Part shown: positions 1-62,895 of the stretch, one piece after another | How positions within the stretch are numbered: position 1 is the first letter of the stretch | Layout of the letters: every line of letters begins with the position of its first letter | Source of the DNA: Nitrospirota bacterium | GTDB lineage: Bacteria; Nitrospirota; Nitrospiria; 2-01-FULL-66-17 | Length of the DNA stretch: 62,895 bases | Reading direction: 5' to 3' | Assembly: GCA_016201825.1 (NCBI GenBank) | Contig: JACQCD010000085.1 | Span: 1 to 62,895, forward strand | The notes under the pieces: generated by a model | The model's database searches: none | Told to the model about the DNA's origin: nothing | Seen by the model: the letters and a program-made list of their open reading frames with translations, nothing else | Made by a program: the position numbers and the translations under genes

Positions 1-1
1 A

Positions 2-430
2 TCGAAGATCGGCAAGAAAGCGAAAGGGCTGCTGGAAGAGTTCGTCAAGAGCCGGCAGAAGATCATCGATCTCGAAGAGGCGGAAATCAAGGAGCTGGAA
101 GACAGCCTCGCCAAGCAAGAGAGCGTGCTGACCCCCGACGCTAAGAAGGCCAAGCAAGACGATCTGCAGAAGAAATTCCTCGCCTATCAAAAGAAGGCGA
201 CCGATCTGAACCGGGAGATTCAGGACAAGAAAACCGAAGTGCTCAACGAGTTTCACGGCCATCTGCAGACCGTGGTGAAACGAGTGGCCGAACGCGAGGG
301 GTACACGCTGGTGTTCGACAAGGGATCGGGAACCCCGGCCGAAGTGAGCAGTCTCTTGTATGCCAAGGAGACCTTGGACGTGACCGAGAAGGTGCTGGCC
401 GACTTGGATAAAGAAAGCAACAGCAAGTAA
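2..430 (+). CDS. skp: OmpH/Skp periplasmic chaperone, 5'-truncated by window edge
   Basis: Frame is open from base 2 (SKIGKKAKGLLEEFVKSRQKII...); coiled-coil Q/K/E-rich; C-terminal GYTLVFDK...LLYAKETLDVTEKV is typical of OmpH; lies directly before lpxD. Confidence 0.9.
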   Translation, partial: SKIGKKAKGLLEEFVKSRQKIIDLEEAEIKELEDSLAKQESVLTPDAKKAKQDDLQKKFLAYQKKATDLNREIQDKKTEVLNEFHGHLQTVVKRVAEREGYTLVFDKGSGTPAEVSSLLYAKETLDVTEKVLADLDKESNSK

Positions 431-435
431 CCGGG

Positions 436-1497
436 GTGATCGGTGTGGCTCCACGCTCCACGCGCTCCACGACCCTCTCCGCGCTAGCCGCCTACGTCGG
501 GGGCTCGCTCCGCGGCGGGGATGTGCCGATCACCGGGGTGGCCGGGATCCGCGAGGCGGAGCCGGGCCAGATCACGTTTGTGGCGAACCCGCGGTACGTG
601 CCGGACTTGGCCCGCACGCGGGCTTCGGCGGTGGTGATCGCCAAGGCGCACGCGACCTCGGCGATCGCTCGGATCGAGGTGGATGATCCCTACTACGCAT
701 TCAGCCGGATCGTCCGCTGGTTTCACGAGCGACCCTACGAGCCGGGGGGCATCAGCCCGCACGCCTCGCTCGCGCCCGATGCGGCGGTGGGGGCCGACCC
801 GACGATCGGGCCGTTCGTCAGCGTGGGATGTCGCGCGCGGCTGGGCGACCGGGTGACGCTCTTGTCGGGCGTGTCGGTTGGCGACGACGTGGCGATCGGC
901 GACGACACGGTGGTGTATCCCAACGTCACGATCCGGGAGGGCTCTGCGATCGGCCGGCGGGTGATTCTGCACAGCGGGGTGGTGATCGGGAGCGACGGGT
1001 TTGGGTTCGCCACCCGCAACGGCCGCCACGAGAAAATCCTCCAGATCGGACGGGTGGTCATCGAGGACGACGTGGAGTTGGGCGCCAACGTCTGCGTCGA
1101 TCGCGCGGCGCTGGGCGTCACGCTGATCAAGCGGGGCACCAAGGTCGACAATCTGGTTCAGATTGCCCACAATGTCGTCGTGGGGGAAGACTGTTTGATC
1201 GTGGCGCAGGCCGGCATATCGGGCAGCAGCGAACTGGGGCGCGGGGTGGTGCTCGCGGGGCAAGTCGGCGTGGTGGGGCACCTGAGGATCGGGGACGGCG
1301 CCATCGTCGGCGCGCAGTCCGGCGTGGCCTCCGACCTGGCAGGGGGGCAGGTCGTGTCGGGCAGTCCCGCGATCCCGCATCAGACGTGGCTGCGCGTGCA
1401 GGCCACGATCCCGACGTTGCCTGAAATGCGGCGAGCGCTCAAACGCCTCGAAGCGCGCGTGGCAGAATTAGAACAACATTCAAGTGGTTCGAGTTGA
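436..1497 (+). CDS. lpxD: UDP-3-O-(3-hydroxyacyl)glucosamine N-acyltransferase
   Basis: EAEPGQITFVANPRY N-terminal motif, hexapeptide repeats, GSDGFGFA, KVDNLVQIAHNV. Confidence 0.97.
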   Translation: MIGVAPRSTRSTTLSALAAYVGGSLRGGDVPITGVAGIREAEPGQITFVANPRYVPDLARTRASAVVIAKAHATSAIARIEVDDPYYAFSRIVRWFHERPYEPGGISPHASLAPDAAVGADPTIGPFVSVGCRARLGDRVTLLSGVSVGDDVAIGDDTVVYPNVTIREGSAIGRRVILHSGVVIGSDGFGFATRNGRHEKILQIGRVVIEDDVELGANVCVDRAALGVTLIKRGTKVDNLVQIAHNVVVGEDCLIVAQAGISGSSELGRGVVLAGQVGVVGHLRIGDGAIVGAQSGVASDLAGGQVVSGSPAIPHQTWLRVQATIPTLPEMRRALKRLEARVAELEQHSSGSS

Positions 1498-1539
1498 ACC
1501 CTTTGAACGTTCGAGCTTTTGAATTTTTGAGGGAATCTC

Positions 1540-1977
1540 ATGCTTGAAGCCGACGCGATTTTGAAAATCCTCCCCCACCGCTATCCCTTTCTGCTCGTGG
1601 ATCGTGTCCTGTCGATCGAGGAAGGCCGGGCGGTCGCGATCAAAAACGTCACGATCAACGAGCCGTTCTTTCAGGGTCATTTCCCCGGCCAGCCGATCAT
1701 GCCTGGCGTGCTGGTCCTCGAAGCGCTGGCTCAGGTGGGCGGTATCTTGGCGTTTCAAACCGCGAAGGAGGCCCAGGATCACCTGGTGATCTTTGTGGGG
1801 ATCGACCGCGCCAAGTTCCGCAGGCCCGTCGTGCCGGGCGATCGCCTCCGCCTCGAAGTCTCGCTCTTGCACAAGCGCCATCCGTATTGGCGGTTGCGGG
1901 GCGAGGCCTACGTGGAGGACGCGCTGGTGTGCGAAATGGAGTTCAAGGCGATGCTCTCGCCGCGGGAGACGTCATGA
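1540..1977 (+). CDS. fabZ: 3-hydroxyacyl-ACP dehydratase
   Basis: [35 protein letters not shown]. Confidence 0.98.
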
Positions 1978-2747
1978 ATCGCCACCCGACCGCCATCATC
2001 CATCCCGGCGCCCGGCTGGCCGATGACGTCACGGTGGGGCCCTACGCGATCATCGGCGAGCACGTGCGGATCGGCGCGGGCACGACGGTCGGCGCGCACG
2101 TCGTCATCGAAGGCTGGACCGAGATCGGGGAGGCGTGCGCGTTCTCGCACTTCGTGTCCGCCGGAACGCCTCCGCAGGACCTCAAGTTCGGCGGCGAAGA
2201 GAGCCGCCTGATCATCGGCAGCCACAATATCTTTCGAGAGTTCGTGACGCTCAACCGGGGCACGCACCACGGCGGCGGGGTGACCCGCATCGGGGACCAT
2301 AATTTCTTGATGGCGTACGTCCACGTCGCCCACGACTGCCGGATCGGCGACCACGTGATCATGGCCAACGCCGCCACGCTGGCCGGCCACATCGAGATCG
2401 GCGATCACGCCGTGCTGGGGGGCTTGACCGGGGTGCATCAATTCGTACGGATCGGCGCCTACGCGATGATCGGGGGCTGTTCGGCGGTGGCCCAGGACGT
2501 GCCGCCCTTCGTGTCCGCGGTCGGGAACCGCGCCAAGCTGTACGGACTCAACCTGATCGGGTTGAAGCGCCACGGGTTCGGCGAGGAGCGGCTGGCCGCG
2601 CTCAAGCGGGCGTATCGGCTCCTGTTCCACTCCCACCTCCCTCTCAAGGAAGCCGTCAAACGGACGCGGGAAGCGCTCCCCGACCAGGCGGACGTCGAAG
2701 AGCTCATTCGATTTGTGGAAACGTCGGAGCGGGGCATCAGTCGCTAG
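1974..2747 (+). CDS. lpxA: Acyl-ACP--UDP-N-acetylglucosamine O-acyltransferase
   Basis: ATG at 1974 overlaps the fabZ stop (ATGA); [39 protein letters not shown]. Confidence 0.97.
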
Positions 2748-2775
2748 CGTTGCAGGGCTGCTGAGCGACCGGCCG

Positions 2776-3612
2776 ATGGCCATGCCAATTAGAAAACTAG
2801 GTCTCATCGCCGGCAACGGCCGGTTTCCCTTGCTCTTCGCGGACGCCGCAAAACAAGCGGGGTTCACCGTGACGGCGGTGGCCCATCGGGGCGAGACGCC
2901 GGAGGAACTCGAGAAGCGGGTGGATGAGCTGCACTGGATCAAGGTGGGACAACTGGGGCACCTCATCGAGCATTTCAAGGCGGCGGGCGTGGACACGGTG
3001 GTGATGGCGGGGGGGATCACCAAGGCGCGGATGTTCACGGACTATCGCCCCGACCTGCGCGCCCTTAAGGTGCTGGCGCGGGTCCGCCACCTCAAGGACG
3101 ACGTGCTGCTCCGCGCGATCGCGGAGGAATTGGAATCCGAAGGCATCACCGTGGGCGACGCCGCGCACTACCTCCCCGGACTCATCGCGGAAGCCGGGGT
3201 CTTGACCACGCGTCCGTCGAGCGATCAGTGGGAGGACATTCGCTTCGGGGTGACGACGGTGAAAGCGATCGGACGACTGGAGATCGGCCAGTGCGTGGTC
3301 ATCAAGAAGCGGACGGTGCTCGCGGTCGAAGCGATCGAGGGCACCGATGAGACGATCCGCCGCGGCGGGCGGCTCGCGCGGGGCGGGGCGGTCGTCGTGA
3401 AGATGGCCAAGCCCCAGCAAGATCTGCGGTTTGACATCCCCGCGGTGGGTCCCGCCACGATCGAGTCGATGCGGGAGGTGGGGGCGTCGGTGCTGGCCGT
3501 CGAGGCCGGCAAGACCCTGTTGTTGGACCGGGTGGAGCTCTTGGACGCGGCGCGCCGGGCGCGGATCGCGGTGGTGGGGATCACCGAGGAAGCGGAGGCG
3601 AAGGATGGGTAG
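2776..3612 (+). CDS. lpxI: UDP-2,3-diacylglucosamine pyrophosphatase LpxI (DUF1009)
   Basis: LGLIAGNGRFP, IGQCVV, AVEAIEGTDETIRR, KPQQDLRFDIPAVG; start 2776 or 2782. Confidence 0.93.
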   Translation: MAMPIRKLGLIAGNGRFPLLFADAAKQAGFTVTAVAHRGETPEELEKRVDELHWIKVGQLGHLIEHFKAAGVDTVVMAGGITKARMFTDYRPDLRALKVLARVRHLKDDVLLRAIAEELESEGITVGDAAHYLPGLIAEAGVLTTRPSSDQWEDIRFGVTTVKAIGRLEIGQCVVIKKRTVLAVEAIEGTDETIRRGGRLARGGAVVVKMAKPQQDLRFDIPAVGPATIESMREVGASVLAVEAGKTLLLDRVELLDAARRARIAVVGITEEAEAKDG

Positions 3613-4579
3613 CGCGATCAAGGTGGGCGTCATCGGCGTGGGGTACCTCGGACGACATCATGCGCGGCTGTACGCCGAATTGCCCGCGGCCACGTTGGTG
3701 GGCGTCGCGGACGTCGATGAAGGCCGCGCCCGGGACGTGGCGGCGTCGACCGGCGCCAGAGCCTTCACCGACTATCGCGAGCTGCTGTCCCAGGTTGACG
3801 CCGTGAGCGTGGTGGTGCCGACCAGTTTGCACCACCGCGTGGCGATGGATTGTTTGGACGCCGGGTTGGACGTGCTCTTGGAAAAACCGATGACGGTGAC
3901 GCTGGCCGAGGCCGACGAGTTGATCGCGCGCGCCGAGGCGAAGCGGCGCATCATCCAGATCGGCCACCTGGAGCGGTTCAACGGGGCCGTGCGGGCGCTG
4001 GCGCCGCGCCTGACCGCGCCGCGGTTCATCGAGTCGCACCGCCTGGGGCCCTTCGTGGGCCGCGGCACCGACGTCCACGTCATCCTCGATCTCATGATCC
4101 ACGATCTGGACATTATCTTGAGTCTCGTTCGGTCGCCGCTCACCGACATCCGGGCGGTCGGCGTGGCGGTGTTGACTCCCCATATCGACATCGCCAATAC
4201 TCGACTGGAGTTCGCCGACGGGTGCGTGGCGAACGTCACGGCGAGCCGGGTGTCCAAGGACGCGCTGCGCAAGCTGCGCATTTTCCAGCCGGACGCGTAC
4301 TTCTCGCTGGACTATCAGAAGCAAGAGGTCATCATGGCGCGACGCGTGGACGGCGCGACCGAGGCCGGCCTGCCGGCGATCGACATCCAGACGCTCCCGA
4401 TCGAGAAGGAAGAGCCCCTCAAGGCCCAGCTCTCGGCGTTTTTGGATTCCGTGGCGACCCGGCGGGCGCCGTTGGTGTCGGGGCGTGAAGGTCGCAGCGC
4501 CTTGCGGGTGGCGCTGGATGTGCTCACGTGCATCGAGGGCGGTGGTCCCGTCAGAAGAAGCCCGAGCGGTGAAACCTGA
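3605..4579 (+). CDS. Gfo/Idh/MocA NAD-dependent oxidoreductase, GnnA-like (UDP-GlcNAc 3-dehydrogenase candidate)
   Basis: GVIGVGYLG, LLEKP, QIGHLERFN, DLMIHDLD; lies between lpxI and lpxB. Confidence 0.88.
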   Translation: MGSAIKVGVIGVGYLGRHHARLYAELPAATLVGVADVDEGRARDVAASTGARAFTDYRELLSQVDAVSVVVPTSLHHRVAMDCLDAGLDVLLEKPMTVTLAEADELIARAEAKRRIIQIGHLERFNGAVRALAPRLTAPRFIESHRLGPFVGRGTDVHVILDLMIHDLDIILSLVRSPLTDIRAVGVAVLTPHIDIANTRLEFADGCVANVTASRVSKDALRKLRIFQPDAYFSLDYQKQEVIMARRVDGATEAGLPAIDIQTLPIEKEEPLKAQLSAFLDSVATRRAPLVSGREGRSALRVALDVLTCIEGGGPVRRSPSGET

Positions 4580-5808
4580 TGAGCGATGACCGGGCCAACG
4601 TCCTGGCGCCGCCCAGCCCTGAAACGCAGGGCTTGCGCGGCGCCGCGCTGGCGAAGCGGCTCTTTCTCATCGCGGGCGAAGCCTCGGGCGACGCCCACGG
4701 GGGCAAGCTCGCGTCGGCGCTGCTCGCGCGGAACCCCGCACTGAGCCTGGAAGGCGTGGGGGGCGCCGCGATGGAGAAGGCCGGCGTCCGCCTCCGGCAC
4801 GACATCCGTCATCTCGGGGTGGTCGGCCTCGTCGAGGTGCTCTCGCAATGGCGGTCGATCTGGCGGACCTATCGAGACGTGCGGGCGCGGCTGCGCGAGG
4901 CGCCGCCCGACGCGCTGGTGCTGATCGACTATCCCGAATTCAACTTGCGGATTGCGCGCCTGGCGAAGGCGCTCGGCATCCCGGTCATCTATTACGTGAG
5001 TCCCCAGATCTGGGCCTGGCGCCCCGGCCGGATCGCGGCGATCAAGTCCGTCGTCGATCTGATGCTGGTGCTTTTCGAGTTCGAAGCCGAAGTCTACCGC
5101 ACGGCCGGCGTGCCGTGCCGGTTGGTCGGCCATCCCCTGCTCGACGACGCGGCGCCCGATGCCGATCAGGAGACGTTTGCGCGGCGGTATCGCCTGGCGA
5201 CGGGGGAGCGCGCGTTGGGTCTGTTGCCGGGGAGCCGCGCGCTCGAAGTCTCGCGCCTCCTGCCCGCGATGCTGGACGCGGCGGAGCGCCTCCACGCCGC
5301 GGGGACGATCGATCGGGTCCTGGTTGCCGTGGCGCCGTCGATCGACGCCGGCCTGGTCCAATCGTTGGTCGATCGTACCGGGGCGTTTCGCGCCCGCGTG
5401 ACGGTCGCGATCGGCGAGGCGGCCGCCGTCCTCCGCGCCTCGCGCGCGGCGGTGGTCGCGTCGGGCACGGCCACGTTGCAGGCCGCGGTGATCGGCACGC
5501 CCCTGGTGATGGTGTACCGGGTGGCGCCGCTCACCGCGTGGATCGCGCGGCTTCTGATCACGATCCCCCACGTCGCGCTGGTCAACGTCGTGGCGGGGCG
5601 GCGCGTGGTGCCCGAATTGGTCCAGGAGCAGATGACCGCGGAGCGGATCGCGGCCGAGGTCGGTCGCATCTTGACCGACGAGCGTACCGCGTCGGCGATG
5701 CGGGCGGACCTTGCCCGGGTGCGGTCCGCGCTGGGCGAACCGGGGGCCTCGGCCCGCGCGGCGGAGGCCACGCTGGAGTGGCTGGCGCAGGGAGCGCGTC
5801 ATGGTTAG
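4579..5808 (+). CDS. lpxB: Lipid A disaccharide synthase
   Basis: IAGEASGD, IDYPEFN, YYVSPQIWAWRPGR, LLPGSR, SGTATL. Confidence 0.97.
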   Translation: MSDDRANVLAPPSPETQGLRGAALAKRLFLIAGEASGDAHGGKLASALLARNPALSLEGVGGAAMEKAGVRLRHDIRHLGVVGLVEVLSQWRSIWRTYRDVRARLREAPPDALVLIDYPEFNLRIARLAKALGIPVIYYVSPQIWAWRPGRIAAIKSVVDLMLVLFEFEAEVYRTAGVPCRLVGHPLLDDAAPDADQETFARRYRLATGERALGLLPGSRALEVSRLLPAMLDAAERLHAAGTIDRVLVAVAPSIDAGLVQSLVDRTGAFRARVTVAIGEAAAVLRASRAAVVASGTATLQAAVIGTPLVMVYRVAPLTAWIARLLITIPHVALVNVVAGRRVVPELVQEQMTAERIAAEVGRILTDERTASAMRADLARVRSALGEPGASARAAEATLEWLAQGARHG

Positions 5809-7570
5809 CGGCGGGACCTCCCGGGCATCGGTGGTGCGACGGCTTTTGCGCTACGTCAAGCCGTACTGGGGACGCTTTATTCTCGCGTCGGTCTGCGCGG
5901 GAGGCGTGTCCCTGTTGACCGCGGCGAACGCGTGGCTGGTCAAACCGGTGTTGGACGAGATTTTCGTCCAACGCAACACCGCGATGCTCGCCATCCTCCC
6001 GTTCGCCATCGTCGCGGTGGCCGTCGCCAAGCGCGCGTTTCAGTTCGCGCACGTGTACCTGATGGGGTATACCGGCAATCGGATCATCACCGACATTCGG
6101 GACGCGCTGTACCATCACATCCTGAAACTCTCGCTGACCTTCCACGCCACGCACTCCACCGGGGCGTTGATGTCGAACGTGACGAGCGATGTCGCGTTGA
6201 TGCAGCGGGCGGTGTCCGGGGTGATCAAGGATCTCATCCAGCAGCCGCTGACCTTGCTGGCGCTGATGGGGGTGACCATCTATCAGAACTGGCGGATGGC
6301 GTTCATCGCGATCGCGGTCTTGCCGTTCGGGTATTATCCCATGATCCGATTGGGGCGGCGGCTCAAGCGCCTTGCCCACGCCGGCCAGGAGCGAGTGTCG
6401 GAGCTTTCATCCATCCTGCAGGAGACGTTTTCCGGAATCCGGGTGGTCAAGGCGTTCGGCACGGAGGCCTTCGAGGCCGAGCGCCTGCGCGACACGAACC
6501 TTCGCTATTTCCGCAATACGATGAAGGTGACCACGGTCTCCGAGCTGGCGCCGGCGGTGATGGAGGTGCTCGGCGCGATCGGGGGCGCCGCGGTCATCGC
6601 CTACGGCGGCTACGCCGTCGTGTCGGGGCAGATGACAACCGGGGCGTTCTTCTCGTTCCTCACCGCGTCGTTTCTGATGTACGCCCCGATCCGCATCTTG
6701 TCGGCGGCCAACACCGCGATCCTGTCGGCGTCGGCCGCCGCCGAACGGGTCTTCGCCATCCTCGACGTCGAGACCGAAGAAGGAAGGGATCGGGGCCGCC
6801 GCGAGCTGACGGGGGTTCGCGAGGGCATCGAGTTCCGCGACGTGGGGTTTACCTACGACGGCGCCGAGCGAGTCACGCTGGCGGGCATCACCCTGCGGGT
6901 GCGCGCGGGCGAGGTCGTCGCGGTGGTGGGGACCAGCGGAAGCGGGAAGACGACGCTCGTCAATCTCTTGCCGCGCTTCATCGAGCCCACGCGCGGCGCG
7001 ATCTTCATCGACGGAGTGGACGTGCGCGAATTGCGCCTCGCGTCGCTGCGTCGCCACATCGGCGTGGTGAGCCAGGAGGTCGTCTTGTTCGACGACTCGG
7101 TCCGCAACAACATTGCCTATGGGATGACAGACATCGTGCAGGCCGACGTCGTCCGGGCGGCCGAAGCGGCCTACGCCCATCCCTTCATCCTCCAATTGCC
7201 GGCGGGATATGACACCGTGATCGGCGAGCGCGGGGCGACGCTCTCGGGAGGCGAGCGTCAACGGTTGGCCATCGCGCGGGCGCTGCTCAAGGATCCCCCC
7301 ATTCTGATTTTGGACGAGGCGACCTCGGCGCTGGACGCGGAATCCGAGGCGATCGTCCAACGGGCGCTGGCGAACCTGATCGCCCATCGGACCACGTTCG
7401 TGATCGCCCATCGTCTTTCGACGGTCCAACGGGCCAGCCGGATCGTAGTGTTGGACCGAGGGACGATCGTCGAGGAGGGGACCCACGCGAGCCTGCTCGC
7501 CAGGCAGGGCATTTACGCCAACCTGTATCGTATCCAGTTCGAACCCGAGGCGCGCTATGCCGGGTCGTGA
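5801..7570 (+). CDS. msbA: Lipid A export ABC transporter (TMD+NBD)
   Basis: Six-TM domain, Walker A GTSGSGKTT, LSGGERQRLAIARA, DEATSALD; ATG 5801 overlaps the lpxB end. Confidence 0.93.
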   Translation: MVSGGTSRASVVRRLLRYVKPYWGRFILASVCAGGVSLLTAANAWLVKPVLDEIFVQRNTAMLAILPFAIVAVAVAKRAFQFAHVYLMGYTGNRIITDIRDALYHHILKLSLTFHATHSTGALMSNVTSDVALMQRAVSGVIKDLIQQPLTLLALMGVTIYQNWRMAFIAIAVLPFGYYPMIRLGRRLKRLAHAGQERVSELSSILQETFSGIRVVKAFGTEAFEAERLRDTNLRYFRNTMKVTTVSELAPAVMEVLGAIGGAAVIAYGGYAVVSGQMTTGAFFSFLTASFLMYAPIRILSAANTAILSASAAAERVFAILDVETEEGRDRGRRELTGVREGIEFRDVGFTYDGAERVTLAGITLRVRAGEVVAVVGTSGSGKTTLVNLLPRFIEPTRGAIFIDGVDVRELRLASLRRHIGVVSQEVVLFDDSVRNNIAYGMTDIVQADVVRAAEAAYAHPFILQLPAGYDTVIGERGATLSGGERQRLAIARALLKDPPILILDEATSALDAESEAIVQRALANLIAHRTTFVIAHRLSTVQRASRIVVLDRGTIVEEGTHASLLARQGIYANLYRIQFEPEARYAGS

Positions 7571-8227
7571 GGCGGCCTGGCGCCGGTGGGTGCCCTCCGT
7601 GATCGCCGCGCTGATCCGGGGCGTGGGCCGGACGATGCGTCTCGAGACCGTCAACGCCGAGGCAATCATGGCGCGCTGGCGGCGGGGCGAGGCGAGCATC
7701 ATCGCCTTTTGGCACGGCCGCCAACTCATGCTGCCGCTGGCGTATCACGGGTCGGGGCTCACGATTCTGATCAGCCGACATCGCGACGGCGAACTGATCA
7801 GCCGAGCCATGGTGGCGTTTGGGTTCTCCGCCGCGCGCGGGTCGACGACGCGCGGCGGTGCGGTCGGGCTGCGCGCCCTGGTCGACGCGGGTCGGAAGGG
7901 GCGCGATGTGGCCGTCACGCCGGACGGTCCGCGAGGACCTCGCGAGGTCGTGCAGCCGGGCGTGATCCAACTGGCGCGGCTGACCGGTCTCCCGATCGTT
8001 CCGCTGGCGTTCGGGGCCTCAAAAAAAAAATCCTTCGCACCTGGGACGGGTTTCTCATCCCGGTCCCGTTCGCGCGCGGCGTGTTCGTGTGGGGGGACCC
8101 GCTCTGGGTTCCACGCGACCTGGGAGCGGACGGGTTTGAGGAGCGCCGCCGCGCGCTGGAGCAGGCGTTGATCGACGTGACGGGCCGAGCCGATCGACGA
8201 TGGGAGAAGGCGCCGGACCGCGCGTGA
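7557..8227 (+). CDS. DUF374/LpxJ-family lipid A secondary acyltransferase, split by a -1 frameshift at the A10 tract (8021-8030)
   Basis: Frame 0 gives FWHGR, ISRHRDGE, RGSTTRGG, TPDGPRGP up to ...FGASKKK. The -1 frame continues ILRTWDGFLIPVPFARGVFVWGDP...TGA 8227, which overlaps the waaA GTG. Joined product about 223 aa. Confidence 0.85.
8021..8030 (+). repeat. A10 homopolymer at the frameshift site
   Basis: GCCTC-AAAAAAAAAA-TCC in an otherwise very GC-rich gene. Confidence 0.95.
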
Positions 8228-9528
8228 TTCGGCGTCTCTATACGGCGGCCCTTGCCGTCGGTCTGGTCGTGACCGCCCCGAGCTATCTCGCCAAAGCGAT
8301 ACGACGCGGGACGGGCCTGGCCCTGCGCGAGCGGCTGGGACGCCTCCCCGACCATGTCGTCGCGGCGGTGCGCGACCGGCGTGCGGTCTGGGTGCACGCC
8401 GTGTCGGTGGGCGAGGTGACCGCGGCGGTGCCGCTGCTCCGCGAGATCAAAATTCGGTATCCCACGGTGTGTCTGTTCGTTACCACGGTGACCGCGACCG
8501 GGCGCCAGACGGTGATCGAGCGCGTGCCCCAGGCCGACGCCGTCGCCTACTTCCCGCTCGATTTCCCCCGCGTGGTGGATCGACTGTTGGACACGATCAA
8601 CCCGCGCCTGTTTCTCTGCGTGGAAACCGAGCTCTGGCCGAACTTCCTCTCCGCGCTGGCGCGGCGGGGCATCCCGGCCTTTCTGGTAAACGGACGGTTG
8701 AACGCCCGATCGGCGCGACGGTACCGTTGGGCGCGCCGGCTCTTCCAGCCGGTGTTAGCGGGCTTCTATGGGTTTGCCGTCCAGACCACCGCGGATGCCC
8801 AGCGGCTGGCCGGGATCGGCGCGGACCCCGGTCGGATCGTCATCACCGGTAATTTGAAATTCGACCAACCGGCGGATGATGCCGAGACGGGAGATCCAGC
8901 TCGGCGGGTCGGTTTGGGGTTGGCCGCCGACGAACTCCTCTGGGTCGCGGGAAGCACGCGTCAAGGGGAAGAGGAGCCGCTCCTCGAGGCGTACCGTCGG
9001 CTCAGGGGCCGAGGGGTCCGAGTCGTGCTGCTCATCGCTCCCCGGCACCTTGACCGTCTCGACAAGATCGAGGCGATGGTGCGGGCGCGTGGGTTCGACC
9101 CGGTGCGCCGATCGGCGTGTCCGGCGGGGCAGCCGAGTCCCCGCGGGGAGGGCGGCCCCGCCCGGGTCATCGTCCTCGACACGATCGGTGAGTTGGCCGC
9201 GCTCTACGGCGAGGCGGCGCTCGCGTTCGTCGGGGGGACGCTCGTGCCGGTGGGCGGGCACAATCTTCTCGAACCGGCGGCGCGCGGCAAGGCCGTGGTG
9301 TTCGGGCCCCACACGTACAAGTGCGAGGAAATTGCCGCGGCAGTGCTTGAATCGGGCGCCGGTGTGCGGGTCGATTCGGTCGATGCGCTGGAAGAGCAGG
9401 TGGGGCGGTTGTTGGCGGATCCGGTGCTGCGCGAGCGGATGGGCCGCCGCGGGCGTGAGATGGTGGCGAGAAATCAGGGCGCGGTGGAGCGGACGTTGGC
9501 GTTGCTCCATCCGTGGTTGGTGGAATGA
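8224..9528 (+). CDS. waaA: Kdo transferase
   Basis: WVHAVSVGE, ETELWPN, TGNLKFD, GSTR, GGHNLLEPA; GTG 8224. Confidence 0.96.
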   Translation: MIRRLYTAALAVGLVVTAPSYLAKAIRRGTGLALRERLGRLPDHVVAAVRDRRAVWVHAVSVGEVTAAVPLLREIKIRYPTVCLFVTTVTATGRQTVIERVPQADAVAYFPLDFPRVVDRLLDTINPRLFLCVETELWPNFLSALARRGIPAFLVNGRLNARSARRYRWARRLFQPVLAGFYGFAVQTTADAQRLAGIGADPGRIVITGNLKFDQPADDAETGDPARRVGLGLAADELLWVAGSTRQGEEEPLLEAYRRLRGRGVRVVLLIAPRHLDRLDKIEAMVRARGFDPVRRSACPAGQPSPRGEGGPARVIVLDTIGELAALYGEAALAFVGGTLVPVGGHNLLEPAARGKAVVFGPHTYKCEEIAAAVLESGAGVRVDSVDALEEQVGRLLADPVLRERMGRRGREMVARNQGAVERTLALLHPWLVE

Positions 9529-9531
9529 TCG

Positions 9532-9664
9532 GTAGGGGCGAGGCGGTGCCTCGCCCTGATCCGTCGGTCCATCAAGAGAGGGCGACCCACCGGAACCTGT
9601 GCCGTGCCGAAGGCACGGAATGCCAAATGGGCCTTCCTCACAGGTGGCGAAGCAACGCCCCTAC
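9532..9664. repeat. Inverted pair of GTAG-type REP palindromes (REPIN/BIME-like)
   Basis: GTAG-GGGCGAGGC-GGT-GCCTCGCCC at 9532-9556; opposite-strand GTAGGGGCG-TTGCTT-CGCC ending at 9664; internal hairpin CCGTGCC-GAA-GGCACGG at 9602-9618. Confidence 0.7.
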
Positions 9665-9676
9665 GCGGGTTGAAAC

Positions 9677-10741
9677 GTGATGTCGCTGCTCGTTCAGATT
9701 CCATTGATGATGGCCTCCGGTCTTTACGGCGCCGGGGTCGGAGTCCGTGCGTGGTGGTATCGGCGCGCCGGAGGACGTGTCCACACGCTGGGCCGGCCGG
9801 TGGTGTCGGTGGGCAATCTGACCGTGGGCGGGACCGGCAAGACCCCGCTGGTCATCGCGATCGGAGACGCGCTGCTGGCGCGCGGGGTCGACGTGACGGT
9901 CTTGAGCCGAGGGTATGGGGGAGCGCTGGAACGAGTCGGTGGGCTGGTCTCCGACGGCTCCGGCCGGCGCCCGCTCGACTGGACCGACGCCGGGGATGAG
10001 CCCGCGCTGATCGCTCGGCGGCTCCCACGGGCCGCCGTGATTGTGGGCCGCGATCGCGCGTCCGCGTGGTCGCGGTTCGGGCGCGCCCGCCCGCCGGGCG
10101 TGTGCCTGTTGGACGACGGGTTTCAACACCTGGCGATCGCCCGCGACGAGGATCTCCTCGTGTTGGATGCCACCGAGTCGTACGCGGACGCGGCGCTCTT
10201 GCCGCGCGGTCGGCTGCGCGAGCCGCTGGGCGCGCTGGCGCGCGCGTCTGCGGTCGTCGTCACGCGCGTGGACCAGGCGGCGCCGGGCGCGGTGGAGGCG
10301 ATCGACGCGCTGGTCCGGCGCGTCCGCTCCGACGTCCCGATGTTTTACGCCCGGTTTGCGCTCTCCAGTCTGGCCGCGGTCGGCGCAGGGGGCACGGCCC
10401 CGTTAGACCGCCTGGCGGGCGCCCGCGTCGTGGCGGTCGCCGGTATCGGCCGCTTCAAATCGTTTGTTTCGCTCTTGGAGCGCGCCGGGGCGAAGGTGGT
10501 CGCGACCCTGCGCTTTCGCGACCACTACCCCTACCGGCGCGCCGACGTCGACGCCGTGCGGGCGCGCTGCCGCTCGGTCGGCGCCGATTTTGCGGTGACG
10601 ACGGAGAAAGACGCCGTCAAACTGGAAGCGTTGGTCGCGTCCGGTGAGGCCCTGTGGGCGGTGAGGATGGACGTGCAGGTGGAGGACGCCTTGGCGTGGA
10701 GCGCGTGGCTCGATCGGGTGGCGCGGCTGGTGGCGGCGTGA
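9677..10741 (+). CDS. lpxK: Tetraacyldisaccharide 4'-kinase
   Basis: VVSVGNLTVGGTGKTP, LSRGYG, GDEP, LLDDGFQH, LLPRGRLREP, FRDHY, TTEKDAVK. Confidence 0.96.
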   Translation: MMSLLVQIPLMMASGLYGAGVGVRAWWYRRAGGRVHTLGRPVVSVGNLTVGGTGKTPLVIAIGDALLARGVDVTVLSRGYGGALERVGGLVSDGSGRRPLDWTDAGDEPALIARRLPRAAVIVGRDRASAWSRFGRARPPGVCLLDDGFQHLAIARDEDLLVLDATESYADAALLPRGRLREPLGALARASAVVVTRVDQAAPGAVEAIDALVRRVRSDVPMFYARFALSSLAAVGAGGTAPLDRLAGARVVAVAGIGRFKSFVSLLERAGAKVVATLRFRDHYPYRRADVDAVRARCRSVGADFAVTTEKDAVKLEALVASGEALWAVRMDVQVEDALAWSAWLDRVARLVAA

Positions 10742-11799
10742 AGGCCGATCGGGCGTGGCGCGCGGTTCGCGAGGCGAAGGCGATCGTGGTGCGCGCGCCG
10801 AACTGGATCGGAGACGCCGTCATGGCGACGCCCGCCCTGTCGGCGCTGCGCGCGGGGTGTCCCGATGTTCCGATCACGGTCTTGGCCAAACCGCTGATCG
10901 CGGAAGTCCTGACCCATCACCCCGCGGTCGACGAGATCCTGGTCGACGAAATCCCGGGTCGGCACGCCGGTCCCTCCGGGCGGCTTCGGCTGGCGGCCGA
11001 GATTCGCGCGCGGCGGTTCGACGCCGCATTGCTGCTGACCAATTCATTCGGCTCCGCGCTCGTCATGGCCCTGGCGCGCGTCCCGTGCCGGATCGGCTAC
11101 CGCACCGATGGCCGCTCGATGTGGCTGACCGTGCCGGTCCCCAAACCTTCGCGGGCCCGAGCGCAGCATCTGACCGCGTATTACCTCGAGCTGCTGGCGC
11201 CGTGGAGCCTCGGCGGCTCTCCGACGGACGTTCGGTTATGCGTGACCGAGGACGAGCGGGCCCAGGCCGGGCGGCGGTTGGCGGAGTGGGGGATCGCCCG
11301 TGATGAACCGGTCGTGGGCCTCAACCCCGGCGCGGCGTACGGTCCGGCCAAGCGCTGGCCCGCCCAGCGGTACGCCGAGGTCGCGCGCCGCCTGGTGGTC
11401 GACGGCGCGCGGGTGGTGCTGTTCGGCGACGCGTCCGAACGCTCGCTGGGCGATGCGATCGCCGCGGGCCTCGACCCCGCTCCCGTGAACGCGATGGGGC
11501 GCACCACCCTGCGGGAATCGATGGCCTTGATGACGTGGTGTCGCCACCTCGTGACCAACGACTCCGGCCCGATGCACCTGGCCGCGGCGCTCGGCGTGCC
11601 CGTCACGGCGATCTTCGGTCCGACCGATCCGCGCGCGACCGGTCCGGTCGGCGAGCACGCCACGGTGATCCGGCATCCGGTCGACTGTGCCCCCTGTCGG
11701 TATCGCGAGTGCCCCATCGACCACCGGTGCATGACCGCCGTGTCGGCGGCGGAGGTGTACGCAACCGTGGCTCCCCGACTGGAGGGACTCCGCCGATGA
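10738..11799 (+). CDS. waaF: LPS heptosyltransferase II (GT9)
   Basis: RAPNWIGDAVMA, NPGAAYGPAKRWP, TNDSGPMHLAAA; GTG overlaps the lpxK stop. Confidence 0.92.
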   Translation: MKADRAWRAVREAKAIVVRAPNWIGDAVMATPALSALRAGCPDVPITVLAKPLIAEVLTHHPAVDEILVDEIPGRHAGPSGRLRLAAEIRARRFDAALLLTNSFGSALVMALARVPCRIGYRTDGRSMWLTVPVPKPSRARAQHLTAYYLELLAPWSLGGSPTDVRLCVTEDERAQAGRRLAEWGIARDEPVVGLNPGAAYGPAKRWPAQRYAEVARRLVVDGARVVLFGDASERSLGDAIAAGLDPAPVNAMGRTTLRESMALMTWCRHLVTNDSGPMHLAAALGVPVTAIFGPTDPRATGPVGEHATVIRHPVDCAPCRYRECPIDHRCMTAVSAAEVYATVAPRLEGLRR

Positions 11800-12383
11800 C
11801 ACCGGGGGATGCGGAGCCCCGGATGCGAGGTGCTCGTCTTGAGGTGGTGTTCCTCGACCGGGACGGAACGCTCAACCGAGACGACGAAGGATATCTCGCC
11901 GACCCCGACCGAGTCGTGCTCCTCCCGGGCGCGGTGGAGGCGGTGAGGTCGCTGAACGCGGCGGGGATCAAAGCGGTGGTCGTGACCAATCAATCCGGGA
12001 TTGGTCGCGGGTTGATCACGGAGGAGGCCCTGAGCCGCATTCATGAGCGGTTGATCGCGTTGCTCGCGGCCGGCGGCGCGATGCTCGACGGGATCTTTGT
12101 GTGTCCCCATCGGCCCGAACACGGATGCCCCTGCCGGAAGCCGGGCACCGAGCTGGCCCTCCAGGCGGCCCGTCACTTGGGGGTGGATCCCTCGCGCTCC
12201 GCGATGATCGGCGACCTACCGGCGGACGTGGCGCTGGCGCATCGACTCGGCGGCCGGGCGGTGCTGGTCCTCACCGGACATGGGAGGCGAACCGACGTGG
12301 AGTGGGCGGATGAACCGCGGCCGCATTATATTGCGAACGACGTCTACGACGGAGTACAATGGCTCATTTTGAGCCAGGACTGA
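11796..12383 (+). CDS. gmhB: D,D-heptose 1,7-bisphosphate phosphatase
   Basis: FLDRDGTL, TNQSGIGRG, CPHRPEHGCPCRKP, MIGD. Confidence 0.93.
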   Translation: MTPGDAEPRMRGARLEVVFLDRDGTLNRDDEGYLADPDRVVLLPGAVEAVRSLNAAGIKAVVVTNQSGIGRGLITEEALSRIHERLIALLAAGGAMLDGIFVCPHRPEHGCPCRKPGTELALQAARHLGVDPSRSAMIGDLPADVALAHRLGGRAVLVLTGHGRRTDVEWADEPRPHYIANDVYDGVQWLILSQD

Positions 12384-13489
12384 TGCCGACGTCTTCTGCG
12401 AACGCCCGGCCCGTGGTAGGATCCGCCCCTCGGATTGCGGTGGTGAAGTTGGGCGCGCTGGGGGACGGCTTGTACACGTTTCCGGTCGTGTCCGCTCTCA
12501 AGGCGTTTCGACCGCGGGCCACGATTACCTGGGTGGTTGAAGAACGCCTGCGCGATCTGCCGCGCCTGCATCCCGCGGTGGACGAGATCGTGACGATCGA
12601 TACGCGGGGGTGGCGCCTCGCGGCTCGGCGCGGGCGGTGGGCGACCGCGTGGCGGGGGATCGCCGGCTACTACCGGAGCGTGGCGGGTCGCTTCGACGTG
12701 GTCCTCGACGTCCAGGGGCTGCTCAAGAGCGGCGTCGCGGCATGGCTGACGGGGGCTCCGGTGCGCATCGGGTTTGCGCCGGAGGACTGCCGGGAACCGC
12801 TGAGCGCGCGCCTCATGACGCACCACGCCGCGCCCGCGGGACGAGTCCACGCCCTGACGAGGAACCTCGGTCTGCTGGGCGCGTTGGGCGCGCCGATCGG
12901 GCCGCCCCGGGTTGATGTGGTTCCGGCGCCGGCGGACGAGACCTGGGCGGCGGAGCGTCTGGCGGCGCACGGGATCGAGCGGGACGATCAACTCGCGGCG
13001 ATCCATCCCGGAGCGGGACACCCGGCGAAGCGATGGGCGTTCGGCCGCTTTCTTTCGCTCGCGGAGCGGCTGGGACGGGTCCCAGGGGTTCGCGCGGTGC
13101 TCGTGGCGGGGCCGGAGGACCGCGCGGCGGTCGAGGAGGCCGCAACGCGGATGGCATCGCCCCCGGCGGTCATCGCGCCGCCGAGCCTCGGGAACCTGGC
13201 GGCGCTGCTGCGGCGGTGCCGGGTGGTGATCGCGGGCGACACGGGCCCCTTGCATCTGGCGGCCGCGCTCGGCGTGAGGACGGTGGCGCTGTATGGGCCG
13301 TCCGATCCCGTTCTGGCCGCCCCCGTTGGGACCGGTCACCGGGTCATCAAGTACCCGTGCGCGTGCGGCTGGACGCCGGGCCCGTTTTTCAACCGCCGGT
13401 GCGTCGACCCGCCGTGCATGGCCGCGATCGGGATCGACGAGGTGTGTGACGTCACCGAGCAGGCGCTGGCGGCCGCGGCGGTCGCGTGA
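12383..13489 (+). CDS. GT9 heptosyltransferase (WaaC-like)
   Basis: VKLGALGD, DVQGLLKSG, HPGAGHPAKRW, GDTGPLHLAAA. Confidence 0.85.
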   Translation: MPTSSANARPVVGSAPRIAVVKLGALGDGLYTFPVVSALKAFRPRATITWVVEERLRDLPRLHPAVDEIVTIDTRGWRLAARRGRWATAWRGIAGYYRSVAGRFDVVLDVQGLLKSGVAAWLTGAPVRIGFAPEDCREPLSARLMTHHAAPAGRVHALTRNLGLLGALGAPIGPPRVDVVPAPADETWAAERLAAHGIERDDQLAAIHPGAGHPAKRWAFGRFLSLAERLGRVPGVRAVLVAGPEDRAAVEEAATRMASPPAVIAPPSLGNLAALLRRCRVVIAGDTGPLHLAAALGVRTVALYGPSDPVLAAPVGTGHRVIKYPCACGWTPGPFFNRRCVDPPCMAAIGIDEVCDVTEQALAAAAVA

Positions 13490-13522
13490 CCGCCGCCGGC
13501 TCACGCTGGGGAAGGAGCAATG

Positions 13523-13690
13523 ATGGCAATCGATCGAGCGTTGCTGGACATTCTGGTGTGTCCCAAGTGCAAGGGGGACCTTCGGCTGACCGACCAGGGG
13601 GACGGTCTGGTCTGTGCGGCGTGCCGGTTGAGGTACCCCATCAAGGACGACATCCCGGTGATGTTGATCGACGAGGCGGTGCGTCTCTGA
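13523..13690 (+). CDS. Trm112/YcaR-family small protein (55 aa; missed by the ORF track)
   Basis: [20 protein letters not shown]...[24 protein letters not shown]; RBS AAGGAG at 13512-13517. Confidence 0.9.
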
Positions 13691-13701
13691 CACGACCGAC
13701 G

Positions 13702-14250
13702 ATGTGGCCGCGCATCCGACACTACCTGGGCTATCACCGCGTCCCGATTAGTTTCGGCTTGGGCCTGCTCTTCTGGATGTTGGCGTCCCCGACGTGGCGT
13801 TCGATCGCGCTCGGCCTGCCGATCGTGGCGGCGGGCGAGGGGCTGCGGATTTGGTCGTCGGGCACGCTGGAGAAGAACGTCGCCATCGCCAGCGCCGGGC
13901 CATACGCCTACACGAGGAACCCCCTGTACCTGGGCAACTTTTTCATCGGATTGGGATTCGTGCTGATGGGCGGCAACCCGTGGTTGATCGGCCTGTATCT
14001 GGTCGTGTTCCCGATGGTGTACGTCCCCACGGTGCTCGAAGAAGAGCGCTTCCTTCGCGGGAAGTTCGGTGCACCCTACGAGGCCTACCTCCGGCGGGTG
14101 CCGAGATTCTTTCCGACCCGGTCGGTGACGCCGCAGCGCACCGGCCAGTTTCGGTGGGGGTTGGTCAAGGATCACCGCGAGTACCGGACCTGGTATGGCT
14201 TGGGTGCCGGCCTCGCGGCCGTGCTCCTCCGAGCGATCCTGGTCGCGTAG
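13702..14250 (+). CDS. Isoprenylcysteine carboxyl methyltransferase (Ste14/ICMT)-family membrane methyltransferase
   Basis: GEGLRIWS, GPYAYTRNPLYLG, EERFLRGKFG, YEAYLRRVPRFFP. Confidence 0.88.
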   Translation: MWPRIRHYLGYHRVPISFGLGLLFWMLASPTWRSIALGLPIVAAGEGLRIWSSGTLEKNVAIASAGPYAYTRNPLYLGNFFIGLGFVLMGGNPWLIGLYLVVFPMVYVPTVLEEERFLRGKFGAPYEAYLRRVPRFFPTRSVTPQRTGQFRWGLVKDHREYRTWYGLGAGLAAVLLRAILVA

Positions 14251-14257
14251 GGGCGGT

Positions 14258-15037
14258 GTGAGCCGAATCTCGGTCACTATCATCACACTCAACGAAGCCG
14301 CGAACATTCGCGAGTGCCTTGAGAGCGTGCGGTGGGCGGATGAAATCGTCGTGGTCGATTCCGAGAGCCGCGACGACACGGTGAAAATCAGTCGCGAGTT
14401 CACGGACCGCGTGTTCGTCAATCCGTGGCCGGGCCACCAAGAGCAGAAGAACGTGGCGGTGGACAAGGCGACGGGGCCGTGGATTTTCAGCTTGGATGCG
14501 GATGAGCGAGTAACGCCGGCCCTCGCCGAAGAAATTCGGCGGATGGTGGCGGAGCCGGGCGCGCTCGAGGCGTACGACATGCCCCGGAAAAACTATTTTC
14601 TCGGCCGATGGATGCGGCACGGCGGCTGGTGGCCCGATCGGGTCATCCGGCTCTTCCAAAAGGAGCGGGGCCGATTCGGGGGCATCAACCCCCACGACCG
14701 GGTGATCGTCGACGGCCGGCTGGGAAGGCTGGAGCATCCCCTCATCCATCATACGTATCGAAGCTTCGCGCAGTATATCGACAAGCAACACAGCTATGCG
14801 GTGATCGGAGCCCGCGAACTCCTGAAGCGCCGAGGAGGACGGCGGCGGACGGCGGCGGCGATGATCGCCAAGGGCATGACGAAGTTCGCCGAGGTGTACC
14901 TGCTGAAACGGGGCGCCTTGGACGGGATGCACGGCCTGATCGCGGCGATGGGCGCGTCGTATTTCGCCTTTTTGCGACAGGCCTTGGTGTGGGAGCTTCA
15001 GGCTCGCGACCGCGCCCGAACGCCCGGAGGGTCGTGA
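14258..15037 (+). CDS. GT2 glycosyltransferase (KdtX/WaaE beta-1,4-glucosyltransferase-like)
   Basis: ISVTIITLNE, VVDSESRDDT, LDADERVT, GGWWPD. Confidence 0.88.
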   Translation: MSRISVTIITLNEAANIRECLESVRWADEIVVVDSESRDDTVKISREFTDRVFVNPWPGHQEQKNVAVDKATGPWIFSLDADERVTPALAEEIRRMVAEPGALEAYDMPRKNYFLGRWMRHGGWWPDRVIRLFQKERGRFGGINPHDRVIVDGRLGRLEHPLIHHTYRSFAQYIDKQHSYAVIGARELLKRRGGRRRTAAAMIAKGMTKFAEVYLLKRGALDGMHGLIAAMGASYFAFLRQALVWELQARDRARTPGGS

Positions 15038-16395
15038 GCGCGAGATCGGCCTCCGTGGCGGCGGCGGTCCTGGTCGGTCTGATCGCGGGCTGCGCGGGGG
15101 AGCGGGATGCGGCGAGGCCGGCCGGGATGGACGGTCTCTCGGAGCCGGTCGAGGCGGAGCGATTGTGGGAGAAGGCGGTGTGGCACGAGCGCACCATCGG
15201 GATTCGCCACCTGACGGCGGAAGGGTTGTTGGCGTATCAGGCCGATGCCACCCGGTCGGCGGACGACGGCGTCCGGCCCACGGCCTACTCCGACATGGCG
15301 ATTTGGAGCGGGCTCTACCTGGCCGCCGAGGCGCTGCGCGCGGCGGTCACGGCCGATCCCGAGGCGCGGCATCGCGTCGAGCGGCTGGTGGCCGGCCTGT
15401 CGCTCCTGCAAGACATTACCCGAACCCCTGGCTTGCTTGCCCGGGCGGTCCAGCCCCTCGTGGATCCTCCTGACCCCCTCCCGGATTGGCGAGCGGGGGA
15501 GGGTGACTACCGGGGATATCGCTGGTTGGGGAACGTGAGCGTCGATCAGGTGCTCGGCGTGGTCTACGGCTACGGCCTGGCGTTCGATCTCGATGAGGAT
15601 CCGGTCCGGCGGCGCGCAATCGCCCGGCGCGTGACCGACATCGCCGACCACCTCGCGGCGCACGGCATGACGATCGTGGATACCACGGGCAAGCGGGTCA
15701 AACACGGCGACTTGAGCCCGGGGTGGACCTCGGAGAATCTCAACGCGCTGATTGCGCTGGCCCTCTTCAAGACGGCGGTTCACGTGTCGCCCGAGGGGCC
15801 GTACCAACGGATCTACCGTGATCTTATCGACCGCCACGGCTACGCTCGGCGGGCCCGGGCGGCGCGCGACCGATGGTGGGAGCACCTGACGGGGGTGAAT
15901 CATTCGGATAATAATCTGGCCATGCTCGCCTACGACGTGTTGCTCCGCTACGAAGACGATGCGAATCTTCGTGAACAATACCGAGCAGGGCTTGAGCGCA
16001 CGTGGCGGGTGGTGCGGTCCGAACGGAACGCGTTGTTCACCTACATCGCGAGATCCGGCGGCGTGGCCGTCGGCGGCGACGCGTTGGCGAGCGCCCAACG
16101 GACGTTGCTCGAGTTTCCGCTCGATCAGCGCGATGAGCCGGTGGTCAACAGCACGCGCGAGGACGTCTGTCTTTCGCCTCGCCGCGACCGCTCGGGCGAC
16201 CTGCAAGCCTGCGCGCCGCTTCCGGTCTCCGAGCGACCGCGCGGGCCGTTCGAGTGGAACGAGAATCCCTACCGGCTGGACCGGCTCGGTGCCGGGAGCC
16301 AAGCGTACAGCGGGCTCGGCTACGTGCTGGCCTATTGGATGGGACGGCAGCGGGGGCTGATCCCGGCGCCCGCCGAGCCACGGGAGCCGGGATGA
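15034..16395 (+). CDS. Uncharacterised lipoprotein (453 aa)
   Basis: Signal peptide with lipobox LIAG-C; helical, aromatic-rich body; overlaps both neighbours (GTGA/ATGA). Confidence 0.75.
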   Translation: MSARSASVAAAVLVGLIAGCAGERDAARPAGMDGLSEPVEAERLWEKAVWHERTIGIRHLTAEGLLAYQADATRSADDGVRPTAYSDMAIWSGLYLAAEALRAAVTADPEARHRVERLVAGLSLLQDITRTPGLLARAVQPLVDPPDPLPDWRAGEGDYRGYRWLGNVSVDQVLGVVYGYGLAFDLDEDPVRRRAIARRVTDIADHLAAHGMTIVDTTGKRVKHGDLSPGWTSENLNALIALALFKTAVHVSPEGPYQRIYRDLIDRHGYARRARAARDRWWEHLTGVNHSDNNLAMLAYDVLLRYEDDANLREQYRAGLERTWRVVRSERNALFTYIARSGGVAVGGDALASAQRTLLEFPLDQRDEPVVNSTREDVCLSPRRDRSGDLQACAPLPVSERPRGPFEWNENPYRLDRLGAGSQAYSGLGYVLAYWMGRQRGLIPAPAEPREPG

Positions 16396-17240
16396 AGGTC
16401 AGCGGCTTTACCTTTTGTCGCGACGCGGTGCGGTTCGATTATCCCCTCGTGGAGTCGATCCGGTCGATCCTGCCGATCGTGGACGAGTACGTCGTGAACG
16501 TCGGGAAGTCTGACGACGCCACGCTGGAGCTCGTGCGGTCGATCGGCGATCCCAAGATCCGTATCATCGAATCGATCTGGGACGAGTCGCTGCGAAAGGA
16601 CGGTCTCATCTTCTCGCAACAAACCAATCTCGCGCTGGCCCAGTGCGTCGGGGATTGGGCGTTTTATCTTCAGGCGGATGAAGTCGTCCACGAGGAGGAT
16701 CTGCCTCGGATTCTGGCGGCCATGCAACAGCATCTCGCCGATCAGCGGGTCCTGGGGTTGCTCTTCCGGTATCTCCACTTTAAGGGCGATTATCAGTCGA
16801 TTGATCCGTGGATGTACCGTCGCGAAATTCGCGTGATTCGGAACAATGGAGCCGTCCGTTCCTGGGGCGATGCGACGGGGTTTGCCTGTTCGGGCCCGAG
16901 CGGCGAGCAGGGCCTGAAGCCGCAGACAGCCACGTGGCGCCAGACCGGGGCGAGGATCTTCCACTATGGTTGGGTGAAGGATCCCAGGACCCTCGTCCAA
17001 AAGAAACGGACGCAGATCACCTACCACCACGACGCGGCGATTCCCGCCCACGATCGGGTGTTTTTCGACTGCGACGAGTACGGCTTTGATCAGTACGCCA
17101 TTCTGAAGGAATATCGGGGCAGCCATCCCGCGGTGATGGCCGCCCGGGTCGCGGGGCTGCCCCGCTTGGCTCGGCGAAGAAACCGGTGGCTGAGTTCCCG
17201 TTTTTATCGCGAGGTGCTCCGGCATGGTTTTAAGGGCTAA
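16392..17240 (+). CDS. GT2 glycosyltransferase
   Basis: MKVSGFTF, VVNVGKSDD, YLQADEVVHE, FHYGWV. Confidence 0.85.
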   Translation: MKVSGFTFCRDAVRFDYPLVESIRSILPIVDEYVVNVGKSDDATLELVRSIGDPKIRIIESIWDESLRKDGLIFSQQTNLALAQCVGDWAFYLQADEVVHEEDLPRILAAMQQHLADQRVLGLLFRYLHFKGDYQSIDPWMYRREIRVIRNNGAVRSWGDATGFACSGPSGEQGLKPQTATWRQTGARIFHYGWVKDPRTLVQKKRTQITYHHDAAIPAHDRVFFDCDEYGFDQYAILKEYRGSHPAVMAARVAGLPRLARRRNRWLSSRFYREVLRHGFKG

Positions 17241-17988
17241 GCCGACGGTCTCGGCGGTCGTCATCACCTTCAACGAGGAACAGAACGTTGGCGGTTGCCT
17301 CGAGAGCCTTCGTTGGGTTGACGACCTTGTGGTGGTCGACTCCGAGAGCCGGGACGGGACCGTGGCGGTTGCCAGGAAGTTCACTGACAAAGTCTTTGTC
17401 CGACCGTGGCCGGGGTTTGCCGCCCAGCGGAATTTCGGTATGGCTCAGACGACCGGGGACTGGATCGTGATCCTCGACGCCGACGAGCGTGTGACGCGAG
17501 AAGCCGAGCGTGAGATCACGCGGTGGCTCGCAACGCCTGAAGCGGAGCGGGTCAATGCGGCCCAGGTTCCAAGACGGAATTACTTTTTCGGGAGATGGCT
17601 GCGGTTCGGTGGCGCGTACCCCGATCTGCAGTGGAGGCTGTTCCGGAACGGCAAGATCCGCTACGACGAGCACACCTTGGATACCCCGATCATCGACGGT
17701 CCCGCCACGGTTCTCACCCAACCGTTTGACCATTTCACGGGCCAGACCTTGGCCGATCGCATCCGGAAGATCCAGCGCGAAACCGACTACAAGGCAAGGG
17801 AGCGACTGACCGATAAGCGGACGGTGTTCTGGTCCGATCTTCTGTTTCGGCCCCTCGCGACGTTTTTGAAAGTCTATGTGGTCAAACAAGGGTTCCGCGA
17901 CGGGATCGAGGGATTGCTGTACAGCGCCCTGGCCGGATTCTACACCTACGTCCGCTACGTGAAGCTCTGGGAGTTGGTTCGTGGGTGA
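17224..17988 (+). CDS. GT2 glycosyltransferase (KdtX-like)
   Basis: SAVVITFNEE, VVDSES, LDADERVT. Confidence 0.87.
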   Translation: MVLRAKPTVSAVVITFNEEQNVGGCLESLRWVDDLVVVDSESRDGTVAVARKFTDKVFVRPWPGFAAQRNFGMAQTTGDWIVILDADERVTREAEREITRWLATPEAERVNAAQVPRRNYFFGRWLRFGGAYPDLQWRLFRNGKIRYDEHTLDTPIIDGPATVLTQPFDHFTGQTLADRIRKIQRETDYKARERLTDKRTVFWSDLLFRPLATFLKVYVVKQGFRDGIEGLLYSALAGFYTYVRYVKLWELVRG

Positions 17989-19108
17989 TCCCCTCAAGAT
18001 CCTCTACATCCACCGGTCCACCGGAGCGACCTACGGCGGGGCGTTGGTGGACCTGGTGCGGGTGTTGGAGCGACTCGACCGGACCGCGTTCGAGCCGATG
18101 GTGCTCCTCTCGCTGGGGGATGTGCACGCGGAGCGATTTCGGAAGATCGGGCTGTGTCCGATCCACGTTCCCCTTCCCGCCTTTCGCAAGGCGAAATCGC
18201 TTCTTTGGTTGCCGTTCGCGGTGTCTCGCCTTGCGAAGGTGCTGGTTCGCGAGCGGGTCGATCTGGTTCACGTCAACGATGCGGATGACGCGGGGATTGC
18301 GACCTGGGCGTGCCGGCGGACCGGAATTCCTTGCGTGGTCCACGTTCGGAGCGAGATGGAGCCCGAGAAATTTGCAAAGCTCCGCGTGCACCGAGCGGAT
18401 GGCGTGCTGGCGGTCTCCGAGGCGGTGCGGAGCGCGGCGATTGCGGGCGGGGTGGAGGAAGACCGAATGAGGATTTCCTCCAGTGGGTGTGACGTGCCGG
18501 CCATCGAGCGCGCGTCGACGGCGTTTTCCGCCAGAGCCCGACTGGGCATTCCGCCGGATGCCCTGGTCATCGGGAGCGTGGCCAACATCGCGCCCACCAA
18601 GGGCTATCGCGACTTCATCGAGGCCTTCTGCCAAGTCGCCCGCCAGATGTCGGTGTACGGGATCATCGTGGGGGCGGATGATCACGGCATGCGGAAAGAC
18701 CTGATCGCCCAGGCGGCTCAGGCAGGATATGAGGACCGGCTGCGGTTCGTCGGATTTCAGGAGAATGTCTTTCCATTTATCGCGGCGATGGATCTGTTCG
18801 TCCTGGCGTCTCTGCACGAGGGGTTCGGGATCGTGCTGCTTGAAGCGATGGCGCTGGAGCGGTCCGTGATCGCCACCGACGTGCAGGGGCCGCGCGAGAT
18901 CATCCTTCCGGGCGAGACGGGAGTGCTCGTGCCCCCGGCGGCCGCCGAGACGTTGGGGAAAGCCATCCTCTCGTTGCTGGGAAACGGCCCGCTCCGGAAG
19001 GCCATGGGCCAGGCGGGAAGGCGCCGCGTCGTGGAGCGGTTTTCCTTAGACGCGCAAGTCCGGGAATGGGAGTCGACGTATCGGTTCCTGGTGAACGGGG
19101 TCCGATGA
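17981..19108 (+). CDS. GT4 glycosyltransferase
   Basis: DLFVLASLHEGFGIVLLEAMA. Confidence 0.9.
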   Translation: MGDPLKILYIHRSTGATYGGALVDLVRVLERLDRTAFEPMVLLSLGDVHAERFRKIGLCPIHVPLPAFRKAKSLLWLPFAVSRLAKVLVRERVDLVHVNDADDAGIATWACRRTGIPCVVHVRSEMEPEKFAKLRVHRADGVLAVSEAVRSAAIAGGVEEDRMRISSSGCDVPAIERASTAFSARARLGIPPDALVIGSVANIAPTKGYRDFIEAFCQVARQMSVYGIIVGADDHGMRKDLIAQAAQAGYEDRLRFVGFQENVFPFIAAMDLFVLASLHEGFGIVLLEAMALERSVIATDVQGPREIILPGETGVLVPPAAAETLGKAILSLLGNGPLRKAMGQAGRRRVVERFSLDAQVREWESTYRFLVNGVR

Positions 19109-19172
19109 CCGCCCTCCTTCTAAGGGCGTCCACCGCGGATCGACTCCGGGTTGGAGGGTAAGGGCGCACGCG

Positions 19173-20102
19173 ATGCCGAAAGTGAGTGTCGTGATTCCGT
19201 CATATAACCACGCGGCGTATCTGTCGCAGACGGTGCAGAGCGTGTTTGCCCAGTCGTTCAAGGATTATGAAGTGGTGGTGATTGACGACGGGTCCAGCGA
19301 TCGTTCGATGGAGCTTCTGCTGTCCTATCAAGACCGTCTCACGGTGCTCTCCAAGGAAAACGGCGGCCCGGCGAGTGCGAAAAACATGGGATTGCGGAGC
19401 GCGGTTGGGGAGTACATCGCGTTCCTCGATTCCGATGATCTCTGGACTCCCGACAAACTCGGTCTCCAGGTGCGATATTTGGACGACCATCGAGAGGTGG
19501 GCCTGGTCTTCGGAGATGCCGTCGCCTTTTCTGAAAATGAATGCGGCGAACACGTCGAAACGGGCCGCTTGACGGGGGCTGGGCATCGGTTGTCGTTTGG
19601 CGGGCTCTTCAACGTCAATTTCATCCCGAGCTGCACCGTCATGGTCCGGAGAGCTTGCCTCGACTCGGTGGGTGTATTTGAGGAGTCACGCGACCTCCTG
19701 GGCGGGGATGATTATGAGCTGTGGCTGCGGATCGCGCGACGGTACCGGCTGGGGTACATTCCGCAGATCCTCGCGAAGTACCGGCTCCACGGCCGAAATT
19801 TCTTGGGCGGAAACGTGGAGAAAGGCTGCGCGAGTCACCTGGCGGTCATTCGCAAGATCTTGAGCCGATACCCTGAGCTTCCGGACGAGGAGCGGATCGA
19901 CCTGGACGCGTATATGAGGCGGTTTTACGCCAATGCCGGGCGGCAGTTGCAGAAACACGGTCGGTATGACGCGGCACGGCGCTATTTCTATCAGGGCCTG
20001 TCTCTACGCCCGGTGTCGCCGAAGCTCTGGGTCTGGTATGCCTGGTGTGTGGTCAAGGCTCGGTATGGCGCGGCCCGCCGAGAAGCGGTCGACGTGGGAT
20101 GA
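19173..20102 (+). CDS. GT2 glycosyltransferase
   Basis: VSVVIPSYN, DDGSSD, AFLDSDD, DYELWLRI. Confidence 0.92.
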   Translation: MPKVSVVIPSYNHAAYLSQTVQSVFAQSFKDYEVVVIDDGSSDRSMELLLSYQDRLTVLSKENGGPASAKNMGLRSAVGEYIAFLDSDDLWTPDKLGLQVRYLDDHREVGLVFGDAVAFSENECGEHVETGRLTGAGHRLSFGGLFNVNFIPSCTVMVRRACLDSVGVFEESRDLLGGDDYELWLRIARRYRLGYIPQILAKYRLHGRNFLGGNVEKGCASHLAVIRKILSRYPELPDEERIDLDAYMRRFYANAGRQLQKHGRYDAARRYFYQGLSLRPVSPKLWVWYAWCVVKARYGAARREAVDVG

Positions 20103-20118
20103 AGGGAGTCGGGATCGG

Positions 20119-21312
20119 ATGAGGAGGATCCTGTTTACGGTCCATGAGCTGGGGACCAAGGCATTCGGGGGAGCCACCCTGGACTTGGTGTCCGTCCTGA
20201 AGGGCCTCGACCGGACGCGGTTCCGCCCATCCGTCCTCCTGACCGGCGATACCTCGTTTACGCGACTCCTCGCCAGCGAGGGCCTTGATGATGTGGAGAT
20301 GCACCACCTCGCACTTCCGCCGTGGCGAAAACTCAAGCACTGGCCTCGGATTCCTTTTGCGATGCGCAACCTGGAACGGCTCATTCGAGTCGGACGGTTC
20401 GACATCGTGCACACGAACGGCGGATACCATGATGTGCCATACGTGGGGGTGGCCGCCCGTCGCGCAGGGGTCCCCTCGCTCGTGACGATCCGGTGCTTTC
20501 AAGAGCTGTGCGAGAAGTTCTTGTTGTATCGCTTCCCGCGCGTGGATCGCTACATCCTCGTGGCGCGGGCGATGGAGGAACTGCTGTCTCGCTACGGCAT
20601 TGCTCCGCATCGGTATCGAGTGATCTATTGCGGGGTCAATCCGCCGCGCCGCGCGTCTCCCGAGGCGGGACAGGAGATCCGGCGCCGGCATGACATTCCT
20701 GCGGGGAGTTTCGTGGTCGGAACGGTGGCCAATCTCGCTCCGATCAAGGGGATCGAAACGCTCATCCAGGCCGCCGGCCTTTTCAATCAGAGCGCGCCTG
20801 ACGTGGTCTATTTGTTGGTCGGAGGGTGTGACTCCCCGTATCGAGAGCGCCTGAACGCGCGTATCGCGGACCATGGGTTGCAGCAGAAGATCGTCTTCGC
20901 CGGCTATCAGAGCGATGTGGCCCCGTATGTGTCGGCCATGGATGCGTTCGTCCTGCCCTCCCTCTCGGAAGGGGTTCCGCTCTCGATTTTGGAAGCGATG
21001 TGGCTGGAATGTCCGGTCATTGCGACCTCGGTGGGAGGTGTCCCCGAAGCCCTGCAGGAAGGTGAATCCGGGTTGCTGGTGCCCAAAGAAAATCCGCAAG
21101 CCCTCGCCCACGCGATGGGGCGGCTGTTTTCGGACCGGGAGCTGGGACGAAAACTGGCGCAGAGGGGTCGACGATGCGTCGAGGAGCGATTTTCGGTGGC
21201 TCAGCAACTCGATGCGCTCTCGGCCTATTACGAAGAGATCTGCGGACCGTGGGGAGCTGAGGCGGTCGGACTGCACCCGGCCGCGATGACCGACGGGGTC
21301 TCCGTCCCATGA
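20119..21312 (+). CDS. GT4 glycosyltransferase
   Basis: DAFVLPSLSEGVPLSILEAM; start ATG 20119 (MRRILF). Confidence 0.88.
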   Translation: MRRILFTVHELGTKAFGGATLDLVSVLKGLDRTRFRPSVLLTGDTSFTRLLASEGLDDVEMHHLALPPWRKLKHWPRIPFAMRNLERLIRVGRFDIVHTNGGYHDVPYVGVAARRAGVPSLVTIRCFQELCEKFLLYRFPRVDRYILVARAMEELLSRYGIAPHRYRVIYCGVNPPRRASPEAGQEIRRRHDIPAGSFVVGTVANLAPIKGIETLIQAAGLFNQSAPDVVYLLVGGCDSPYRERLNARIADHGLQQKIVFAGYQSDVAPYVSAMDAFVLPSLSEGVPLSILEAMWLECPVIATSVGGVPEALQEGESGLLVPKENPQALAHAMGRLFSDRELGRKLAQRGRRCVEERFSVAQQLDALSAYYEEICGPWGAEAVGLHPAAMTDGVSVP

Positions 21313-22379
21313 CGCACGTGCTGGTCCTGGCCTTGAGGGCGCTGGGCGACTCCGTCTTGATGACCCCCATCATTCGGCTGCTCAAACAGCGAGGAGGCGC
21401 CGGCTCGCTCACCCTCCTGGTCGATGCGCTGGGGGCGGAGGTGTTTCAGCACAATCCGTGGGTGGACCGCCTCATCGTTCTGGATCGCGCGGCGCAGCGG
21501 CGCTTGCCGTGGCATGAGCGACTGCGAGCCGACTGGACGCTGATCGGCGCGTTACGCGCGGAGCGGTTCGACACCGCCGTCGATCTGTTCTCCGGTCCGC
21601 GCAGCGCCTGGCTCGCACGCCTCTCCGGCGCGCCGCGCCGATACGGGCCGCTGGCGCGGGCGCGAGGGCGGGGATGGCTGTACACCGATCGGGTGCCGAT
21701 CCAAGAAGCGGGGCGGCACCTCGTCGAGCAGAAGCTGCAATTGATTCGGCCGCTCATCGGGGAGGAGCAGTCCGATCTCTCGCTCGAGCTCGTGTTGACG
21801 GGTGACGAGCGCGAATGGGCTGAAGGGGCGCTGCGTGAACGTGGGCACGTTGCGGGGCGGCCCCTCATTGGATTTTTCCCCGGCGCGGGGTGGGACCACA
21901 AGTGCTGGCCGGCCGAGCGGTTCGCCGAACTGGGCGACCGGCTCGGGCGCGACGCGGCCGTCGCGATCCTGGGCGGCATCCGTGATCGTGAGGCATGCCA
22001 CGCCGTCGCGACGCGGATGACCAGACGTCCCCTGATGTTTGACGAGTTAGGGTCGTTGCGACAGACGATGGCGCTCATCGCGCGAACCGATCTGTTCATC
22101 GCGAACGACACCGGTCCCATGCACGTGGCCGTGGCGCTCGGACGGCCGACCATTGCGCTCTTCGGGCCGTCCGACGTCTCCAAGTACGGCCCGTGGGGTC
22201 CCCACGCGACCGTGGTGCAGCATGTGCTGCCGTGCAATCCGTGTCCCCAGCAGGAGGACACGTGTCACCGCCACGGCCGGGCGCGCCAGGAATGCATGAC
22301 GTTGATCACCGTCGACGAGGTGGCTGCGCACGCCCAGCGCCTGCTGGCATCTCGCATCGAGGTCGGCCATGGCGGGTAA
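21309..22379 (+). CDS. GT9 heptosyltransferase-family protein
   Basis: LRALGDSVL, FPGAGWDHKCWP, ANDTGPMHVAVA. Confidence 0.88.
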   Translation: MTHVLVLALRALGDSVLMTPIIRLLKQRGGAGSLTLLVDALGAEVFQHNPWVDRLIVLDRAAQRRLPWHERLRADWTLIGALRAERFDTAVDLFSGPRSAWLARLSGAPRRYGPLARARGRGWLYTDRVPIQEAGRHLVEQKLQLIRPLIGEEQSDLSLELVLTGDEREWAEGALRERGHVAGRPLIGFFPGAGWDHKCWPAERFAELGDRLGRDAAVAILGGIRDREACHAVATRMTRRPLMFDELGSLRQTMALIARTDLFIANDTGPMHVAVALGRPTIALFGPSDVSKYGPWGPHATVVQHVLPCNPCPQQEDTCHRHGRARQECMTLITVDEVAAHAQRLLASRIEVGHGG

Positions 22380-23427
22380 CGGGGCGCCCCGACGCATTCT
22401 CATCGTCAAGCTGCGCTATCTCGGCGACGTGGTTCTCCTGTCGCCGGTTGTCCGCGCGCTTCGGGAGGCGTACCCCGCAGCCGAAATCGGCGCCCTGGTC
22501 AACGCGGGGACGGAGGCGATGCTGGACGGCAACCCGAACGTGGACCGGATCTTCATCCGCGGTCGATCGTGGCGAGGGCAGCTCCGGTTGGTCCATGATC
22601 TTCGCGCGTTTCGTCCCGACCTTGCGATTGATCTGACCGACGGGGACCGCGCGGCGCTCTTGACCCGGCTGTCCGGGGCGCCTCGTCGCCTGGGGTTCAA
22701 TGATGAGGGACGATGGCGGGGACGGCTCTACACCGAGGTCGTCCGGGCCGATTCCAAGCATCTCCACGCCATCGACTACCACCTCGCGCCGCTCGCCCAC
22801 CTTGGACTTTCCGTCGCTGCTCGCCCCCCCGAGCTGTTTCTCCGGGAGGAGGAAGATCGCGCCGCAACGGACTGGTTAGCCACGGTGGGCGTCCGGCCCG
22901 CTCGCCCGTTCGTCGTCATCCATCCGGGGGCCCGTTTCTGGTTCAAGCAGTGGCCGCTCGACCGGGTGGCCGCGCTGGCCGATCGGATCCAAGAGATCGA
23001 GGGTTATCCGGTGGTGGTCCTCGGAGGGACCAAGGAACGCCCTGACCTGGCGTCCATTCACGACGCGATGCGCACCCCCTTTCGGACAACCGAAGGGCGC
23101 GTTTCGGTCAGGATCGTCGCGGCGATCATCCGTCGCGCGCGCCTGTTCATCGGCAACGACAACGGCCCCATGCACATCGCAACGGCCGTCGGCACGCCGG
23201 TGGTCGCGCTATTCGGTTCGTCGGACCCCCGCGTGTGGGGCCCGTGGGGCGAGGGGCACCGTGTGATCTATAAGCAAGTGCCATGCAGCCCGTGCGCGCA
23301 CACCGGTTGCGATCAAGGCCCGCAAAACTGCATGCGACTGATCTCGATCGAGGAGGTCTCCGCGGTCGTGTCGGAGTCGCTGCGGCGCGCCCCCGTCCCG
23401 GGCGCGGCGACCGCGTCCCGCGCGTGA
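22369..23427 (+). CDS. GT9 heptosyltransferase III-like (RfaQ type)
   Basis: KLRYLGDVVL, DLTDGDR, HPGARFWFKQWP, GNDNGPMHIA. Confidence 0.88.
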   Translation: MAGNGAPRRILIVKLRYLGDVVLLSPVVRALREAYPAAEIGALVNAGTEAMLDGNPNVDRIFIRGRSWRGQLRLVHDLRAFRPDLAIDLTDGDRAALLTRLSGAPRRLGFNDEGRWRGRLYTEVVRADSKHLHAIDYHLAPLAHLGLSVAARPPELFLREEEDRAATDWLATVGVRPARPFVVIHPGARFWFKQWPLDRVAALADRIQEIEGYPVVVLGGTKERPDLASIHDAMRTPFRTTEGRVSVRIVAAIIRRARLFIGNDNGPMHIATAVGTPVVALFGSSDPRVWGPWGEGHRVIYKQVPCSPCAHTGCDQGPQNCMRLISIEEVSAVVSESLRRAPVPGAATASRA

Positions 23428-24776
23428 GCGTTCACCCGGATTCCGACACGGTCGCGCGGTGGCTGCCAAGGCTCGACGGGGCCTTGGAGGCGTCGGTCCT
23501 CGCCTTCTTCTTCCTCCTTCCCTTTCCCCACACCGGGGGTGCGAGAGACGCGGTGTTGGCGGCGGCGCTTGCGCTCTGGGTGATCAAGACGCGGGTGTTC
23601 GGCCAGCCGGTTCGGGGGGCCGGGCTGGGGTTCAACTGGATCATCGCGGCCTATGCCGGTTTTGTCCTGTTCGCCACGGTGATCTCGGTCGACCCCGTCA
23701 TCAGTGTCAAGGCGTTGCGCGGCGATCTGTCGAAGTTTCTCCTGGCGTACATCCTGGTGGTGGAGGCGGTGCGAACCCCCCGGCAGATTCGTCGGCTCTT
23801 TGGAACGAGTGTGTTGGCGTCAACGGTCGTGGTTGCCTTGGGCTTTGCCGGCGGATGGACGCGCGAGCAAACAGGGGGGCTGGCGATGTCGTTACCCCTC
23901 TTTCAAAATCCGAATATCATCGCGGCCTATCTCGTTTTGCCGACCATCATGCTCGTGGGCCTGATGGTCGCTGCGCGCGAGGTGCCACGGAAGCTGCTGT
24001 GGGGAGGACTGCTCGCCGCGCATGCCGCGATGCTGCTCGCCACCGGTTCACGCACGGCGGTTGCGGCGACGGTCATCGCGCTTGCGGTGTTCTCGGCGGT
24101 TCTCACCCAGCGTATGAAAGTGCTGGGTGCCGGCGTGCTGGTCCTTGTGCTGGCCGCGGGTGTGACCCATGACAGAGCCCCATCGGTTTTTGCCCGCTAC
24201 CTCAGTCTCTTTGAGTCGGCGACGTATGACCGTGGGGGATTGGACCAGACCATGGCGGTCCGATGGCGGATTTGGTCGGAGACGTTCGATCTGGCCAAGG
24301 AACACCCGTGGGCCGGCTACGGGTACGGCGGAAATCTCTTTCCCAAGGTGTTCCAGCGCAGCAATAACGGCGTGTACCAGCAGCTTGGATCACCGGTTCA
24401 CGCGCACAACGTGTGGCTGCAAGCCCTCTTTGAAACGGGGACCACCGGACTCGTTCTGTTCGCGGCCGTCTTGGGGAGCGCGATGTGGATGCTCCTTGCG
24501 GCCTTGCGTCACAACCGGGCGTGGGACGAACGCGTCGTCGCGGCGATCGCCGTCGGAGGGCTGATCGGGATCGTTGTCCATTCCATGACCGAAGGGCTCT
24601 ATGGCTCGGGCATGTTCGGCGTCCTGTTGTGGGGGCTGATCGGAGCGGCGGTCAGCGCGAGGTCGGCCCTGCAGTCGCCGCGAGAGTCGGCGACCGCGTC
24701 ATCCCTCATCGGGGTTCCAACGACGCCGTTTCCTCCTTGTCACGGAACGGAAGAATCTGATATAAGAGGCGCCTGA
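23424..24776 (+). CDS. waaL: O-antigen ligase family protein
   Basis: Multi-TM; NPN, TGSRTA, RWRIW...HPWAGYG, HAHNVWLQ...ETG; GTG 23424 overlaps the upstream stop. Confidence 0.82.
   Translation: MSVHPDSDTVARWLPRLDGALEASVLAFFFLLPFPHTGGARDAVLAAALALWVIKTRVFGQPVRGAGLGFNWIIAAYAGFVLFATVISVDPVISVKALRGDLSKFLLAYILVVEAVRTPRQIRRLFGTSVLASTVVVALGFAGGWTREQTGGLAMSLPLFQNPNIIAAYLVLPTIMLVGLMVAAREVPRKLLWGGLLAAHAAMLLATGSRTAVAATVIALAVFSAVLTQRMKVLGAGVLVLVLAAGVTHDRAPSVFARYLSLFESATYDRGGLDQTMAVRWRIWSETFDLAKEHPWAGYGYGGNLFPKVFQRSNNGVYQQLGSPVHAHNVWLQALFETGTTGLVLFAAVLGSAMWMLLAALRHNRAWDERVVAAIAVGGLIGIVVHSMTEGLYGSGMFGVLLWGLIGAAVSARSALQSPRESATASSLIGVPTTPFPPCHGTEESDIRGA
24737..24766 (+). promoter_or_regulatory. Putative sigma70 promoter for uxs-pgm
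   Basis: TTGTCA-N18-TATAAG with extended -10 TG. Confidence 0.45.
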
Positions 24777-24843
24777 CCATTGGTCGTCTCGCTCAACCTG
24801 ATGGAACCACGTGAGGACATGCCGCCGCGAAGGGTGATCAAAC

Positions 24844-25806
24844 GTGCGTGATCTGGTTGCGAAACGCGTCCTGGTGACGGGCGGCGCCGGCTTCATCGGC
24901 TCCCACCTGTGCGCTCGTTTATTAGCCGCGGGCCACGAGGTCCTCTGCGTCGATAACTTCTACACCGGCCGGCGCGCCAACGTCGCCCACCTGTTGACGA
25001 ATCCGCGGTTCGAGCTCATCCGTCACGACGTGTGTTTTCCGCTGTACGTCGAGGTGGACGAAATTTATAACCTCGCGTGCCCGGCTTCGCCCATCCACTA
25101 CCAACACGATCCGGTGCAAACGACCAAGACGTCGGTCCACGGGATGATCAACATGCTGGGCCTCGCCAAGCGGGTCAGGGCGAAGCTGGTCCAAGCCTCC
25201 ACGTCGGAAGTCTACGGCGACCCCGAGGTGCATCCCCAAACGGAAAGCTATTGGGGTCGGGTCAATCCGATCGGGCTGCGCGCGTGCTACGACGAGGGCA
25301 AACGATGCGCGGAGACGCTCTGCTTCGATTATCACCGCCAGCATCGGCTCGTCGTGAAGGTTGCTCGGATCTTTAACACGTACGGACCGCGGATGCACCC
25401 CAACGACGGGCGGGTCGTGTCGAACTTTATCATGCAGGCGCTCCAGGGACGCGAGATCACGGTCTACGGGGAGGGAAACCAGACCAGAAGTTTTTGTTAC
25501 GTCGACGACCTAGTCGAGGCCCTCATTCGGTTGATGGCCACCCCAGACGACTTCACGGGGCCGATCAACCTCGGGAACCCCCACGAGTTTACGATGCTTC
25601 AACTGGCCCGGCTGGTGATCGCCCTGACCGGGTCACCGTCCTCCATTGTTTTCCGTCCGCTGCCGAGCGACGATCCGGTGCAACGCCAGCCGGACATCAG
25701 TCTGGCTCGTCGCGTGTTGAACTGGAACCCCACGGTGGAGCTTGAAAAGGGGCTCACGGAAACGATCGGCTACTTTCGATCGCTCATCGGAACGAAGGCC
25801 GGGTGA
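24844..25806 (+). CDS. uxs: UDP-glucuronate decarboxylase (UDP-xylose synthase)
   Basis: [52 protein letters not shown]. Confidence 0.93.
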
Positions 25807-25813
25807 TTCCACG

Positions 25814-27271
25814 TTGATCGCGACGGTCCCCGACCCGATTGTGTTCGGCACGTCGGGGTGGCGCGCGGTCATCGCGGAGCAATTCACGTTCGCCCACGTC
25901 CGGCTCGTCGTGCGGGTGATCGGGGACTACCTCGCCCATCAAGGGATGCAGGGCCGTCCCGTCGTCGTGGGGTATGATACGCGGTTTCTTTCCGATCGCT
26001 TTGCGCGGGAGGCCGCTGGGGTGCTTGCGGCGCAGGGATGGGACGTCCTGATCGCGAACCGGGACGTGCCGACCCCGGTCGTCTCGCACGCGATTTTGGA
26101 CCGCCGGGCGGCGGGAGCGGTCAATATCACCGCGAGCCATAATCCCCCCGAATACAACGGCGTCAAATTCTCTCCCGCGTGGGGCGGGCCGGCGCTACCT
26201 GATACCACCCGATGGATCGAGAATCGCATCGCGGCGCGTCGTGCCGACGGAGCGGCACGCGAGAACCACACGACCGGCCGACGCGGAGCCGTCGAGCCCT
26301 TTGACCCGCGGGAGGCCTACCTGACCCATCTGCGCACCGTGATCGACAGCGCGGCCATCCGCGCCGCGAAACTCCGGGTGGCCATCGATGTCATGCACGG
26401 GACCGCGCGCGGCTATCTGGACGCCGCGTTGAGGGCCGACGGGTGCGAGGTCACGGTGCTCCACGAGCAGCTCGACCCGTTGTTCGGCGGATCAGCGCCC
26501 GATCCCTCGGAGCGGCGCCTGACTGAACTCGCCGCGCTGATGCGGGAGGGCCGCTATCACCTGGGGTTGGCGACCGACGGTGACGCCGATCGGTTCGGCG
26601 TGCTGGATGCCGACGGCACGTACATCACCGCCAACGAAGTCCTGGCCCTGGCGTTCCAGTATCTGATCGAAACCCGTGGTGCGAATACGGTTCGTGCATC
26701 GCGCAGCAAGGGTGGTGTGGCGCGTTCCGTGGCGACGAGCCACCTCGTGGACTTGGTCGCCGCGCGCTATGGTCGAGCGGTCTACGAGACCGGAGTGGGG
26801 TTTAAGTACATCGGGCGCCTGATCGCCGACGGGAAGCTGGTGGTGGGGGGCGAGGAGGCGCAGGGGCTGGCGATCGGCGGCCACGTGCCCGACAAGGACG
26901 GGATCATCGCGTGTCTCTTGCTGGCCGAAATGGTGGCGAGGACGGGCAAACCGCTGCGCAGGCAACTTGAGGAACTGACTGCGGCGGTGGGGGCTCGGCA
27001 CTATCGCCGGATCGATCACGCGCTGCCGGCGGAGCGCGTGACGGCGGTGTTGGCCCGCCTGCGTCATGTCACGAGCATCGGGGGATTTCCGATTATCCAT
27101 CAGGACGAGGTCGAGGGTATTAAAAAATGGTATTTCGACGAGTCGAGTTGGATGATCATTCGCCCGTCGGGCACGGAACCCGTCGTGCGCCTGTATGCCG
27201 AGGCGCCCACGATCGAACGAATGGAGGCGCTGATGAAAGCGGGCGTGGCACTGATTGGGGCCGACGGGTGA
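25814..27271 (+). CDS. Phosphoglucomutase/phosphomannomutase
   Basis: FGTSGWR, TASHNP, DGDADRFG, GEEAQG, RPSGTEP; start uncertain (TTG 25814). Confidence 0.92.
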   Translation: MIATVPDPIVFGTSGWRAVIAEQFTFAHVRLVVRVIGDYLAHQGMQGRPVVVGYDTRFLSDRFAREAAGVLAAQGWDVLIANRDVPTPVVSHAILDRRAAGAVNITASHNPPEYNGVKFSPAWGGPALPDTTRWIENRIAARRADGAARENHTTGRRGAVEPFDPREAYLTHLRTVIDSAAIRAAKLRVAIDVMHGTARGYLDAALRADGCEVTVLHEQLDPLFGGSAPDPSERRLTELAALMREGRYHLGLATDGDADRFGVLDADGTYITANEVLALAFQYLIETRGANTVRASRSKGGVARSVATSHLVDLVAARYGRAVYETGVGFKYIGRLIADGKLVVGGEEAQGLAIGGHVPDKDGIIACLLLAEMVARTGKPLRRQLEELTAAVGARHYRRIDHALPAERVTAVLARLRHVTSIGGFPIIHQDEVEGIKKWYFDESSWMIIRPSGTEPVVRLYAEAPTIERMEALMKAGVALIGADG

Positions 27272-27385
27272 TCGAGATCGTCCTTGTGGGTCCTGTCTTG
27301 AGCGAGGAGCTGATGGGGGTATCCGGGATCACGGTTCGGATGGGAGGATTAAAAATCTTTATTAGGGATTGTGGTCACACGTGCC

Positions 27386-27414
27386 TTGCTTCAAATAGTG
27401 GCCTTTGCTAGAAT
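27386..27414 (+). promoter_or_regulatory. Putative sigma70 promoter
   Basis: TTGCTT-N17-TAGAAT with extended -10 TG, in an AT-rich intergenic region. Confidence 0.6.
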
Positions 27415-27515
27415 CCGACACCGCGCAAGCGCCAAGAGTCGAGGGCACGTCGCTGCCGGCGCGCGGGTGACCCCGTCGGCGTTGATCGCGGCAACGGTCA
27501 GCAGGACCGTCGCGG

Positions 27516-28676
27516 ATGTTTGCCGTGTTGTCGCGCATGAGGAGGAGCGCAGTCTTGGGAACGGTGGCTGAAGAGGAGCCGCAGCTCGTTGAGGAGCGAT
27601 CGGTTGATCTGTTCGATTACCTTAACGTCGTCTGGAGATATCGGTGGATGATCAGCGGGGGGACGCTCGCGATTATGGCCATCGTGGGTGCGATTGACCT
27701 CTCCTTGCCGCGGTCGTATCAGGCTTCCCTGTTGCTCAAGGTCGGGTCGATGTTCGTTGCTGGCAAGGGAACGGGAGCGGACGCGGACGCTCTTGTCTTG
27801 ATTGAGGATCCCCAAACGATCGCTCAGGTGTTGACCAGCGATGGAATGGTGCTGAAACTCAAAGAGTCCCTCGGCTTGGATCAAACCGATGTATCCAGCC
27901 TCAAAGACGCCCTCTCGATTAAAGCGATCAAGAGCGAGAGCGATCCCGCGGGATCGACGCTGATGGAGTTACGCCTGACGCTGGATAATCCCAAACTGGT
28001 CATCGACGGATTGCATGTACTTGCAAGGCATCTCATTGAAGAACACCGGCCTCGCTATGAGGCGGGCGTTGCCTTGATCGATCGCGAATCGCAGTCGATG
28101 CGAGAGAAGATCGCGGTGAACCGATTGCGGCGCGAGAGCGCCCAACAGAAAACCGCCGAGATGGGGCGGTCCGTGAAGGTGGAGGCGCGATTTCGCGAGG
28201 AACTGGTGGCCAACATCACGAAGCTCACGGCCGAATTGGTCCAGATTCGGTCCAGCCTCGCGAAGTCGAAGTCCTCTGATGCGATCCTGTTCCGGGGGGT
28301 GCTTCAGAGTCTTGACGCGAACCTGAGTGATCTCAAGGTGGAACGAAACCGGAGCCGTCTTCGGACGCAGGAGTGGGAGGTTCAGATTCGCAATCTCGAA
28401 GACGAACAGGTCGGTCTTGACGACCAGATGGCCGACTTGCAGGGTCGAATCGCCGAGCTTGCCGCCTACAGGGTTCGATTAGGAAACACGATGATCCGAA
28501 GCGAGCCGGTGCTTCCGACGATTCCAATGGGACCGGGTGTGAAACGGGAGGTTGCCGTCGCGGGTCTCGTGGGCGGGATGGCCGTCATCGTCCTTGCATT
28601 TTTTATCGAGTATCTTCGAAACGCCCGTCGCCGCGTTCTTGACGAACGCACGCTGATGGAATTGCAGCAATCGTGA
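27516..28676 (+). CDS. Wzz/polysaccharide co-polymerase-like chain-length regulator
   Basis: VDLFDYLNVVWRYRWMI N-terminal TM, long coiled coil, P-rich motif before the C-terminal TM; true start probably GTG 27564. Confidence 0.8.
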   Translation: MFAVLSRMRRSAVLGTVAEEEPQLVEERSVDLFDYLNVVWRYRWMISGGTLAIMAIVGAIDLSLPRSYQASLLLKVGSMFVAGKGTGADADALVLIEDPQTIAQVLTSDGMVLKLKESLGLDQTDVSSLKDALSIKAIKSESDPAGSTLMELRLTLDNPKLVIDGLHVLARHLIEEHRPRYEAGVALIDRESQSMREKIAVNRLRRESAQQKTAEMGRSVKVEARFREELVANITKLTAELVQIRSSLAKSKSSDAILFRGVLQSLDANLSDLKVERNRSRLRTQEWEVQIRNLEDEQVGLDDQMADLQGRIAELAAYRVRLGNTMIRSEPVLPTIPMGPGVKREVAVAGLVGGMAVIVLAFFIEYLRNARRRVLDERTLMELQQS

Positions 28677-28691
28677 GAGGGAACGGGGTGG

Positions 28692-29990
28692 ATGCCGACA
28701 CGTGATCAGATTGCACGCAAGACCGCAAAGGTTGGTGTCATTGGCCTCGGGTACGTCGGCCTGCCCCTTGCCGTAGAGTTCGCCAAAGCGGGTTTCCACG
28801 TCGTCGGGATCGATGTCGACGACCGAAAAGTGAGCAGCCTTTCGGCTGGACGGTCGTATGTCCGAGATGTGCCCAGCCGTGAGGTGAAGGAGGTCATCGC
28901 CTCGGGCTATTTCTCGGCCACCACCGATTTTTCCGTCCTCAAACGACTGGATGCGGTCAGCATCTGCGTCCCTACCCCGCTGACCAAGACGAAGGATCCC
29001 GACATTTCGTACATCGCGGCCGCGACGGAACAGGTGGCTCGCTACCTTCCTTCAGGCCAGCTCGTGGTGCTCGAGAGCACCACCTATCCCGGCACCACGA
29101 ATGAAGTGGTGTTGCCGGAGCTCGCCAAAGGGAAAAAACGGGTCGGAAGAGATTTCTTCTTGGCGTTTTCCCCTGAGCGAACCGATCCCGGCAATCCGGT
29201 GTACGCCACACGTAACACACCGAAGATCATCGGGGGCGTGACCCCCCGCTGTACGGCGCTGGCCGTCGCGCTCTACCGCCATGCGGTCGATACCGTGATT
29301 CCCGTGGGCTCCACCCAGAGCGCCGAAATGGTCAAGCTCCTGGAGAATACGTTCCGCGCGATCAACATCGGCCTGGCCAACGAAGTCGCGCTCATGTGCC
29401 GGACGCTGGGGATCGACGTCTGGGAGGTCATCGACGCGGCGGCGACCAAGCCCTATGGATTCATGCCGTTTTATCCCGGGCCCGGACTGGGCGGTCATTG
29501 CATTCCGATCGATCCGCTGTATCTCTCGTGGAAACTCAAGACGTTTAGTTACAACGCCCGCTTCATCGAGCTGGCGAGCGAAATCAATACGAAGATGCCC
29601 GAGCACGTGGTGGAATTAGTCGGTGGCGCGCTCAATCGGGTGAAGAAGAGCGTCAATGGAACGAAGCTGCTGATTCTCGGCGTGGCCTACAAGCGGAACG
29701 TCGACGATGTGCGCGAATCGCCCGCGCTGGACATCATCCGGCTCTTGCGGGCCCAAGGCGCGCGTGTCGCGTATTCGGACCCGTTTGTTCCAACATTGGA
29801 GGTCGGGTCTGGGGAGATCCTGACCTCGACGAAGCCCGATCGGGTCGGGCGCTACGATGCCGTGATCATTGTGACCGATCATTCGGCATTCGACTACGCC
29901 GCGATCGTCAAACAGGCGAAGCTCGTCGTCGACACCCGCAACGCCACGAAGAACGTGAAACAGGGGCGAGCGAAGATCGTGAAGCTCTAG
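28692..29990 (+). CDS. UDP-GlcNAc/GalNAc 6-dehydrogenase (WbpO/WecC/TviB family)
   Basis: GLGYVGLP, ICVPTP, LESTTYPGTT, KLLENTFR, GGHCIPIDP. Confidence 0.93.
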   Translation: MPTRDQIARKTAKVGVIGLGYVGLPLAVEFAKAGFHVVGIDVDDRKVSSLSAGRSYVRDVPSREVKEVIASGYFSATTDFSVLKRLDAVSICVPTPLTKTKDPDISYIAAATEQVARYLPSGQLVVLESTTYPGTTNEVVLPELAKGKKRVGRDFFLAFSPERTDPGNPVYATRNTPKIIGGVTPRCTALAVALYRHAVDTVIPVGSTQSAEMVKLLENTFRAINIGLANEVALMCRTLGIDVWEVIDAAATKPYGFMPFYPGPGLGGHCIPIDPLYLSWKLKTFSYNARFIELASEINTKMPEHVVELVGGALNRVKKSVNGTKLLILGVAYKRNVDDVRESPALDIIRLLRAQGARVAYSDPFVPTLEVGSGEILTSTKPDRVGRYDAVIIVTDHSAFDYAAIVKQAKLVVDTRNATKNVKQGRAKIVKL

Positions 29991-30005
29991 GCATACCGCG
30001 TTCCC

Positions 30006-31040
30006 ATGATCTACCTCGTCACCGGCGGCGCCGGATTTATCGGCTCTCACCTCGTGGAAGCGCTGGTGAAGAAGGGGCAGCGGGTCCGCGTCCTGGATAA
30101 TTTTTCGACCGGGAAGCGCTCCAATCTGGATGAGGTGATGCAGCGGTGTGGGATAGGCGAGCAGGACCCGCGGCTGACCGTCATCGAAGGGGATATCCGA
30201 GATCGCGCGGTGTGCGAAGCCGCGGTCCGCGACGCGGACTACGTCTTGCACCAGGCGGCGCTGTCTTCGCCTTCCCGGTCGGTCGCCGATCCCCTGGGCA
30301 CGACGGCGGTCAATGTGACTGGGACGCTCAATCTGCTGTGGGCGGCCAAGGAGGCGAACGTGAAGCGCGTGGTCTTCGCCTCATCGTCAGCGGTGTACGG
30401 CGACACCCCGGTGCTGCCGAAAGTAGAGTCGCTCCCTCCTCATCCGCAATCTCCGTATGCGGTGAGCAAAGTGGCGGGGGAGCACTTCTGTCGCGTGTTT
30501 TACCGGAGCTACGGGCTGCCGACGGTCGCGCTGCGCTATTTCAAAGTCTACGGGCCCCGACAGGATGCCGAGTCGCAAGACGCCGCCGTCGTGCCCCGCT
30601 TTGTCTCGGCACTGAGGGCCGGCCAGCCCGTGACGATCTACGGGGACGGCAAGCAGTCGCGCGACTTCACCTTTATCGACGATTGTGTGCGGGCGAATCT
30701 GTTGGCGTGTCGGAGCCGGTACGCGGTTGGCGAGGTGATGAACGTGGCCTCCGGCGGTCGAACGACCATCAATGACCTGTACAGAGAGATCGCGCGATTG
30801 CTCCACGTGTCGGTCAAGCCCGACTATGCGGAGGCCCGCCCAGGGGATGTGAATCACTCGCTCGCCGACCTTCACCGGGCCGGGGCGCTTCTGGGGTACC
30901 GTCCGAAGGTAGATATCAAAACGGGGTTGAAGCATCTCATTGCTGCGCTACGCCCTGTCTCTGCCGTGGGGCGGCTCCAAGGCAACGTCAGGTTTGATGG
31001 CGAGTCGTCTCGATATCAGGGAGACTCGTTTAGCCCGTGA
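30006..31040 (+). CDS. NAD-dependent UDP-sugar 4-epimerase (WbpP/GalE-like)
   Basis: [34 protein letters not shown]. Confidence 0.92.
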   Translation: MIYLVTGGAGFIGSHLVEALVKKGQRVRVLDNFSTGKRSNLDEVMQRCGIGEQDPRLTVIEGDIRDRAVCEAAVRDADYVLHQAALSSPSRSVADPLGTTAVNVTGTLNLLWAAKEANVKRVVFASSSAVYGDTPVLPKVESLPPHPQSPYAVSKVAGEHFCRVFYRSYGLPTVALRYFKVYGPRQDAESQDAAVVPRFVSALRAGQPVTIYGDGKQSRDFTFIDDCVRANLLACRSRYAVGEVMNVASGGRTTINDLYREIARLLHVSVKPDYAEARPGDVNHSLADLHRAGALLGYRPKVDIKTGLKHLIAALRPVSAVGRLQGNVRFDGESSRYQGDSFSP

Positions 31041-31086
31041 GAACGCCTCGCTTCCTCGTCGTTGTGGTCGCGCAAGTCGGTGTGTC

Positions 31087-31629
31087 ATGCGCGTGACGGA
31101 AACCGCCCTCCCCGGCGTTCTCTTAATCGAACCTCAGGTTTTTCGTGATGCCCGTGGGATGTTTTGGGAAACCTATCACGCCTCACGGTACGCCGAGGCC
31201 GGCATCGCCCAGCCCTTCGTCCAGGACAATTATTCTCGATCGGCTCGTCACACGCTCCGCGGGCTCCATCACCAGCTCAGACGGCCCCAAGGGAAGTTGG
31301 TGTGGGTGATCAGGGGGGAGGTGTTTGATGTCGCCGTGGACATCCGACGCGGCTCGTCACACTTTGGCCGCTGGATCGGCTTGACGCTGTCGGAAGATCG
31401 TCCGGCCCAGGTGTATATCCCCCCCGGTTTCGCCCACGGATTCTGTGTCGTGAGCGAGACCGCAGATTTTGCCTACAAGTGCACCGACTTCTACGATCCG
31501 AGTGATGAGCGCGGCATTATCTGGAACGACCCCGATCTTGGAATCGCGTGGCCGGTTTCGTCGCCGGTTCTCTCACCCAAGGACCGGGGGTTTCGGACTC
31601 TTTCGGATTCGCTCAAGACCGGCCGCTGA
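31087..31629 (+). CDS. rmlC: dTDP-4-dehydrorhamnose 3,5-epimerase
   Basis: DARGMFWE, QDNYSRS, LRGLH, PGFAHGF. Confidence 0.95.
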   Translation: MRVTETALPGVLLIEPQVFRDARGMFWETYHASRYAEAGIAQPFVQDNYSRSARHTLRGLHHQLRRPQGKLVWVIRGEVFDVAVDIRRGSSHFGRWIGLTLSEDRPAQVYIPPGFAHGFCVVSETADFAYKCTDFYDPSDERGIIWNDPDLGIAWPVSSPVLSPKDRGFRTLSDSLKTGR

Positions 31630-31704
31630 GACGCATCGCGCGAGACTCATCGGGCCGACGCGCGATCCCTCGCGGAGGCCGACGAGGTGTGCGATGTTTT
31701 GATC

Positions 31705-31733
31705 TTGATCGAGCCGTCGAATTCGTATATAAC
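31705..31733 (+). promoter_or_regulatory. Putative sigma70 promoter of the upxY-led operon
   Basis: TTGATC-N17-TATAAC. Confidence 0.6.
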
Positions 31734-31739
31734 TGACAC

Positions 31740-32322
31740 GATTTCATCACTTCGGTGTGACGTCGCTCAGGCACTGCGCGGGCTTTCGTGATCAGGAATG
31801 ATGATGCGGGGCCTTCGGCATCGAGCCACGGAACGGAGGGTGTTGAGCGAACGGATTACGGGACCGACCGCGCCATGGAGGGGTGGTTGGCTGAGGGATC
31901 GGCGGGTGGCCAAACGGAGTTGGATGGCAGACCGGACTGAACTCCTCCTCGCTTCCTGGTGGAAGTCCTTCTCTGAGCGCGTCGAGCGGGTGCTTCCCCC
32001 TGGCGCCGCGCACCGCACCTGCGTGACGGCGGTCGTCGATCTCCCGTTTCCTCGGCTTCCATCGTGTTCACCTCGACTCGGCTCCGGCCGGACTCTCCCG
32101 TTGATCGAATCGGTGCCCCGGTCTGGCTGCGTCACCCAGGGGATACGGCGATCGGTGTTGAGCCGATCGGTTCGGTTGTCGAGGATGCCCATCGCGGCGG
32201 CCAGGGACGTTGACCGCAGTCGTCGCCCAGTGTGAATGGGGTCCGGTTCCCGGCTGATCCACGGGAACCGGGGAAGTGAGAATACCGATTTAGTCTATCT
32301 ATGTAGCTGAGAGGGCGGAGCT
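31740..32322 (+). promoter_or_regulatory. Long (~590 nt) putative 5' leader with a 10-bp perfect hairpin (32243-32271)
   Basis: No credible ORF; CCGGTTCCCG/CGGGAACCGG stem; directly precedes a NusG paralog. Confidence 0.45.
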
Positions 32323-32841
32323 ATGCCTGTACATGCCATGACTCCGATTCCCGGTCCTCGGTGGTACGCCGTGTCGACGCGTTCGCGTCATGAAAAGTCC
32401 GTGAGGGATCACCTCGCAGGCCACGGGGTCGAGCCACTACTGCCCTTGGTCCGGCGCGTGAGCCAATGGAAGGACCGGAAAAAGGAAGTCGATCTGCCCC
32501 TCTTCCCGGGGTACTGTTTTGCGCGGTTTACCTGGGACGTGAACCTCGTGGTGCTCAAGGCTCCTGGGGTGGTGCGGATCATCGGAGGCTGCGGCAAGCC
32601 CGAGCCGATCCCGGATGTCGAAATGGATGCCGTGAAGCTGCTGATGACCCACACGCTTCCCTATGAGTCGCATCCCTATCTCCAGGAAGGCACGAGGGTC
32701 CGTATCGTGCGCGGTCCACTCGAGGGCATGGAAGGTGTCCTTGCTCGGAAAGAGAATCGACACCGGGTGGTGATCGCGGTTCACCTCATTCAACAGGCCG
32801 CCGCGGTCGAGATGGATTGGGCCGATTTAGCCCCCGTGTGA
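32323..32841 (+). CDS. UpxY/RfaH-type NusG-paralog transcription antiterminator
   Basis: WYAVSTRSRHEK, PLFPGYCF (NGN domain), KOW GTRVRIVRGPLEGMEG. Confidence 0.93.
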   Translation: MPVHAMTPIPGPRWYAVSTRSRHEKSVRDHLAGHGVEPLLPLVRRVSQWKDRKKEVDLPLFPGYCFARFTWDVNLVVLKAPGVVRIIGGCGKPEPIPDVEMDAVKLLMTHTLPYESHPYLQEGTRVRIVRGPLEGMEGVLARKENRHRVVIAVHLIQQAAAVEMDWADLAPV

Positions 32842-32857
32842 GGAGAGAGGAGGCGCC

Positions 32858-33421
32858 GTGGACGATCAGCAGTGGTTGACGGAGTATTTTGATCGGTATC
32901 GCGCCTCGATTCTGGAGTCGGATGTTCGCGACCTCTTGATCGAGCTCAAGGATCTCATGAAAACGGCCCACGCGGCGGGGCGGAAAACGATCATCGCGGG
33001 GAACGGAGGCAGCGCCGGGATCGCGAGTCACTGCGCGGTCGATTTTGCAAAAAATGCCGGTGTGCGATGCCTGAATTTCAACGAGCCCGGGTTGATCACC
33101 TGCCTCGCCAATGATTATGGCTACGAGCGGTGGATTGAGAAAGCCTTGGCCCTGTATGCCGACCCCGGCGATCTGGTGATTCTCATCAGCTCGAGCGGGC
33201 GGTCGCTGAACATGATTCGAGCGGCCACTTACGCGCGCGGCCGTGAGTTAACGACCGTCACCTTTACCGGCTTTGCCACCGATAATCCCTTGCGGGTGCT
33301 CGGCCATCTGAACTTTTGGGTGGACAGCCGAGCCTATAACATCGTTGAGATGACGCACCACATTTGGCTGCTGGCGGTGTGCGATCTGATCATTGGGAGC
33401 GCGGAGTATCCTGCGTCCTAA
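32858..33421 (+). CDS. SIS-domain phosphosugar isomerase (GmhA-like)
   Basis: GNGGSAGIASH, ANDYGY, ISSSGRS, VEMTH. Confidence 0.88.
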   Translation: MDDQQWLTEYFDRYRASILESDVRDLLIELKDLMKTAHAAGRKTIIAGNGGSAGIASHCAVDFAKNAGVRCLNFNEPGLITCLANDYGYERWIEKALALYADPGDLVILISSSGRSLNMIRAATYARGRELTTVTFTGFATDNPLRVLGHLNFWVDSRAYNIVEMTHHIWLLAVCDLIIGSAEYPAS

Positions 33422-33458
33422 AAGGATCTCCTTCGCCGCGTATCGCGCGGATGGCTAG

Positions 33459-35855
<2,397 letters not shown>

Positions 35856-35859
<4 letters not shown>

Positions 35860-36722
35860 TCGATCGGGCGAGTCTTGGCGTTGGAACAGCCACCTTCCTT
35901 CCGCGCTATGGTCTGGCTGGGGAGGAGCTCAACGATTCGCCGCAGGCGGCGCTTTTCCAGTCCGCGGTGGAACAAGGTATCGTGTATATCGATACCGCCT
36001 CGGGGTATGGCGATAGCGAGTGCGTGCTTGGGGGGATGGCGGATCTGCTCACGTCACGCCGCGTGAGGCTCTGTACGAAACTCACTCCGAAGAGCGTGGC
36101 TGAGGGGCTTGGAGAGTCGCTTCGCCGGCTTCGAAGGGATCACGTCGACACGCTGCTGTTGCACAGCGCGCGAGGCGACGAGCTGACCGACCAGGCCGTC
36201 GCCGATGCGTTGGCGGCCATGAAGGACCGCCGCCACACCCAGCGAACCGGCGCCTCGACCTATGGCGCCGCCGACGCGCAACTCGCCCTGGGTCAGCCTT
36301 GGTGCGATGTGGTCCAGGTCGAGCACAGCATTCTGAACCCCTCGGTGGTCACCGTGCTCGAGCGGGCGAAGCGTTCGAACCAAGAGATTGTCGTGCGAAG
36401 CGTCTTGTGCAAGGGGCTGCTGACGGCCCGCCGCCACCGGGCGAGGCATCTGGATGCCTCCGCGAGAACGATGCTTGATCGGATCGAGAGTCGGGCGTTC
36501 GAATGGGGAATGGACCTGGAGGAGCTTGGGGTCCGCTTCGCACTGGACACGCCGGGCGTCGACGTCGTGCTGGTCGGGATCAGTCATCCCGCGGAGTTGG
36601 AGAAGGCGCTGGCCGCAGCACAGCGCCCGCCCCTCGACGCGTGGCAGATGGAGTCCCTGGAGGAGTTTGACTGCTCCATGCAGGATTGGTCCCACCCTGA
36701 ACGATGGTTGGTGCCGACGTGA
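35856..36722 (+). CDS. Aldo/keto reductase
   Basis: LGVGT...YG, IDTASGYGDSE, LLLHS, GASTY, VVRSVLCKGLL. Confidence 0.88.
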
Positions 36723-37723
36723 CTGGGGCGACTCGCGTGACGGTCATCGCGGAAGTGGCCCAGGGTTTCGAAGGGGACCCGTCCTTGGCCGTGATGTTCG
36801 TCCGGGCTGCGGCGGCCGGCGAGGCGGATCTCGTCAAGTTTCAACTGGTCTATGCCGACGAACTCGCGACGCCCGACTACCTCCATTACGAGTTGTTTCA
36901 ACGTCTCGAAATGTCGGATGCCGAATGGGAACGGGTGGCCGCCGAGGCGCGACGCGCCCACGTTGGTTTGGCGTTCGACGTGTATGGCCAGCAGTCGCTC
37001 CGCGTCGCGCTCAAGTGTGGGGCAGATGCCGTGAAGTTGCATGCGACCGACTTCTTCAACGCTCCGCTCGTTGAGGCCGTGCTCGGTCAGGCGCCGCGCG
37101 TGTTCTTGTCGGCGGGAGGCATCACGGTTGAAGAAGTGGCCGCCTTTCTCCGACCGTTGGAACCTTCAACGCTGAGCAAGCTGACCCTTCTGTATGGTTT
37201 TCAAGCCGAGCCCACCGCCGTGAGCCAAAACTACTTGGCCCGGTTGGCGACGTTGAGGATGAGATTCCCAGCTCTCCAACTCGGGTTCATGGACCATGCC
37301 GAGGGGGATTCCGACGAAGCCGGTTGGCTCGGGGTGTTGGCGCTCCCGTTCGGCGTCACGGCGATCGAAAAGCACCTTACTCTGGATCGTTCGCTCATGC
37401 TGGAAGATTATGTCTCCGCGCTGAGTCCTCGAGATTTTGCCCGATACGTGGCGCGCCTTCGCGCGGCCGGCGCCGCGCTGGGAAGCGGGGACCTCGAACT
37501 GACGCCGCCCGAATGCGTCTACCGGTCGAAAGCCCTCAAGACCGTCGTGGCGGCGCGTTCCTTGACGAGTGGGGCAACGATTCAGAGCGGGGATGTCGTC
37601 CTCCTCCGCGCGCCGCTCGCCGAGGGGCGCGAGCCTCTTCATCGGCTACCCGAGGTTGTCGACCGCCGGATCACCCGGGATGTGAATCGAGGACAGCCGG
37701 TGTATCGGGAGGATCTGGCGTGA
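36704..37723 (+). CDS. Divergent NeuB-family nonulosonate synthase with C-terminal SAF domain
   Basis: IAEVAQGFEGD, ADLVKFQ, GFMDH, IEKHLTLDRS. Confidence 0.85.
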   Translation: MVGADVTGATRVTVIAEVAQGFEGDPSLAVMFVRAAAAGEADLVKFQLVYADELATPDYLHYELFQRLEMSDAEWERVAAEARRAHVGLAFDVYGQQSLRVALKCGADAVKLHATDFFNAPLVEAVLGQAPRVFLSAGGITVEEVAAFLRPLEPSTLSKLTLLYGFQAEPTAVSQNYLARLATLRMRFPALQLGFMDHAEGDSDEAGWLGVLALPFGVTAIEKHLTLDRSLMLEDYVSALSPRDFARYVARLRAAGAALGSGDLELTPPECVYRSKALKTVVAARSLTSGATIQSGDVVLLRAPLAEGREPLHRLPEVVDRRITRDVNRGQPVYREDLA

Positions 37724-39885
37724 GAACACTGGTGGCCGCGTTGGCTTGTCGTGCGGGCGGGAGTCGGCTGTATGGGAAGCCGCTCCAGCTTCTGGACCTG
37801 ACGCGGAAGTTGAGCGTGATCGAGTACATGATCGAATCCCTCAAAACGGAGCCATCGATTGCGGAGATCGTCCTCGGCGTGTCTCAAGGCACGGAGAACG
37901 AACCGTTTCATGAGGTGGCGAGCCGCTACGGACTTCGATCCATCCGCGGCGATGAGATCGACGTGCTGGGGCGACTGATTCAGTGCGGTGAAGCGAGCGG
38001 CGCGAGCGATATCTTTCGGGTCACCACGGAGTCCCCGTTTACCTATCTGGACCCGTTGGCCGACGCGTGGCGGTTCCATCGCGACAACGGCAATGACCTG
38101 ACCGCCATCGATGGAGCGCCGGAGGGGTCGTCATTCGAAATCTACACGATGGAGGCCCTTCGCCGCTCCCACGAGCGCGGCGAGTCTCGTCACCGGTCGG
38201 AGTGCTGCAGCCTCTACGTCCGAGAACATCTTGAGGAATTCAGGATTCAGGTGCTGGAAGTGCCGTCCGAGTTGCAGCGATTGGATCTGAGGTTGACGAT
38301 CGACTACCCGGAAGACCTGGTGGTGTGCCGACGAGTGTATGCGCACCTTCGATCTCAAGCGCCGCGCATCCCGCTTGCCGGGATCGTGGAGTTTCTCGAT
38401 GCGCGTCCGGACCTCACCGCGCTGGTTGAACCCTACGTGGTTCCTCAACGGCTGTACCCCGTGACGTATCGGATGTCGCGGCCCGAACCGGTCGCAACCC
38501 GATCGATCCGAGTCTTGCGCGCGTCGGACGACTACCGAGCGCAATCGCACCGGTTCATTCCGGGGGGAGCCCATACCTACTCGAAGGGCGACGATCAGTT
38601 CCCGGCCTCGGCGCCGGCGGCCATGGCGCGAGGCCGAGGCGCACGGGTGTGGGATATCGACGGCAACGAGTACGTCGATTGCGCCATGGCGCTCGGCTCG
38701 GTGAGTTTGGGACATGCCTACGGGCCGGTCCTCGACGCGGTGAGGGAGCAGTTGAGGCTTGGCGCCAATTTCCAGCGCCCGGCCGCCATCGAACTGGAAT
38801 TCGCGCGCGAGTTCGTGTCCGCGGTGCCCGGCGCGGAACGGGTGAAGTTCGCGAAGAACGGGTCCAGCGTAACCACCGCCGCCGTCAAGTTAGCCCGTGC
38901 CTTTACGGGGCGGGAACTCGTGGCCTTTCCGGGCAACCACGCATTTTACAGCTATGACGACTGGTTCATCGGGAGCACGCTGTGCCACGCGGGGATTCCA
39001 GACGCCCACCGCGCGCTGTCGCTGACGTACGATTCGACCCGTCCCGACACGCTGGAGCGTTTGTTCCGGGATCATTCCGATCGGATCGCGTGTGTGATCA
39101 CCGAACCGGAGGAATTGATCCCGGCCTCCTCGGACGCCCTGCGCGAGGTCGCCTCGCTGGCTCGCCGATATGGCGCCGTGTTCGTTGCCGACGAGATGGT
39201 GACCGGCTACCGCGCCGGGTGGCCGGGAGCCTGCGCGGCCATGGGGATTCTTCCCGACCTCGCCACATGGGGCAAGGCGATTGGAAACGGCTTCTCCTTT
39301 TGCGCCCTGACGGGACGCGCGGACATCATGGACTTGGGCGGGATCAAACAGACGGCAGCGCCTCGCGTGTTTCTCGCCTCGACCACCCACGGCGGCGAGG
39401 CCCACGCGATCGCGGCTGCGCAGGCCGTGATGCGGACCTACCAGACCCATGACGTGCTGGGACATCATCGACGAACCGTGGCGGCGGTCGCGGCCGGCAT
39501 GCAGGCCAGCGTGGCGGCTCACGGGCTCAAGGATCTGGTGGAAGTGCATGCCGCGCCGTGGCGGGTGGTCACCGTCTGCCGCGATGCCGGCGGCCGACCT
39601 TCGTCCGGGCTGCGTACGCTCCTCCTTCAAGAGATGATCGGGCGCGGCGTGCTGTTTCAGGGCGTGTTTCTGCCCTGCTTTGCCCATACGGACGCCGACG
39701 TGGTTCGAATCACCGCGGCGTTTGAGGCGTCGTGCACGGTGTACCGCCAGGCCCTCGATCACGGGGTGGAGCGCTTCCTCATCGGGGCTCCGACCCGTCC
39801 GGTGTTTCGAAAGTACAATGGCTGCGAACAGGTCTGTCCTGCCCGGCCGTGCCCGCTGGAGGCGACGTGCCGGAAGGACGCATGA
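37720..39885 (+). CDS. Fusion of SpsF/PseF-type cytidylyltransferase and class III PLP aminotransferase (GSA-aminomutase-like)
   Basis: N-terminal ACRAGGSRLYGKP...LTIDYPED; C-terminal PGGAHTYSKGDDQ, FAKNGS, DEMVTG, TWGKAIGNG; GTG overlaps the upstream stop. Confidence 0.88.
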   Translation: MRTLVAALACRAGGSRLYGKPLQLLDLTRKLSVIEYMIESLKTEPSIAEIVLGVSQGTENEPFHEVASRYGLRSIRGDEIDVLGRLIQCGEASGASDIFRVTTESPFTYLDPLADAWRFHRDNGNDLTAIDGAPEGSSFEIYTMEALRRSHERGESRHRSECCSLYVREHLEEFRIQVLEVPSELQRLDLRLTIDYPEDLVVCRRVYAHLRSQAPRIPLAGIVEFLDARPDLTALVEPYVVPQRLYPVTYRMSRPEPVATRSIRVLRASDDYRAQSHRFIPGGAHTYSKGDDQFPASAPAAMARGRGARVWDIDGNEYVDCAMALGSVSLGHAYGPVLDAVREQLRLGANFQRPAAIELEFAREFVSAVPGAERVKFAKNGSSVTTAAVKLARAFTGRELVAFPGNHAFYSYDDWFIGSTLCHAGIPDAHRALSLTYDSTRPDTLERLFRDHSDRIACVITEPEELIPASSDALREVASLARRYGAVFVADEMVTGYRAGWPGACAAMGILPDLATWGKAIGNGFSFCALTGRADIMDLGGIKQTAAPRVFLASTTHGGEAHAIAAAQAVMRTYQTHDVLGHHRRTVAAVAAGMQASVAAHGLKDLVEVHAAPWRVVTVCRDAGGRPSSGLRTLLLQEMIGRGVLFQGVFLPCFAHTDADVVRITAAFEASCTVYRQALDHGVERFLIGAPTRPVFRKYNGCEQVCPARPCPLEATCRKDA

Positions 39886-39925
39886 GGCCGTCGCGCCGCG
39901 GCCATTCAGACGGTCGGCTTCCCAG

Positions 39926-40990
39926 GTGAATCTCCTCTTTCGGGTCGACGCCTCGGTCGAAATCGGGATGGGGCACCTCATGCGCTGTCTAGCCTTGGCC
40001 CAAGAGTGTCATCAAGCGGGCGACGATCTCCTGTTCGTCATGGCAACGCCCATGCCGACGTGTGTCGCCAGGGTTCGCTCGGAAGGGTTCCGCGTGGCGT
40101 CGATCAGCGCCCACCCCGGAAGCGACATGGACGCGAGCGAGACCGCCGCGATGGCCGATCAGATGAATAGTCCGTGGGTGGTAATCGACGGCTACCACTT
40201 TGCCGCCCGTTACCAGCAGATCATCAAGGGTGCGGGGTTTCGGCTCCTCATGGTGGATGACTGGGCGCATGCCGACTCCTATTGCGCCGACATCGTCTTG
40301 AATCAAAACATTGGCGCCGAAGAGCGGCTCTATCGATGCCGAGAACCTCACAGTGTCCTGCTGCTGGGGACTGGCTACGCCCTCTTGCGTCGGGAGTTTT
40401 TGGAGTGGCGGGGACGGCGAGATCGGGTGATCCCCAGCGTGGCCCGGAGGGTGCTGGTGACGTTTGGAGGATGCGATCCCGCCAATGCGGCGCTGACGGT
40501 CCTCCACGCCCTAGAGCGGATCCATGAGGCCGGCCAGGACCTGGATGTGGTGGTGGTCAGTGGCGGCGGCAATCCACACCACGATCGGCTCCAGTCGGCC
40601 GTCGAAACGTCTCCGTTGGCGGTGCGTCTTGTCCAGGACGCGAGGAATATGCCCGAGCTGATGGCGTGGGCGGATCTGGCTGTTTCGGGGGGGGGCAGCA
40701 CGTCATGGGAGCTCGCGTTTATGGGAGCGCCTTCCGCCTTGGTGGTCCTGGCGAAGAATCAACAGGCCGTTGTGACGGGGTTGGCTGGCGCCGGGGTCGC
40801 GGTGAACCTGGGGTGGATCAACGAGGTGTCGACCGCGCGGCTCGTAGACGTCTTAACGCGCCTGATGCGCGACCCCGCTCAGCGCCGCCTCATGTCCAAT
40901 CTGGGCCAGAAGTTGGTCGACGGGGGCGGGAGGGCGCGAGTGCGTCAAGCCCTGCACGAGCGGTTGCCGGCGAAATTGGTGGGAACGTGA
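39926..40990 (+). CDS. pseG: UDP-2,4-diacetamido-trideoxy-altrose hydrolase
   Basis: FRVDASVEIGMGHLMRCLALA, IDGYHF, LLRREF, TFGGCD, GGGSTSWEL. Confidence 0.9.
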   Translation: MNLLFRVDASVEIGMGHLMRCLALAQECHQAGDDLLFVMATPMPTCVARVRSEGFRVASISAHPGSDMDASETAAMADQMNSPWVVIDGYHFAARYQQIIKGAGFRLLMVDDWAHADSYCADIVLNQNIGAEERLYRCREPHSVLLLGTGYALLRREFLEWRGRRDRVIPSVARRVLVTFGGCDPANAALTVLHALERIHEAGQDLDVVVVSGGGNPHHDRLQSAVETSPLAVRLVQDARNMPELMAWADLAVSGGGSTSWELAFMGAPSALVVLAKNQQAVVTGLAGAGVAVNLGWINEVSTARLVDVLTRLMRDPAQRRLMSNLGQKLVDGGGRARVRQALHERLPAKLVGT

Positions 40991-41012
40991 CCAGCGAAGC
41001 GAGGAACGGTCG

Positions 41013-41201
41013 ATGAGATCGAGGGCGATCCCTGTGATCGAGATCGACGGGCGACGGGTCGGGCCCGGCCAGCCGTTTTATATGGATTTAGTTCAAGATA
41101 GAGAATGGCGAGAACAGAGAAGTCGATCTGGCCGTCTTCTGGGAAATGGACAGGGTTCAAAGCGGGTGGCGAAAGTAATGGTGAAGGCCAGCAAGATATG
41201 A
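41013..41201 (+). pseudogene. Chimeric scar: 5' stub of a NeuB/PseI gene fused to the 3' tail of a foreign pseG
   Basis: Codons 1-23 resemble the PseI N-terminus; the remainder aligns with the PseG C-terminus; abrupt GC drop at ~41082. Confidence 0.75.
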
Positions 41202-42250
41202 CCGCCAGACCAATCAAGATTGGTGACCGTTTGGTGGGAGATAGGGAACGATGTTACATTGTCGCTGAGGCGGGTAGCAATCATAATGGAAAGTTCGAAC
41301 AAGCACTACGACTTATTGACGTAGCCGTTGAGGCAGGGGCGGATGCGGTTAAATTCCAGACCTTTAAGGCTGAACGAATGTATCCCGAGACAGCGGGACA
41401 GTCTGACTATTTAAAGATCAATCGCTCAATATGTGACATTATCCGTGAGATGGAGATGCCTTCAGATTGGCTTCCTCATCTTGCCGATTATTGCCGCCAG
41501 AGTAACATCGAATTCATCTCTTCTCCATTTGACGAAAGCTCTGCAGATTTATTGGAACCTTATGTGAATGTTTTCAAAGTCGCCTCGTATGAGATGACCC
41601 ATGTCCCGTTACTGCGCCATCTTGCACGAAAGGGAAAACCTTTAATTGTCTCTACTGGGACTGCAACGCTGGAAGAGGTTAAGTCTGCTATAGAGGTAAT
41701 ACGTGCCGAAGGAAGCAATCAGGTTATTCTCCTCCAATGCACGGCCAGCTACCCGGCCCCAATAGATACAATAAATGTCCGTGCGGTTGTCACTCTTCGT
41801 GAAGCTACCGGCTTACTGACAGGGCTCTCAGATCATTCACGAGACCCCATCGTTGCCCCTATGGCTGCGGTCGCGTTAGGGGCATGTCTGATTGAAAAGC
41901 ATTTTACTTTGAGCAATCGCTTGCCGGGTCCTGATCATCAGTTTGCAATAGAGCCTAGCGAACTGGCCGAACTTGTACGCCGGGTTCGGGAAGTAGAAAA
42001 GGTGCTGGGACATGGTCGAAAGGAGACTTTTTCTGTTGAGGATGAATTACGAGCATTTGCAAGGCGTAGTATCTTTGCGACCCGTGATATCTCTGCTCGG
42101 GAAACGCTGACACCTGATAATATTGCGGTTCTACGTTGCGGAAAGTTAGGGTTTGGTCTGCCTCCAATGGAGTTTGACAAAATGTTGGGCCGAAAGGCGG
42201 TAAGACCAATTGCGAAGGAATCCCTGGTTACTTTCGACGCTGTGGAATAA
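41198..42250 (+). CDS. NeuB/PseI-family nonulosonic acid synthase (lower-GC block)
   Basis: VAEAGSNHNG, ADAVKFQT, KVASYE, GLSDHS, IEKHFT, SAF domain. Confidence 0.93.
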   Translation: MTARPIKIGDRLVGDRERCYIVAEAGSNHNGKFEQALRLIDVAVEAGADAVKFQTFKAERMYPETAGQSDYLKINRSICDIIREMEMPSDWLPHLADYCRQSNIEFISSPFDESSADLLEPYVNVFKVASYEMTHVPLLRHLARKGKPLIVSTGTATLEEVKSAIEVIRAEGSNQVILLQCTASYPAPIDTINVRAVVTLREATGLLTGLSDHSRDPIVAPMAAVALGACLIEKHFTLSNRLPGPDHQFAIEPSELAELVRRVREVEKVLGHGRKETFSVEDELRAFARRSIFATRDISARETLTPDNIAVLRCGKLGFGLPPMEFDKMLGRKAVRPIAKESLVTFDAVE

Positions 42251-42252
42251 AT

Positions 42253-42723
42253 ATGAGAATCCGCTTGGCCGATGTGGATGATATCGAACTCCTATGGCAG
42301 TGGAGAAACGATCCAGTGGTCAGACAACATTCTTTCAATTCGGATCCAATTCCCTGGGCTACTCATCAACGCTGGTGTTCCCAAAAGATGAGTTCTTCTA
42401 GTACCAAGATTTACACGCTGGAGGATAGTGGCAAACCGGTTGGACAGATTCGTTATGAACGAATGAATGATGCGACTGCCGAAATAGGTGGTATTTCGAT
42501 TGCCACAGAAGAACGGGGGAAAGGTTATGGGAAGACCATTCTTACCCAAACAATTCCTATCGTGACGGCAGATCTTAAGGTCAAGAACCTGACTGCCCTG
42601 GTAAAGGAAGAGAATATCGCTTCAGCGCGGATGTTCCTGTCATCTGGTTTTTACTTGAATGGCCAGGTTACAAAACATGGATATGTTTGTAGTCATTTTA
42701 TCGTTTCCTGTTCGGATCGTTAA
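42253..42723 (+). CDS. GNAT N-acetyltransferase (PseH-like)
   Basis: WRNDP.VR..S, H..W, GQIRY, RGKGYGK, N.AS..F. Confidence 0.85.
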   Translation: MRIRLADVDDIELLWQWRNDPVVRQHSFNSDPIPWATHQRWCSQKMSSSSTKIYTLEDSGKPVGQIRYERMNDATAEIGGISIATEERGKGYGKTILTQTIPIVTADLKVKNLTALVKEENIASARMFLSSGFYLNGQVTKHGYVCSHFIVSCSDR

Positions 42724-44658
42724 GTGCCGCAATATAACCTTGCCGCGACAAAGTCCATATTAGTACCCGAAATCCACCCGACCAATCTGTTGCTGTTCTG
42801 GATTCTTTCGTTCTTTGCGAATGTGAGGGCATACACGATTCATGAGTTCTGTGTCCGGCTTGGTTGTTCCAGGATCCAGCCCATCGATCTCGGGCAGCAT
42901 TTCTCCCCGGACGACCTCTATCTCATGAGGTCGAAGGTTGTGGACGCATGGGAACCCCTGGAAAGGCATTTCCCGGCTTCACGTTGGAGCGGCGGATACC
43001 GACGGCACGTTCTCGATTTTTCAGGGAAGGCGAAGCAAGACTTGGCCAAACGCTTTGAGATCGCGTTCTTGCTCCACCTCATTGCGGAGCGATCAAGGAC
43101 CCCAACCTATGTTGTGGAGTCGAGGCACTCGATATATCTGAGCCGTCTTGATGGGTTTCCTGCGCACCTCCGGATGCGGACCCTGAAGAGCCTGTCGTTC
43201 GCGAACACGATGTGTGACGCCGTGTATAGCCACTGTCTCAATCTGATCGGCTGGTTGAATCTAGCGGTCAATCTTCTTCGCGGTTGTATGGTACGACGAG
43301 GTATCAGTGCTGGAGGGCGAGTCGCCGTCATGTGGGACGGGGTGAACCCGAACGAGCTCGATCTGTCCAGCGATAAACGGTCTTTTACCTGGGTTGTTGA
43401 CGATGAGAAGCTTTCGAGAGCGAAGACGCTCTTTATTCTCCCACGAAAGGTCGATGCCGACTGGCAGGACAAGCTGAACCGCTTGAGAGGGGAGTGCGGG
43501 CGATCAGGGTTTCGTGCGGGAACACTCCTTGACCTGTACCGGATTGTGCCGGTCTCACTGCTACTCTTCCACTTCGCAAGATCTTTGGAATTAGTTTTAA
43601 GGTTGGGGTTCTATTCGATCGCGAAGCGAGAGGCTCTGGATCAGACGGCATATCTCATACGCATGATGGCCTATGATCCCATCGTCAACCATTTTCGTCC
43701 AACATGTTACGTGACAAGCGGGTCCGCCCTTGGGAATGAACATCCGGTGGTTGTCTATCTAAAGGCCCTCGGTGTTCGGACCGTGATTTACTGTTACGGC
43801 AGCAACGCCCATCTTTTTGCCGAGCATTCTCCGCAATGTGATTTCAGGTGGGTGGTTTTCTCGGGGATCCTTTCTGATTTTCTTCTTGTGTGGAGCAGGG
43901 CTTTTCAGGTCTTTGTTGAATCACATTCCCAGACGCAGGTAAGAGTTGAGGTCGTGGGACCGTTAATGCCAGGCGATGAGCGGGTTTGCCTGACGAATCC
44001 CGCAGTGATGAAACGGCAAGTGGGGAAGAGTCGGCAACGGGACGCGGAGGGGTTGAAATGGGTCGTTGCGTTCGATGAAGCCCCTATCCCTCAAAGTTTG
44101 CGGAGGCTTTACCCATACCAGTACACCCAGGAATACAGTCGGCTGTTTCTTCGGGATGTGGTCGCGCTAATCGATGAGTTTTCTGACATCCTGCTCCTCT
44201 ATAAGCCCCAGAGAAGCCTCTCAAGGGCCAAGTTCACGTATTCGGCGGAGTTCATAGGTTTTGTAGGGCAGTTGGTACGACACGAGCGAGCGGTGGTCTT
44301 GGACGATGATGTCAACCCATGGGTTCCGGTTGCGGTGGCTGACATGGCAATTGCGATGCCTTTTACGTCCCCGGCCATCGCATGCCTGCATTATGGTAAA
44401 CGTGCTTTGTTCCATGATCCATCTGGTATTGCTATCCACCACAGATATGAGGGAATGTCCCAGTATATTACACATGGCTATGCCGAACTTCGGAAGAAGA
44501 TCGATCATTGCCTCCATTCGGAGTATTCCACGGATAGCGATAAGCAGCGACTGTGGGGCGAGGTCGGTGATTTTATCGGTCGGGTTCCCGGAAGCAACTC
44601 GAGCGAGCCATTCCGTGACTTTCTTGTGAGCCTAGAGGCGGGGGGGACAGACCAATGA
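42724..44658 (+). CDS. Uncharacterised polysaccharide-biosynthesis protein (possible GT-B fold)
   Basis: 644-aa ORF abutting both neighbours; C-terminal YKPQR, PFTSPA..A...GK motifs like surface-carbohydrate proteins. Confidence 0.65.
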   Translation: MPQYNLAATKSILVPEIHPTNLLLFWILSFFANVRAYTIHEFCVRLGCSRIQPIDLGQHFSPDDLYLMRSKVVDAWEPLERHFPASRWSGGYRRHVLDFSGKAKQDLAKRFEIAFLLHLIAERSRTPTYVVESRHSIYLSRLDGFPAHLRMRTLKSLSFANTMCDAVYSHCLNLIGWLNLAVNLLRGCMVRRGISAGGRVAVMWDGVNPNELDLSSDKRSFTWVVDDEKLSRAKTLFILPRKVDADWQDKLNRLRGECGRSGFRAGTLLDLYRIVPVSLLLFHFARSLELVLRLGFYSIAKREALDQTAYLIRMMAYDPIVNHFRPTCYVTSGSALGNEHPVVVYLKALGVRTVIYCYGSNAHLFAEHSPQCDFRWVVFSGILSDFLLVWSRAFQVFVESHSQTQVRVEVVGPLMPGDERVCLTNPAVMKRQVGKSRQRDAEGLKWVVAFDEAPIPQSLRRLYPYQYTQEYSRLFLRDVVALIDEFSDILLLYKPQRSLSRAKFTYSAEFIGFVGQLVRHERAVVLDDDVNPWVPVAVADMAIAMPFTSPAIACLHYGKRALFHDPSGIAIHHRYEGMSQYITHGYAELRKKIDHCLHSEYSTDSDKQRLWGEVGDFIGRVPGSNSSEPFRDFLVSLEAGGTDQ

Positions 44659-45401
44659 CACAGCTCAACATCGATCAGGTGTTCGCGACGACGGCATCTC
44701 GTGCATGTGATTTCCAGTTCACAGCCGAGATTGCCAAAGTGTTCGACGATATGCTGGTGCGAAGTGTTCCTTTTTACAGCGAACAGCAATTCATGATCAA
44801 GGAGCTCGCCAAGAAATTTCATATTAAGGACACCAGAATTTACGACCTGGGTTGTTCGACCGGGACTACTTTGATCTCCTTGGCCCAGGAAATCGGCGGC
44901 GATGCAGGTGAGCTGATCGGTTACGACAATTCGTTTCCGATGATCGACAAAGCCAAGACCAACATTAATCAATGCGGATTGGACGGTCTGATCAAAATCG
45001 ACTATGCGGATCTGAACGGTGCCGTCGTGATCGAGAATGCCAGCGTGGTCACCATGTGTTGGACGCTCCAGTTCGTGAGGCCCCTTCAGCGGACTGCTTT
45101 GACCAAGCAGGTGTACAACGGGTTGGTCGAGAACGGCGTCCTGATTCTCATGGAGAAGGTCTTGACCAATAACACCGATATGAATCGGTTATTCATCGAG
45201 ACCTATTACGAGTTTAAGAAACGGAATGGCTATTCCAATGAGGAAATCGCCAAAAAGAGAGAAGCCCTGGAGAACGTGTTGGTGCCCTATCGTATTGAGG
45301 AGAACATCGAACTCTTGAAGCGAAGCGGGTTCGAGATGGTCGAGACGTTTTTCCAATGGTATAACTTTGTCGGTTTTTTGTGCGTGAAGAAGGGACGATA
45401 A
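44655..45401 (+). CDS. cmoA: Carboxy-S-adenosyl-L-methionine synthase-like (CmoA)
   Basis: VFDDMLVRSVPFY, YDLGCSTG, TLQF, EKV, KREALENVL, FQWYNF. Confidence 0.85.
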   Translation: MTQLNIDQVFATTASRACDFQFTAEIAKVFDDMLVRSVPFYSEQQFMIKELAKKFHIKDTRIYDLGCSTGTTLISLAQEIGGDAGELIGYDNSFPMIDKAKTNINQCGLDGLIKIDYADLNGAVVIENASVVTMCWTLQFVRPLQRTALTKQVYNGLVENGVLILMEKVLTNNTDMNRLFIETYYEFKKRNGYSNEEIAKKREALENVLVPYRIEENIELLKRSGFEMVETFFQWYNFVGFLCVKKGR

Positions 45402-45418
45402 GAAGAAAGGGCAGCGAG

Positions 45419-46456
45419 GTGGACGAGCAACAATTGATATCGCGGATCACGGCTGAGCTCCGAGCGTATCGAGAATTTGGCATTAACTCCCTGCAGCTCG
45501 ACCACCTGATTCCGAAGTGGAAAACGCTGACGGAGCAGGAGTCGAAGCGTTTTATCAAGGACGACGAACTGGATGTCGATGTGCTGCGTAATTTCAGGCG
45601 GTCACAGGTGTTTATCTCCGACGCTCCGAGTTGGGATCTCAATCGCGTGAGCGCCCTGAACCTTCTTCACGGCGGGCGCCGTGGCATACGGAAGATGCTG
45701 ATCGAATGCCTGGAGGTGCTGAAGAAGTGCCAGTATGACGAGCTTCTGAAAAAATATCCCTGCCATACCGCGGGCAATCCCTATGTGTTCAACTATCAAG
45801 GATACCGGTACACCCTGCGCTGGTTCAAACACATCTGTTTTTTGGGGCTCATGAACCGGGTGTTGGGGCCGAAGCTGAAAAGCGGCTTTGTCGCGCTCGA
45901 CATCGGAAGCAGTTATGGGATCTTCTCGAGCCTTGTGAAAAGAGAGTACCCGGAGTCCCACTGCGTGTTGGTGGACTTTCCCGAGCAGTTGATTTTGGCG
46001 TATTACTTTTTGGGGACGTGCTTTCCAGGTTGCCGTATCGCCGGAATCCGCGAGGTCATCGAAGCCAAAGAAGGGGTCTCTCGATCGTTTTTGGAGCAGT
46101 ATGATTTTACCCTCATCCCGTGCCAATACTATGAGCGACTTCTCGGTGGTTCGCTCGACCTGGTGACCAACTTCGCCTCCCTCGGTGAGATGAAAAGAGA
46201 ATGGTTTAACTACTATCTCAAGGCTCAGGCATTTTTGACCGCCAAGTATCTGTTTGCCGTTAACCGGGTCGAGTCCTACCCAACCTATGACACCGACTTG
46301 ACCATCCTGGATTACCCGGTCTGGGATCAGGCGAAGCGGCTCCATTTCGGAGTGTCGCCAGCGTTTTGGGGGTATAACCTCTGTTCAACGAGGAACTTGT
46401 TCTTTTACCGCACCTATCCGACTCAGCCGTACTTCGAGTACATCGGTCGAATTTAA
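45419..46456 (+). CDS. Putative sugar O-methyltransferase (class I SAM fold)
   Basis: LDIGSSYG, DFPEQLILAYYFL, NFASLGEM. Confidence 0.75.
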   Translation: MDEQQLISRITAELRAYREFGINSLQLDHLIPKWKTLTEQESKRFIKDDELDVDVLRNFRRSQVFISDAPSWDLNRVSALNLLHGGRRGIRKMLIECLEVLKKCQYDELLKKYPCHTAGNPYVFNYQGYRYTLRWFKHICFLGLMNRVLGPKLKSGFVALDIGSSYGIFSSLVKREYPESHCVLVDFPEQLILAYYFLGTCFPGCRIAGIREVIEAKEGVSRSFLEQYDFTLIPCQYYERLLGGSLDLVTNFASLGEMKREWFNYYLKAQAFLTAKYLFAVNRVESYPTYDTDLTILDYPVWDQAKRLHFGVSPAFWGYNLCSTRNLFFYRTYPTQPYFEYIGRI

Positions 46457-46470
46457 AATGACTGCGTGGT

Positions 46471-48303
46471 TTGACCCTATCGCACTGGTTGTGCCCGAGT
46501 AGGCCGGTGACAGAGTCCAAGTACACCATCATCTGGTACTTCTTGAGGGCCTATAAACCCCTTTACGGCGGGGTGCTGGTCGTCACGGTTCTTGGCGCGC
46601 TTTTGGAGAGCGTGAACCTCGCGGCGTTTTTCCCGGTGTTTCAATCGCTCCTGAATCCGTCGTCGAGCGGAGACGGTGGAAAAATCCTCGGTATTGCGAG
46701 AGGAGTTGGCCGGTTGCTGCCGTTTCAGGACCCCGTCATCGTCGCATCGATAGTATTGGTTGCCGTGATGCTCATGAAATCCGCGGTGGCTCTTCTGCGG
46801 GAAGGCTTGGTGGCGAAGGCGAGTGGACGGGTTCTCTATGACGTCAAGAACCGTCTCTTGGGAACGTATGCCGCGTCGTCCTATCAATTTTTCTTGGACA
46901 ACAAGCAGGGAGCCTTGGTCTACAATTTCATCGCTGCGCCACACAAGGTCTCCCTCCTTCTCTTGAAGGTTCCGCAATTACTGGCGGATCTGTTTAAGGT
47001 GGTTGCCATTGCTGCGGTCCTGCTCGTCGTGCTTCCGGTTGCCGCCTTGGTTCTGGCGATCGCAGCGGGGGTCTATTACTTGGGCACCCATTATGTGTCG
47101 ACACGGGTGTCGTATCACACCGGAAAGGCCAGGGCGACTGCGAGCGCGGAGCAGGCCACCATCGCCAATGAATTTCTGAATGGGATCAGGCAGATCATGG
47201 CGGTGGGGACGCGGCGATTCTGGCTCGCTCGGTTCGAGCAAGAGAACCGGACCTTTTGCCAGCTCTACGTCAAAGACCTCGTGTGGTTAGCGATGCCGAA
47301 GTACTTGATGGAGACGACGGCGGTGTTGCTCCTGCTCGGGTTGATGTTGGTCGCCAAAGGATCCGGGTCTGGCGACCTCGCTGCCCACCTGCCGGTCATG
47401 GGGGTATTCGCCATGGCGGTCTTCCAACTCTTGCCCTCGCTCACATCATTCGGTCGGCAGAGAATGGAGATGATGGGGGCGCTGGCCGATTCGGAGCGTG
47501 TCTATCTCGCGTTGACCGAAACCACGCCTCGCCCGAAGGAAGGTGTACGGGTTCTCGATACGTTTCGGAACGCCATCGTCTTCGAACATGTGTCGTTCGC
47601 CCATCAGGGAAGAGAACCGCTTTTGAAACAGGTGAACCTTCGGTTCGAAAAAGGCCAGGCGATCGCAATCTGCGGGCCATCCGGAGCGGGGAAGACGACC
47701 CTGGTCAACCTGCTCCTCGGTTTGTTTGAGCCGAGCGAAGGCCGGATCACGGTTGATGGCGTGCCCCTGGCCGACTATACGACCGAGTCATGGCTGAGTA
47801 AGATCGGACTCGTCAGTCAAGAGCCGTTCATTTTTCACTCGACGATCGCCGACAACATTCTGTTCGGACGACACGGCGACTACACGAGAGATGACTTGAT
47901 GCAGGCCGCGATGACCGCGAACGCCCACGCGTTCATCGAGGAACTTCCCGACGGCTACGACACCATCGTCGGGGAACGCGGTATGAAGTTGTCGGGAGGG
48001 CAGCAGCAGCGCATTGCCATCGCCAGAGCCTTACTCGGTCGTCCGGAGATCCTGATCTTTGACGAGGCCACGAGCTCTCTCGACACGATTTCGGAACGCC
48101 TTGTTCAGGACGCCATCGAAGCGATCTCGAAAGACCATACGACCATCGTCATCGCCCATCGGTTATCCACCATCGCCAGCGCACAGAAAATCGTCGTGCT
48201 GGAGACCGGCCGGGTGGTTGAGGAAGGTTGCCATGGCGAGTTGTTGGAGATCGGCGGACAGTACTCCCGCATGATCGCCGCCGGTCTGGGCTCGACGCAT
48301 TGA
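46471..48303 (+). CDS. MsbA/PglK/Wzk-like ABC exporter (glycan flippase candidate)
   Basis: TMD plus GPSGAGKTT, LSGGQQQRIAIARA, DEATSSLD. Confidence 0.9.
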   Translation: MTLSHWLCPSRPVTESKYTIIWYFLRAYKPLYGGVLVVTVLGALLESVNLAAFFPVFQSLLNPSSSGDGGKILGIARGVGRLLPFQDPVIVASIVLVAVMLMKSAVALLREGLVAKASGRVLYDVKNRLLGTYAASSYQFFLDNKQGALVYNFIAAPHKVSLLLLKVPQLLADLFKVVAIAAVLLVVLPVAALVLAIAAGVYYLGTHYVSTRVSYHTGKARATASAEQATIANEFLNGIRQIMAVGTRRFWLARFEQENRTFCQLYVKDLVWLAMPKYLMETTAVLLLLGLMLVAKGSGSGDLAAHLPVMGVFAMAVFQLLPSLTSFGRQRMEMMGALADSERVYLALTETTPRPKEGVRVLDTFRNAIVFEHVSFAHQGREPLLKQVNLRFEKGQAIAICGPSGAGKTTLVNLLLGLFEPSEGRITVDGVPLADYTTESWLSKIGLVSQEPFIFHSTIADNILFGRHGDYTRDDLMQAAMTANAHAFIEELPDGYDTIVGERGMKLSGGQQQRIAIARALLGRPEILIFDEATSSLDTISERLVQDAIEAISKDHTTIVIAHRLSTIASAQKIVVLETGRVVEEGCHGELLEIGGQYSRMIAAGLGSTH

Positions 48304-49997
48304 TGCCGATCGACCTGCAAGCTGGCGTGGTCGTGCCTCCAATCGGTTCCCTCCATGCATCCGGGCAGCGGCACGCCCCTGCCTCGGAGGAGTCGGTCCA
48401 TCCGTCGTTTTCCCGCCTGGCAGAGGCCCTCGGTACCGCCCGACGGCTCTCTCCCGGCCTCCCGGTCCTCGGGATACAGTGGCTCCATCTGATGCATCCC
48501 TTGCATCCCGTCCAAGAAGAGCTTCTTCGGATCGCTGACAGGACGACCAAGGATCCTGGGACACTGGCGCGAGGTGGAGGATGGTTAAAACGAATCAGCG
48601 AATTGGCAGGGTTGGTCTGGCGGCAGGGCCGCTGTGTGGCGTATGCCCTCTACTTGACGAGTGTGTTGGGCAGGCTCCGTTGGCGCATGCGCAAAGCGGT
48701 TGCACAGCTCAGGAGTCAGCACTTCGACGTGGTGGCGAAGACGTGGTGTTTCGGTGTCGTCTCGGAAGAACGGGATTTTTATTACGGGGACCTGCAGCGC
48801 CGAATGGCCGAGCGTGGTCGACGGATGCTGTTGCTCGCCGGTGACGGTGCCGGGTCCGACTGGCGCGTTTTTTCGCGCACCCATGTGTCTGTCGACGAGC
48901 CGTGCAAACTACCTGAATGGGCCCTGGTTCCGCTCACGGCGCCGCTCTGCATGGCGTTGAAGCAGCTTGCGGGATCGATCAGGCTGCGCGGCATCGGAGG
49001 CCGCTCATCGAGTGTTCTTCTTCGGCAGATTGGGGCGCGCGCGAGTCGTGACTGTCTCCTCCCGAGCACGACACGCAACGGACTCTTCTTCTGGATCGGG
49101 CAAACCGCCGTTCGGCGGTGGCGCCCGCGCGTGTTCGTCACGCTCTACGAGGGGCATGGCTGGGAAAAGTGCGCGTGGTGGGGCGCGAAATCGGCCGACC
49201 CGACGTGCGTCACGACCGGCTACCAGCACACCGTGCTCTTTCCTGAATCAAGGTCATTAACGCGGCCGGTGATCGAAGGGGCGCAACGATCGGTGCCCGA
49301 TCTGGTTTTGTCGTCGGGGACGATTCCTTCGGACATGATGCGGCCCGGGCACGCGGGACAGGGGACACGGTTCATTCGATTCGGGAGTTTCCGGCACAAG
49401 GGTTACGCGGTCGACCGCCCGAGCGACGCGGGTCTGAAGACCGTCTTGGTGACGCCCGAAGGCATCGCGTCGGAGACTAAGGCCCTGTTTGCCTTTGCGT
49501 ATCAGTGCGCCCTGAGAATTCCCGCGTACACGTTTATTCTCAGGGCTCATCCTGCGATCCCCATGACGGCGGCTCTGAAGCTATCGGCCATCGACCTCGC
49601 CGGCGCGCCGAATCTTGTGGTGTCCGAACAGGCCAGTATCGAGGACGATTTCAAGCGGTCTTCCGTCCTGATGTACCGAGGTTCCTCGTCTGTCCTTTAC
49701 GCGATTTTGAATGGTCTCTTTCCGCTCAACATCCATCTTGCCCCGCTATTCGACACGGATCCGTTGTATCAACTGGAGTGCTGGCGGAAAAGCTGTTCCA
49801 CGCCCGAAGGGTTTGCCGATGCGCTCACGCAGCACGAAACGAGGACGAGGGAAGACCTCTCGACGGAGTGGAGGGCGGCCCTGCGCTATGTGAGCGAGTA
49901 CACCGTGCCGGTCACGGTCGACGGCATCGACCAGTTCATCCGAGCGACCGGTCTCCAAGGCGCAGGGGCATCTCGATTGTCGCCGGGGGACCCATGA
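48303..49997 (+). CDS. Uncharacterised polysaccharide-biosynthesis protein (possible glycosyltransferase)
   Basis: ATG overlaps the upstream TGA; TLYEGHGWE, GYQH, LRAHP, YRGSSS motifs. Confidence 0.6.
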   Translation: MPIDLQAGVVVPPIGSLHASGQRHAPASEESVHPSFSRLAEALGTARRLSPGLPVLGIQWLHLMHPLHPVQEELLRIADRTTKDPGTLARGGGWLKRISELAGLVWRQGRCVAYALYLTSVLGRLRWRMRKAVAQLRSQHFDVVAKTWCFGVVSEERDFYYGDLQRRMAERGRRMLLLAGDGAGSDWRVFSRTHVSVDEPCKLPEWALVPLTAPLCMALKQLAGSIRLRGIGGRSSSVLLRQIGARASRDCLLPSTTRNGLFFWIGQTAVRRWRPRVFVTLYEGHGWEKCAWWGAKSADPTCVTTGYQHTVLFPESRSLTRPVIEGAQRSVPDLVLSSGTIPSDMMRPGHAGQGTRFIRFGSFRHKGYAVDRPSDAGLKTVLVTPEGIASETKALFAFAYQCALRIPAYTFILRAHPAIPMTAALKLSAIDLAGAPNLVVSEQASIEDDFKRSSVLMYRGSSSVLYAILNGLFPLNIHLAPLFDTDPLYQLECWRKSCSTPEGFADALTQHETRTREDLSTEWRAALRYVSEYTVPVTVDGIDQFIRATGLQGAGASRLSPGDP

Positions 49998-50938
49998 ACG
50001 CTAAACGTAAGGTCCTCGTTACGGGAGCCTGTGGTCTTCTTGGCTCGCACCTCATGGTGTCTCTGTCTCGGCACCACGAGGTTATCGGCGTTGATCGCCA
50101 TCCCTGGTGGGGCGATCACCCCGCCACGGTGCTCCAGGGCGATCTGGCCACGCCCGGGTTTCTGACCACCATCATGGCGACCGCTTCCCCCGACATCATC
50201 GTGCATTGCGCGGCGATGGCGAATGTCGATGCCTGTGAGCGACATCCCGAATTGGCTTACGCCTGTAACGCCACGATCACTCGCGATCTTGCGCGCGCGG
50301 CTCCGTCTCACGCGCTGATCGTCTACGTTACGACCGACGGCCTGTTCCAAGGCGATCGGTCGTTTGCGACCGAGGAACAGTTGCCCTGTCCTCGGACGGT
50401 GTACGCCCGGTCCAAGCTGCACGGGGAATGGGATGTGGCGCTGGCGACACCAAACCACCTGATCGTGAGAACCAACTTCTACGGGTGGTCATCGGGGCGC
50501 AAACAAACAGCCGCGGAATGGCTCTATCACGCACTGGACGCGGGCGAACTGGTGACGCTCTTCGATGACTTCTTCTTCACGCCCATCTATGTCGTCGATG
50601 TGGTCCAGCGGGTGGAACGCCTGATGATGGACGGTCATCGCGGCATCTTCCACGTGGTCGGAAAGGATCGGGTGTCGAAGCATCAGTTCGGGGCCATGCT
50701 GGCTGAAGCGTCCGGCCTGTCGATGAGCCATGTTGTTCGGGGCTCCATCAACGCTGCGCCGATGGCGGCTGACCGCCCGAAAGACATGTCCTTGAGCAGT
50801 GCCCGCTTCGAGGCGGCCACCGGCCTCCGTGCTCCAGAATGCATGTCCGGCCTCCAACGATTTGTCGCGGACCGCGATCGGCCTCTGAGCGCTCGATTTG
50901 ATGCGATTGGAGAGCGAGATCGGGCGGTGGTGAGCTGA
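49994..50938 (+). CDS. RmlD-like extended SDR sugar-nucleotide reductase
   Basis: TGACGLLG, HCAAMANVDACE, YARSK, LFDDFFFTP, RPKDMSL. Confidence 0.88.
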   Translation: MNAKRKVLVTGACGLLGSHLMVSLSRHHEVIGVDRHPWWGDHPATVLQGDLATPGFLTTIMATASPDIIVHCAAMANVDACERHPELAYACNATITRDLARAAPSHALIVYVTTDGLFQGDRSFATEEQLPCPRTVYARSKLHGEWDVALATPNHLIVRTNFYGWSSGRKQTAAEWLYHALDAGELVTLFDDFFFTPIYVVDVVQRVERLMMDGHRGIFHVVGKDRVSKHQFGAMLAEASGLSMSHVVRGSINAAPMAADRPKDMSLSSARFEAATGLRAPECMSGLQRFVADRDRPLSARFDAIGERDRAVVS

Positions 50939-51023
50939 TGGTTCAGCGTCGGGCCATGGCGTCGTCTGAGTGTCTACTCATCGAGTTCGGTCCTGCGGGT
51001 CGTCGTCGCGAAGAAGGCGGGTC

Positions 51024-51800
51024 ATGAGGATTGCGCTCGTCCAGATGTCCATCGAGGATGGAGACGCGCCTCGAAACCTTCGTCATGCCGAAGAACTGAC
51101 GTCCGGCGCGCCGCCGGCGGACCTGTACATGCTTCCCGAGTTGTGGACCACCGGGTATGCGCATGAGGCGTGGGATCGCGTGGCGGAAGACGAGACCCTC
51201 CGGGTATGCGCCTCTCTTCAGCAACGCAGTCGTGACCTGGGCGCGTGGATCGCTGGCAGCATGATCACGCGGACGCCTGACGGCAGCTTGGTGAACCGAC
51301 TGTGGCTGTTCGGTCCTGAGGGCTCGGAGCCGATCTCTTACGACAAGGGGCACCTCTTCGGTCCGATGGGAGAGAAGAAGTATCTGGTTCCGGGGGCACG
51401 CAGAATCAGCCGGCCGCTTGGGGAGTGGACTGCCGCCCTCAGTATCTGCTTTGATCTCCGGTTTCCAGAGATGTATCGCCGGGACGCGGTTGATGGCGCT
51501 GACCTCTTTCTCGTGGTCGCCGAGTGGCCCCATCCGCGGTGCGAGGTGCTTCAGACCTTGGTTCGAGCCCGGGCGGTTGAGAACCAAGCCTATCTTGCGC
51601 TCTGTAATCGAATCGGCTTGGCACGTGACGGGACCAGGTTTTGTGGAGGATCGGTCATCGTGGGCCCGGACGGCCGCATCGTGGTTGACGCCGGACAAGA
51701 GGAGGGAGTCTACGTCGGGGAGGTCGAGCATGCCCTCGTAACGCGGGTGCGCGCGGAGCTTCCCGTCCTCGATCAGAGAATGGCCGGGTTGGACTGGTGA
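51024..51800 (+). CDS. Nitrilase-superfamily carbon-nitrogen hydrolase (omega-amidase-like)
   Basis: Catalytic triad E (LPELW), K (YDKGHL), C (ICFDLRFPE); RAVENQ. Confidence 0.9.
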   Translation: MRIALVQMSIEDGDAPRNLRHAEELTSGAPPADLYMLPELWTTGYAHEAWDRVAEDETLRVCASLQQRSRDLGAWIAGSMITRTPDGSLVNRLWLFGPEGSEPISYDKGHLFGPMGEKKYLVPGARRISRPLGEWTAALSICFDLRFPEMYRRDAVDGADLFLVVAEWPHPRCEVLQTLVRARAVENQAYLALCNRIGLARDGTRFCGGSVIVGPDGRIVVDAGQEEGVYVGEVEHALVTRVRAELPVLDQRMAGLDW

Positions 51801-51816
51801 GAGGCGAGGCGAACGT

Positions 51817-52236
51817 ATGAACTGCGTGATCTTCGGCTACGGATACATGGGAAGGATTCGGCACCGGGTCCTGCGTGAATGCCCCGAGATTAAAGAGATC
51901 ATCATCGTGGATCCCGAAGCCGATTCGCCCAAGGCCGGTCTCGACGGGGTGTGGCTGCCGCGAGGCGCGGACGTTCCGTGGGATCGTATCGATGCGGCCT
52001 TCGTGTGCACGCTCCTGATCTTTGACCCGAACGGCCTTCACCGCGTCGATCTAAAGCCGGGGACGTTCCGGTCTCACTTGCATCTGAACATCGTCCCCGG
52101 AAACGACATCTTGAAAATTAAACCTGACGTGCAATCAGGGTTTCCTTTGTGTACAGCGGCAGGCTTGGCCACCTCGACGCCTATTCAGAAACGAAGTTTG
52201 GTGCATATACCGCCAGCTGAGGGGAGAGGCTCGTGA
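51817..52236 (+). pseudogene. Truncated Gfo/Idh/MocA oxidoreductase (65 codons) fused to an unrelated tail
   Basis: GYGYMG Rossmann start to DAAFVCT (ends 52011), then non-homologous, lower-GC sequence. Confidence 0.7.
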
Positions 52237-52696
52237 AGATTACTGATGTTGAGGTGGTGCGTGCCCCGTATCATTGGGGCTATGGAAGGCGGCAGATATC
52301 AGATAGAGTCTGACAAGTCGCCGTACCTTACTCCCATTCGGCTCCTTATCGGCACGTGGCTATGGTCTTCGATTCTCGGACATGCATAGGGCGCTTTGCA
52401 TCGAGAATAGCAGCAGTTTTCTAGCTCGCGAATACAGGCTTCAACCCAAGTTACTAGGTCCAGCGTTGCATGAGGTAGGAATAATGAATCTCAGCTCACG
52501 GGATCAACGTTTCTCTTGCTAAGTATTGTCAACGCGCAGCGGAGAGATATTGGGGGCGCAAGAGGTTAAATCGTAGCCCAAAGGGTGCCAGTGGTCCTGA
52601 TCCAAGTCGATCACTCATGGCCAAGCAGGATAGTGATCAACAGTCATCTCGTAATGGCAGTGCCCATCGTGTTCCGTATTTACAATCAAAAAATGG

Positions 52697-53587
52697 ATGT
52701 CTTTCATGGTTAAAAAGATACTTGAAGTCGGGTATGGCTCGGTCGCTAAAGTGAAAATTGGTGACCGACTTCCATTGACATTCATCGGTGGGCCCTGCGC
52801 AATCGAAAGCCGCGACCATGCCTTCAAAATGGCGGAGTTAATCGGTGAAATCTGCCGTCGTGTTGGTATCTCGTGGATTTATAAGTCTTGCTATGACAAG
52901 GATTGCCGATCCTCACCGGACAGCTTCCACGGCCTTGGGGTGGATTTCGGTTTACGCGTTCTTGCCGACATACGGGAGGAATTTGGGATTCCAGTGGTCT
53001 CAGATTTCTCTGAGCCATCCCGGGGGCCTGCGACTGGGGAAGTCTGCGATATGGTGCAGGTGCCGGCTTATCTGTGCAGGCAGACGTCCATGCTCCGAGC
53101 CGCTGCGCTGACGAATCGGCCTGTTCATCTGAAAAAAGGCCAATTTATGAGCCCTTGGAACATGAAGAACTCGGTTCGGAAAATTGAGGCAAACGGCAAT
53201 CATCAAGTTCTTTTGGCTGACCGGGGAACCTTTATGGGCTACAACATGCTGGTGAACGACATGCGATGCTTCCCCATCATGGCAGAGACGGGTTACCCCG
53301 TCTGTTTCGATGCGACGCACTCGATTCAGCTACCGACCTCCATGGGCAACATCTCGGGTGGGCAGCGAGAGTTTATTCCCCATCTGGTTCGAGCGGCTGC
53401 GGGCTGTGGCATCAACGCCCTGTTCATGGAGGTGCATGACGATCCCGATAATGCGATGTCGGATGCCAACACGGTGCTGGATATCCAGTATCTGGAAAAC
53501 ATTCTCGGCCAAGCCAAGGCCGTACACGAGATGCGCCTTGAACTGCTCGAGAAATATGGAGAAGACAATGTCCACCCAGAAAAATGA
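52697..53587 (+). CDS. kdsA: KDO8P synthase family, metal-dependent type, with variant substrate motif
   Basis: GGPCAIES, YDKDCRSS (canonical KANRS), QVPAYLCRQT, KKGQF, DATHSIQ, FMEVH, SDA. Confidence 0.88.
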   Translation: MSFMVKKILEVGYGSVAKVKIGDRLPLTFIGGPCAIESRDHAFKMAELIGEICRRVGISWIYKSCYDKDCRSSPDSFHGLGVDFGLRVLADIREEFGIPVVSDFSEPSRGPATGEVCDMVQVPAYLCRQTSMLRAAALTNRPVHLKKGQFMSPWNMKNSVRKIEANGNHQVLLADRGTFMGYNMLVNDMRCFPIMAETGYPVCFDATHSIQLPTSMGNISGGQREFIPHLVRAAAGCGINALFMEVHDDPDNAMSDANTVLDIQYLENILGQAKAVHEMRLELLEKYGEDNVHPEK

Positions 53588-53993
53588 TGCCATGCTGGTA
53601 AGCGAAGTCATGATGTCGTTAGATCGGATTCCGGTGATCGGCGAGACCGTTATTCTGAAAGAGGCCCTTGAAGAGATGGGTCGATCACGGCTAGGCATTG
53701 CCTGTATTGTGGATGTCGACACCAAGCTATTGGGCATTCTCACGGATGGTGATATACGGCGGAATTTACTCAAGGTCCAAAAACCATTCTCCGCATTTTT
53801 TGTGGACGATGCGCTCGATCATGCCATTCGATCACCTCTGACGATACAGCCGAACGACACCCTGGTGCATGCGATTGGCCTGATGGGCCAAAAACAGATC
53901 TGGGATCTGCCAGTCGTGGATGATCAGGGAACCCTGGTGGGGCTGCTGCACTTACACCCTGCGGTTCAGGCGTTACTCGGAATTCGAGAGTGA
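53568..53993 (+). CDS. CBS-pair protein (like the KdsD/KpsF C-terminal domain, no SIS)
   Basis: GILTDGDIRR, LPVVDD.G.LVGLLHLH. Confidence 0.85.
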   Translation: MSTQKNDAMLVSEVMMSLDRIPVIGETVILKEALEEMGRSRLGIACIVDVDTKLLGILTDGDIRRNLLKVQKPFSAFFVDDALDHAIRSPLTIQPNDTLVHAIGLMGQKQIWDLPVVDDQGTLVGLLHLHPAVQALLGIRE

Positions 53994-54940
53994 TGTACTC
54001 TGGACAAACAGCAATCGATTATCTTGGGACTGAAGTCAGTAAGGACGACTCGGGCGAGTCCTCTCACTGGCGCAAATATCACTCCTCGTTTCGATTTACG
54101 GGGGATGGGTTTGAAGGCTTGCAGGGCTTCGGTGTGAGTGAGAAGCCTTACCGAGGGTTGCGCTTGGGGTTGCACCGCCTGTTACAACGTAGGTTTCGCC
54201 GGATGGGAGCAGAATTTCCCCAATTCACGGCGATTGACAGGCTAGCTGATAAAATAATGTCCCGGCAGGGGCGCGCCTACGATCTGGATGTGCTTCGGCA
54301 GTCGCTCACGCTTGCCTTTTTGAGAGATCGGATTCCTTACGCTATTTCGCCTCAGGCAACGGTTTGCGTGATTGGGGATGGGTTTGCGTCGATGACCGCC
54401 CTGTTGCTCGCCAGCCGTTCGGCAGGTCTGGTTGTGCTGATCAACCTCACGAAAACCTTGCTTGTTGATCTCTGGCATCTCAAACTTTGGATGGGAGAAG
54501 AGGCCTTTGCATCCCGTGTTGATCTTGTCACGGATGAAGAGGGCCTTTCACGTGCGCTCGCGACAACGGCCGATATTGACGGGGGGGGGCGAGTGGTGGC
54601 GATCCAGGCCTCGCGTCATGAGTTGCTGAAGCGATGTCCGGTGGATCTTGTCTTGAACATCGTATCGATGCAGGAAATGGACCCCCCGGTCATTGCGGCC
54701 TATTTCGATGACATGCGCGCCATTGCATCCCAACGGCAACTGGTTTTCTATTGCTGCAATCGCGAGGAGAAGACACTGCCAGACGGCACGGTGACTTGTT
54801 TTGCAGCGTATCCCTGGCACGAAGGCGACCAGATTCTCGTGGATGAGCTTTGCTTATGGCACCAGTTCTACTATGTATTGAGGCCGTTATTTTTCAGACC
54901 CTATGACGGTCCAATTCGACATCGGCTGGTGACTCTCTAA
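53990..54940 (+). CDS. Putative sugar O-methyltransferase
   Basis: VIGDGFA, NIVSMQEM, FYCCNREEK; in-frame G9 tract at 54581-54589. Confidence 0.65.
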   Translation: MMYSGQTAIDYLGTEVSKDDSGESSHWRKYHSSFRFTGDGFEGLQGFGVSEKPYRGLRLGLHRLLQRRFRRMGAEFPQFTAIDRLADKIMSRQGRAYDLDVLRQSLTLAFLRDRIPYAISPQATVCVIGDGFASMTALLLASRSAGLVVLINLTKTLLVDLWHLKLWMGEEAFASRVDLVTDEEGLSRALATTADIDGGGRVVAIQASRHELLKRCPVDLVLNIVSMQEMDPPVIAAYFDDMRAIASQRQLVFYCCNREEKTLPDGTVTCFAAYPWHEGDQILVDELCLWHQFYYVLRPLFFRPYDGPIRHRLVTL

Positions 54941-55138
54941 TGAGGAAGAAATCTAAGTGTTTCACTAATTGACGAGCCTAGTTGCTATCAGCAGGAGATA
55001 AGTAAATGCGGGCATTGAACAACTTTTTAGCTATGAGGATTACAATCCTCATAGCGGATTGTAAGATGTACAGCAGCGCAGGGTATTGTAAGTCCATTCT
55101 ATAGCCATAACCTCTACAAATATGCGGAGTAAGTGTCG

Positions 55139-55921
55139 ATGAAGATTGTCGAACAACGAAAAGTATTGAAAGAGAAATTGCAAAGGCGCGAGCGCCTGTT
55201 CGCGGGCTGGGTGTCATACGCTCAGCCTTCAATTACCGAAACCTTCGCACGCGCAGGTTTCGATTTCATCGCGATTGATATGGAGCACTCCACTATCTCG
55301 CTGGAACAGGCGCAGCGTATTATCGCGGCAAGCCAAAGCGAGGGGGTGCCTTGCCTGCCACGCCCCGTCTCCCATTCGAACGATTGGTTCAAACCTCTGC
55401 TGGAATCGGGTGCGGATGGTCTTTTGGTACAGATGGTAAATACACCGGAAGAGATCGAAGCCATTATTGGCCACCTGAAATACCCTTCAGTCGGACGCAG
55501 AAGTTATGGCGTGAATCGCGCCCAAGCCTATGGTTTTGACTTCGATAGCTACATACAGAACTGGAACGAGACCTCGACCTTTATTATCCAGGTCGAGTCG
55601 ATTCGGGCGGTCGAGAATATTGAGAAGCTTTTAGCCTTTGATGAAGTCGATGGAGTGATGATTGGGCCCTACGACATCTCCGGGTCGCTCGGCGTACCGG
55701 GCCAGACCACACATCCTCTGGTGATTGAGGCTTCACGCAAGGTGATCGCAGCCTGCGAACGCTTCGGCAAGAGCTGCGGAACACAGGTGGCCGATGCATC
55801 TCCAGACAGTGTTCAGGCCTTGTTTGACTTGGGCCATACCTTCGCCATTTTGGGCTCCGATCTGTTTGTGCTGTGGAAGTGGGCAGAACAGATGCAGGGC
55901 TTGATCAAATCCATGCGTTAA
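55139..55921 (+). CDS. HpcH/HpaI class II aldolase
   Basis: FDFIAIDMEHS, QVESIRAVEN, MIGPYDISGSLG, LGSD. Confidence 0.92.
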   Translation: MKIVEQRKVLKEKLQRRERLFAGWVSYAQPSITETFARAGFDFIAIDMEHSTISLEQAQRIIAASQSEGVPCLPRPVSHSNDWFKPLLESGADGLLVQMVNTPEEIEAIIGHLKYPSVGRRSYGVNRAQAYGFDFDSYIQNWNETSTFIIQVESIRAVENIEKLLAFDEVDGVMIGPYDISGSLGVPGQTTHPLVIEASRKVIAACERFGKSCGTQVADASPDSVQALFDLGHTFAILGSDLFVLWKWAEQMQGLIKSMR

Positions 55922-55939
55922 TACTTTTGGGACTGGTTT

Positions 55940-56722
55940 GTGAATTCCTATCTGAATGAATTGTTCAATTTAGAAGGCAAGGTCGCCGTAGTGATTGGCG
56001 CGGGTGGTCACTTGTGCAGTGAGATGGCTCGGGGCTTCGCCCGGGCGGGCTGTGCAGTGGCTGTGCTCGACCTAAGGCTTGAAAAGGCGAAAGCCGTTGA
56101 GGATGAGTTGAGGGCCGCAGGCTTTGATCGTGTCATGTCGCTTGCCATTGATGTTGCCAAAAAACAGGAGCACCTCGATGCGCTGGCGCAGGTCCTCTCA
56201 ACCTTTGGCCAGGTCGATATTTTGGTGAATGGCGCCGGCATCAACGGCCCCACGCCTTTTCTGGAGCTGACCCTTGAGGAGTGGTACGCCATTCTTGACT
56301 CTCAGCTCACAGGCGCCTTTCTCGGCTGCCAGGTCTTTGGCGGTTACATGGTAGAGTGGGGCCGTGGGTCCATTATCAACATCTCATCGGCCTCGGCCGG
56401 CCCACCGCTTTCCAAAGCCTTCACCTACTCGGTTGCCAAGGCCGGCATCAAGAACCTGACGCAGAACCTTGGCCGTGAGTGGGGAACGAAGGGCGTTCGG
56501 GTCAATGCGTTGCGTCCCGGTTTCTTTCCAACTGAGTGGAATCGCAAGAATTTCATCACCCCCGAGCGCGAGGCCGCTATTCTTGGGCATACCCCGATGG
56601 CACGGTATGGAGAGCCAAGTGAACTGATTGGTGCCACTTTGTGGCTGGCATCCGATGCAGCCGGTTTTGTCACCGGTGCCGAGATTGCTGTTGATGGCGG
56701 ATTTTCCTGTATGACCATCTAA
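55940..56722 (+). CDS. SDR oxidoreductase (KduD/gluconate-5-dehydrogenase-like)
   Basis: VNGAGIN, YSVAK, NALRPGFF, VDGG. Confidence 0.88.
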   Translation: MNSYLNELFNLEGKVAVVIGAGGHLCSEMARGFARAGCAVAVLDLRLEKAKAVEDELRAAGFDRVMSLAIDVAKKQEHLDALAQVLSTFGQVDILVNGAGINGPTPFLELTLEEWYAILDSQLTGAFLGCQVFGGYMVEWGRGSIINISSASAGPPLSKAFTYSVAKAGIKNLTQNLGREWGTKGVRVNALRPGFFPTEWNRKNFITPEREAAILGHTPMARYGEPSELIGATLWLASDAAGFVTGAEIAVDGGFSCMTI

Positions 56723-56774
56723 GGTCTGTGAACATTTTCTGATAGGGCCTTGTCACCCATTCTGGAATAGAAAC

Positions 56775-57524
56775 ATGCAGCGAAAAACAGTAGTCATCAC
56801 GGGTGGAAACCGTGGGATCGGCCTCAGCATTACGGAAGCTTTTATCAATGCTGGCTATTTTGTGATCGTCGGTGCGCGTCATGAGATGGGGTTGAGTAGC
56901 CGGTTTGGTGATCAAGTCAGCTTTATTTCTGCGGATGTTCGAGACGAAGCAGCTCATCGCCGATTGGTGGATGTCGCAGTCAAAAAGACGGGAACCCTGA
57001 ATGTGTACATCAATAATGCAGGCTTCTCCGAATGGAGGCCGATTGAGAAGATTGATGAAAAGTTTTTTGATGATCTGATCGGAACCAATCTGAAGGGAGC
57101 TTTCTGGGGGTGTAAGGCCGCCTCAAGTGCCATGCAGGATGGGGGGTGCATCATCAATATCTCAAGCATTGCCGGCAAACGTGGGAGTGCTAACAACTCG
57201 GCGTATTGCGCGTCCAAGTTTGGGGTGAATGGGCTGACTCAGGCGCTTGCTAAAGAAGTCGGGCCTCGTGGAATTCGTGTGAATGCCCTCTGCCCGGTAT
57301 TGATTCCTACGGATGGGCTGATCGACGCATTAAAGAGTCCTTTTTCCCCGGCCAAGGGGGACCCAGAGGGATTTATCTCCAAGTTTATAGCGGACAATGC
57401 CGCACTAAAGCGGCTTCCAACCGGAGAGGAGGTGGCTGCGATGGGTCTGTTTTTGGCCTCTGAGTCAGCATCTGCGATGACCGGGCAATGCATTAATGTG
57501 GACTGCGGTGTCTTTCCTCAGTGA
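56775..57524 (+). CDS. SDR oxidoreductase
   Basis: TGGNRGIG, NNAG, YCASK. Confidence 0.9.
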   Translation: MQRKTVVITGGNRGIGLSITEAFINAGYFVIVGARHEMGLSSRFGDQVSFISADVRDEAAHRRLVDVAVKKTGTLNVYINNAGFSEWRPIEKIDEKFFDDLIGTNLKGAFWGCKAASSAMQDGGCIINISSIAGKRGSANNSAYCASKFGVNGLTQALAKEVGPRGIRVNALCPVLIPTDGLIDALKSPFSPAKGDPEGFISKFIADNAALKRLPTGEEVAAMGLFLASESASAMTGQCINVDCGVFPQ

Positions 57525-57537
57525 TGAGTTCACGCAA

Positions 57538-58302
57538 ATGAAGATCGTTGCCGTAATTCCGGCACACCTCGCGTCAGTCAGGTTTCCTCGGAAAATCCTG
57601 TTTCCCTTTCATGGGCTACCCATGATTGAGCATGTGCGTCGGCGTACGTTGCTCTCTGGTGTTGTATCAGATGTGTATGTAGCGACCTGCGATGAGGAGA
57701 TCGCCGAAGCAGTCCGCGGATTTGGTGGAAAGGTCATCATGACGGCAAATACGCACACCAATGGCACCAGCCGGGTTACTGAGGCGGTAAAGGACGTTGA
57801 CTGCACCCATGTGATGCTGCTGCAGGGCGATGAACCGCTGTTGTTGCCTCGTCACCTGGATATTTTAGTGAAAACGATTTCCTCTGAACCCGGGGGCGAC
57901 GCCTGGAATGCCACCGGACCTATCGAGAACGAGGAGGAACTGGACCGTCATTCCTTTGTGAAGTGTGCCATTTCGTCGTCTGGGCGCATTCTGTATTGTT
58001 TCCGTCGAACGCCCTGCTACAGTGCCTTCGATGTGCAGCAGTCTTTCGTGAGGAAGATCCTTGGGATCATTGTCTATCGCAAGGACTTCTTGCTGCATCT
58101 CACGGCGCTTTCTGCCTCACCGATCGAGCAGGCTGAGTTTATTGAGCAAATGCGCATCATTGATAACGGCTACAGCTTGCGCTCTATCCCCGTCAGTCCG
58201 AGCCTGCCCTCGGTAAATGAGCCTGACGAGGCAGAGATCGTGCTAGATTACATTCGACACAATGCTGAACAACGGGCGCTGCTGGAACGGATTTCGAGTT
58301 GA
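57538..58302 (+). CDS. kdsB: KdsB-family ulosonate cytidylyltransferase
   Basis: VIPAHLASVRFPRK, NGTSRV, LQGDEPL, EQMR..DNG, SVNEPDE. Confidence 0.85.
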   Translation: MKIVAVIPAHLASVRFPRKILFPFHGLPMIEHVRRRTLLSGVVSDVYVATCDEEIAEAVRGFGGKVIMTANTHTNGTSRVTEAVKDVDCTHVMLLQGDEPLLLPRHLDILVKTISSEPGGDAWNATGPIENEEELDRHSFVKCAISSSGRILYCFRRTPCYSAFDVQQSFVRKILGIIVYRKDFLLHLTALSASPIEQAEFIEQMRIIDNGYSLRSIPVSPSLPSVNEPDEAEIVLDYIRHNAEQRALLERISS

Positions 58303-58410
58303 GCAGGATTAAAAGGGTTGTTCTGGTTGTGAGGCGGGATTCGGTTTGAACGAAGAACAATATCGATCGGTCTGCGAGGCCTGCGATCGCCTGCTGCTGG
58401 CGCCGGATTC

Positions 58411-59353
58411 GATGATCGTTCACGCCGCGTGTTACACGAAGCGGGGTTTGAAGTCCGGGAACATACGTCGGGCGCGCGGCTTCGGCGCCAAGAAATGATG
58501 GCGGCGCTGCGCGAAGCGGATACCGTGCTCGCCGGAGTCAAATCGTATGACACGGAACTCCTGGCCGCGATACCGCGGCTCCGCTGTATCAGTCGCTGCG
58601 GCATCGGGAAGAATTCGATTGCCCTCTCTGCAACACAGCGGCTGGGCGTCTCGGTGCTGACCACCGTCGACGAGATCGTCGAACCCGTGGCGCAGATGAC
58701 CATCGCAATGATCCTGGCTCTTGCCCGTCATTTCCCTGAGCACGGTCGGGACTTCCAAGCCGGTGTCTGGAAGAAACACACCGGCCATCTGCTATCGGAG
58801 TGGACGGTTGGCCTCGTCGGGTTTGGGCGTATCGGCCGCATGGTGGAAGGATATCTGCGCGTCTTCGGACCGCGCGTGCTGGTCGCAGACCCCAACCTCC
58901 AGGCCGACCGCATACCCCCCGGCGTCGAACGAGTGGATCTTGCCACCCTGTTGGCCAGAGCCGATCTGGTGTCCCTGCACGCGGCTCGGCCGGCGCACGA
59001 AAGCGTGTTGCTCGGACGACGCGAGATCTCCGCGATGAAGGCAGGCAGTCGGTTGGTCAATACCGAAAGAGGATACCTGATTGATGAGTCGGGGCTCGTT
59101 GAGGCCTTGCAGTCGGGACATCTTGCCGGCGCCGCATTAGACGTCTTCGACAGACGTCTTCGACACCGAGCCGTATCGGGGGCCCCTGGCCGCGTTCCCT
59201 CAGGTCTTGTGCACGCCACATGTAGCGACGTTGACCAAGGCGTCACGGGTCGCGATGGAGCTTCGCTGTGCCTCGAACGTGGTCGAATGGTTCCAGGGGA
59301 GAAGCCGTGCATCCAATGCTGTGAGCGGAAAACGGGAGACGACGCATGCCTAG
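58411..59353 (+). pseudogene. D-2-hydroxyacid (phosphoglycerate-type) dehydrogenase, 5'-truncated and frameshifted by a 13-bp duplication
   Basis: GLVGFGRIG, VNTERG, ALDVF; removing the duplication restores DTEPYRGPL...CTPHVATLT...TAG 59353; no start codon in frame upstream. Confidence 0.85.
59139..59164 (+). repeat. 13-bp tandem duplication AGACGTCTTCGAC x2
   Basis: Direct read. Confidence 0.95.
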
Positions 59354-60455
59354 TCATCCCGTGACGGTGCTGATGCCCGTTTACAACGGTGGTGATTATC
59401 TCAGGCAGTCGATCCGAAGCGTCTTGGATCAGACGTTCGGGGATTTTGAATTACTGATCGTCAATGATTGCAGCACGGACGATTCCGTCAAGGTGATCGA
59501 ATCGTTTCACGATCCGCGCATTGTGATCCACCACAACGAGAAGAACCTGGGGCAGACGAAGTCGCTCAACGTGGGATTGAAGCGCGTGCGGAGCCCCTAC
59601 ATCGCGCGTTTGGACGCCGATGATATGGCGTGCCCGCGATGGCTTGAGACCTTATTCGGTTTCCTCCAAACCCATCCTGACTGTGTGGTGGTCGGGGCAT
59701 CGAGCATTATTATCGACGCGGGCGGAACAGGCCGACGCATTTTTCGTAAACCCACTGAACCGTCTGAGATTCTGGCGTACTTCCTCTGTGATACTCCCTT
59801 GATCCACGGGTCCGTCATGATGAGAGCGGATGCGATTGCTGAGGTGGGTGGCTATAACGAAGAATTCGTGGTCTGTCAGGATTATGAATTGTGGTCCGCT
59901 CTCATGCGGAAGAATCGAGTCATTCGCAACGTCCCGGATATTCTCGTCAAAATACGATTTTACGATGACTCGACCTGTAGTCGGCAACGGGATCGGCTCG
60001 TGTTTGAGTCGGCAACCACTTTGCACCGAAATATCGGGACGATGACAGACCTTACGATTGGGTTGGATGAGGCATCACGGCTCTTTCGCTTTCTTCTGTG
60101 TCCTGAGACGTTGAGCGAACAGGAGTTTCGATTGGCCGAAGAACTCTTCAAAGCCCAGTACCGCCATTTGAAGGCTCCCTATGAGTGCGGGGCGACGACG
60201 GTCGAAGCCCACACCAGAGCAAGGCTGGGCAGATCGTACAGCAAACGGGCGATTGCAGCCATGCAGGCTGGGAATCTTATGGAAGCTCGATCCATCGCGT
60301 CCGATTACCATCGTCGCTACGGTTTCCAGACTCAGTTATTCATGATTAACCTCCTGTCGTACCTGGCCAAAGGATGGGCGTCCCAGATTGCAACGAGATA
60401 TCGCAGTTGGCAGGAAATGATGGGCTGGGTGCCGTTGATGTTGGCGGGAAGGTAA
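59346..60455 (+). CDS. GT2 glycosyltransferase
   Basis: VTVLMPVYN, NDCSTD, ARLDADD, QDYELW. Confidence 0.92.
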   Translation: MPSHPVTVLMPVYNGGDYLRQSIRSVLDQTFGDFELLIVNDCSTDDSVKVIESFHDPRIVIHHNEKNLGQTKSLNVGLKRVRSPYIARLDADDMACPRWLETLFGFLQTHPDCVVVGASSIIIDAGGTGRRIFRKPTEPSEILAYFLCDTPLIHGSVMMRADAIAEVGGYNEEFVVCQDYELWSALMRKNRVIRNVPDILVKIRFYDDSTCSRQRDRLVFESATTLHRNIGTMTDLTIGLDEASRLFRFLLCPETLSEQEFRLAEELFKAQYRHLKAPYECGATTVEAHTRARLGRSYSKRAIAAMQAGNLMEARSIASDYHRRYGFQTQLFMINLLSYLAKGWASQIATRYRSWQEMMGWVPLMLAGR

Positions 60456-60559
60456 AGTAGCGTGTTGTGTAGCACAGTGCAACGAGGCTCAGGGGATGTT
60501 TGGTGGTAACGAGGTCCTTGGTCGCTGAACAGCAGCCGAACCGCGAAGTCAGTCGCCGA

Positions 60560-61996
60560 ATGAGCCGACCAGCGTTTCTGGTGATCACGGCTGTTATCGT
60601 CTTCTTGTATTTCGAATTGCAATGGCAACTATGGTTTGTTCGGTTACTGAACGGGTATCTAGTCAAGGTGTGGCTCCCGCCGTTCCTGTTGCTATGGGCG
60701 ATGGTGTTGCGGAAGCTGATGACGTCGAGAAGTGGTTCGAAACAGACGTTGACGACGAATCCGATCTTGACTGCTTCGCTCTGTTTGTATGCGCTGTTTG
60801 GGTTCGCGTCGATGTGTCTCAATGAGACACTGTACTTTGCGATCAAATATTATTTGATCATCGTCAACCCCGTCGTCCTATTCATGGTGATCGTCGAGCA
60901 GTTTCGAGACAACCGGGACATCGAGACGTTTCTGAAGGTGCTTTTTCTTTGTGGTCTCATCCAGGCATCCTATTCGGTCTACACGTTTGAAACATGGCTG
61001 GCTGCTGGCCAACCGCCGCGAGAGGGTGTGGTCACCAACAAGGGCAATGTGTTGGGAGGGCCTGACACGGCGGTGTTTTACAGCCCCTACCACCGCGCGA
61101 ATTTTCCCAGGTTTACGGATTTTAGTTTCGAGCAGGGGAAGTTCGCTGCCATCCTGTTTCCGTTGGTTGTGTTAGGTCTCTCCTATGGATTGGGGTCCCG
61201 TCGCCTGACGCGGTACGGTTACTGGGGGGTAAGCCTCTTTGTCGGATACCTGATCGTTGCGACGATTTCGCGGGGGGCGATTCTTGCGTCGATGCTCGGC
61301 TTAGGCGTGTTCTTCTGGTGGATGGTCAAATGTCGACTCGCGAAGTGGCGGCTCATTGCGGCGGTCGTCGCTCTAGCTGCCTTGTACACGATTTTGTCGG
61401 ATTCGACGTTCTTCTTTCGGATTCTCTCTTTACTCGCGTCGGTGCCGGGGATCTCCAGCATGCCGTTTCTCAGGGGCGTGCTCGACGCGTATCACATTCC
61501 CATCCAGATGGATCCGCATGTCCTCAGCGTGTTCACGACGCTCGAACATGTTCAACAACACCCGATTTTCGGCGTCGGGTATACGGGAATGCGCTTTGGA
61601 GAGACAATCGATACCCCAGAATTGAACCGGTATTTGGCCATCCTCGGCTCGTCCGGCTTGGCAACCGCGGTTCCATACCTCGTGTTCGTGCTCTCGCTGA
61701 TTGTCATCAGTTGGAGGACGATTGGGAAGTTATATCGTCACCACCGCCCTGGAGTGGAGTTGGGTATTGTCTTGCTGACGTGTATTTCCATGTTCGCCAT
61801 CAAGTTGAATAACGAAGGTCAGGAATCCTTGTATTATTGGGTGTTCTTCGCGCTGACAGCGGCCTGGATTCGAAACAGCCGCCGTTTCATAGAGCCCGCT
61901 CGGACAGAGAGCCGGCATGCACCGGGGGAGACGAGACCGCGCGGCTTGGCGAGGAGGACCGTCTATTATGGCGTCGTCCGTGAATTCCGCGGGTAA
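60560..61996 (+). CDS. Wzy/WaaL-family O-antigen polymerase or ligase
   Basis: About 11 TM segments; TISRGA, HPIFGVG; the last codons read into an IS end. Confidence 0.7.
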   Translation: MSRPAFLVITAVIVFLYFELQWQLWFVRLLNGYLVKVWLPPFLLLWAMVLRKLMTSRSGSKQTLTTNPILTASLCLYALFGFASMCLNETLYFAIKYYLIIVNPVVLFMVIVEQFRDNRDIETFLKVLFLCGLIQASYSVYTFETWLAAGQPPREGVVTNKGNVLGGPDTAVFYSPYHRANFPRFTDFSFEQGKFAAILFPLVVLGLSYGLGSRRLTRYGYWGVSLFVGYLIVATISRGAILASMLGLGVFFWWMVKCRLAKWRLIAAVVALAALYTILSDSTFFFRILSLLASVPGISSMPFLRGVLDAYHIPIQMDPHVLSVFTTLEHVQQHPIFGVGYTGMRFGETIDTPELNRYLAILGSSGLATAVPYLVFVLSLIVISWRTIGKLYRHHRPGVELGIVLLTCISMFAIKLNNEGQESLYYWVFFALTAAWIRNSRRFIEPARTESRHAPGETRPRGLARRTVYYGVVREFRG

Positions 61997-62149
61997 CCGG
62001 ATAGAGCTACCGGCCGCCATAGTGGAAGGAGATGGTGATTTTGAAGTGCTCTTTGTTCCGGAAGCCGTAGGCGCGTTTCTTGATCGTTTGGGTCTTGGAG
62101 TTGAGGCCTTCACTCACGCATTGGTGATCGGGTGTATGCCGGAAGAACC
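61970..62149 (-). mobile_element. 180-bp ISL3-derived miniature element (two IR-like ends plus decayed transposase 3' end)
   Basis: Minus strand encodes ITNA/SEGLNSKTQTIKKRAYGFRNKEHFKITISFHYGGR*LYP (ISL3 C-terminus); ends GGTTCTTCCGG and GGCGTCGTCCG. Confidence 0.75.
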
Positions 62150-62165
62150 CGAAAAGGAAGAATAG

Positions 62166-62801
62166 ATGTTCTCAAAAGTTCTTAGGAAGATTTCAAATGT
62201 TCTAAGGATTCCTCTTACATTTAAGAATTGGGTTCATGTTATTGGATATGCCTTATCTATCTGCTAATTCTAAACAGGGGACTGGACTGGTAATCCTTAA
62301 AGGTGGACAGAAGCTAAGGATTCGACTTAAACATCTTTATGATATAGGTTCAATAATAGAAACATACCATAGAAAAGTATACTTTCCATCTACTCTTGGA
62401 ATACCAGATAACGCAACCATTGTTGATGTTGGCGCTTCCATTGGTGATTTTAGCGTATGCTGTGCTTCTTCCTTCCATGGGGCAAAGGTCTTCAGTTATG
62501 AGCCAGACAAGGATGCTTTTGAATTGCTTAAAGAAAATATTTCCCTAAATCATCTTGAAGGCCAGATAAAACCCTATCCTTAGAAGATATATTTACGAAA
62601 AATAAAATTGGGAGATGTGACTTCCTTAAAATTGAAGGAGCAGAATATGATGTATTGCTCAAAACACCAAAAGAGATTTTAAAACGTATCAATGCAATGG
62701 CCATGGAATGCCACATCTATGACCGAGGTGAGAATTTAAATAGCCTGAGAAGCTACTTGATAGAAACAGGATTTCACTACTGTCCCAACGTTGTTGATTG
62801 A
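62166..62801 (+). pseudogene. FkbM-family methyltransferase, decayed
   Basis: VDVGASIGDFS, YEPD; frameshifts near 62236 and 62582; FLKI-EGAEY lacks the usual Dx; AT-rich. Confidence 0.8.
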
Positions 62802-62895
62802 TACGGCTCTAACCCATTGATAGTGCGTTCAGAAATGCGTTTTGTGCCTGTCACCGACTTGAACTGGTCAGAGTGGTTCTGCGACTCTGCGACGA

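Follow-up and report, generated by a model that had tools for sequence, protein, structure and literature searches.

The lpxJ gene of a Nitrospirota bacterium, predicted to encode a late acyltransferase of lipid A, is split between two reading frames at a run of ten adenines. The change of frame lies within the run, the out-of-frame run is conserved among relatives, and the parts of the gene on both sides of it are under purifying selection. Hundreds of related bacteria retain this break under selection, and active LpxJ is therefore almost certainly made through slippage at the A run. The explanation favored here, to which we assign a probability of roughly 0.6, is that RNA polymerase slips at the run and thereby provides for the full-length enzyme.

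The split gene and its predicted product

The window, meaning the whole 62,895-nucleotide stretch that was analyzed, comes from a 147-contig MAG and carries the gene order lpxB-msbA-lpxJ-waaA-lpxK-GT9, with the following features:

4579..5808, +, lpxB (lipid-A-disaccharide synthase); PF02684, 295.5 bits
5711..7570, +, msbA-like ABC lipid exporter; ABC_membrane 172.6 bits, ABC_tran 116 bits
7557..8030, +, lpxJ (DUF374) part 1, zero frame; PF04028 match; FWH (W52, H53), HRDGE (D77), TPDGPRGP (D123)
8021..8030, +, putative A10 recoding site, which would join part 1 to part 2 as ...FGASKKKILRTWDGF...
8021..8227, +, lpxJ part 2, -1 frame; KKKILRTWDGFLIPVPFARGVFVWGDPLWVP... to TGA 8225-8227; holds the W-D pair
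8031..8171, +, zero-frame tail, 46 codons and stop, read without slippage; unconserved
8043..8067, +, local GC hairpin GGGACGGG / CCCGGUCCC, 12 nt 3' of the run; unconserved
8224..9528, +, waaA (Kdo transferase); PF04413, 204.9 bits
9677..10741, +, lpxK (tetraacyldisaccharide 4'-kinase); PF02606, 282.3 bits
10654..11799, +, GT9 heptosyltransferase (waaF/waaC-like); PF01075, 171.2 bits

Sequence inspection gives exactly ten A's at 8021-8030 (+) inside lpxJ. The zero frame begins at ATG 7557, a start matched by the N-termini of relatives (MPNREAAWRR...), reads TTC GGG GCC TCA AAA AAA AAA TCC across the run and continues through 46 codons to a stop at 8169-8171, for an open reading frame (7557..8171) of 204 aa. 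The -1 frame, which is that of the open reading frame 7586..8227, reads AAA AAA AAA ATC CTT CGC ACC TGG GAC and ends at TGA 8225-8227; with A8 or A11 in place of A10 the gene would be in frame. The first-pass annotation had called a -1 shift at this tract in an LpxJ/DUF374 gene and had placed the true C-terminus in the -1 frame, and both statements stand. It had also described the zero-frame tail as non-coding in appearance, and in homologues that tail is unconserved, with a length of anywhere from 4 to 91 codons.

The run is the longest A/T run of a genome with 63% G+C; only three A/T runs of at least nine bases occur in its 2.8 Mb, the iid expectation for runs of at least ten is 0.2, and the presence of A10 is far beyond chance. 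The genome had been said to use mostly AAG for lysine, and the genes adjoining lpxJ bear this out (22 AAG vs 10 AAA). DUF374 is present in a single copy. The coding regions around it overlap: the msbA stop (7568-7570) overlaps the start of lpxJ, ATG 7557 lying inside the end of msbA, and the -1-frame stop of lpxJ shares GTGA 8224-8227 with the waaA GTG at 8224, as had been noted earlier, although waaA has an alternative start at ATG 8200. Such lpxJ/waaA overlaps, of -4 or -10 nt, are found in the source family and some others and are lineage-specific. The idea that waaA is generally coupled in translation to this stop was rejected, since the corresponding gaps in Nitrospira proper are 40-100 nt.

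The product is predicted to be a late acyltransferase of the LpxJ/DUF374 type. The zero-frame part scores 89.4 bits against Pfam DUF374 (PF04028; cut-off 26.8), in agreement with the original family assignment, and an NCBIfam search returned no model matching the product. Mutations at W60, H61, D86, D132, W172 and D173 abolish the activity of Rickettsia typhi LpxJ, W172A and D173A among them (PMC6148475). All six of these essential residues are present in the joined product (in FWH, HRDGE, TPDGPRGP and TWDGF), the correspondence of motifs having been read from the mutagenic primers in PMC6148475, and the equivalent W52, H53, D77, D123, W163 and D164 are invariant in our alignment A1. The W-D pair is reached only past the frameshift. 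P0001, an in-frame homologue with 73% identity, has the LPLAT fold in its AF2 model (pLDDT 90.4, pTM 0.88), with PatA, PlsC and LpxM as the best PDB matches (E 3e-7 to 2e-5), and three strands and the C-terminal helix fall 3' of the run position. The unshifted product is expected to lack activity, as it is missing the W-D motif and roughly 60 residues at the C-terminal end of the fold. In-frame homologues have eight residues between 'GA' and 'WD', which is the spacing that either an added A or a -1 programmed ribosomal frameshift would produce.

Conservation of the run and selection on both halves

Whether homologues share the out-of-frame run had been left as a question, and they do. Within the same class, 25 of 27 loci combine an A9-A11 run with a WD.F..P.PF part in the -1 frame. 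Among 301 sampled Nitrospirota genomes, 195 have DUF374 and 95 have both the run and the -1 offset, with no match to a reversed control pattern; among the positives are many genomes closed as a single contig, as well as four families (f14, f15, f19 and f26) from beyond the class. In a scan of 185,579 species genomes, 117 of 120 pattern matches were true sites, isolates Nitrospira sp. BLG_1 and T9 among them, and the run is out of frame on about 100 of 102 metagenome contigs. For the in-frame contigs, DNA and RNA origins are both possible, a literature search on the sequencing-run and sample identifiers having found nothing. The site also occurs in a second GTDB phylum, where 10 of 13 genomes of one order have it, as well as in MAGs that bear the name Acidobacteriota.

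An A9-A11 run at the homologous place was found at 254 unique sites in all, and the 159 pooled out-of-frame sites divide into 121 A9, 36 A10 and 2 A11 runs. The scan of the Nitrospirota genomes used a relaxed pattern, families having CGC, CGT, CTC or TTA before the run besides TCN; since a minimum of A8/A9 was set in the pattern scans, shorter out-of-frame runs could be missed outside the protein-based samples. A single origin of the frameshifted state was rejected as a reading of the FastTree phylogeny of 157 proteins, which needs at least 13-20 changes of state, most of them single in-frame tips. That tree is weakly supported at depth, and we therefore make no claim about inheritance as opposed to transfer between phyla.

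Purifying selection on both sides of the run had been set as a test of the split, and it is evident in the N part (dN/dS 0.17) and the C part (0.27) alike, at dS of about 1.3-1.4. Nine positions of the run are A in all 152 sequences compared, in genes that range from 38 to 72% G+C and in which lysine codons elsewhere are AAA in just 44% of cases. Stop codons in homologues confine the frame shift to the run itself: a TAA in the -1 frame overlaps the first two A's at 11 loci, and a zero-frame stop lies 3-4 nt past the run at 4 loci.

Probable transcriptional slippage and its alternatives

Under the explanation favored here, the lpxJ frame would be deliberately split at A10. Standard decoding would give a truncated protein of 158 genuine residues followed by a meaningless 46-residue tail, and in a fraction of messages RNA polymerase would slip on the T10 template and add one A. 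Slipped messages alone would then encode full-length LpxJ, of 223 aa and with the junction ...GASKKKILRTWD..., while a smaller share of an identical protein may come from -1 ribosomal slippage on A_AAA_AAA. The A run would in this way hold active LpxJ at a fixed low fraction of what a tightly coupled operon could otherwise produce. We infer from sequence the molecular step (RNA polymerase as against the ribosome), the efficiency of slippage and its physiological purpose.

Slippage by bacterial RNA polymerase becomes efficient at runs of nine bases (PMC1088944), and every out-of-frame copy of lpxJ has a run of at least nine A's at the change of frame, in a conserved arrangement with selection on both reading frames. 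The main competitor is programmed -1 ribosomal frameshifting, in which RNA polymerase would be faithful and tandem tRNA-Lys would slip on A_AAA_AAA. Nine A's always contain this heptamer in phase, which keeps such a route in play; it is in phase in both codon phases encountered (phase 2 at 144 sites, phase 0 at 14), the resulting product would have the same SKKK junction and would match the in-frame homologues, and in the source window a hairpin follows the run after 12 nt. Seven A's would suffice for ribosomal slippage, however, and yet the run is never shorter than nine: no A7, A8 or A_AAA_AAG variant was seen among the 159-254 sites, in genome scans that required at least A8/A9. The hairpin, put forward in the first-pass annotation, does form in the MFE fold (z = -2.0), but as a conserved stimulator it fails, since RNAalifold gives a consensus of 0.0 across 79 diverse homologues, with median z of -0.4 downstream and -0.55 upstream of the run. 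The short GGGAY:RUCCC pairing derives from the W-D and x-P codons. The spacing of 12-15 nt also exceeds the 5-9 nt usual for stimulators of -1 frameshifting, and the consensus 5' of the run has no Shine-Dalgarno-like motif. The in-phase X_XXY_YYZ heptamer is thus present, and the conserved stem-loop or pseudoknot, or Shine-Dalgarno-like element, that would normally accompany it is not. The length of the run, the absence of A_AAA_AAG and the lack of both a conserved structure and an upstream motif together favor transcriptional addition of one A, and we regard ribosomal frameshifting as the main route as unlikely, if still a serious contender.

The run could instead vary at the level of DNA, slipped-strand mispairing switching the gene between OFF (A9/A10) and ON (one A added), so that full-length protein would come only from ON cells and acylation would differ between subpopulations. 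Alleles with exactly one added A do exist, although they are rare: they occur in four lineages (G267, L194/L195 and L196 are such alleles) beside one variant with an A removed, one 90% cluster combines 2 in-frame members with at least 13 truncated ones, and one in-frame lineage is represented by 5 members, on contigs 15-55 kb long. In-frame alleles on DNA contigs indicate that length change in DNA has some part too. At known contingency loci both states are common, whereas here in-frame copies number just 1 in 95 species genomes and 2 in about 102 metagenome contigs, and close relatives do not show ON and OFF states at comparable frequency. Where an in-frame variant retains the run, it is a single tip beside frameshifted sisters; in-frame clades that branch more deeply no longer have the run. 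The C part, moreover, is under purifying selection at dS above 1, which requires steady expression from the 'off' allele. The earlier suggestion of programmed slippage or a phase switch is therefore upheld in its first half, with the transcriptional form preferred; pure ON/OFF switching fits poorly with 98-99% of genomes and contigs in the 'off' frame, and we hold it to be improbable.

A similarly low standing is given to the idea of a tolerated lesion, an ancestral one-base loss in a Lys-rich A tract that would, as in insect endosymbionts, be rescued by unprogrammed polymerase slippage and have no regulatory value, the run staying only because the gene has come to depend on it. Selection for lpxJ expression would by itself preserve the run, and the zero-frame tail has neither conserved length nor sequence and accessory signals are unconserved, as this idea would have it. 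These are nevertheless free-living bacteria with large populations, in which reversion by one added A is a frequent mutation that is indeed seen and yet stays at 1-2%, seldom followed by decay of the run; among about 80 sampled Nitrospiria genomes with DUF374 only three are in frame, two of which have shortened or broken the run. The frameshifted state also persists over several classes and a second phylum. On a rough argument that uses no measured rates, the low frequency of the added A and this persistence point to selection against the in-frame form. Homopolymer error in sequencing or assembly, or a recently dead pseudogene, would be a natural suspicion for a 147-contig MAG, as some technologies are error-prone at homopolymers. 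The same offset recurs in hundreds of independent assemblies, closed genomes and isolates included, and a dead gene is at odds with purifying selection on the C part, so that both are for practical purposes refuted.

Known systems and the meaning of the split

Transcriptional slippage at lpxJ would have its nearest parallel in mxiE of Shigella flexneri, where two overlapping reading frames are brought together by slippage on a 9-nt homopolymer (as summarized in PMC1088944). There too (as in spa13/spa33) a cellular gene is split at a nine-base run and one non-templated base gives the longer, active protein, but mxiE is a plasmid-borne virulence regulator of one genus, whereas lpxJ is chromosomal, spans several classes and at least two phyla, and its slippage is a prediction. 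The dnaX gene of Thermus thermophilus shares the A9 motif on the sense strand of a housekeeping gene and needs no accessory RNA structure; slippage there yields tau and gamma, and about half of the product comes from slipped transcripts (PMC1088944; PMC3711429). Its standard frame gives the long product and slippage the short one, both functional; the standard product of lpxJ appears inactive, and slippage would be needed for the sole active form. Escherichia coli dnaX resembles lpxJ as a cellular gene with a -1 shift at a slippery heptamer of lysine codons, but it pairs A_AAA_AAG with a Shine-Dalgarno-like element and a stem-loop, both unconserved at lpxJ, whose heptamer always lies within at least nine A's and never ends in G.

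In the insect endosymbionts Buchnera and Blochmannia, transcriptional slippage rescues the expression of genes that are out of frame at long poly(A) tracts. Those cases are scattered, lineage-specific lesions in AT-rich genomes dominated by drift, unlike the single lpxJ site, which has been maintained even though dS exceeds 1, in free-living bacteria whose G+C reaches 72% and which have hardly any other such runs. The LpxJ proteins of Helicobacter, Campylobacter, Wolinella and Rickettsia have the same Pfam family, six essential residues, LPLAT fold and lipid A/Kdo gene context, but the characterized genes are in frame; that of R. typhi reads ...TTA AAA AGT TGG GAT... at the site (primer, PMC6148475). 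Literature searches covering DUF374, frameshifting in LpxJ, and transcriptional slippage in Nitrospira or in acyltransferases gave no description of the site, and neither did the GeneTack survey, which included only one Nitrospirae genome, nor a 2016 review of recoding.

To our knowledge, ordinary bacterial genes offer only a short list of programmed frameshifts that are conserved, namely those of prfB, dnaX, copA, Mg-chelatase, mxiE and several others. To these lpxJ would add a core enzyme of envelope biosynthesis, at a site kept across Nitrospira, in further classes of Nitrospirota and in one or more additional phyla, and it would allow RNA polymerase slippage to be studied outside model organisms in a natural system of simple sequence. 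Public annotation records the truncated reading frame of 169-207 aa as a normal 'lysophospholipid acyltransferase family protein' and so misses the active enzyme, and reconstructions of the pathway may as a result mis-score late acylation of lipid A. In soils, waters and treatment plants, Nitrospira are the main nitrite oxidizers and comammox bacteria.

It is tempting, though only tentatively, to see the run as a rheostat for secondary acylation of lipid A that acts at two levels. At the RNA level, slippage would set the output of active LpxJ from the translationally coupled lpxB-msbA-lpxJ-waaA operon, with an efficiency that NTP pools, temperature or the rate of elongation might govern; as only ribosomes on slipped messages terminate at the waaA start in the source family, output of the Kdo transferase could be tied to slippage as well. 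At the DNA level, rare heritable alleles with one more A, themselves slippery at A10/A11, would provide a 'high' state. Such a rheostat, if real, would have been inherited from a deep ancestor or have spread between phyla, and nitrite oxidizers and other environmental Gram-negatives would then share a conserved control of outer-membrane composition that works by recoding. The split gene suggests that these bacteria may deliberately limit the amount of secondary acylation that their lipid A receives.

The lpxJ locus and its adenine run

The lpxJ (DUF374) gene of the window breaks frame at a run of exactly ten adenines, and the features of the locus are as follows.

7557 to 8169–8171, + strand: zero-frame lpxJ ORF, from its ATG to its stop; it reads ...FGASKKK through the run and then 46 further codons
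7568–7570, + strand: stop of the msbA-like ABC exporter gene, whose last codons contain the lpxJ ATG
8021–8030, + strand: A10 run
After the run to TGA 8225–8227, + strand: −1 frame, reading KKKILRTWDGFLIPVPFARGVFVWGDPLWVP...; its stop overlaps the waaA start
8224, + strand: GTG start of the Kdo transferase gene waaA (PF04413, 205 bits)

The first 158 residues of the zero-frame ORF match Pfam DUF374 (PF04028) at 89.4 bits (cut-off 26.8), and neither the 46-codon zero-frame tail nor the −1-frame peptide taken alone had a Pfam match. The neighboring genes are lpxB and msbA on one side and waaA, lpxK and a GT9 heptosyltransferase on the other. The first-pass annotation had described this locus correctly in every checkable detail. 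The gene overlaps both neighbors, with its ATG falling within the last 14 nt of msbA and a GTGA at 8224–8227 at the other end, and these overlaps suggest translational coupling along msbA–lpxJ–waaA in the window's family.

The source genome is a MAG of 147 contigs (2.8 Mb, 63% G+C) in which the lpxJ run is the longest A/T run. No more than three A/T runs in it are nine bases or longer, and under an iid model 0.2 runs of at least ten would be expected. The other two lie at C73:41588–41596 (A9) and C88:16267–16275 (T9). Long G/C runs are many in this MAG, part of them in apparently coding regions, and include two G9 runs in the window (40687–40695 and 54581–54589) and longer C12 and C11 runs elsewhere (C34:81–92; C121:14460–14470).

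Distribution of the site among genomes

When the joined protein (full-length LpxJ, both parts read across the run) was searched against 41 related genomes, its N and C parts were separate, in frames −1 apart, in nearly all genomes bearing the gene. At 25 of 27 loci read, the offset was unchanged and an A9–A11 run stood 10–12 nt ahead of the TGG GAY codons with which the WD.F..P.PF motif begins; one remaining locus (in genome G019) is in frame without the run (SSSSRKELKAWD), and the other ends at a contig edge. One relative's contig (L013, G034:C91) is given a length of 62,895, equal to that of the window, yet shows only about 56% protein-level identity, so the match in length may be chance or a display artefact. 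Among 301 sampled Nitrospirota genomes DUF374 was found in 195 and a run of A9 or longer at the site in 95, and a reversed control pattern gave 0 matches. These 95 comprise nearly all sampled gene-bearing Nitrospiria, many of them single-contig genomes, and, from outside that class, four families (f14, f15, f19 and f26) in which CGC, CGT, CTC or TTA, not TCA, precedes the run. The out-of-frame run is thus shared by homologues, as the first-pass annotation had asked, and the frame break is neither a sequence error nor the mark of a dead gene. Four Nitrospirota families (f18, f21, f22 and f33) have the gene in frame with the run absent. In many genomes of f22 (e.g. G049, G065 and G080) DUF374 is present two or three times, and every copy appears to be in frame and to lack an A run.

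The exact pattern TCN, A8, N12, TGGGA... was also scanned over 185,579 species, one genome each, and gave at least 120 loci. Among the matches listed, 117 of 120 were true DUF374 sites; the names were mostly Nitrospira, Nitrospiraceae, Nitrospirales and Nitrospiria, and several closed chromosomes and the isolates Nitrospira sp. BLG_1 and T9 were included. Outside Nitrospirota the site occurs in MAGs labelled as Deltaproteobacteria, Thermodesulfobacteriota and Acidobacteriota. For one of these MAGs, the surrounding order has the site in 10 of 13 genomes, and its GTDB phylum, which differs from that of the Nitrospirota sample and includes the Thermodesulfobacteriota-named genome, has it in 5 of 61 sampled. 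Two 'Acidimicrobiia' matches (L035 and L106) are Nitrospira-type lpxJ genes on short contigs of a single 6.2 Mb actinobacterial MAG (G344), which is probably a mixed bin containing Nitrospira contigs.

Selection on the run and the fate of in-frame alleles

Selection was measured in 152 pooled sequences with a gene G+C of 38 to 72%. Pairwise dN/dS was 0.17 over 110 codons upstream of the run and 0.27 over 50 codons downstream, which bears out the expectation of values below 1 on both sides; dS was about 1.3–1.4, so synonymous sites are near saturation. All nine run positions are A in 152/152 sequences, while AAA makes up just 44% of the Lys codons in the rest of these genes. The first A comes from a Ser codon, which is TCA in 137/152 although TCA is one of the less used Ser codons elsewhere. 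The length of the zero-frame tail is not conserved (4–91 codons across homologues). A −1-frame TAA overlaps the first two A's at 11 loci and a zero-frame stop begins 3–4 nt past the run at four, and because such stops flank the run the frame must change within it across the family. In-frame homologues have eight residues from a conserved 'GA' to the 'WD', which is the product of one added A or of a −1 tandem slip (SKKKILRT); loss of two A's would not give this spacing.

In-frame alleles that differ from their sisters by a single base are found repeatedly. The closed genome G267 has A10+G against A9+G in its sisters, an exact +1A; a JGI contig (L196) has A11 against A10; and a +1A allele of one species was recovered in two unrelated sequencing runs (L194 and L195). 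In-frame versions also occur among several Nitrospira-like database proteins, one 90% cluster holds two in-frame and at least 13 truncated members, and protein P0018 represents one −1A variant. A Nitrospirales lineage (the L058/P0061 cluster) is in frame (AYSKKKIFSSWD) in five members on contigs of 15–55 kb, with A11 deduced from the peptide, and could be a natural 'high-expression' variant. The genome closest to that lineage (OZ251550.1) has the usual out-of-frame A9. One metagenome contig (L263, FWPV01007148.1) is in frame yet retains A9 (TCA AAA AAA AAG ATC...); if that A9 is slippery, part of its LpxJ would be lost to slippage, a dnaX-like arrangement.

In unbiased samples the gene was in frame in only 1 of 95 genomes and, among metagenome contigs, at 2 of about 102 true sites. 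In the protein tree the in-frame variants that retain the run are single tips beside frameshifted sisters; deeper in-frame groups (G291, G019 and a 28-member clade) have lost the run, and G122 is a single in-frame tip with the run cut to A8. These frequencies and this tip placement are unlike those of an ON/OFF contingency locus; of the first-pass proposal of programmed slippage or a phase switch, the conserved recoding site stands, and a pure phase switch fits poorly. The pattern argues, qualitatively as regards mutation rates, that in-frame alleles arise often and seldom persist, and this is the main reason for calling the site programmed and not merely tolerated.

The joined product and the probable mechanism of slippage

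In Rickettsia typhi LpxJ the substitutions W60A, H61A, D86A, D132A, W172A and D173A each abolish activity, and according to the mutagenic primers W172–D173 sit in ...RLKSWDKLIIPIPFG (Guillotte et al. 2018, PMC6148475). This pair corresponds to the WD motif that here lies past the A run. All six essential residues are present in the joined protein and are invariant across an alignment of 41 in-frame homologues. An AlphaFold model of an in-frame homologue 73% identical (pLDDT 90.4, pTM 0.88) has PatA, PlsC and the lipid A acyltransferase LpxM as its best PDB matches, and places three β-strands and a long C-terminal helix past the run. The unshifted product is consequently missing two of the essential residues and more than a quarter of the fold; judged from these residues and the homologue model, it would be inactive and the shifted product would be the functional one.

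There is strong reason to think (a probability of roughly 0.9) that selection maintains the site and that some form of slippage decodes it. RNA polymerase would add one A to the mRNA at the run and so join the two frames, although −1 ribosomal frameshifting on A_AAA_AAA would yield the same protein. A ribosomal site would need only seven A's in phase, but among 159 unique out-of-frame sites the run was A9 in 121, A10 in 36 and A11 in 2, with none shorter than nine, the length at which slippage turns efficient and selection against such runs shows in bacterial genomes (Baranov et al. 2005, PMC1088944). The classic efficient ribosomal heptamer A_AAA_AAG is also absent from all copies seen, and no upstream SD-like element appears in the consensus ahead of the run. 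The downstream GC hairpin of the first-pass annotation is present in the GC-rich sequence of the window (z = −2.0), but RNAalifold found no conserved structure in 79 diverse homologues, single-sequence folds were no better than shuffles, and the sole recurrent pairing, GGGAY with RUCCC, arises from the W-D and x-P codons. On the indirect evidence of run length and the lack of these ribosomal signals we favor transcriptional slippage over the ribosomal route, and lean towards RNA polymerase as the main actor.

The nearest analogues of such an arrangement are Shigella mxiE, whose long active product depends on a +1 insertion at a run of 9 bases, and the A9 run of Thermus thermophilus dnaX. The LpxJ/DUF374 family is itself already known, but its characterized members are in frame, unlike the lpxJ of the window. 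The literature searched contained no account of frameshifting in lpxJ/DUF374 or in lipid A genes of Nitrospira, the site is described neither in the GeneTack survey (a single Nitrospirae genome) nor in a 2016 recoding review, and public records carry the truncated ORF as a 'lysophospholipid acyltransferase family protein' with no remark on a frameshift. The lpxJ A-run is thereby a genuine recoding site, conserved within a gene for a lipid A late acyltransferase, and adds a case to the known class of programmed slippage at homopolymers.

Follow-up and report, generated by a model that had tools for sequence, protein, structure and literature searches.

The window, by which we mean the whole 62,895-nucleotide stretch of Nitrospirota DNA that was analyzed, carries every gene from position 2 to about 24776 on the + strand. 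The upstream part of this run has the order skp-lpxD-fabZ-lpxA-lpxI-GFO/IDH/MocA-lpxB-msbA-DUF374-waaA-lpxK, and it continues with waaF-like GT9-gmhB-waaC-like GT9-Trm112-X, a run of GT2, GT4 and GT9 glycosyltransferase genes and a Wzy_C/WaaL ligase gene, where X is the gene at 13702–14250 with which this study is concerned. A GFO/IDH/MocA oxidoreductase gene (3431–4579, + strand) lies between lpxI and lpxB; it belongs to the earlier proposal about the lipid A backbone and has no part in the function of X. Further along the same strand are the genes of an MsbA-type ABC flippase (5711–7570), the WaaA/KdtA Kdo transferase (8200–9528; 205 bits), the lipid A 4'-kinase LpxK (9677–10741; 282 bits), a WaaF-like GT9 heptosyltransferase II (10654–11799; 234 bits, above the cut-off) and a GmhB-type heptose bisphosphate phosphatase (11535–12383), in which the HAD domain begins at about residue 103 of the open reading frame, so that the true start is probably later. 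A second GT9 heptosyltransferase gene, WaaC-like, follows (12359–13489, + strand), with heptosyltransferase I as its best NCBIfam match at 166 bits, just below the cut-off of 185. Between it and X is a gene for a 56-residue Trm112/YcaR-like zinc-ribbon protein (13520–13690, + strand), which matched Pfam PF03966 at 52 bits and the NCBIfam models Trm112_arch and YcaR below their cut-offs. Directly downstream of X is a GT2 glycosyltransferase gene (14258–15037, + strand), for which GTG at 14258 is the likely start rather than ATG at 14195, since the Pfam match starts at residue 26 of the longer open reading frame.

The first-pass annotation had described an ICMT-family gene embedded among Kdo and heptose genes, and the locus bears this out, with waaA, lpxK, two GT9 genes and gmhB upstream and glycosyltransferase genes and waaL downstream. 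X begins 11 nt after the Trm112 stop (13690) and ends 7 nt before the GT2 gene if the latter starts at GTG 14258. No terminator-like site was found on the + strand within 12300–15200 and no promoter-like site directly before X, the single promoter match lying at 12331–12360, 1.3 kb upstream, around the start of waaC. Given these short gaps, the absence of + strand terminators and the absence of an adjacent promoter, we take X to be transcribed as part of the lipid A/core operon. A complex prediction for X and its Trm112/YcaR-like neighbor returned a score of 0.00, a value that carries no verdict on binding.

The open reading frame of X runs from ATG to TAG at exactly 13702–14250 on the + strand and encodes 182 amino acids. 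The start codon is supported by the 3430 database homologues, which are mostly 180–185 residues long and give alignments that begin at residue 2–3 of X; the nearest of them is 92% identical over its full length. In Pfam, X matched PEMT (PF04191) at 38.6 bits against a gathering threshold of 25 (E 1.6e-9), the match spanning profile positions 37–103 of 105, which is the common C-terminal core alone, and it matched ICMT (PF04140) narrowly, at 25.5 bits against a gathering threshold of 24. An AlphaFold2 model that took a 55-sequence alignment as input reached a pLDDT of 85.8 and a pTM of 0.81. A Foldseek search of this protein against the PDB returned nothing at E ≤ 0.001, with ICMT at the top at E 0.047, and the fold became clear with the wide search of VIA-align, an exhaustive comparison against 48,161 chains in which ICMT 5vg9 ranked first (Z 9.1, rmsd 3.6 Å over 123 residues), an AtTam46 chain second and the Methanosarcina enzyme Ma-ICMT (4a2n) third (Z 7.0). 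A profile of the X clade likewise matched Ma-ICMT (4A2N) at E 1.4e-9 and the Tribolium ICMT at E 6e-8, and a feature search of the ESM Atlas with X recovered generic ICMT-family clusters only. With both gathering thresholds exceeded, a helical membrane fold of the ICMT type and the R-x-P-x-Y...EE motifs in place, X is confirmed as a real gene encoding a membrane methyltransferase of the ICMT/PEMT superfamily. The label carried by its database homologues is protein-S-isoprenylcysteine O-methyltransferase Ste14, and on the corresponding equivalog model (NF040696) X scored 39.9 bits, below the cut-off of 160.

The model contains five long helices, at about residues 13–27, 32–55, 73–89, 93–122 and 161–181. 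Lysine and arginine together number two at the N-terminus, two in the loop 56–72 and 11 in the segment 113–160, and are wanting in the loops 28–31 and 90–92 and at the C-terminus. From this distribution we infer a topology of five transmembrane helices with the N-terminus inside and the C-terminus outside, which would place all of the conserved motifs, the catalytic ones included, on the cytoplasmic side. X is the founding member, in this analysis, of a clade tied to LPS loci, whose signature is GPYxxTRNPLYxG, EE..L...F, VPR..P and HRE(Y), followed by the C-terminal transmembrane helix. All 55 members of the X clade that were aligned share R13, P30, G45, R49, G54, K58 and G66-P-Y in the first part of the protein, T71-R-N-P-L-Y, G78, G85-F, Y107, E114, L118 and F122 in the middle, and V133-P, P138, F150 and E160 toward the end, and the same 55 sequences are near-invariant at E115 (54/55), R135, H158 and R159. 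Position 73, the histidine of the RHPxY motif, is asparagine in every one of the 55.

Two arginines, Arg173 and Arg246, position the substrate carboxylate in the Tribolium ICMT (PMC8358657). The invariant R49 of X aligns with Arg173 in a profile alignment, and its conservation fits an anionic acceptor for X; the position equivalent to Arg246 is Pro109, a proline in 44 of the 55 members, and this replacement indicates an acceptor pocket unlike those of ICMT and LmtA. Judged from the alignments, then, X retains the cofactor core and one putative anion-binding arginine and is predicted to have an acceptor pocket distinct from the one in ICMT.

The likeness of X to ICMT (Tribolium 5V7P/5VG9 and Methanosarcina Ma-ICMT 4A2N) extends to the fold, the SAM-binding C-terminal core, the first acceptor-binding arginine and, by prediction in the case of X, an active site in the cytosolic leaflet. 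X differs in having five transmembrane helices where eukaryotic ICMT has eight, in carrying an extra C-terminal HREY segment and transmembrane helix, in lacking the second arginine, and in a genomic context that offers no prenyl-protein substrate. PEMT is the best-scoring Pfam model and represents a class of enzymes with membrane-lipid substrates, whereas the match to X is limited to the common C-terminal core and the synteny of X points toward LPS rather than phospholipid synthesis. Closest to X, both in the tree (92/79) and by sequence (36–38% identity over the full length), is a group of paralogues from the same genome and class that we call clade B, which shares the (K/R)NPLY and Y-x-P motifs with X but has E-S/G-D in place of EE and DEH in place of HRE. 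Members of clade B lie outside LPS core loci, and the copy in the genome of the window (contig C129, 5688–6188) is located between a GT4 gene and purH. An extension after the core, which runs F-x-W/S..., then REY (DEH in the case of clade B), then a transmembrane helix, is shared by X, LmtA and clade B and missing from the short paralogues and the ICMTs.

The first-pass annotation had suggested an enzyme of the LmtA type, the Leptospira lipid A 1-phosphate methylase, and LmtA is indeed the best NCBIfam match of X (TIGR04571, 49.9 bits, E 3.4e-13, model positions 88–191 of 252). The true LmtA proteins of four Leptospira genomes, which served as reference, scored 459–469 bits on this model, for which the cut-off is 325, and paralogues of X in the same genome scored 47.9, 41.7 and 39.9 bits; since the paralogues score nearly as well as X, the match reflects similarity at the level of the superfamily. 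BLASTP aligned X with L. interrogans LmtA at 33% identity over 120 residues (X 62–179, LmtA 88–204). The two proteins are alike in the catalytic core (G-x-Y, R-x-P-L-Y-x-G-N-F, EE-x-FLR-x-KFG-x-x-Y and VP-x-F-x-P), in the post-core REY motif and transmembrane helix that classical ICMTs do not have, and in the retained equivalent of Arg173, and both are plausibly tied to Kdo-lipid A. They are unlike in size, X at 182 residues being 68 shorter than LmtA at 250 and without its N-terminal periplasmic loop, its NTKEQ insertion and its extra C-terminal helix ending in LHVEGR. They also differ in motifs, RNPLY being found in 55/55 of the X clade and RHPLY in 104/110 of the LmtA clade, and the conserved Y-Y-E-R of LmtA (Y-Y-E in 105/110) corresponding to Y-x-P in X, where proline takes the place of the "ER" arginine in 44/55. 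X lies inside LPS operons, whereas Leptospira LmtA and two LmtA-clade genes from metagenome-assembled genomes (MAGs), three places sampled in all, lie outside LPS loci. Activity is proven for LmtA, and methylation by X is predicted.

A maximum-likelihood tree of 49 sequences, from which a paralogue on contig C83 of the same genome was excluded for its very long branch (4.6) and unreliable placement, resolved four supported groups: the X clade (98/90), LmtA (95/88), clade B (100/99) and the short ICMT-like paralogues (93/87). In the best tree X pairs with clade B and not with LmtA, and a grouping of X with LmtA was not rejected by the AU test (p 0.27). Full-length relatives of LmtA, 246–253 residues long and about 50% identical to it, occur in proteobacterial MAGs, and X is not among them; in the genome of the window no member of the LmtA clade was found, its four family matches belonging to other clades or being unplaced. 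The assignment to the LmtA type does not hold at the level of family: X falls far short of the cut-off, aligns over the common core alone and sits in a clade of its own, and the phylogeny with LmtA that had been proposed as a check separates the two. On these comparisons X is a relative of LmtA on a separate branch, neither its orthologue nor a member of its family.

We examined the gene neighborhoods of X relatives at increasing distance. Among 31 same-class genomes sampled, 26 had a family match at E ≤ 0.001, and in 23 of these 26 the match was an orthologue of X in the target clade, the other three, all of family f10, carrying clade B only. For all 20 of the same-class orthologues whose flanks were examined, the cluster is the same, and X follows Trm112 either immediately or with one GT2 gene in between, downstream of waaC, gmhB, waaF, lpxK and waaA, giving the consensus msbA-DUF374-waaA-lpxK-waaF-gmhB-waaC-Trm112-[GT2]-X; these 20 genomes cover nine of the 11 families sampled, which are all of the families with a target-clade orthologue. 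Three Nitrospirota genomes outside the class have the same pattern, one of them in the order GT9-X-Trm112. In most of the Nitrospirota relatives Trm112 is thus next to X or separated from it by a single GT2 gene, with the adjacency occurring in either gene order, and one relative has Trm112 without X. Homologues in Acidobacteriota (Terriglobales), at 40–47% identity, stand at the end of an operon reading waaA-lpxK-hldE(kinase)-hldE(adenylyltransferase)-GT9-X, in which X overlaps the GT9 gene by 8 nt; no Trm112 gene was found near X in the Acidobacteriota X loci.

A scan of metagenomes yielded 80 X loci, 74 of which extended 250 nt or more upstream of X, and in every one of these 74, which form 27 single-linkage clusters at 70% identity, the gene directly upstream on the same strand was either GT9 (71) or Trm112 (3). 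Some metagenome loci have waaA-lpxK-GT9-X without hldE. Among distant representatives, one has the order yajC-X-lpxB, another has gmhB-hldE-GT9-X::DUF3108, a fusion that overlaps the GT9 gene by 4 nt, and P0253, a fusion of two X copies in tandem, has no LPS genes nearby. X is therefore found on the same strand as, and adjacent to, GT9, Trm112 or lpxB in at least four operon architectures from two phyla, in samples which these two phyla dominate and whose loci are statistically non-independent. The first-pass annotation had named homologues residing mostly outside LPS loci as a finding that would refute its proposal, and the opposite was clearly observed: the orthologue belongs to an LPS core locus in 20/20 relatives and in 74/74 of the metagenome loci that were informative. 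The tie of the X clade to LPS genes is strong. It is also specific to this clade, as clade B, LmtA and the two LmtA-clade MAG genes do not have it.

The distribution of X is patchy. An even sample of 201 Nitrospirota genomes contained an X orthologue (E ≤ 1e-32) in 12, from four families (f1, f9, f19 and f21), and none was found in the largest families of the phylum (0/42, 0/38, 0/19 and 0/18). Five relatives without X, each 99% complete, still have a comparable cluster that holds lpxK and between three and seven GT9 genes, and the presence of such complete clusters in close relatives that lack X indicates that X is an accessory decoration rather than a core step. The idea that loss of X tracks loss of heptose genes was rejected, as genomes without X keep lpxK and several GT9 genes. 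Searched more widely, the X-clade profile matched 779 representatives of 50%-identity clusters at E ≤ 1e-30; the superfamily at large amounts to 9281 representatives at E ≤ 1e-10.

The first-pass annotation had taken X together with a GnnA-like gene as a sign of a lipid A resembling that of Leptospira, in which the backbone is diamino and the phosphate methylated. A GnnA-like gene is present in the form of the GFO/IDH/MocA gene that separates lpxI from lpxB, whose best NCBIfam match is UDP-GlcNAc 3-dehydrogenase at 235.7 bits, below the cut-off of 450, and whose product is 39% identical to an L. interrogans homologue; by sequence comparison the gene is compatible with GnnA-type chemistry. No GnnB-type aminotransferase gene was found linked to it. 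The genome contains three DegT genes, one in the window's Pse cluster, one in another sugar cluster and one beside a pilin gene, and these, the unlinked copies on contigs C88 and C104 among them, gave generic aminotransferase matches only. The proposal of a Leptospira-like lipid A is weak: the part concerning GnnA chemistry finds some footing in the best match of the GFO gene, and the score below the cut-off and the missing linked GnnB count against the whole. A diamino lipid A backbone is possible.

As a membrane methyltransferase, X probably acts on LPS. Our main reading, to which we assign a probability of roughly 0.6, is that X is a SAM-dependent, LPS-dedicated enzyme that transfers a methyl group to an acidic oxygen of Kdo-(heptose)-lipid A while this is still being assembled. 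The modification would take place on the cytoplasmic side of the inner membrane, in its inner leaflet, at a stage when LpxK, WaaA and WaaC have already acted and the intermediate still awaits flipping by MsbA, and would leave the lipid A-inner core region with one negative charge fewer. The acceptor that we favor, at well below even odds, is a lipid A phosphate, by analogy with the chemistry of LmtA and on the ground that the lipid A-Kdo region is the common denominator of the GT9, lpxK/waaA and lpxB arrangements; a Kdo carboxylate would be an unlikely acceptor, and some other LPS-linked group has a slim chance. LmtA, which methylates the 1-phosphate of Kdo2-lipid A, is the only characterized bacterial enzyme of the superfamily that acts on a glycolipid (PMC4402001). 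The missing second arginine and the change from histidine to asparagine mean that the site methylated by X should not be assumed to be that of LmtA. Counting against the main reading are these two changes, the position of X in the best tree beside clade B, which has no tie to LPS, the tandem fusion away from LPS genes and the concentration of the synteny samples in two phyla.

Several more specific or more distant readings were weighed against this background. That X is itself an LmtA-type lipid A 1-phosphate methylase, producing together with the GnnA-like gene a Leptospira-like lipid A with diamino backbone and methyl-phosphate, is a possible but doubtful reading: it has on its side the best NCBIfam match, the 33% identity through the catalytic core and C-terminal REY segment, the AU result and the GFO gene with its UDP-GlcNAc 3-dehydrogenase match, and it is opposed by a score far under the cut-off that the paralogues almost equal, the shorter protein with its missing segments, the separate clade paired with clade B, the proline at the Arg246 equivalent, the absence of a GnnB gene linked to the GFO gene, and the fact that true LmtA-clade proteins exist in other phyla and none was found in the genome of the window. 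If the carboxyl-methyl chemistry of ICMT were instead applied to a glycolipid, X would form a methyl ester on an inner-core carboxylate, either that of Kdo or that of a uronic acid. Carboxyl methylation is what enzymes of the ICMT fold carry out, the Arg173 equivalent is invariant in the X clade, and the tightest coupling of X is with a heptosyltransferase that acts on Kdo, encoded directly upstream and with overlapping codons in Acidobacteriota; the second carboxylate-binding arginine is nevertheless absent, the yajC-X-lpxB arrangement has no adjacent heptose or Kdo gene and so favors lipid A as the shared element, and to our knowledge no Kdo methyl ester has been described in LPS. We consider this reading unlikely.

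Further from LPS, X might act on a phospholipid or other small lipid, as in PEMT-like N-methylation of phosphatidylethanolamine or the methylation of a polyprenyl phosphate, and merely travel with envelope genes. The rank of PEMT as best-scoring Pfam family, the chemical versatility of the superfamily and the tandem-fusion member outside LPS loci are what one would cite for such a role, to which we give a small chance, as it sits poorly with the strict same-strand adjacency to GT9, Trm112 or lpxB across at least four architectures and two phyla and with paralogous clades that have no such link to LPS. A methyltransferase for protein prenylcysteine or for a small thiol, unrelated to LPS, would agree with the Ste14 annotation of the database homologues, and MddA-type enzymes do belong to the ICMT/PEMT superfamily. 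Those database names are automatic transfers, however, the locus implies no bacterial CaaX-prenylation machinery, and the LPS synteny of X runs against a function of this kind, which we regard as very improbable. The reading of X as an LPS-dedicated methyltransferase of acidic oxygens is the one that we favor.

Lipid A methylation has so far been a matter of one genus and one enzyme, and according to a 2023 survey the methylated lipid A phosphate is unique to Leptospira and undescribed elsewhere (PMC10248169). Our literature search found no lipid A structures of X-carrying Nitrospirota or Acidobacteriota and no paper that presents ICMT-family genes as components of LPS loci. The X clade is distinct, sizeable and bound to lipid A, Kdo and heptose genes in two abundant environmental phyla, and we regard it as a concrete candidate for a second LPS methyltransferase: a clade related to LmtA yet distinct from it, with a predicted dedication to LPS. 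A bolder proposal, which we hold to be rather unlikely, is that the clade performs an undescribed charge-neutralizing methylation of the lipid A-inner core, on a Kdo carboxylate or on a phosphate other than the LmtA site, that is common in soil Terriglobales and in parts of Nitrospirota. On that proposal methyl-esterified LPS would be a widespread environmental trait that extends beyond Leptospira, and in some lineages the modification may be coupled to a periplasmic domain of the YmcC fold (DUF3108) fused to the enzyme. If X does methylate LPS, it would add to the means by which inner-core negative charge can be reduced, with possible consequences for cation bridging, the stability of the outer membrane, cationic-peptide resistance and recognition by innate immunity, and the widespread automatic annotation of these proteins as "protein-S-isoprenylcysteine O-methyltransferase Ste14" would stand corrected.

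A comparable gene pair has been recovered by functional metagenomics of Antarctic soil, where the Acidobacteria clone pC12 carries a fragment of a heptosyltransferase I gene and an ICMT-family gene, orf2 (PMC9717686). Its authors read the ICMT gene as a prenylation enzyme and drew no tie to LPS (PMC9717686); the pair corresponds to the GT9-X arrangement of Acidobacteriota, with orf2 a putative member of the X clade. The ICMT gene alone improved the growth of E. coli at 15 °C (PMC9717686), a phenotype suggestive of activity of such a protein in this host.

True LmtA-clade proteins (246 aa; P0205-P0242) are carried by proteobacterial MAGs, where they share about 50% identity over their full length with Leptospira LmtA, the lipid A Kdo2 1-phosphate O-methyltransferase, and are encoded by stand-alone genes (L160 and L161). 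Given these genuine orthologues, lipid A 1-phosphate methylation may occur outside Leptospira. Besides X, the ICMT-like methyltransferase of the window's lipid A/core operon, the source genome (G000) has three more ICMT/PEMT-superfamily paralogues, the closest of which (36% identity to X) belongs to clade B, the paralogue clade nearest X, and lies at C129:5688-6188 (L069:5667-6278, minus strand), flanked by a GT4 glycosyltransferase and purH, with an altered EE motif. The other two are at C61:44245-44493 and C83:609-881.

Fused forms of X were also observed. In some lineages (L176:3056-4249; proteins P0264, P0299, P0302, and P0361), a DUF3108 domain, a YmcC-fold beta-barrel, is joined to the C-terminus of X, which is predicted to be periplasmic, and the fusion is placed directly 3′ of gmhB-hldE-GT9 with a 4-nt overlap. 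Tandem X-X fusions of 410-604 aa contain two ICMT-like domains (P0253, P0255, P0293, P0303, P0331, and P0368); the one such locus that was examined, L177:2693-4507, is outside any LPS locus. An ICMT-family orf also accompanies an Acidobacteria heptosyltransferase I fragment in clone pC12 from Antarctic-soil functional metagenomics, in which the orf alone improved the growth of E. coli at 15 °C and was read by its authors as a prenylation enzyme (PMC9717686).

A Trm112/YcaR-like gene (window 13520-13690, +) neighbors X, and in most Nitrospirota relatives with flanks available, its counterpart adjoins X or sits one GT2 gene away (L171:8885-9049; L167, L169, and L170). Either of the two genes can come first among these relatives, the order being GT9-X-Trm112 in G040; both genes are missing from the clusters of the Nitrospirota family f3, and the relative G012 keeps Trm112 and has no X. 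In archaea and eukaryotes, Trm112 proteins are partners of methyltransferases.

Between lpxI and lpxB is a GFO/IDH/MocA oxidoreductase gene (window 3431-4579, +), whose top NCBIfam match, UDP-GlcNAc 3-dehydrogenase, scored 235.7 bits, below the cut-off of 450, and whose product is 39% identical to an L. interrogans homologue; GnnA-type chemistry is a possibility for this protein. No aminotransferase linked to the gene was found.

For the GT2 gene that follows X, GTG 14258 is the more probable start codon: the resulting N-terminus (M-S-R-I-S-V-T-I-I-T-L-N) is typical for GT2, and a start at ATG 14195 would overlap X by 56 nt. A related Nitrospirae MAG encodes a WaaF-like GT9 and GmhB as a single 544-aa fusion protein (L011:1603-3237), whereas the window (10654-12383) has a distinct gene for each, the two not sharing a reading frame, and the HAD domain of its gmhB ORF starts only at about residue 103.

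Follow-up and report, generated by a model that had tools for sequence, protein, structure and literature searches.

A 62-codon reading frame in a nonulosonic acid operon of an uncultured Nitrospirota bacterium probably joins the start of a resident pseI to the end of a foreign pseG

The window, that is, the whole stretch of 62,895 nucleotides that was analyzed, corresponds to an entire contig of a 2.8-Mb metagenome bin (147 contigs, 89% complete) of an uncultured Nitrospirota bacterium. It carries a long plus-strand operon, in which an open reading frame of 62 codons plus a TGA stop (41013 to 41201), here called ORF62, lies between two sugar-pathway genes. The operon members and the structural elements around ORF62 are given below, where "resident" is used in a compositional sense only.

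32323, plus strand: UpxY-type antiterminator, operon member
33498, plus strand: PseB (512 bits versus a cut-off of 408)
34489, plus strand: PseC (447 bits versus a cut-off of 424)
Between PseC and the divergent NeuB paralogue, plus strand: aldo/keto reductase, operon member
36704 to 37723, plus strand: divergent NeuB paralogue (131 bits with the NeuB model and 87 with the PseI model; GC3 0.73)
Between that paralogue and PseG, plus strand: cytidylyltransferase-aminotransferase gene, operon member
39956 to 40990, plus strand: complete resident pseG (TIGR03590, 238.5 bits versus 153.55; GC3 0.77)
40991 to 41012, plus strand: resident pseG-pseI spacer with a Shine-Dalgarno-like GAGGA (41001 to 41005), 8 nt 5' of the ATG at 41013, as read from the sequence
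41013 to 41081, plus strand: head of ORF62 (MRSRAIPVIEIDGRRVGPGQPFY), attributed to codons 1 to 23 of a resident bona fide pseI that has been lost (PseI N-terminus profile; GC3 0.78, like the resident genes)
41079 to 41084, no strand: left junction, inside TATATG and placeable within a few bases (end of the profile match and GC3 windows)
41082 to 41201, plus strand: tail of ORF62, attributed to the final 39 codons and stop of a foreign pseG (PseG C-terminus profile; GC3 0.40)
41198 to 42250, plus strand: intact foreign NeuB-family (SpsE-like) nonulosonic acid synthase of 350 residues (PF03102, 285 bits versus a cut-off of 22.1; GC3 0.43)
42253 to 42723, plus strand: intact foreign GNAT acyltransferase (PseH-like) of 156 residues (PF13302, 55.7 bits; GC3 0.43)
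42721 to 42830, no strand: right boundary of the foreign block, a composition step (GC from 0.44 to 0.57 between 42750 and 42850)
3' of the GNAT gene, plus strand: PFTS-motif protein, CmoA-like and NanM-like methyltransferases, and ABC exporter, operon members

The resident pseG starts either at the GTG at 39956 or, according to a 336-residue call, at 39980, and the closest relative of its product shows 55% identity. Apart from the synthase, the divergent paralogue at 36704 to 37723, which has a resident composition, is the sole NeuB-like gene in the vicinity of ORF62. On the 3' side, the open reading frame of the PFTS-motif protein lies in the frame of the GNAT gene with only a TAA between them; its GTG at 42724 abuts the stop codon, and an ATG at 42925 represents an alternative start. 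The TIGR04417 model matches only residues 310 to 594 of this product (positions 243 to 522 of the 522 in the model), and the N-terminal half is unlike the model.

ORF62 itself had been noticed in a preliminary description of this DNA, and it was found as described there, with its TGA (41199 to 41201) lying over the ATG of the synthase (41198 to 41200) in an ATGA overlap. The GC content drops at about position 41080, from 0.66 (40600 to 40999) to 0.46 (41200 to 41599), and the fall that had been placed at 41082 was confirmed within the reading frame, where GC3 passes from 0.78 in codons 1 to 23 to 0.40 in codons 24 to 62; across the region, 20-codon windows give values of 0.85, 0.55, and 0.25 in succession. 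The 11 upstream genes that were measured have a GC3 of 0.70 to 0.78. For the genome as a whole, the GC content is 0.632 with a standard deviation of 0.039 over 1-kb windows, and the 1-kb windows at 41501 and 42001 rank within the bottom ten of 5,371, with values of 0.477 and 0.480. The GC3 of all long open reading frames of the genome was dropped as a yardstick, since the lower end of that distribution in a high-GC genome is occupied by shadow reading frames.

Neither Pfam nor NCBIfam returned anything relevant for the whole of ORF62 or for either of its halves at E values up to 10, the fragments being too short for the library models, and BLASTP of ORF62 against the PseG and the synthase of the window gave nothing significant. 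Dedicated profiles of gene ends were therefore run over the complete six-frame translation of the 2.8-Mb genome, which comprises 72,441 stop-to-stop fragments. The E values reported below should be read with the knowledge that these profiles are short (19 and about 40 positions) and that ORF62 had been picked in the preliminary description after inspection.

The nearest relatives of the resident PseG (53 to 55% identity) are linked to a different, highly conserved clade of synthases that pass the PseI equivalog cut-off. The N-terminus profile built from the clade of the neighboring synthase matches the head of ORF62 weakly (E of 0.23, rank 3), and it is for this reason that the canonical PseI clade was profiled instead, with 19 positions drawn from 91 distinct N termini of bona fide PseI, namely, the relatives of the L015 synthase (502 bits versus the TIGR03586 cut-off of 340). 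This profile ranks the frame of ORF62 first among the 72,441 fragments (E of 5.1e-5, 25.3 bits, residues IPVIEIDGRRVGPGQP), with a runner-up at an E value of 1.4 and with the intact neighboring synthase absent among the matches listed. In the alignment, IPVIEIDGRRVGPGQP is set against the profile consensus npfIEIngRrIGpGyP, and the head thus carries the signature that marks N termini in the bona fide PseI clade (consensus ..IEIngRrIGpGyPvY, ahead of IVAE). Since the canonical profile ranks ORF62 first genome-wide, we take the head to be the start of a canonical PseI and reject the idea of a copy of the start of the adjoining synthase. Of the likeness to the intact synthase next door that had been claimed for codons 1 to 23, what stands is the likeness to a PseI N terminus, while the match to the neighbor and its own clade does not reach significance. 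With 23 codons left, the head lacks the full-length catalytic NeuB and SAF domains and is a remnant rather than a member enzyme; a full-length profile found no other PseI fragments in the window or in the genome.

The tail was examined with a profile of 45 distinct PseG C termini, taken from loci related to the downstream synthase. Genome-wide, the PseG of the genome itself ranks first (E of 1.2e-8) and the frame of ORF62 second (E of 8.1e-5, residues 25 to 59), and the later matches are other GT-B glycosyltransferases, which share the generic helix alone, without the PseG-specific DG.GA.RVA part. A profile of resident-type PseG tails also matches ORF62 (E of 5e-4). The resemblance of codons 24 to 62 to a PseG C terminus, previously proposed by comparison with the host protein, thus holds at the level of profiles, the pairwise BLASTP comparison with that protein being insignificant. 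In particular, the stretch from 41082 to 41201 corresponds to the C-terminal helix and DG.GA.RVA motif of PseG (TIGR03590), that is, to a fragment and not an enzyme. The PseG-like alignment begins at residue 24 or 25 of ORF62, exactly at the GC break; the PseI-like match stops at P-F-Y and the PseG-like match starts at (M)DL, so that the two profile matches meet at residues 23/24, where GC3 changes.

Furthermore, the DNA of the tail indicates where its relatives lie. When the 120 nt were compared end-anchored and ungapped, identity was 57% with locus L044 and 45 to 49% with L013, L014, L047, and L048, against a median of 27% over all loci and 23% to the end of the resident pseG, and the loci with the best tail match are those with the closest synthases (70 to 74%). 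A duplicated end of the resident pseG was rejected as the source of the tail, given the GC3 of 0.40 versus 0.77 and the in-register DNA identity of 23%. Of 11 strongly conserved positions, 8 are retained in the tail, which however has an Asn where an Asp is invariant in 45/45 tails and a Gly where 91% of them have a Val; these substitutions fit a fragment released from selection, and a peculiarity of the donor is also possible.

The gene directly 5' of the related synthases (59 to 74% identity) is nearly always pseG, and its stop overlaps the start of the synthase by 4 nt (ATGA or GTGA) in 36 of 41 distinct related loci, which suggests a tight translational coupling of pseG and the SpsE-like synthase gene. 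The loci showing the overlap between pseG and an SpsE-like gene (L013 to L115) span several phyla, with named records from Methylomirabilota, Binatia, Rokubacteria, and Acidobacteriota.

The genes on either side of the joint differ in ancestry. At the level of the synthase, the window shares 74% identity with L013, L014, and L044, whereas its PseG reaches only 33 to 35% with the same loci; in 165 other locus pairs whose synthases are 70 to 75% identical, the mean PseG identity is 46% and the minimum 38.6%. Reciprocally, the PseG of the window shares 53 to 54% identity with its counterparts in L015 and L017, but the synthases of these two loci reach only 40 to 43% identity with that of the window. 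Maximum-likelihood trees place the PseG among those that accompany canonical PseI (SH-aLRT of 98) and the synthase on the far side of a split with support of 100, within the other clade and beside L044 and L013. The incongruence of the two trees and the reciprocal discordance of the identities are in line with the replacement proposed in the preliminary description, and the congruence of pseG and pseI trees named there as a refutation was not observed.

The foreign block extends from 41082 to 42723 (1,642 bp, about 47% GC) and consists of the pseG tail, the SpsE-like NeuB-family synthase, and the GNAT acyltransferase. In 40-codon windows, GC3 is 0.33 to 0.55 through the synthase and the GNAT gene and 0.60 to 0.72 from the first window of the open reading frame at 42724. 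The GNAT is complete, since residues 1 to 154 of its 156 align with the GNAT that lies 3' of the L013 synthase (44.5% identity), and the PFTS-motif, CmoA-like, NanM-like, and ABC proteins found downstream have no match in 87 loci related to the synthase. These three observations set the limits of the import, and the inclusion of the downstream genes in the same import found no support, those genes being unmatched in donor-type loci and separated from the block by the GC3 step at 42724. At the right boundary, we could recognize neither a scar nor a 3' remnant of the resident pseI.

The two intact genes of the block had been named pseI and pseH. Their products belong to the NeuB family and to the GNAT acyltransferases, but both fall below the equivalog cut-offs, the synthase scoring 295.2 bits against 340.25 for PseI (TIGR03586) and 355.6 against 399.65 for NeuB_NnaB, and the acyltransferase 66.2 against 93.1 for PseH (TIGR03585). 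The closest relatives of the synthase are 74% identical, and its nearest solved structure is SpsE of Bacillus subtilis (1VLI, E of 8e-87), with a solved pseudaminic acid synthase following at an E value of 1e-53. In B. subtilis, legionaminic acid synthesis depends on SpsE, which acts in a UDP-linked pathway together with SpsC, SpsD, and SpsG (PMC7439481). Different from that pathway, the relatives of the foreign synthase follow PseB, PseC, and PseG genes, a context of pseudaminic type; in L013, the synthase with 74% identity is preceded by genes that pass the cut-offs of PseB (484.6), PseC (476.6), and PseG (180.3). Because of this gene order, a pseudaminic-type substrate seems the more likely one for the foreign synthase. 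Since the genome has no other PseH-like GNAT and no synthase above the PseI cut-off, nothing outside the foreign pair is a candidate for either the synthase or the N-acyltransferase step of a pathway in which PseB, PseC, and PseG are resident.

Taken together, the adjacent profile matches, the shift in composition, and the discordant ancestries lead us to read ORF62 as the non-functional joint of an illegitimate (non-homologous) recombination, made of the start of the resident pseI and the end of a foreign pseG, with a probability of about 0.85. The replacement of the resident pseI by a foreign cassette comprising a pseG end, a synthase, and an acyltransferase, already put forward in the preliminary description, is supported by the stub, the donor-like tail, and the low-GC3 block formed of tail, synthase, and GNAT gene.

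The recipient would have been a high-GC operon with pseB, pseC, and further genes up to pseG and pseI, into which a foreign segment of 1.64 kb would have entered, bringing the final 39 codons of a pseG, the SpsE-like synthase gene coupled to it through ATGA, and the GNAT gene. The break itself lies in codon 23/24 of the resident pseI and is joined to codon -39 of the foreign pseG, between non-homologous sequences, the left crossover having happened to fall in frame. The resident pseI beyond codon 23 would have been lost, and presumably the resident acyltransferase gene as well, while the right end may have been resolved without a scar, possibly via homology. Ribosomes would load at the start of the resident pseI, guided by the GAGGA, read through the chimera, and stop at the ATGA, from which the foreign synthase could still be translated by termination-restart coupling, as in the donor.

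Either of the other two frames at the joint would meet a stop at 41089 or 41099, 99 to 109 nt short of the ATGA. It is possible to hypothesize that selection maintained the in-frame chimera because it works as a translational adaptor, leading ribosomes from the ribosome-binding site of the resident pseI to the ATGA, but we regard this as rather unlikely; an in-frame join has a 1-in-3 chance when unselected, so that selection for coupling is no more than a possibility.

A different history of a real scar was also considered, in which the mosaic formed elsewhere and the whole locus was acquired afterward, or in which the PFTS and methyltransferase genes came in the same event as the block. The pse locus and the PFTS gene (33498 to 46456) are missing in both congeneric genomes and in almost every one of the 40 to 60 relatives searched, the genomes of the same genus and family yielding a single weak PseG match and otherwise neither a pse locus nor a PFTS gene; DNA and protein searches of the 40 to 60 related genomes for the ancestral arrangement found no relative with the locus. 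It is because of this distribution that "resident" refers to composition only, and the entire region from 33498 to 46456, not merely the 1.64-kb block, is accessory. The genes from 42724 to 46456 have an intermediate GC3 (0.61 to 0.69), and further patches of low GC lie downstream in the window, so that this history has some points in its favor. However, the upstream genes, like the head, have the composition of the genome as a whole, toward which the block has not drifted, and the sharp GC3 step at the GNAT stop, together with the lack of counterparts of the downstream proteins in the synthase-related loci, separates those genes from the block. On balance, we consider such a history improbable. 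As for the locus at large, it looks like a mosaic of several imports. Three 5-kb windows between 50000 and 60000 (at 52501, 55001, and 57501) have GC contents of 0.527 to 0.549, among the lowest of the genome.

The reading of ORF62 as a recombination joint presupposes that the junction exists in the organism. Two Logan per-run contigs match the window exactly across it, one from SRR12113409 (4,755 bp, window positions 37602 to 42356) and one from SRR12113410 (2,150 bp, positions 40984 to 43133), the latter spanning both ends of the block; the two runs have adjacent accessions and probably belong to one study. The presence of the junction on exact contigs from two per-run assemblies strongly suggests that it is genuine. 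A chimera of assembly or binning, in which a high-GC and a low-GC organism were joined and the scar marks a path switch of the assembler, could be invoked on the grounds that the genome is a metagenome bin in 147 contigs at 89% completeness, that the GC change is abrupt, and that the support for the junction comes from contigs and not from raw reads. On the other side, the two per-run assemblies were produced by another pipeline and contain the same junction exactly; two path switches would be needed, since the 1.64-kb block is flanked on both sides by a different composition; the joined gene fragments have no shared sequence, which a switch in a k-mer graph requires; and the block brings exactly the two pathway steps missing from its flanks. 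We therefore judge an artifact of this kind to be very improbable. A chance likeness to PseI and PseG in what would simply be a small gene or a leader peptide can be practically dismissed for ORF62, as its good Shine-Dalgarno-like site, its open frame, its call as a gene in a Logan contig, the empty library results, and the insignificant pairwise BLASTP are outweighed by two independent and adjacent profile matches with genome-wide E values near 1e-4, which meet at the GC3 break and each occupy the position and register expected from the neighboring genes.

It is well established that gene remnants occur where acquired polysaccharide genes adjoin their surroundings, and ORF62 is a clean further instance of this in an uncultured lineage. 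In the galactose-initiated O-antigen set of Salmonella, the clusters are mosaics of blocks that differ in divergence and GC content, and truncated gene remnants mark past replacements and have been used to order the events (PMC3715488). The window resembles that set in having a remnant at the junction of a block, but the parents in Salmonella are recognized serogroups within a single species, with wzy or insertion sequence fragments making up most of the remnants (PMC3715488), whereas here fragments of two different pathway genes are fused in frame, in an uncultured bin. In the cps island of Neisseria meningitidis, a truncated galE2 derives from illegitimate recombination, and the ancestry of this remnant was used to infer the event (PMC5349592). 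There, as in the window, a resident sugar-pathway gene was truncated where the acquired block joined; however, the meningococcal island measures 24 kb and has duplicated flanking regions and a long remnant (PMC5349592), different from the 1.64-kb block of two genes described here, where a remnant of 23 codons is fused to a second remnant, that of the donor. In the K loci of Acinetobacter baumannii, modules for pseudaminic and legionaminic acid are exchanged between loci, and divergent acyltransferase and hydrolase genes within a similar psa module were read as pointing to a differently acylated sugar, according to the available part of that study (PMC3628348). The variation of a nonulosonic acid module with a divergent acyltransferase is common to the two cases, but the part of the A. 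baumannii study considered here compares whole modules of typed loci and describes no chimeric junction reading frame (PMC3628348).

No new mechanism is involved beyond those of O-antigen and capsule loci, and what is less common is the survival of a fragment from each parent, the two being fused in one frame. It follows that the breakpoint can be read to within a few bases, that the import can be sized at two genes and 1,642 bp, and that one can tell in which direction the exchange went, which makes the window an unusually legible record of the rewiring of a surface-sugar pathway in an uncultured bacterium. In an otherwise intact PseB/PseC/PseG pathway, a canonical PseI appears to have been replaced by a member of another NeuB-family clade, a hint that these synthase clades may be interchangeable in vivo. 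The SpsE-like synthase and divergent GNAT, by taking the place of the canonical PseI and its acyltransferase, may have changed the nonulosonic acid derivative that is displayed, and the serotype swapping envisaged in the preliminary description would be the corresponding outcome, as far as gene content can indicate. In addition, the joint provides a natural test case of the question whether start-stop overlaps survive the transfer of operon pieces.

Two observations concern the related loci themselves. In L017, whose PseG is of the resident type, a HicA-toxin-like gene and two small open reading frames lie between the aminotransferase gene and pseG (5229 to 6023). In L013, the closest donor-like locus, a gene for a DDE_3 (IS630-type) transposase is located on the minus strand just 5' of pseB (3244 to 4326).

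Follow-up and report, generated by a model that had tools for sequence, protein, structure and literature searches.

A carboxy-SAM synthase gene paired with a predicted sugar carboxymethyltransferase gene in a polysaccharide operon of a Nitrospirota bacterium

Introduction

What is the role of CmoA, the synthase of carboxy-S-adenosyl-L-methionine (Cx-SAM), in a polysaccharide operon of a bacterium in which no tRNA-modifying CmoB can be detected? This question is raised by a contig of 62,895 nucleotides from a Nitrospirota bacterium (GCA_016201825.1, JACQCD010000085.1; the whole stretch is referred to as the window), in which cmoA is directly followed by a gene resembling those of sugar O-methyltransferases. 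To our knowledge, only four types of natural acceptor of Cx-SAM are known, namely tRNA, a peptide thiol, a nucleotide antibiotic and phage DNA. In the literature searched, we found neither a description of a carbohydrate use of Cx-SAM nor an account of O-carboxymethyl sugars occurring naturally in the glycans or LPS of bacteria. A preliminary description of this DNA proposed that Cx-SAM is used here by the neighboring transferase to place carboxymethyl ethers on a surface glycan.

Results

Organization of the locus

The relevant features of the window are all encoded on the forward strand:

32323..32841, +, UpxY-family transcription antiterminator (NF033644), which heads the same-strand array of glycan genes
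33498..42723, +, pseudaminic-acid-type nonulosonate pathway genes (Pfam and NCBIfam matches)
42724..44658, +, PFTS-motif polysaccharide biosynthesis protein, 644 aa, predicted GT-B fold (TIGR04417, AF2, Foldseek)
44655..45401, +, cmoA, carboxy-S-adenosyl-L-methionine synthase by sequence, 248 aa (TIGR00740, PDB matches, non-tRNA "C132-W133" clade)
45419..46456, +, predicted Cx-SAM-dependent sugar carboxymethyltransferase, 345 aa (partial TIGR04371 match, class I fold, adjacency to CmoA)
46471..48303, +, fused TMD-NBD ABC exporter, HepA/MsbA-like (Pfam ABC_membrane and ABC_tran)
48228..49997, +, "F17" soluble protein, about 570-590 aa (homologues downstream of the pair in other loci)
53990..54940, +, Asp-type methyltransferase within a KdsA/KdsB-like cassette (second TIGR04371-like protein, weaker match)

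Both open reading frames of the pair are present as first described, and the reported coupling of cmoA to a glycan gene was confirmed, as its start codon (ATG, 44655) shares bases with the TGA stop codon of the 644-aa gene before it (ATGA, 44655-44658). The cmoA stop codon occupies 45399-45401 and is separated by exactly 17 nt, the distance given initially, from the GTG start at 45419, which agrees with the N-terminus of homologues. The ABC exporter gene begins 14 nt past the transferase gene. A scan for promoters and terminators within the operon gave nothing above shuffled sequences.

The nonulosonate genes encode PseB, PseC, an AKR, a divergent NeuB-like protein, a cytidylyltransferase-aminotransferase fusion, PseG, PseI/NeuB and a PseH-like GNAT. 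PseB (511.7 vs 407.75 bits), PseC (446.6 vs 423.5 bits) and PseG (238.5 vs 153.55 bits) score above their cut-offs; the synthase (355.6 bits with the NeuB model, 295.2 bits with the PseI model) and PseH (66 bits) stay below theirs. The 644-aa protein matches TIGR04417 (146.9 bits vs 100) and contains the MPFTSP motif. Its AF2 model (pLDDT 81.5) has a GT-B fold, for which Foldseek returned OtsA, UDP-GlcNAc 2-epimerases and the polysialyltransferase 5wcn; it is probably a glycosyltransferase. A PFTS-motif gene also lies directly beside the pair in eight other loci (L012, L014, L016, L017, L020, L022, L065 and L071). The best NCBIfam matches of the ABC exporter are the HepA family (387 bits) and MsbA (347 bits), both under the cut-offs, and an ABC exporter takes the same place after the pair in L036, L038 and L012. 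Homologues of F17, for which no Pfam or NCBIfam match was obtained, come after the pair in L017, L020, L022, L065 and L066; the true start of F17 in the window is probably near 48303. An O-antigen or the nonulosonate had initially been proposed as the modified glycan. As to the polymer, the UpxY antiterminator (NF033644, 119.8 bits vs 100) and the ABC exporter point to a capsule or exopolysaccharide instead of an O-antigen.

The CmoA protein and the absence of CmoB

The protein encoded at 44655-45401 is, by its sequence, a canonical CmoA. It matches TIGR00740 with 246.5 bits (cut-off 193.3) over profile positions 2-239 of 239 and finds the solved CmoA structures 1im8 (E 5.9e-49) and 4gek (E 3.7e-45). 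In CmoA, Arg199 forms a salt bridge to the carboxylate of the carboxymethyl group (PMC3663124). This residue is kept, as KREALENV of the window aligns with KRSMLENV of E. coli CmoA, and the position is occupied by Arg in 120/120 of the nearest relatives. Y39, D62, G64, S66, D89, N90 and D117 are retained as well, so that the claim of an intact signature including the carboxylate-binding Arg holds with one qualification. The sole change in the ligand region is N132-F133 to C-W, so that Cys stands in the place of N132, which in E. coli CmoA binds the methionine moiety and also contacts it through its main chain. We rejected that this reflects decay of the enzyme: C132 is common to 118/120 of the closest relatives and is therefore a trait of the clade. 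A prephenate dehydratase is encoded in the genome, which implies that prephenate is available.

Phylogenetically, the CmoA of the window falls outside the cmoB-linked clade (clade support 100/100). When looking for a separate housekeeping cmoAB, we detected neither a second cmoA nor a cmoB (TIGR00452; best score 31 bits vs a cut-off of 275) in the 89%-complete genome. CmoB was likewise found in 0/26 partner-bearing genomes (that of the window and 25 others), while the same search, as a positive control, picked up six operons of the phylum in which cmoA and cmoB are neighbors. Only 7/201 Nitrospirota have cmoA, and in the window the gene sits where the GC content is low, which indicates that it is an accessory and not a housekeeping gene.

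The partner transferase and its Arg134 signature

The protein encoded at 45419 had been described as a class I sugar O-methyltransferase-like protein, and this assignment stands: it matches TIGR04371 with 91.6 bits (cut-off 44), though only at profile positions 101-273, and its AF2 model has a class I methyltransferase core (pLDDT 92.6). The top Foldseek matches of the model are all class I methyltransferases with TM-scores of at most 0.52 on the target. Foldseek gave no close solved relative (TMq <= 0.38), and a sequence search of the PDB yielded nothing useful. Motif I (LDIGSSYG) and D186, the acidic residue after strand 2, are invariant.

A candidate for the basic residue that the preliminary description had suggested to look for was found in a clade-specific signature, R134-W-x-K137-H138 (motif R-W-x-K/R-H). 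R134 is present in 117/120 homologues and 22/22 locus copies, and it is invariant among CmoA-linked copies of the partner. It aligns with an Asp of CmoA-less TIGR04371 members (hhalign probability 99.6%); R134, K137 and H138 are specific to the clade, with D, N and S in CmoA-less relatives. Among close homologues of the partner, there are rare cases in which R134 is changed: G330 carries Met and L126 Ser, and neither is accompanied by CmoA; these exceptions track the loss of CmoA. An Asn-type relative also lacks CmoA, and in P0107, a tandem second copy, the residue is Gly. The second TIGR04371-like gene of the window at 53990 (42.2 bits vs the cut-off of 44) encodes Asp at the equivalent position (DLDVLRQS), and its product is presumed to be an ordinary SAM user. 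Known Cx-SAM users hold the carboxylate by Arg or Lys, as in CmoB (K91/R315) and CmoX (R350) (PMC10491745, PMC12783734). Alternatively, the carboxylate held by R134 could be that of an acidic sugar serving as substrate. We rejected the idea that it is a mere marker of acidic-sugar loci, because the Asp-type paralogue of the window lies in a Kdo-like cassette.

Conservation of the pair

Co-occurrence of cmoA paralogs with this methyltransferase family, which had been put forward as a check, was observed. In 24 loci from six or more phyla, collected by the partner alone, a CmoA-family gene was found nearby in 19 (18 by tblastn, a further one by clustering), and it was nearly always adjacent. Exactly one CmoA-family gene is present in 21/23 partner-bearing genomes. 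Cultured carriers of these genes include Flavimaribacter sediminis WL0058 and Hoeflea sp. CAU 1731. An unbiased phylum sample of 301 genomes contained the partner in 7, the CmoA family in 27 and both in 5 (odds ratio 31, P = 7.5e-5); 2/7 partner-bearing genomes of this sample are without a detectable CmoA. Across the 24 loci and 76 related ones, the partner adjoins a CmoA-family gene in most. More distant R-type proteins behave similarly: P0316 adjoins a CmoA-family gene, and in the 435-aa R-type branch such a gene occurs in 14/16 well-flanked metagenome loci. The well-flanked R-type locus L130 has no CmoA.

For about half of the partners, P0316 among them, the CmoA-family member of the pair is a divergent paralogue ("class 2"). 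Class 2 proteins score 120-161 bits with TIGR00740 (cut-off 193.3) and are without R199, having Lys203 instead. We rejected that they are unrelated methyltransferases, because their TIGR00740 match extends from end to end and is much stronger than that to any other family. Class 1 and class 2 interchange beside the same R-type partner, and two genomes (G425 and G441) encode a true CmoB but only a class 2 CmoA, which suggests from gene content that class 2 also supplies Cx-SAM.

Discussion

Cross-phylum synteny, one CmoA gene in the absence of CmoB, co-occurrence and Arg134 together strongly support the initial idea of an orphan CmoA that would feed its neighbor instead of CmoB. We consider it likely, judging from these comparisons, that CmoA provides Cx-SAM to the adjacent transferase, which would carboxymethylate a sugar in the polysaccharide of pseudaminic/Kdo type that the operon produces and exports. 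The two genes would then form a self-contained carboxymethylation module in a horizontally acquired part of a capsule or exopolysaccharide operon. In such a module, CmoA would convert SAM and prephenate into Cx-SAM, as expected from its family membership and intact signature residues, and the class I methyltransferase-fold partner would bind Cx-SAM rather than SAM. Arg134, together with K137 and H138, is predicted to lie on the helix just before motif I and may hold the extra carboxylate. The carboxymethyl group would be moved onto a sugar nucleophile, most likely a hydroxyl; either an ulosonic acid of the pseudaminic or Kdo type, activated with CMP, or the polymer during its growth may be the acceptor. 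Finally, the adjacent GT-B PFTS-motif protein would assemble the polymer and the adjacent ABC transporter would export it. The expected product is a glycolic-acid-ether decoration (+58 Da), which would add negative charge to the surface glycan.

It is also conceivable that the 45419 protein methylates sugar hydroxyls with SAM in the usual way, that the product of CmoA is used by another enzyme (such as an FkbM-type or other methyltransferase encoded elsewhere) or in another role, and that their adjacency reflects shared glycan-tailoring islands. The family is indeed annotated as putative sugar O-methyltransferases, FkbM-type methyltransferases often adjoin the pair elsewhere (L031-33, L036, L071), and near relatives of this CmoA are found in pairs with other kinds of methyltransferase. 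However, no other methyltransferase-fold gene is adjacent in the window, where only the Asp-type gene, located 7.5 kb further downstream, encodes this fold as well; adjacency to the CmoA family is far steadier than that to any other neighbor, and the R134/Asp split and its exceptions follow the presence of CmoA and not the sugar context. Such an arrangement is therefore unlikely.

It is quite improbable that the CmoA-family proteins considered here, class 2 above all, make no Cx-SAM but are plain methyltransferases or form another SAM derivative, so that the pair catalyzes two successive tailoring steps. The missing R199 and the sub-threshold TIGR00740 scores of class 2 would fit such a function, as would N132C in the window, but the CmoA of the window is a class 1 protein that exceeds the cut-off and retains R199 and every cofactor ligand apart from N132, and its C132 is shared throughout the clade. 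For class 2, the genomes that combine it with a true CmoB and its exchange with class 1 beside the same R-type partner argue in the same direction. A role of CmoA in tRNA cmo5U formation, with an unrecognized, non-homologous or unassembled CmoB and an incidental place in the glycan operon, would correspond to its canonical function, and the genome is only 89% complete. Nevertheless, we rejected this role on distribution and phylogeny and regard it as highly improbable: CmoB is missing from all 26 partner-bearing genomes searched but readily found elsewhere by the same search, cmoA is rare in Nitrospirota and lies here in a low-GC insert, and the protein belongs outside the cmoB-linked clade.

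The predicted sugar carboxymethylation has parallels in known systems. In E. coli (tRNA cmo5U34), CmoA uses SAM and prephenate to make Cx-SAM, and a co-encoded methyltransferase-fold enzyme, CmoB, carboxymethylates an oxygen nucleophile, as is predicted here. In contrast to E. coli, no CmoB was detected in the genome of the window, the partner is related to CmoB by the class I fold only (TIGR00452 finds nothing), the acceptor would be a sugar instead of ho5U in tRNA, and a separate CmoA clade is located in a polysaccharide operon. In phages, an orphan CmoA without CmoB likewise cooperates with a repurposed methyltransferase homologue, CmoX; this pair was experimentally proven to form 5-carboxymethylcytosine in DNA, and R350 of CmoX recognizes the carboxylate of Cx-SAM (PMC12783734). 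R350 replaces an Asn of SAM-using relatives just as R134 replaces the Asp of SAM-type relatives. However, CmoX is a C5-MTase homologue acting on C5 of cytosine in DNA, whereas the partner is of the TIGR04371 type. Recruited CmoA homologues also supply Cx-SAM to a dedicated carboxymethyltransferase in the clusters of TglE/TglF (3-thiaglutamate) and MccS/MccB-CTD (microcin C of Bacillus), reviewed in PMC10491745, although there the carboxymethyl group goes to a peptide thiol or a nucleotide antibiotic, and the transferase families and cluster types differ. With TIGR04371 ("methyltran_NanM"), the partner shares the C-terminal 170 profile residues, the class I fold, the D-L-V-x-N ... S-x-x-E-M block and an occurrence in sugar-tailoring loci. 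It differs in its N-terminal 100 residues, which carry a GGRRG loop, in motif I (GSSYG instead of GAGYG), in having Arg134, K/R137 and H138 at positions otherwise taken by Asp, Asn and Ser, and in the linkage of its clade to CmoA-family genes in most loci.

The pairing of cmoA, lacking its tRNA partner, with a sugar-methyltransferase-like gene across many phyla indicates that bacteria probably place carboxymethyl groups on surface sugars. The chances are about even that the R134-type branch of TIGR04371 as a whole represents unrecognized Cx-SAM-dependent sugar carboxymethyltransferases, fed either by canonical CmoA or by the R199-less class 2 as a second family of Cx-SAM synthases. This branch comprises roughly 90 clusters at 50% identity (E <= 1e-30), in addition to the more distant 435-aa marine branches. 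With a carbohydrate as acceptor of Cx-SAM, ether-linked glycolate, with its +58 Da and negative charge, would be a new class of glycan modification, introduced by a new transferase family with a simple Asp to Arg cofactor switch. It would account for cmoA without cmoB in many bacteria and some archaea, and the routine annotations "tRNA (cmo5U34) methyltransferase" and "sugar O-methyltransferase" would have to be corrected. The pair would also offer glycoengineers natural enzymes with which to equip sugars with a carboxyl handle in E. coli, a species with its own supply of Cx-SAM. If the whole R134-type branch had this function, carboxymethyl-ether sugars would be a widespread, overlooked decoration of capsules and LPS-like glycans and Cx-SAM a general donor in envelope chemistry, as parallel CmoA-PEMT/ICMT pairs likewise suggest. 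The carriers include groundwater and marine bacteria from Omnitrophota, Planctomycetota, Nitrospirota, Chloroflexota and Rhizobiaceae.

The gene pair and its operon

The gene at 44655-45401 encodes CmoA, the carboxy-SAM (Cx-SAM) synthase. Against the equivalog model for CmoA, TIGR00740, its product reaches 246.5 bits (cut-off 193.3), and the solved CmoA proteins 1im8 (E 6e-49) and 4gek (E 4e-45) align with it end to end. In E. coli CmoA the cofactor is contacted by Tyr39, Asp62, Gly64, Ser66, Asp89, Asn90, Asp117 and Asn132, and Arg199, a signature of the family, forms a salt bridge to the carboxymethyl carboxylate (PMC3663124). The window CmoA keeps Arg199, as the preliminary description had stated, and every cofactor contact except Asn132, where Asn132-Phe133 is replaced by Cys-Trp. 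Since Cys132 occurs in 118 and Trp133 in 107 of the 120 closest database relatives, this replacement is a clade trait. The ATG of cmoA overlaps the stop codon of the upstream gene (ATGA), and its TAA is followed after 17 nt by the GTG of the partner gene, exactly the arrangement described before.

Features of the window discussed here
32323-32841, + strand: UpxY-family antiterminator at the operon head (119.8 bits, cut-off 100)
42724-44658, + strand: PFTS-motif protein (TIGR04417), 644 aa, predicted GT-B glycosyltransferase fold
44655-45401, + strand: cmoA, carboxy-SAM synthase, 248 aa (TIGR00740 equivalog score, alignment with solved CmoA proteins, signature residues)
45419-46456, + strand: transferase-like partner gene, 345 aa (partial TIGR04371 match, class I methyltransferase fold)
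53990-54940, + strand: second, weaker TIGR04371-like methyltransferase (42.2 bits, cut-off 44) in a KdsA/KdsB-like cassette

A Pfam search with the 345-aa partner gave no match. The NCBIfam profile TIGR04371 ('putative sugar O-methyltransferase') matches it with 91.6 bits (cut-off 44), though with its C-terminal two thirds only. Its AlphaFold model, built from 33 homologues, reached a pLDDT of 92.6 and a pTM of 0.92, and Foldseek returned class I SAM-methyltransferases only, none of them close (TM-scores 0.25-0.38 on the query). By this model the partner is a methyltransferase of Rossmann type whose N- and C-terminal elaborations are novel; profile and fold both agree with the earlier call of a class I sugar O-methyltransferase-like protein.

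Nearly all genes of the window lie on the + strand. The UpxY antiterminator speaks for a capsule-type operon more than for an O-antigen operon. It is followed by PseB, PseC, an aldo-keto reductase, a divergent NeuB-like protein, a cytidylyltransferase-aminotransferase fusion, PseG, a NeuB/PseI synthase, a PseH-like GNAT protein and the PFTS-motif protein, and then by CmoA and the transferase. Downstream follow a fused ABC exporter (most like HepA/MsbA), a 589-aa protein, an RmlD-like reductase, an amidohydrolase and, at the end, the KdsA/KdsB-like cassette. The PFTS-motif protein is predicted from its model to fold as a GT-B glycosyltransferase, with OtsA, UDP-GlcNAc 2-epimerases and a polysialyltransferase as Foldseek matches.

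The stretch holding cmoA has a G+C content of 50-57%, compared with 62-70% for the contig, and cmoA was detected in only seven of 201 sampled Nitrospirota genomes, none of these seven with cmoB. Here cmoA is an accessory, horizontally moving gene and not a housekeeping one. A search for a separate housekeeping cmoAB in the 2.8-Mb Nitrospirota host genome (89% complete) recovered the window cmoA as the single copy and no CmoB (best match 31 bits, cut-off 275). The genome encodes prephenate dehydratase; thus prephenate, the co-substrate of CmoA, is available.

Conservation and co-occurrence of the pair

Relatives of the partner alone were used to query one genome per species, which yielded 24 loci in Omnitrophota, Planctomycetota, Nitrospirota, Chloroflexota, Rhizobiaceae, Burkholderiales and one candidate-phylum Peribacteria genome. 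A CmoA-family gene was found in 18 of these loci by tblastn and in a 19th by clustering, almost always as the immediate neighbour of the partner, on either side. Exactly one CmoA-family gene is present in 21 of 23 partner genomes, counting three in which the pair is split across short contigs, and CmoB is absent from all 23. In an independent sample of 301 Omnitrophota genomes, the partner occurs in seven, a CmoA-family gene in 27 and both in five (odds ratio 31, Fisher P = 7.5e-5), a co-occurrence of the kind raised as a check in the preliminary description. As a positive control, classical adjacent cmoA-cmoB operons were detected in six of the same genomes, none of which has the partner. Maximum-likelihood analysis groups the cmoB-linked CmoAs of E. 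coli, H. influenzae and two Omnitrophota in one clade (support 100/100) and places the window CmoA in another, together with CmoAs of other partner-bearing loci. At the Peribacteria locus (L020, 2600-3335) cmoA is interrupted by in-frame stop codons or a frameshift, and the adjoining partner gene is intact.

The PFTS-motif gene adjoins the pair in eight loci or more, and in many loci the pair is followed by the exporter or the 589-aa protein. Most long loci carry a CMP-activated ulosonic-acid pathway of NeuB or Kdo type; the Rhizobiaceae loci lack it. There (L025-L028, about 1800-9900) the pair stands behind a subtilase, four carrier-protein/thioesterase didomain genes and GT25 glycosyltransferases. 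Because these genes take the place of the nonulosonate pathway, the acceptor in Rhizobiaceae may differ. TglH belongs to the 3-thiaglutamate pathway, another user of Cx-SAM; at one Omnitrophota locus (L036, 1-614), 9 kb upstream of the pair, there is an MbnB/TglH/ChrH-family gene, probably by coincidence.

For roughly half of the partners, the CmoA-family gene of the pair encodes a divergent 236-aa CmoA paralogue (class 2), which is also the usual partner-linked CmoA in marine metagenomes. It is found at L012, L022, L025-L028, L031, L032, L034, L064 and L071 and at 42 metagenome loci among L075-L142. Cultured, non-pathogenic carriers of the pair include Flavimaribacter sediminis WL0058, whose CmoA is of class 2, Hoeflea sp. 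CAU 1731 and Polynucleobacter bastaniensis. Class 2 proteins match TIGR00740 over the whole length with 120-161 bits, under the cut-off and far above any other family. Most cofactor ligands are kept and Arg199 is absent; an invariant Lys is found four residues further on (position 203 in E. coli CmoA) and on the same face of the helix. Two genomes (G425 and G441) combine a true CmoB with class 2 as their sole CmoA-family gene, which suggests that class 2 makes Cx-SAM too. As the window enzyme belongs to class 1, which retains Arg199, this uncertainty does not directly touch it.

A clade-specific arginine in the partner

All CmoA-linked partners share the motif R134-W-x-K/R137-H138 in the helix preceding motif I (LDIGSSYG). 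Of 120 homologues, 117 have Arg134, as do all 22 locus copies. TIGR04371 members from CmoA-less Nitrospirota genomes carry Asp, Asn and Ser at positions 134, 137 and 138 and an ordinary GAGYG motif I. The paralogue at 53990-54940 also has Asp in place of Arg134, so the window carries both types; MAFFT and profile-profile alignment (probability 99.6%) match up these positions in the same way. An exhaustive profile search, with clustering at 50% identity, gave 93 clusters for E <= 1e-30 and 945 for E <= 1e-10; among the best 150, most have Arg here. A distant Arg-type relative (P0316, E = 1e-35) adjoins a class 2 CmoA, and an Asn-type relative has no adjoining cmoA. In a 435-aa marine branch, likewise of Arg type, a CmoA-family gene lies within 5 kb in 14 of 16 well-flanked metagenome loci, and in 42 of 76 when every locus is counted.

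The exceptions are Met134 in G330, the only genome with a close homologue and no CmoA; Ser134 at L126, a well-flanked metagenome locus without CmoA; and Gly134 in P0107, the leading copy of a tandem pair that follows a cmoA. G391, another partner-bearing genome in which CmoA was not detected, has the Lys variant. In such a tandem arrangement at L065 (2758-5553) the first copy is Gly134/Asn138 and the second of Arg type, and the two may divide methyl and carboxymethyl transfer between them.

The helix before motif I, in class I methyltransferases, generally forms the wall of the cofactor site on the methionine side. A basic residue near the SAM pocket had been named earlier as a feature to look for, and Arg134 is such a candidate; from sequence, we infer its place by the pocket and a role toward the Cx-SAM carboxylate. 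CmoB holds this extra carboxylate via K91, Y200 and R315 (PMC10491745), and CmoX via R350, which replaces an Asn (PMC12783734). CmoB favours Cx-SAM over SAM by 100-fold or more.

Discussion

The pair probably carries out Cx-SAM-dependent carboxymethylation of a surface-glycan sugar. The absence of CmoB, the conserved synteny, the co-occurrence and Arg134 support the repurposing of Cx-SAM proposed in the preliminary description, as far as genomics reaches. The main rival, an ordinary methyltransferase activity of the partner, as its profile name has it, with Cx-SAM going elsewhere, is unlikely beside the co-occurrence and Arg134. It is improbable that the CmoA-family proteins of these loci do not make Cx-SAM; the lack of Arg199 in class 2 speaks for this rival, its presence in class 1 against it. 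A hidden tRNA role of cmoA is very improbable, given that no CmoB was found in the host genome (89% complete) or in the other partner-bearing genomes searched.

The supply logic is already known from other acceptors. Cx-SAM from CmoA feeds a recruited methyltransferase homologue in tRNA modification (CmoB), 3-thiaglutamate synthesis (TglE/TglF) and Bacillus microcin C (MccS/MccB) (PMC10491745), and likewise in phage DNA (CmoA/CmoX; PMC12783734). Compared with these systems, the window pair is new in its transferase family, its location in a glycan operon and its acceptor, predicted to be a carbohydrate. A full-text literature search returned nothing linking Cx-SAM to glycans and nothing on natural O-carboxymethyl sugars in LPS. 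The pair is of clear interest for glycobiology and SAM enzymology.

Five other Nitrospirota and two Omnitrophota genomes, all without CmoB, carry an orphan cmoA followed by a gene for a 240-256-aa membrane methyltransferase of the PEMT/ICMT family. The two genes overlap or directly abut, and at L042 a Wzi-like gene comes next. The PEMT/ICMT-family protein looks like a second, membrane-acting kind of Cx-SAM consumer.

Positions at the cmoA-PEMT/ICMT loci
L042: 7625-8395, - strand
L043: 7995-8744, - strand
L044: 4767-5489, - strand
L046: 1088-1855, - strand
L061: 6592-7347, + strand
L062: 4984-5718, - strand

The closest relatives of the window CmoA at L068, L069 and L070 adjoin other methyltransferase types, one of FkbM type (in a Thermoproteota archaeon) and the others small Methyltransf_23/11 genes, in surroundings rich in glycosyltransferase, sulfatase or sulfate-activation genes.
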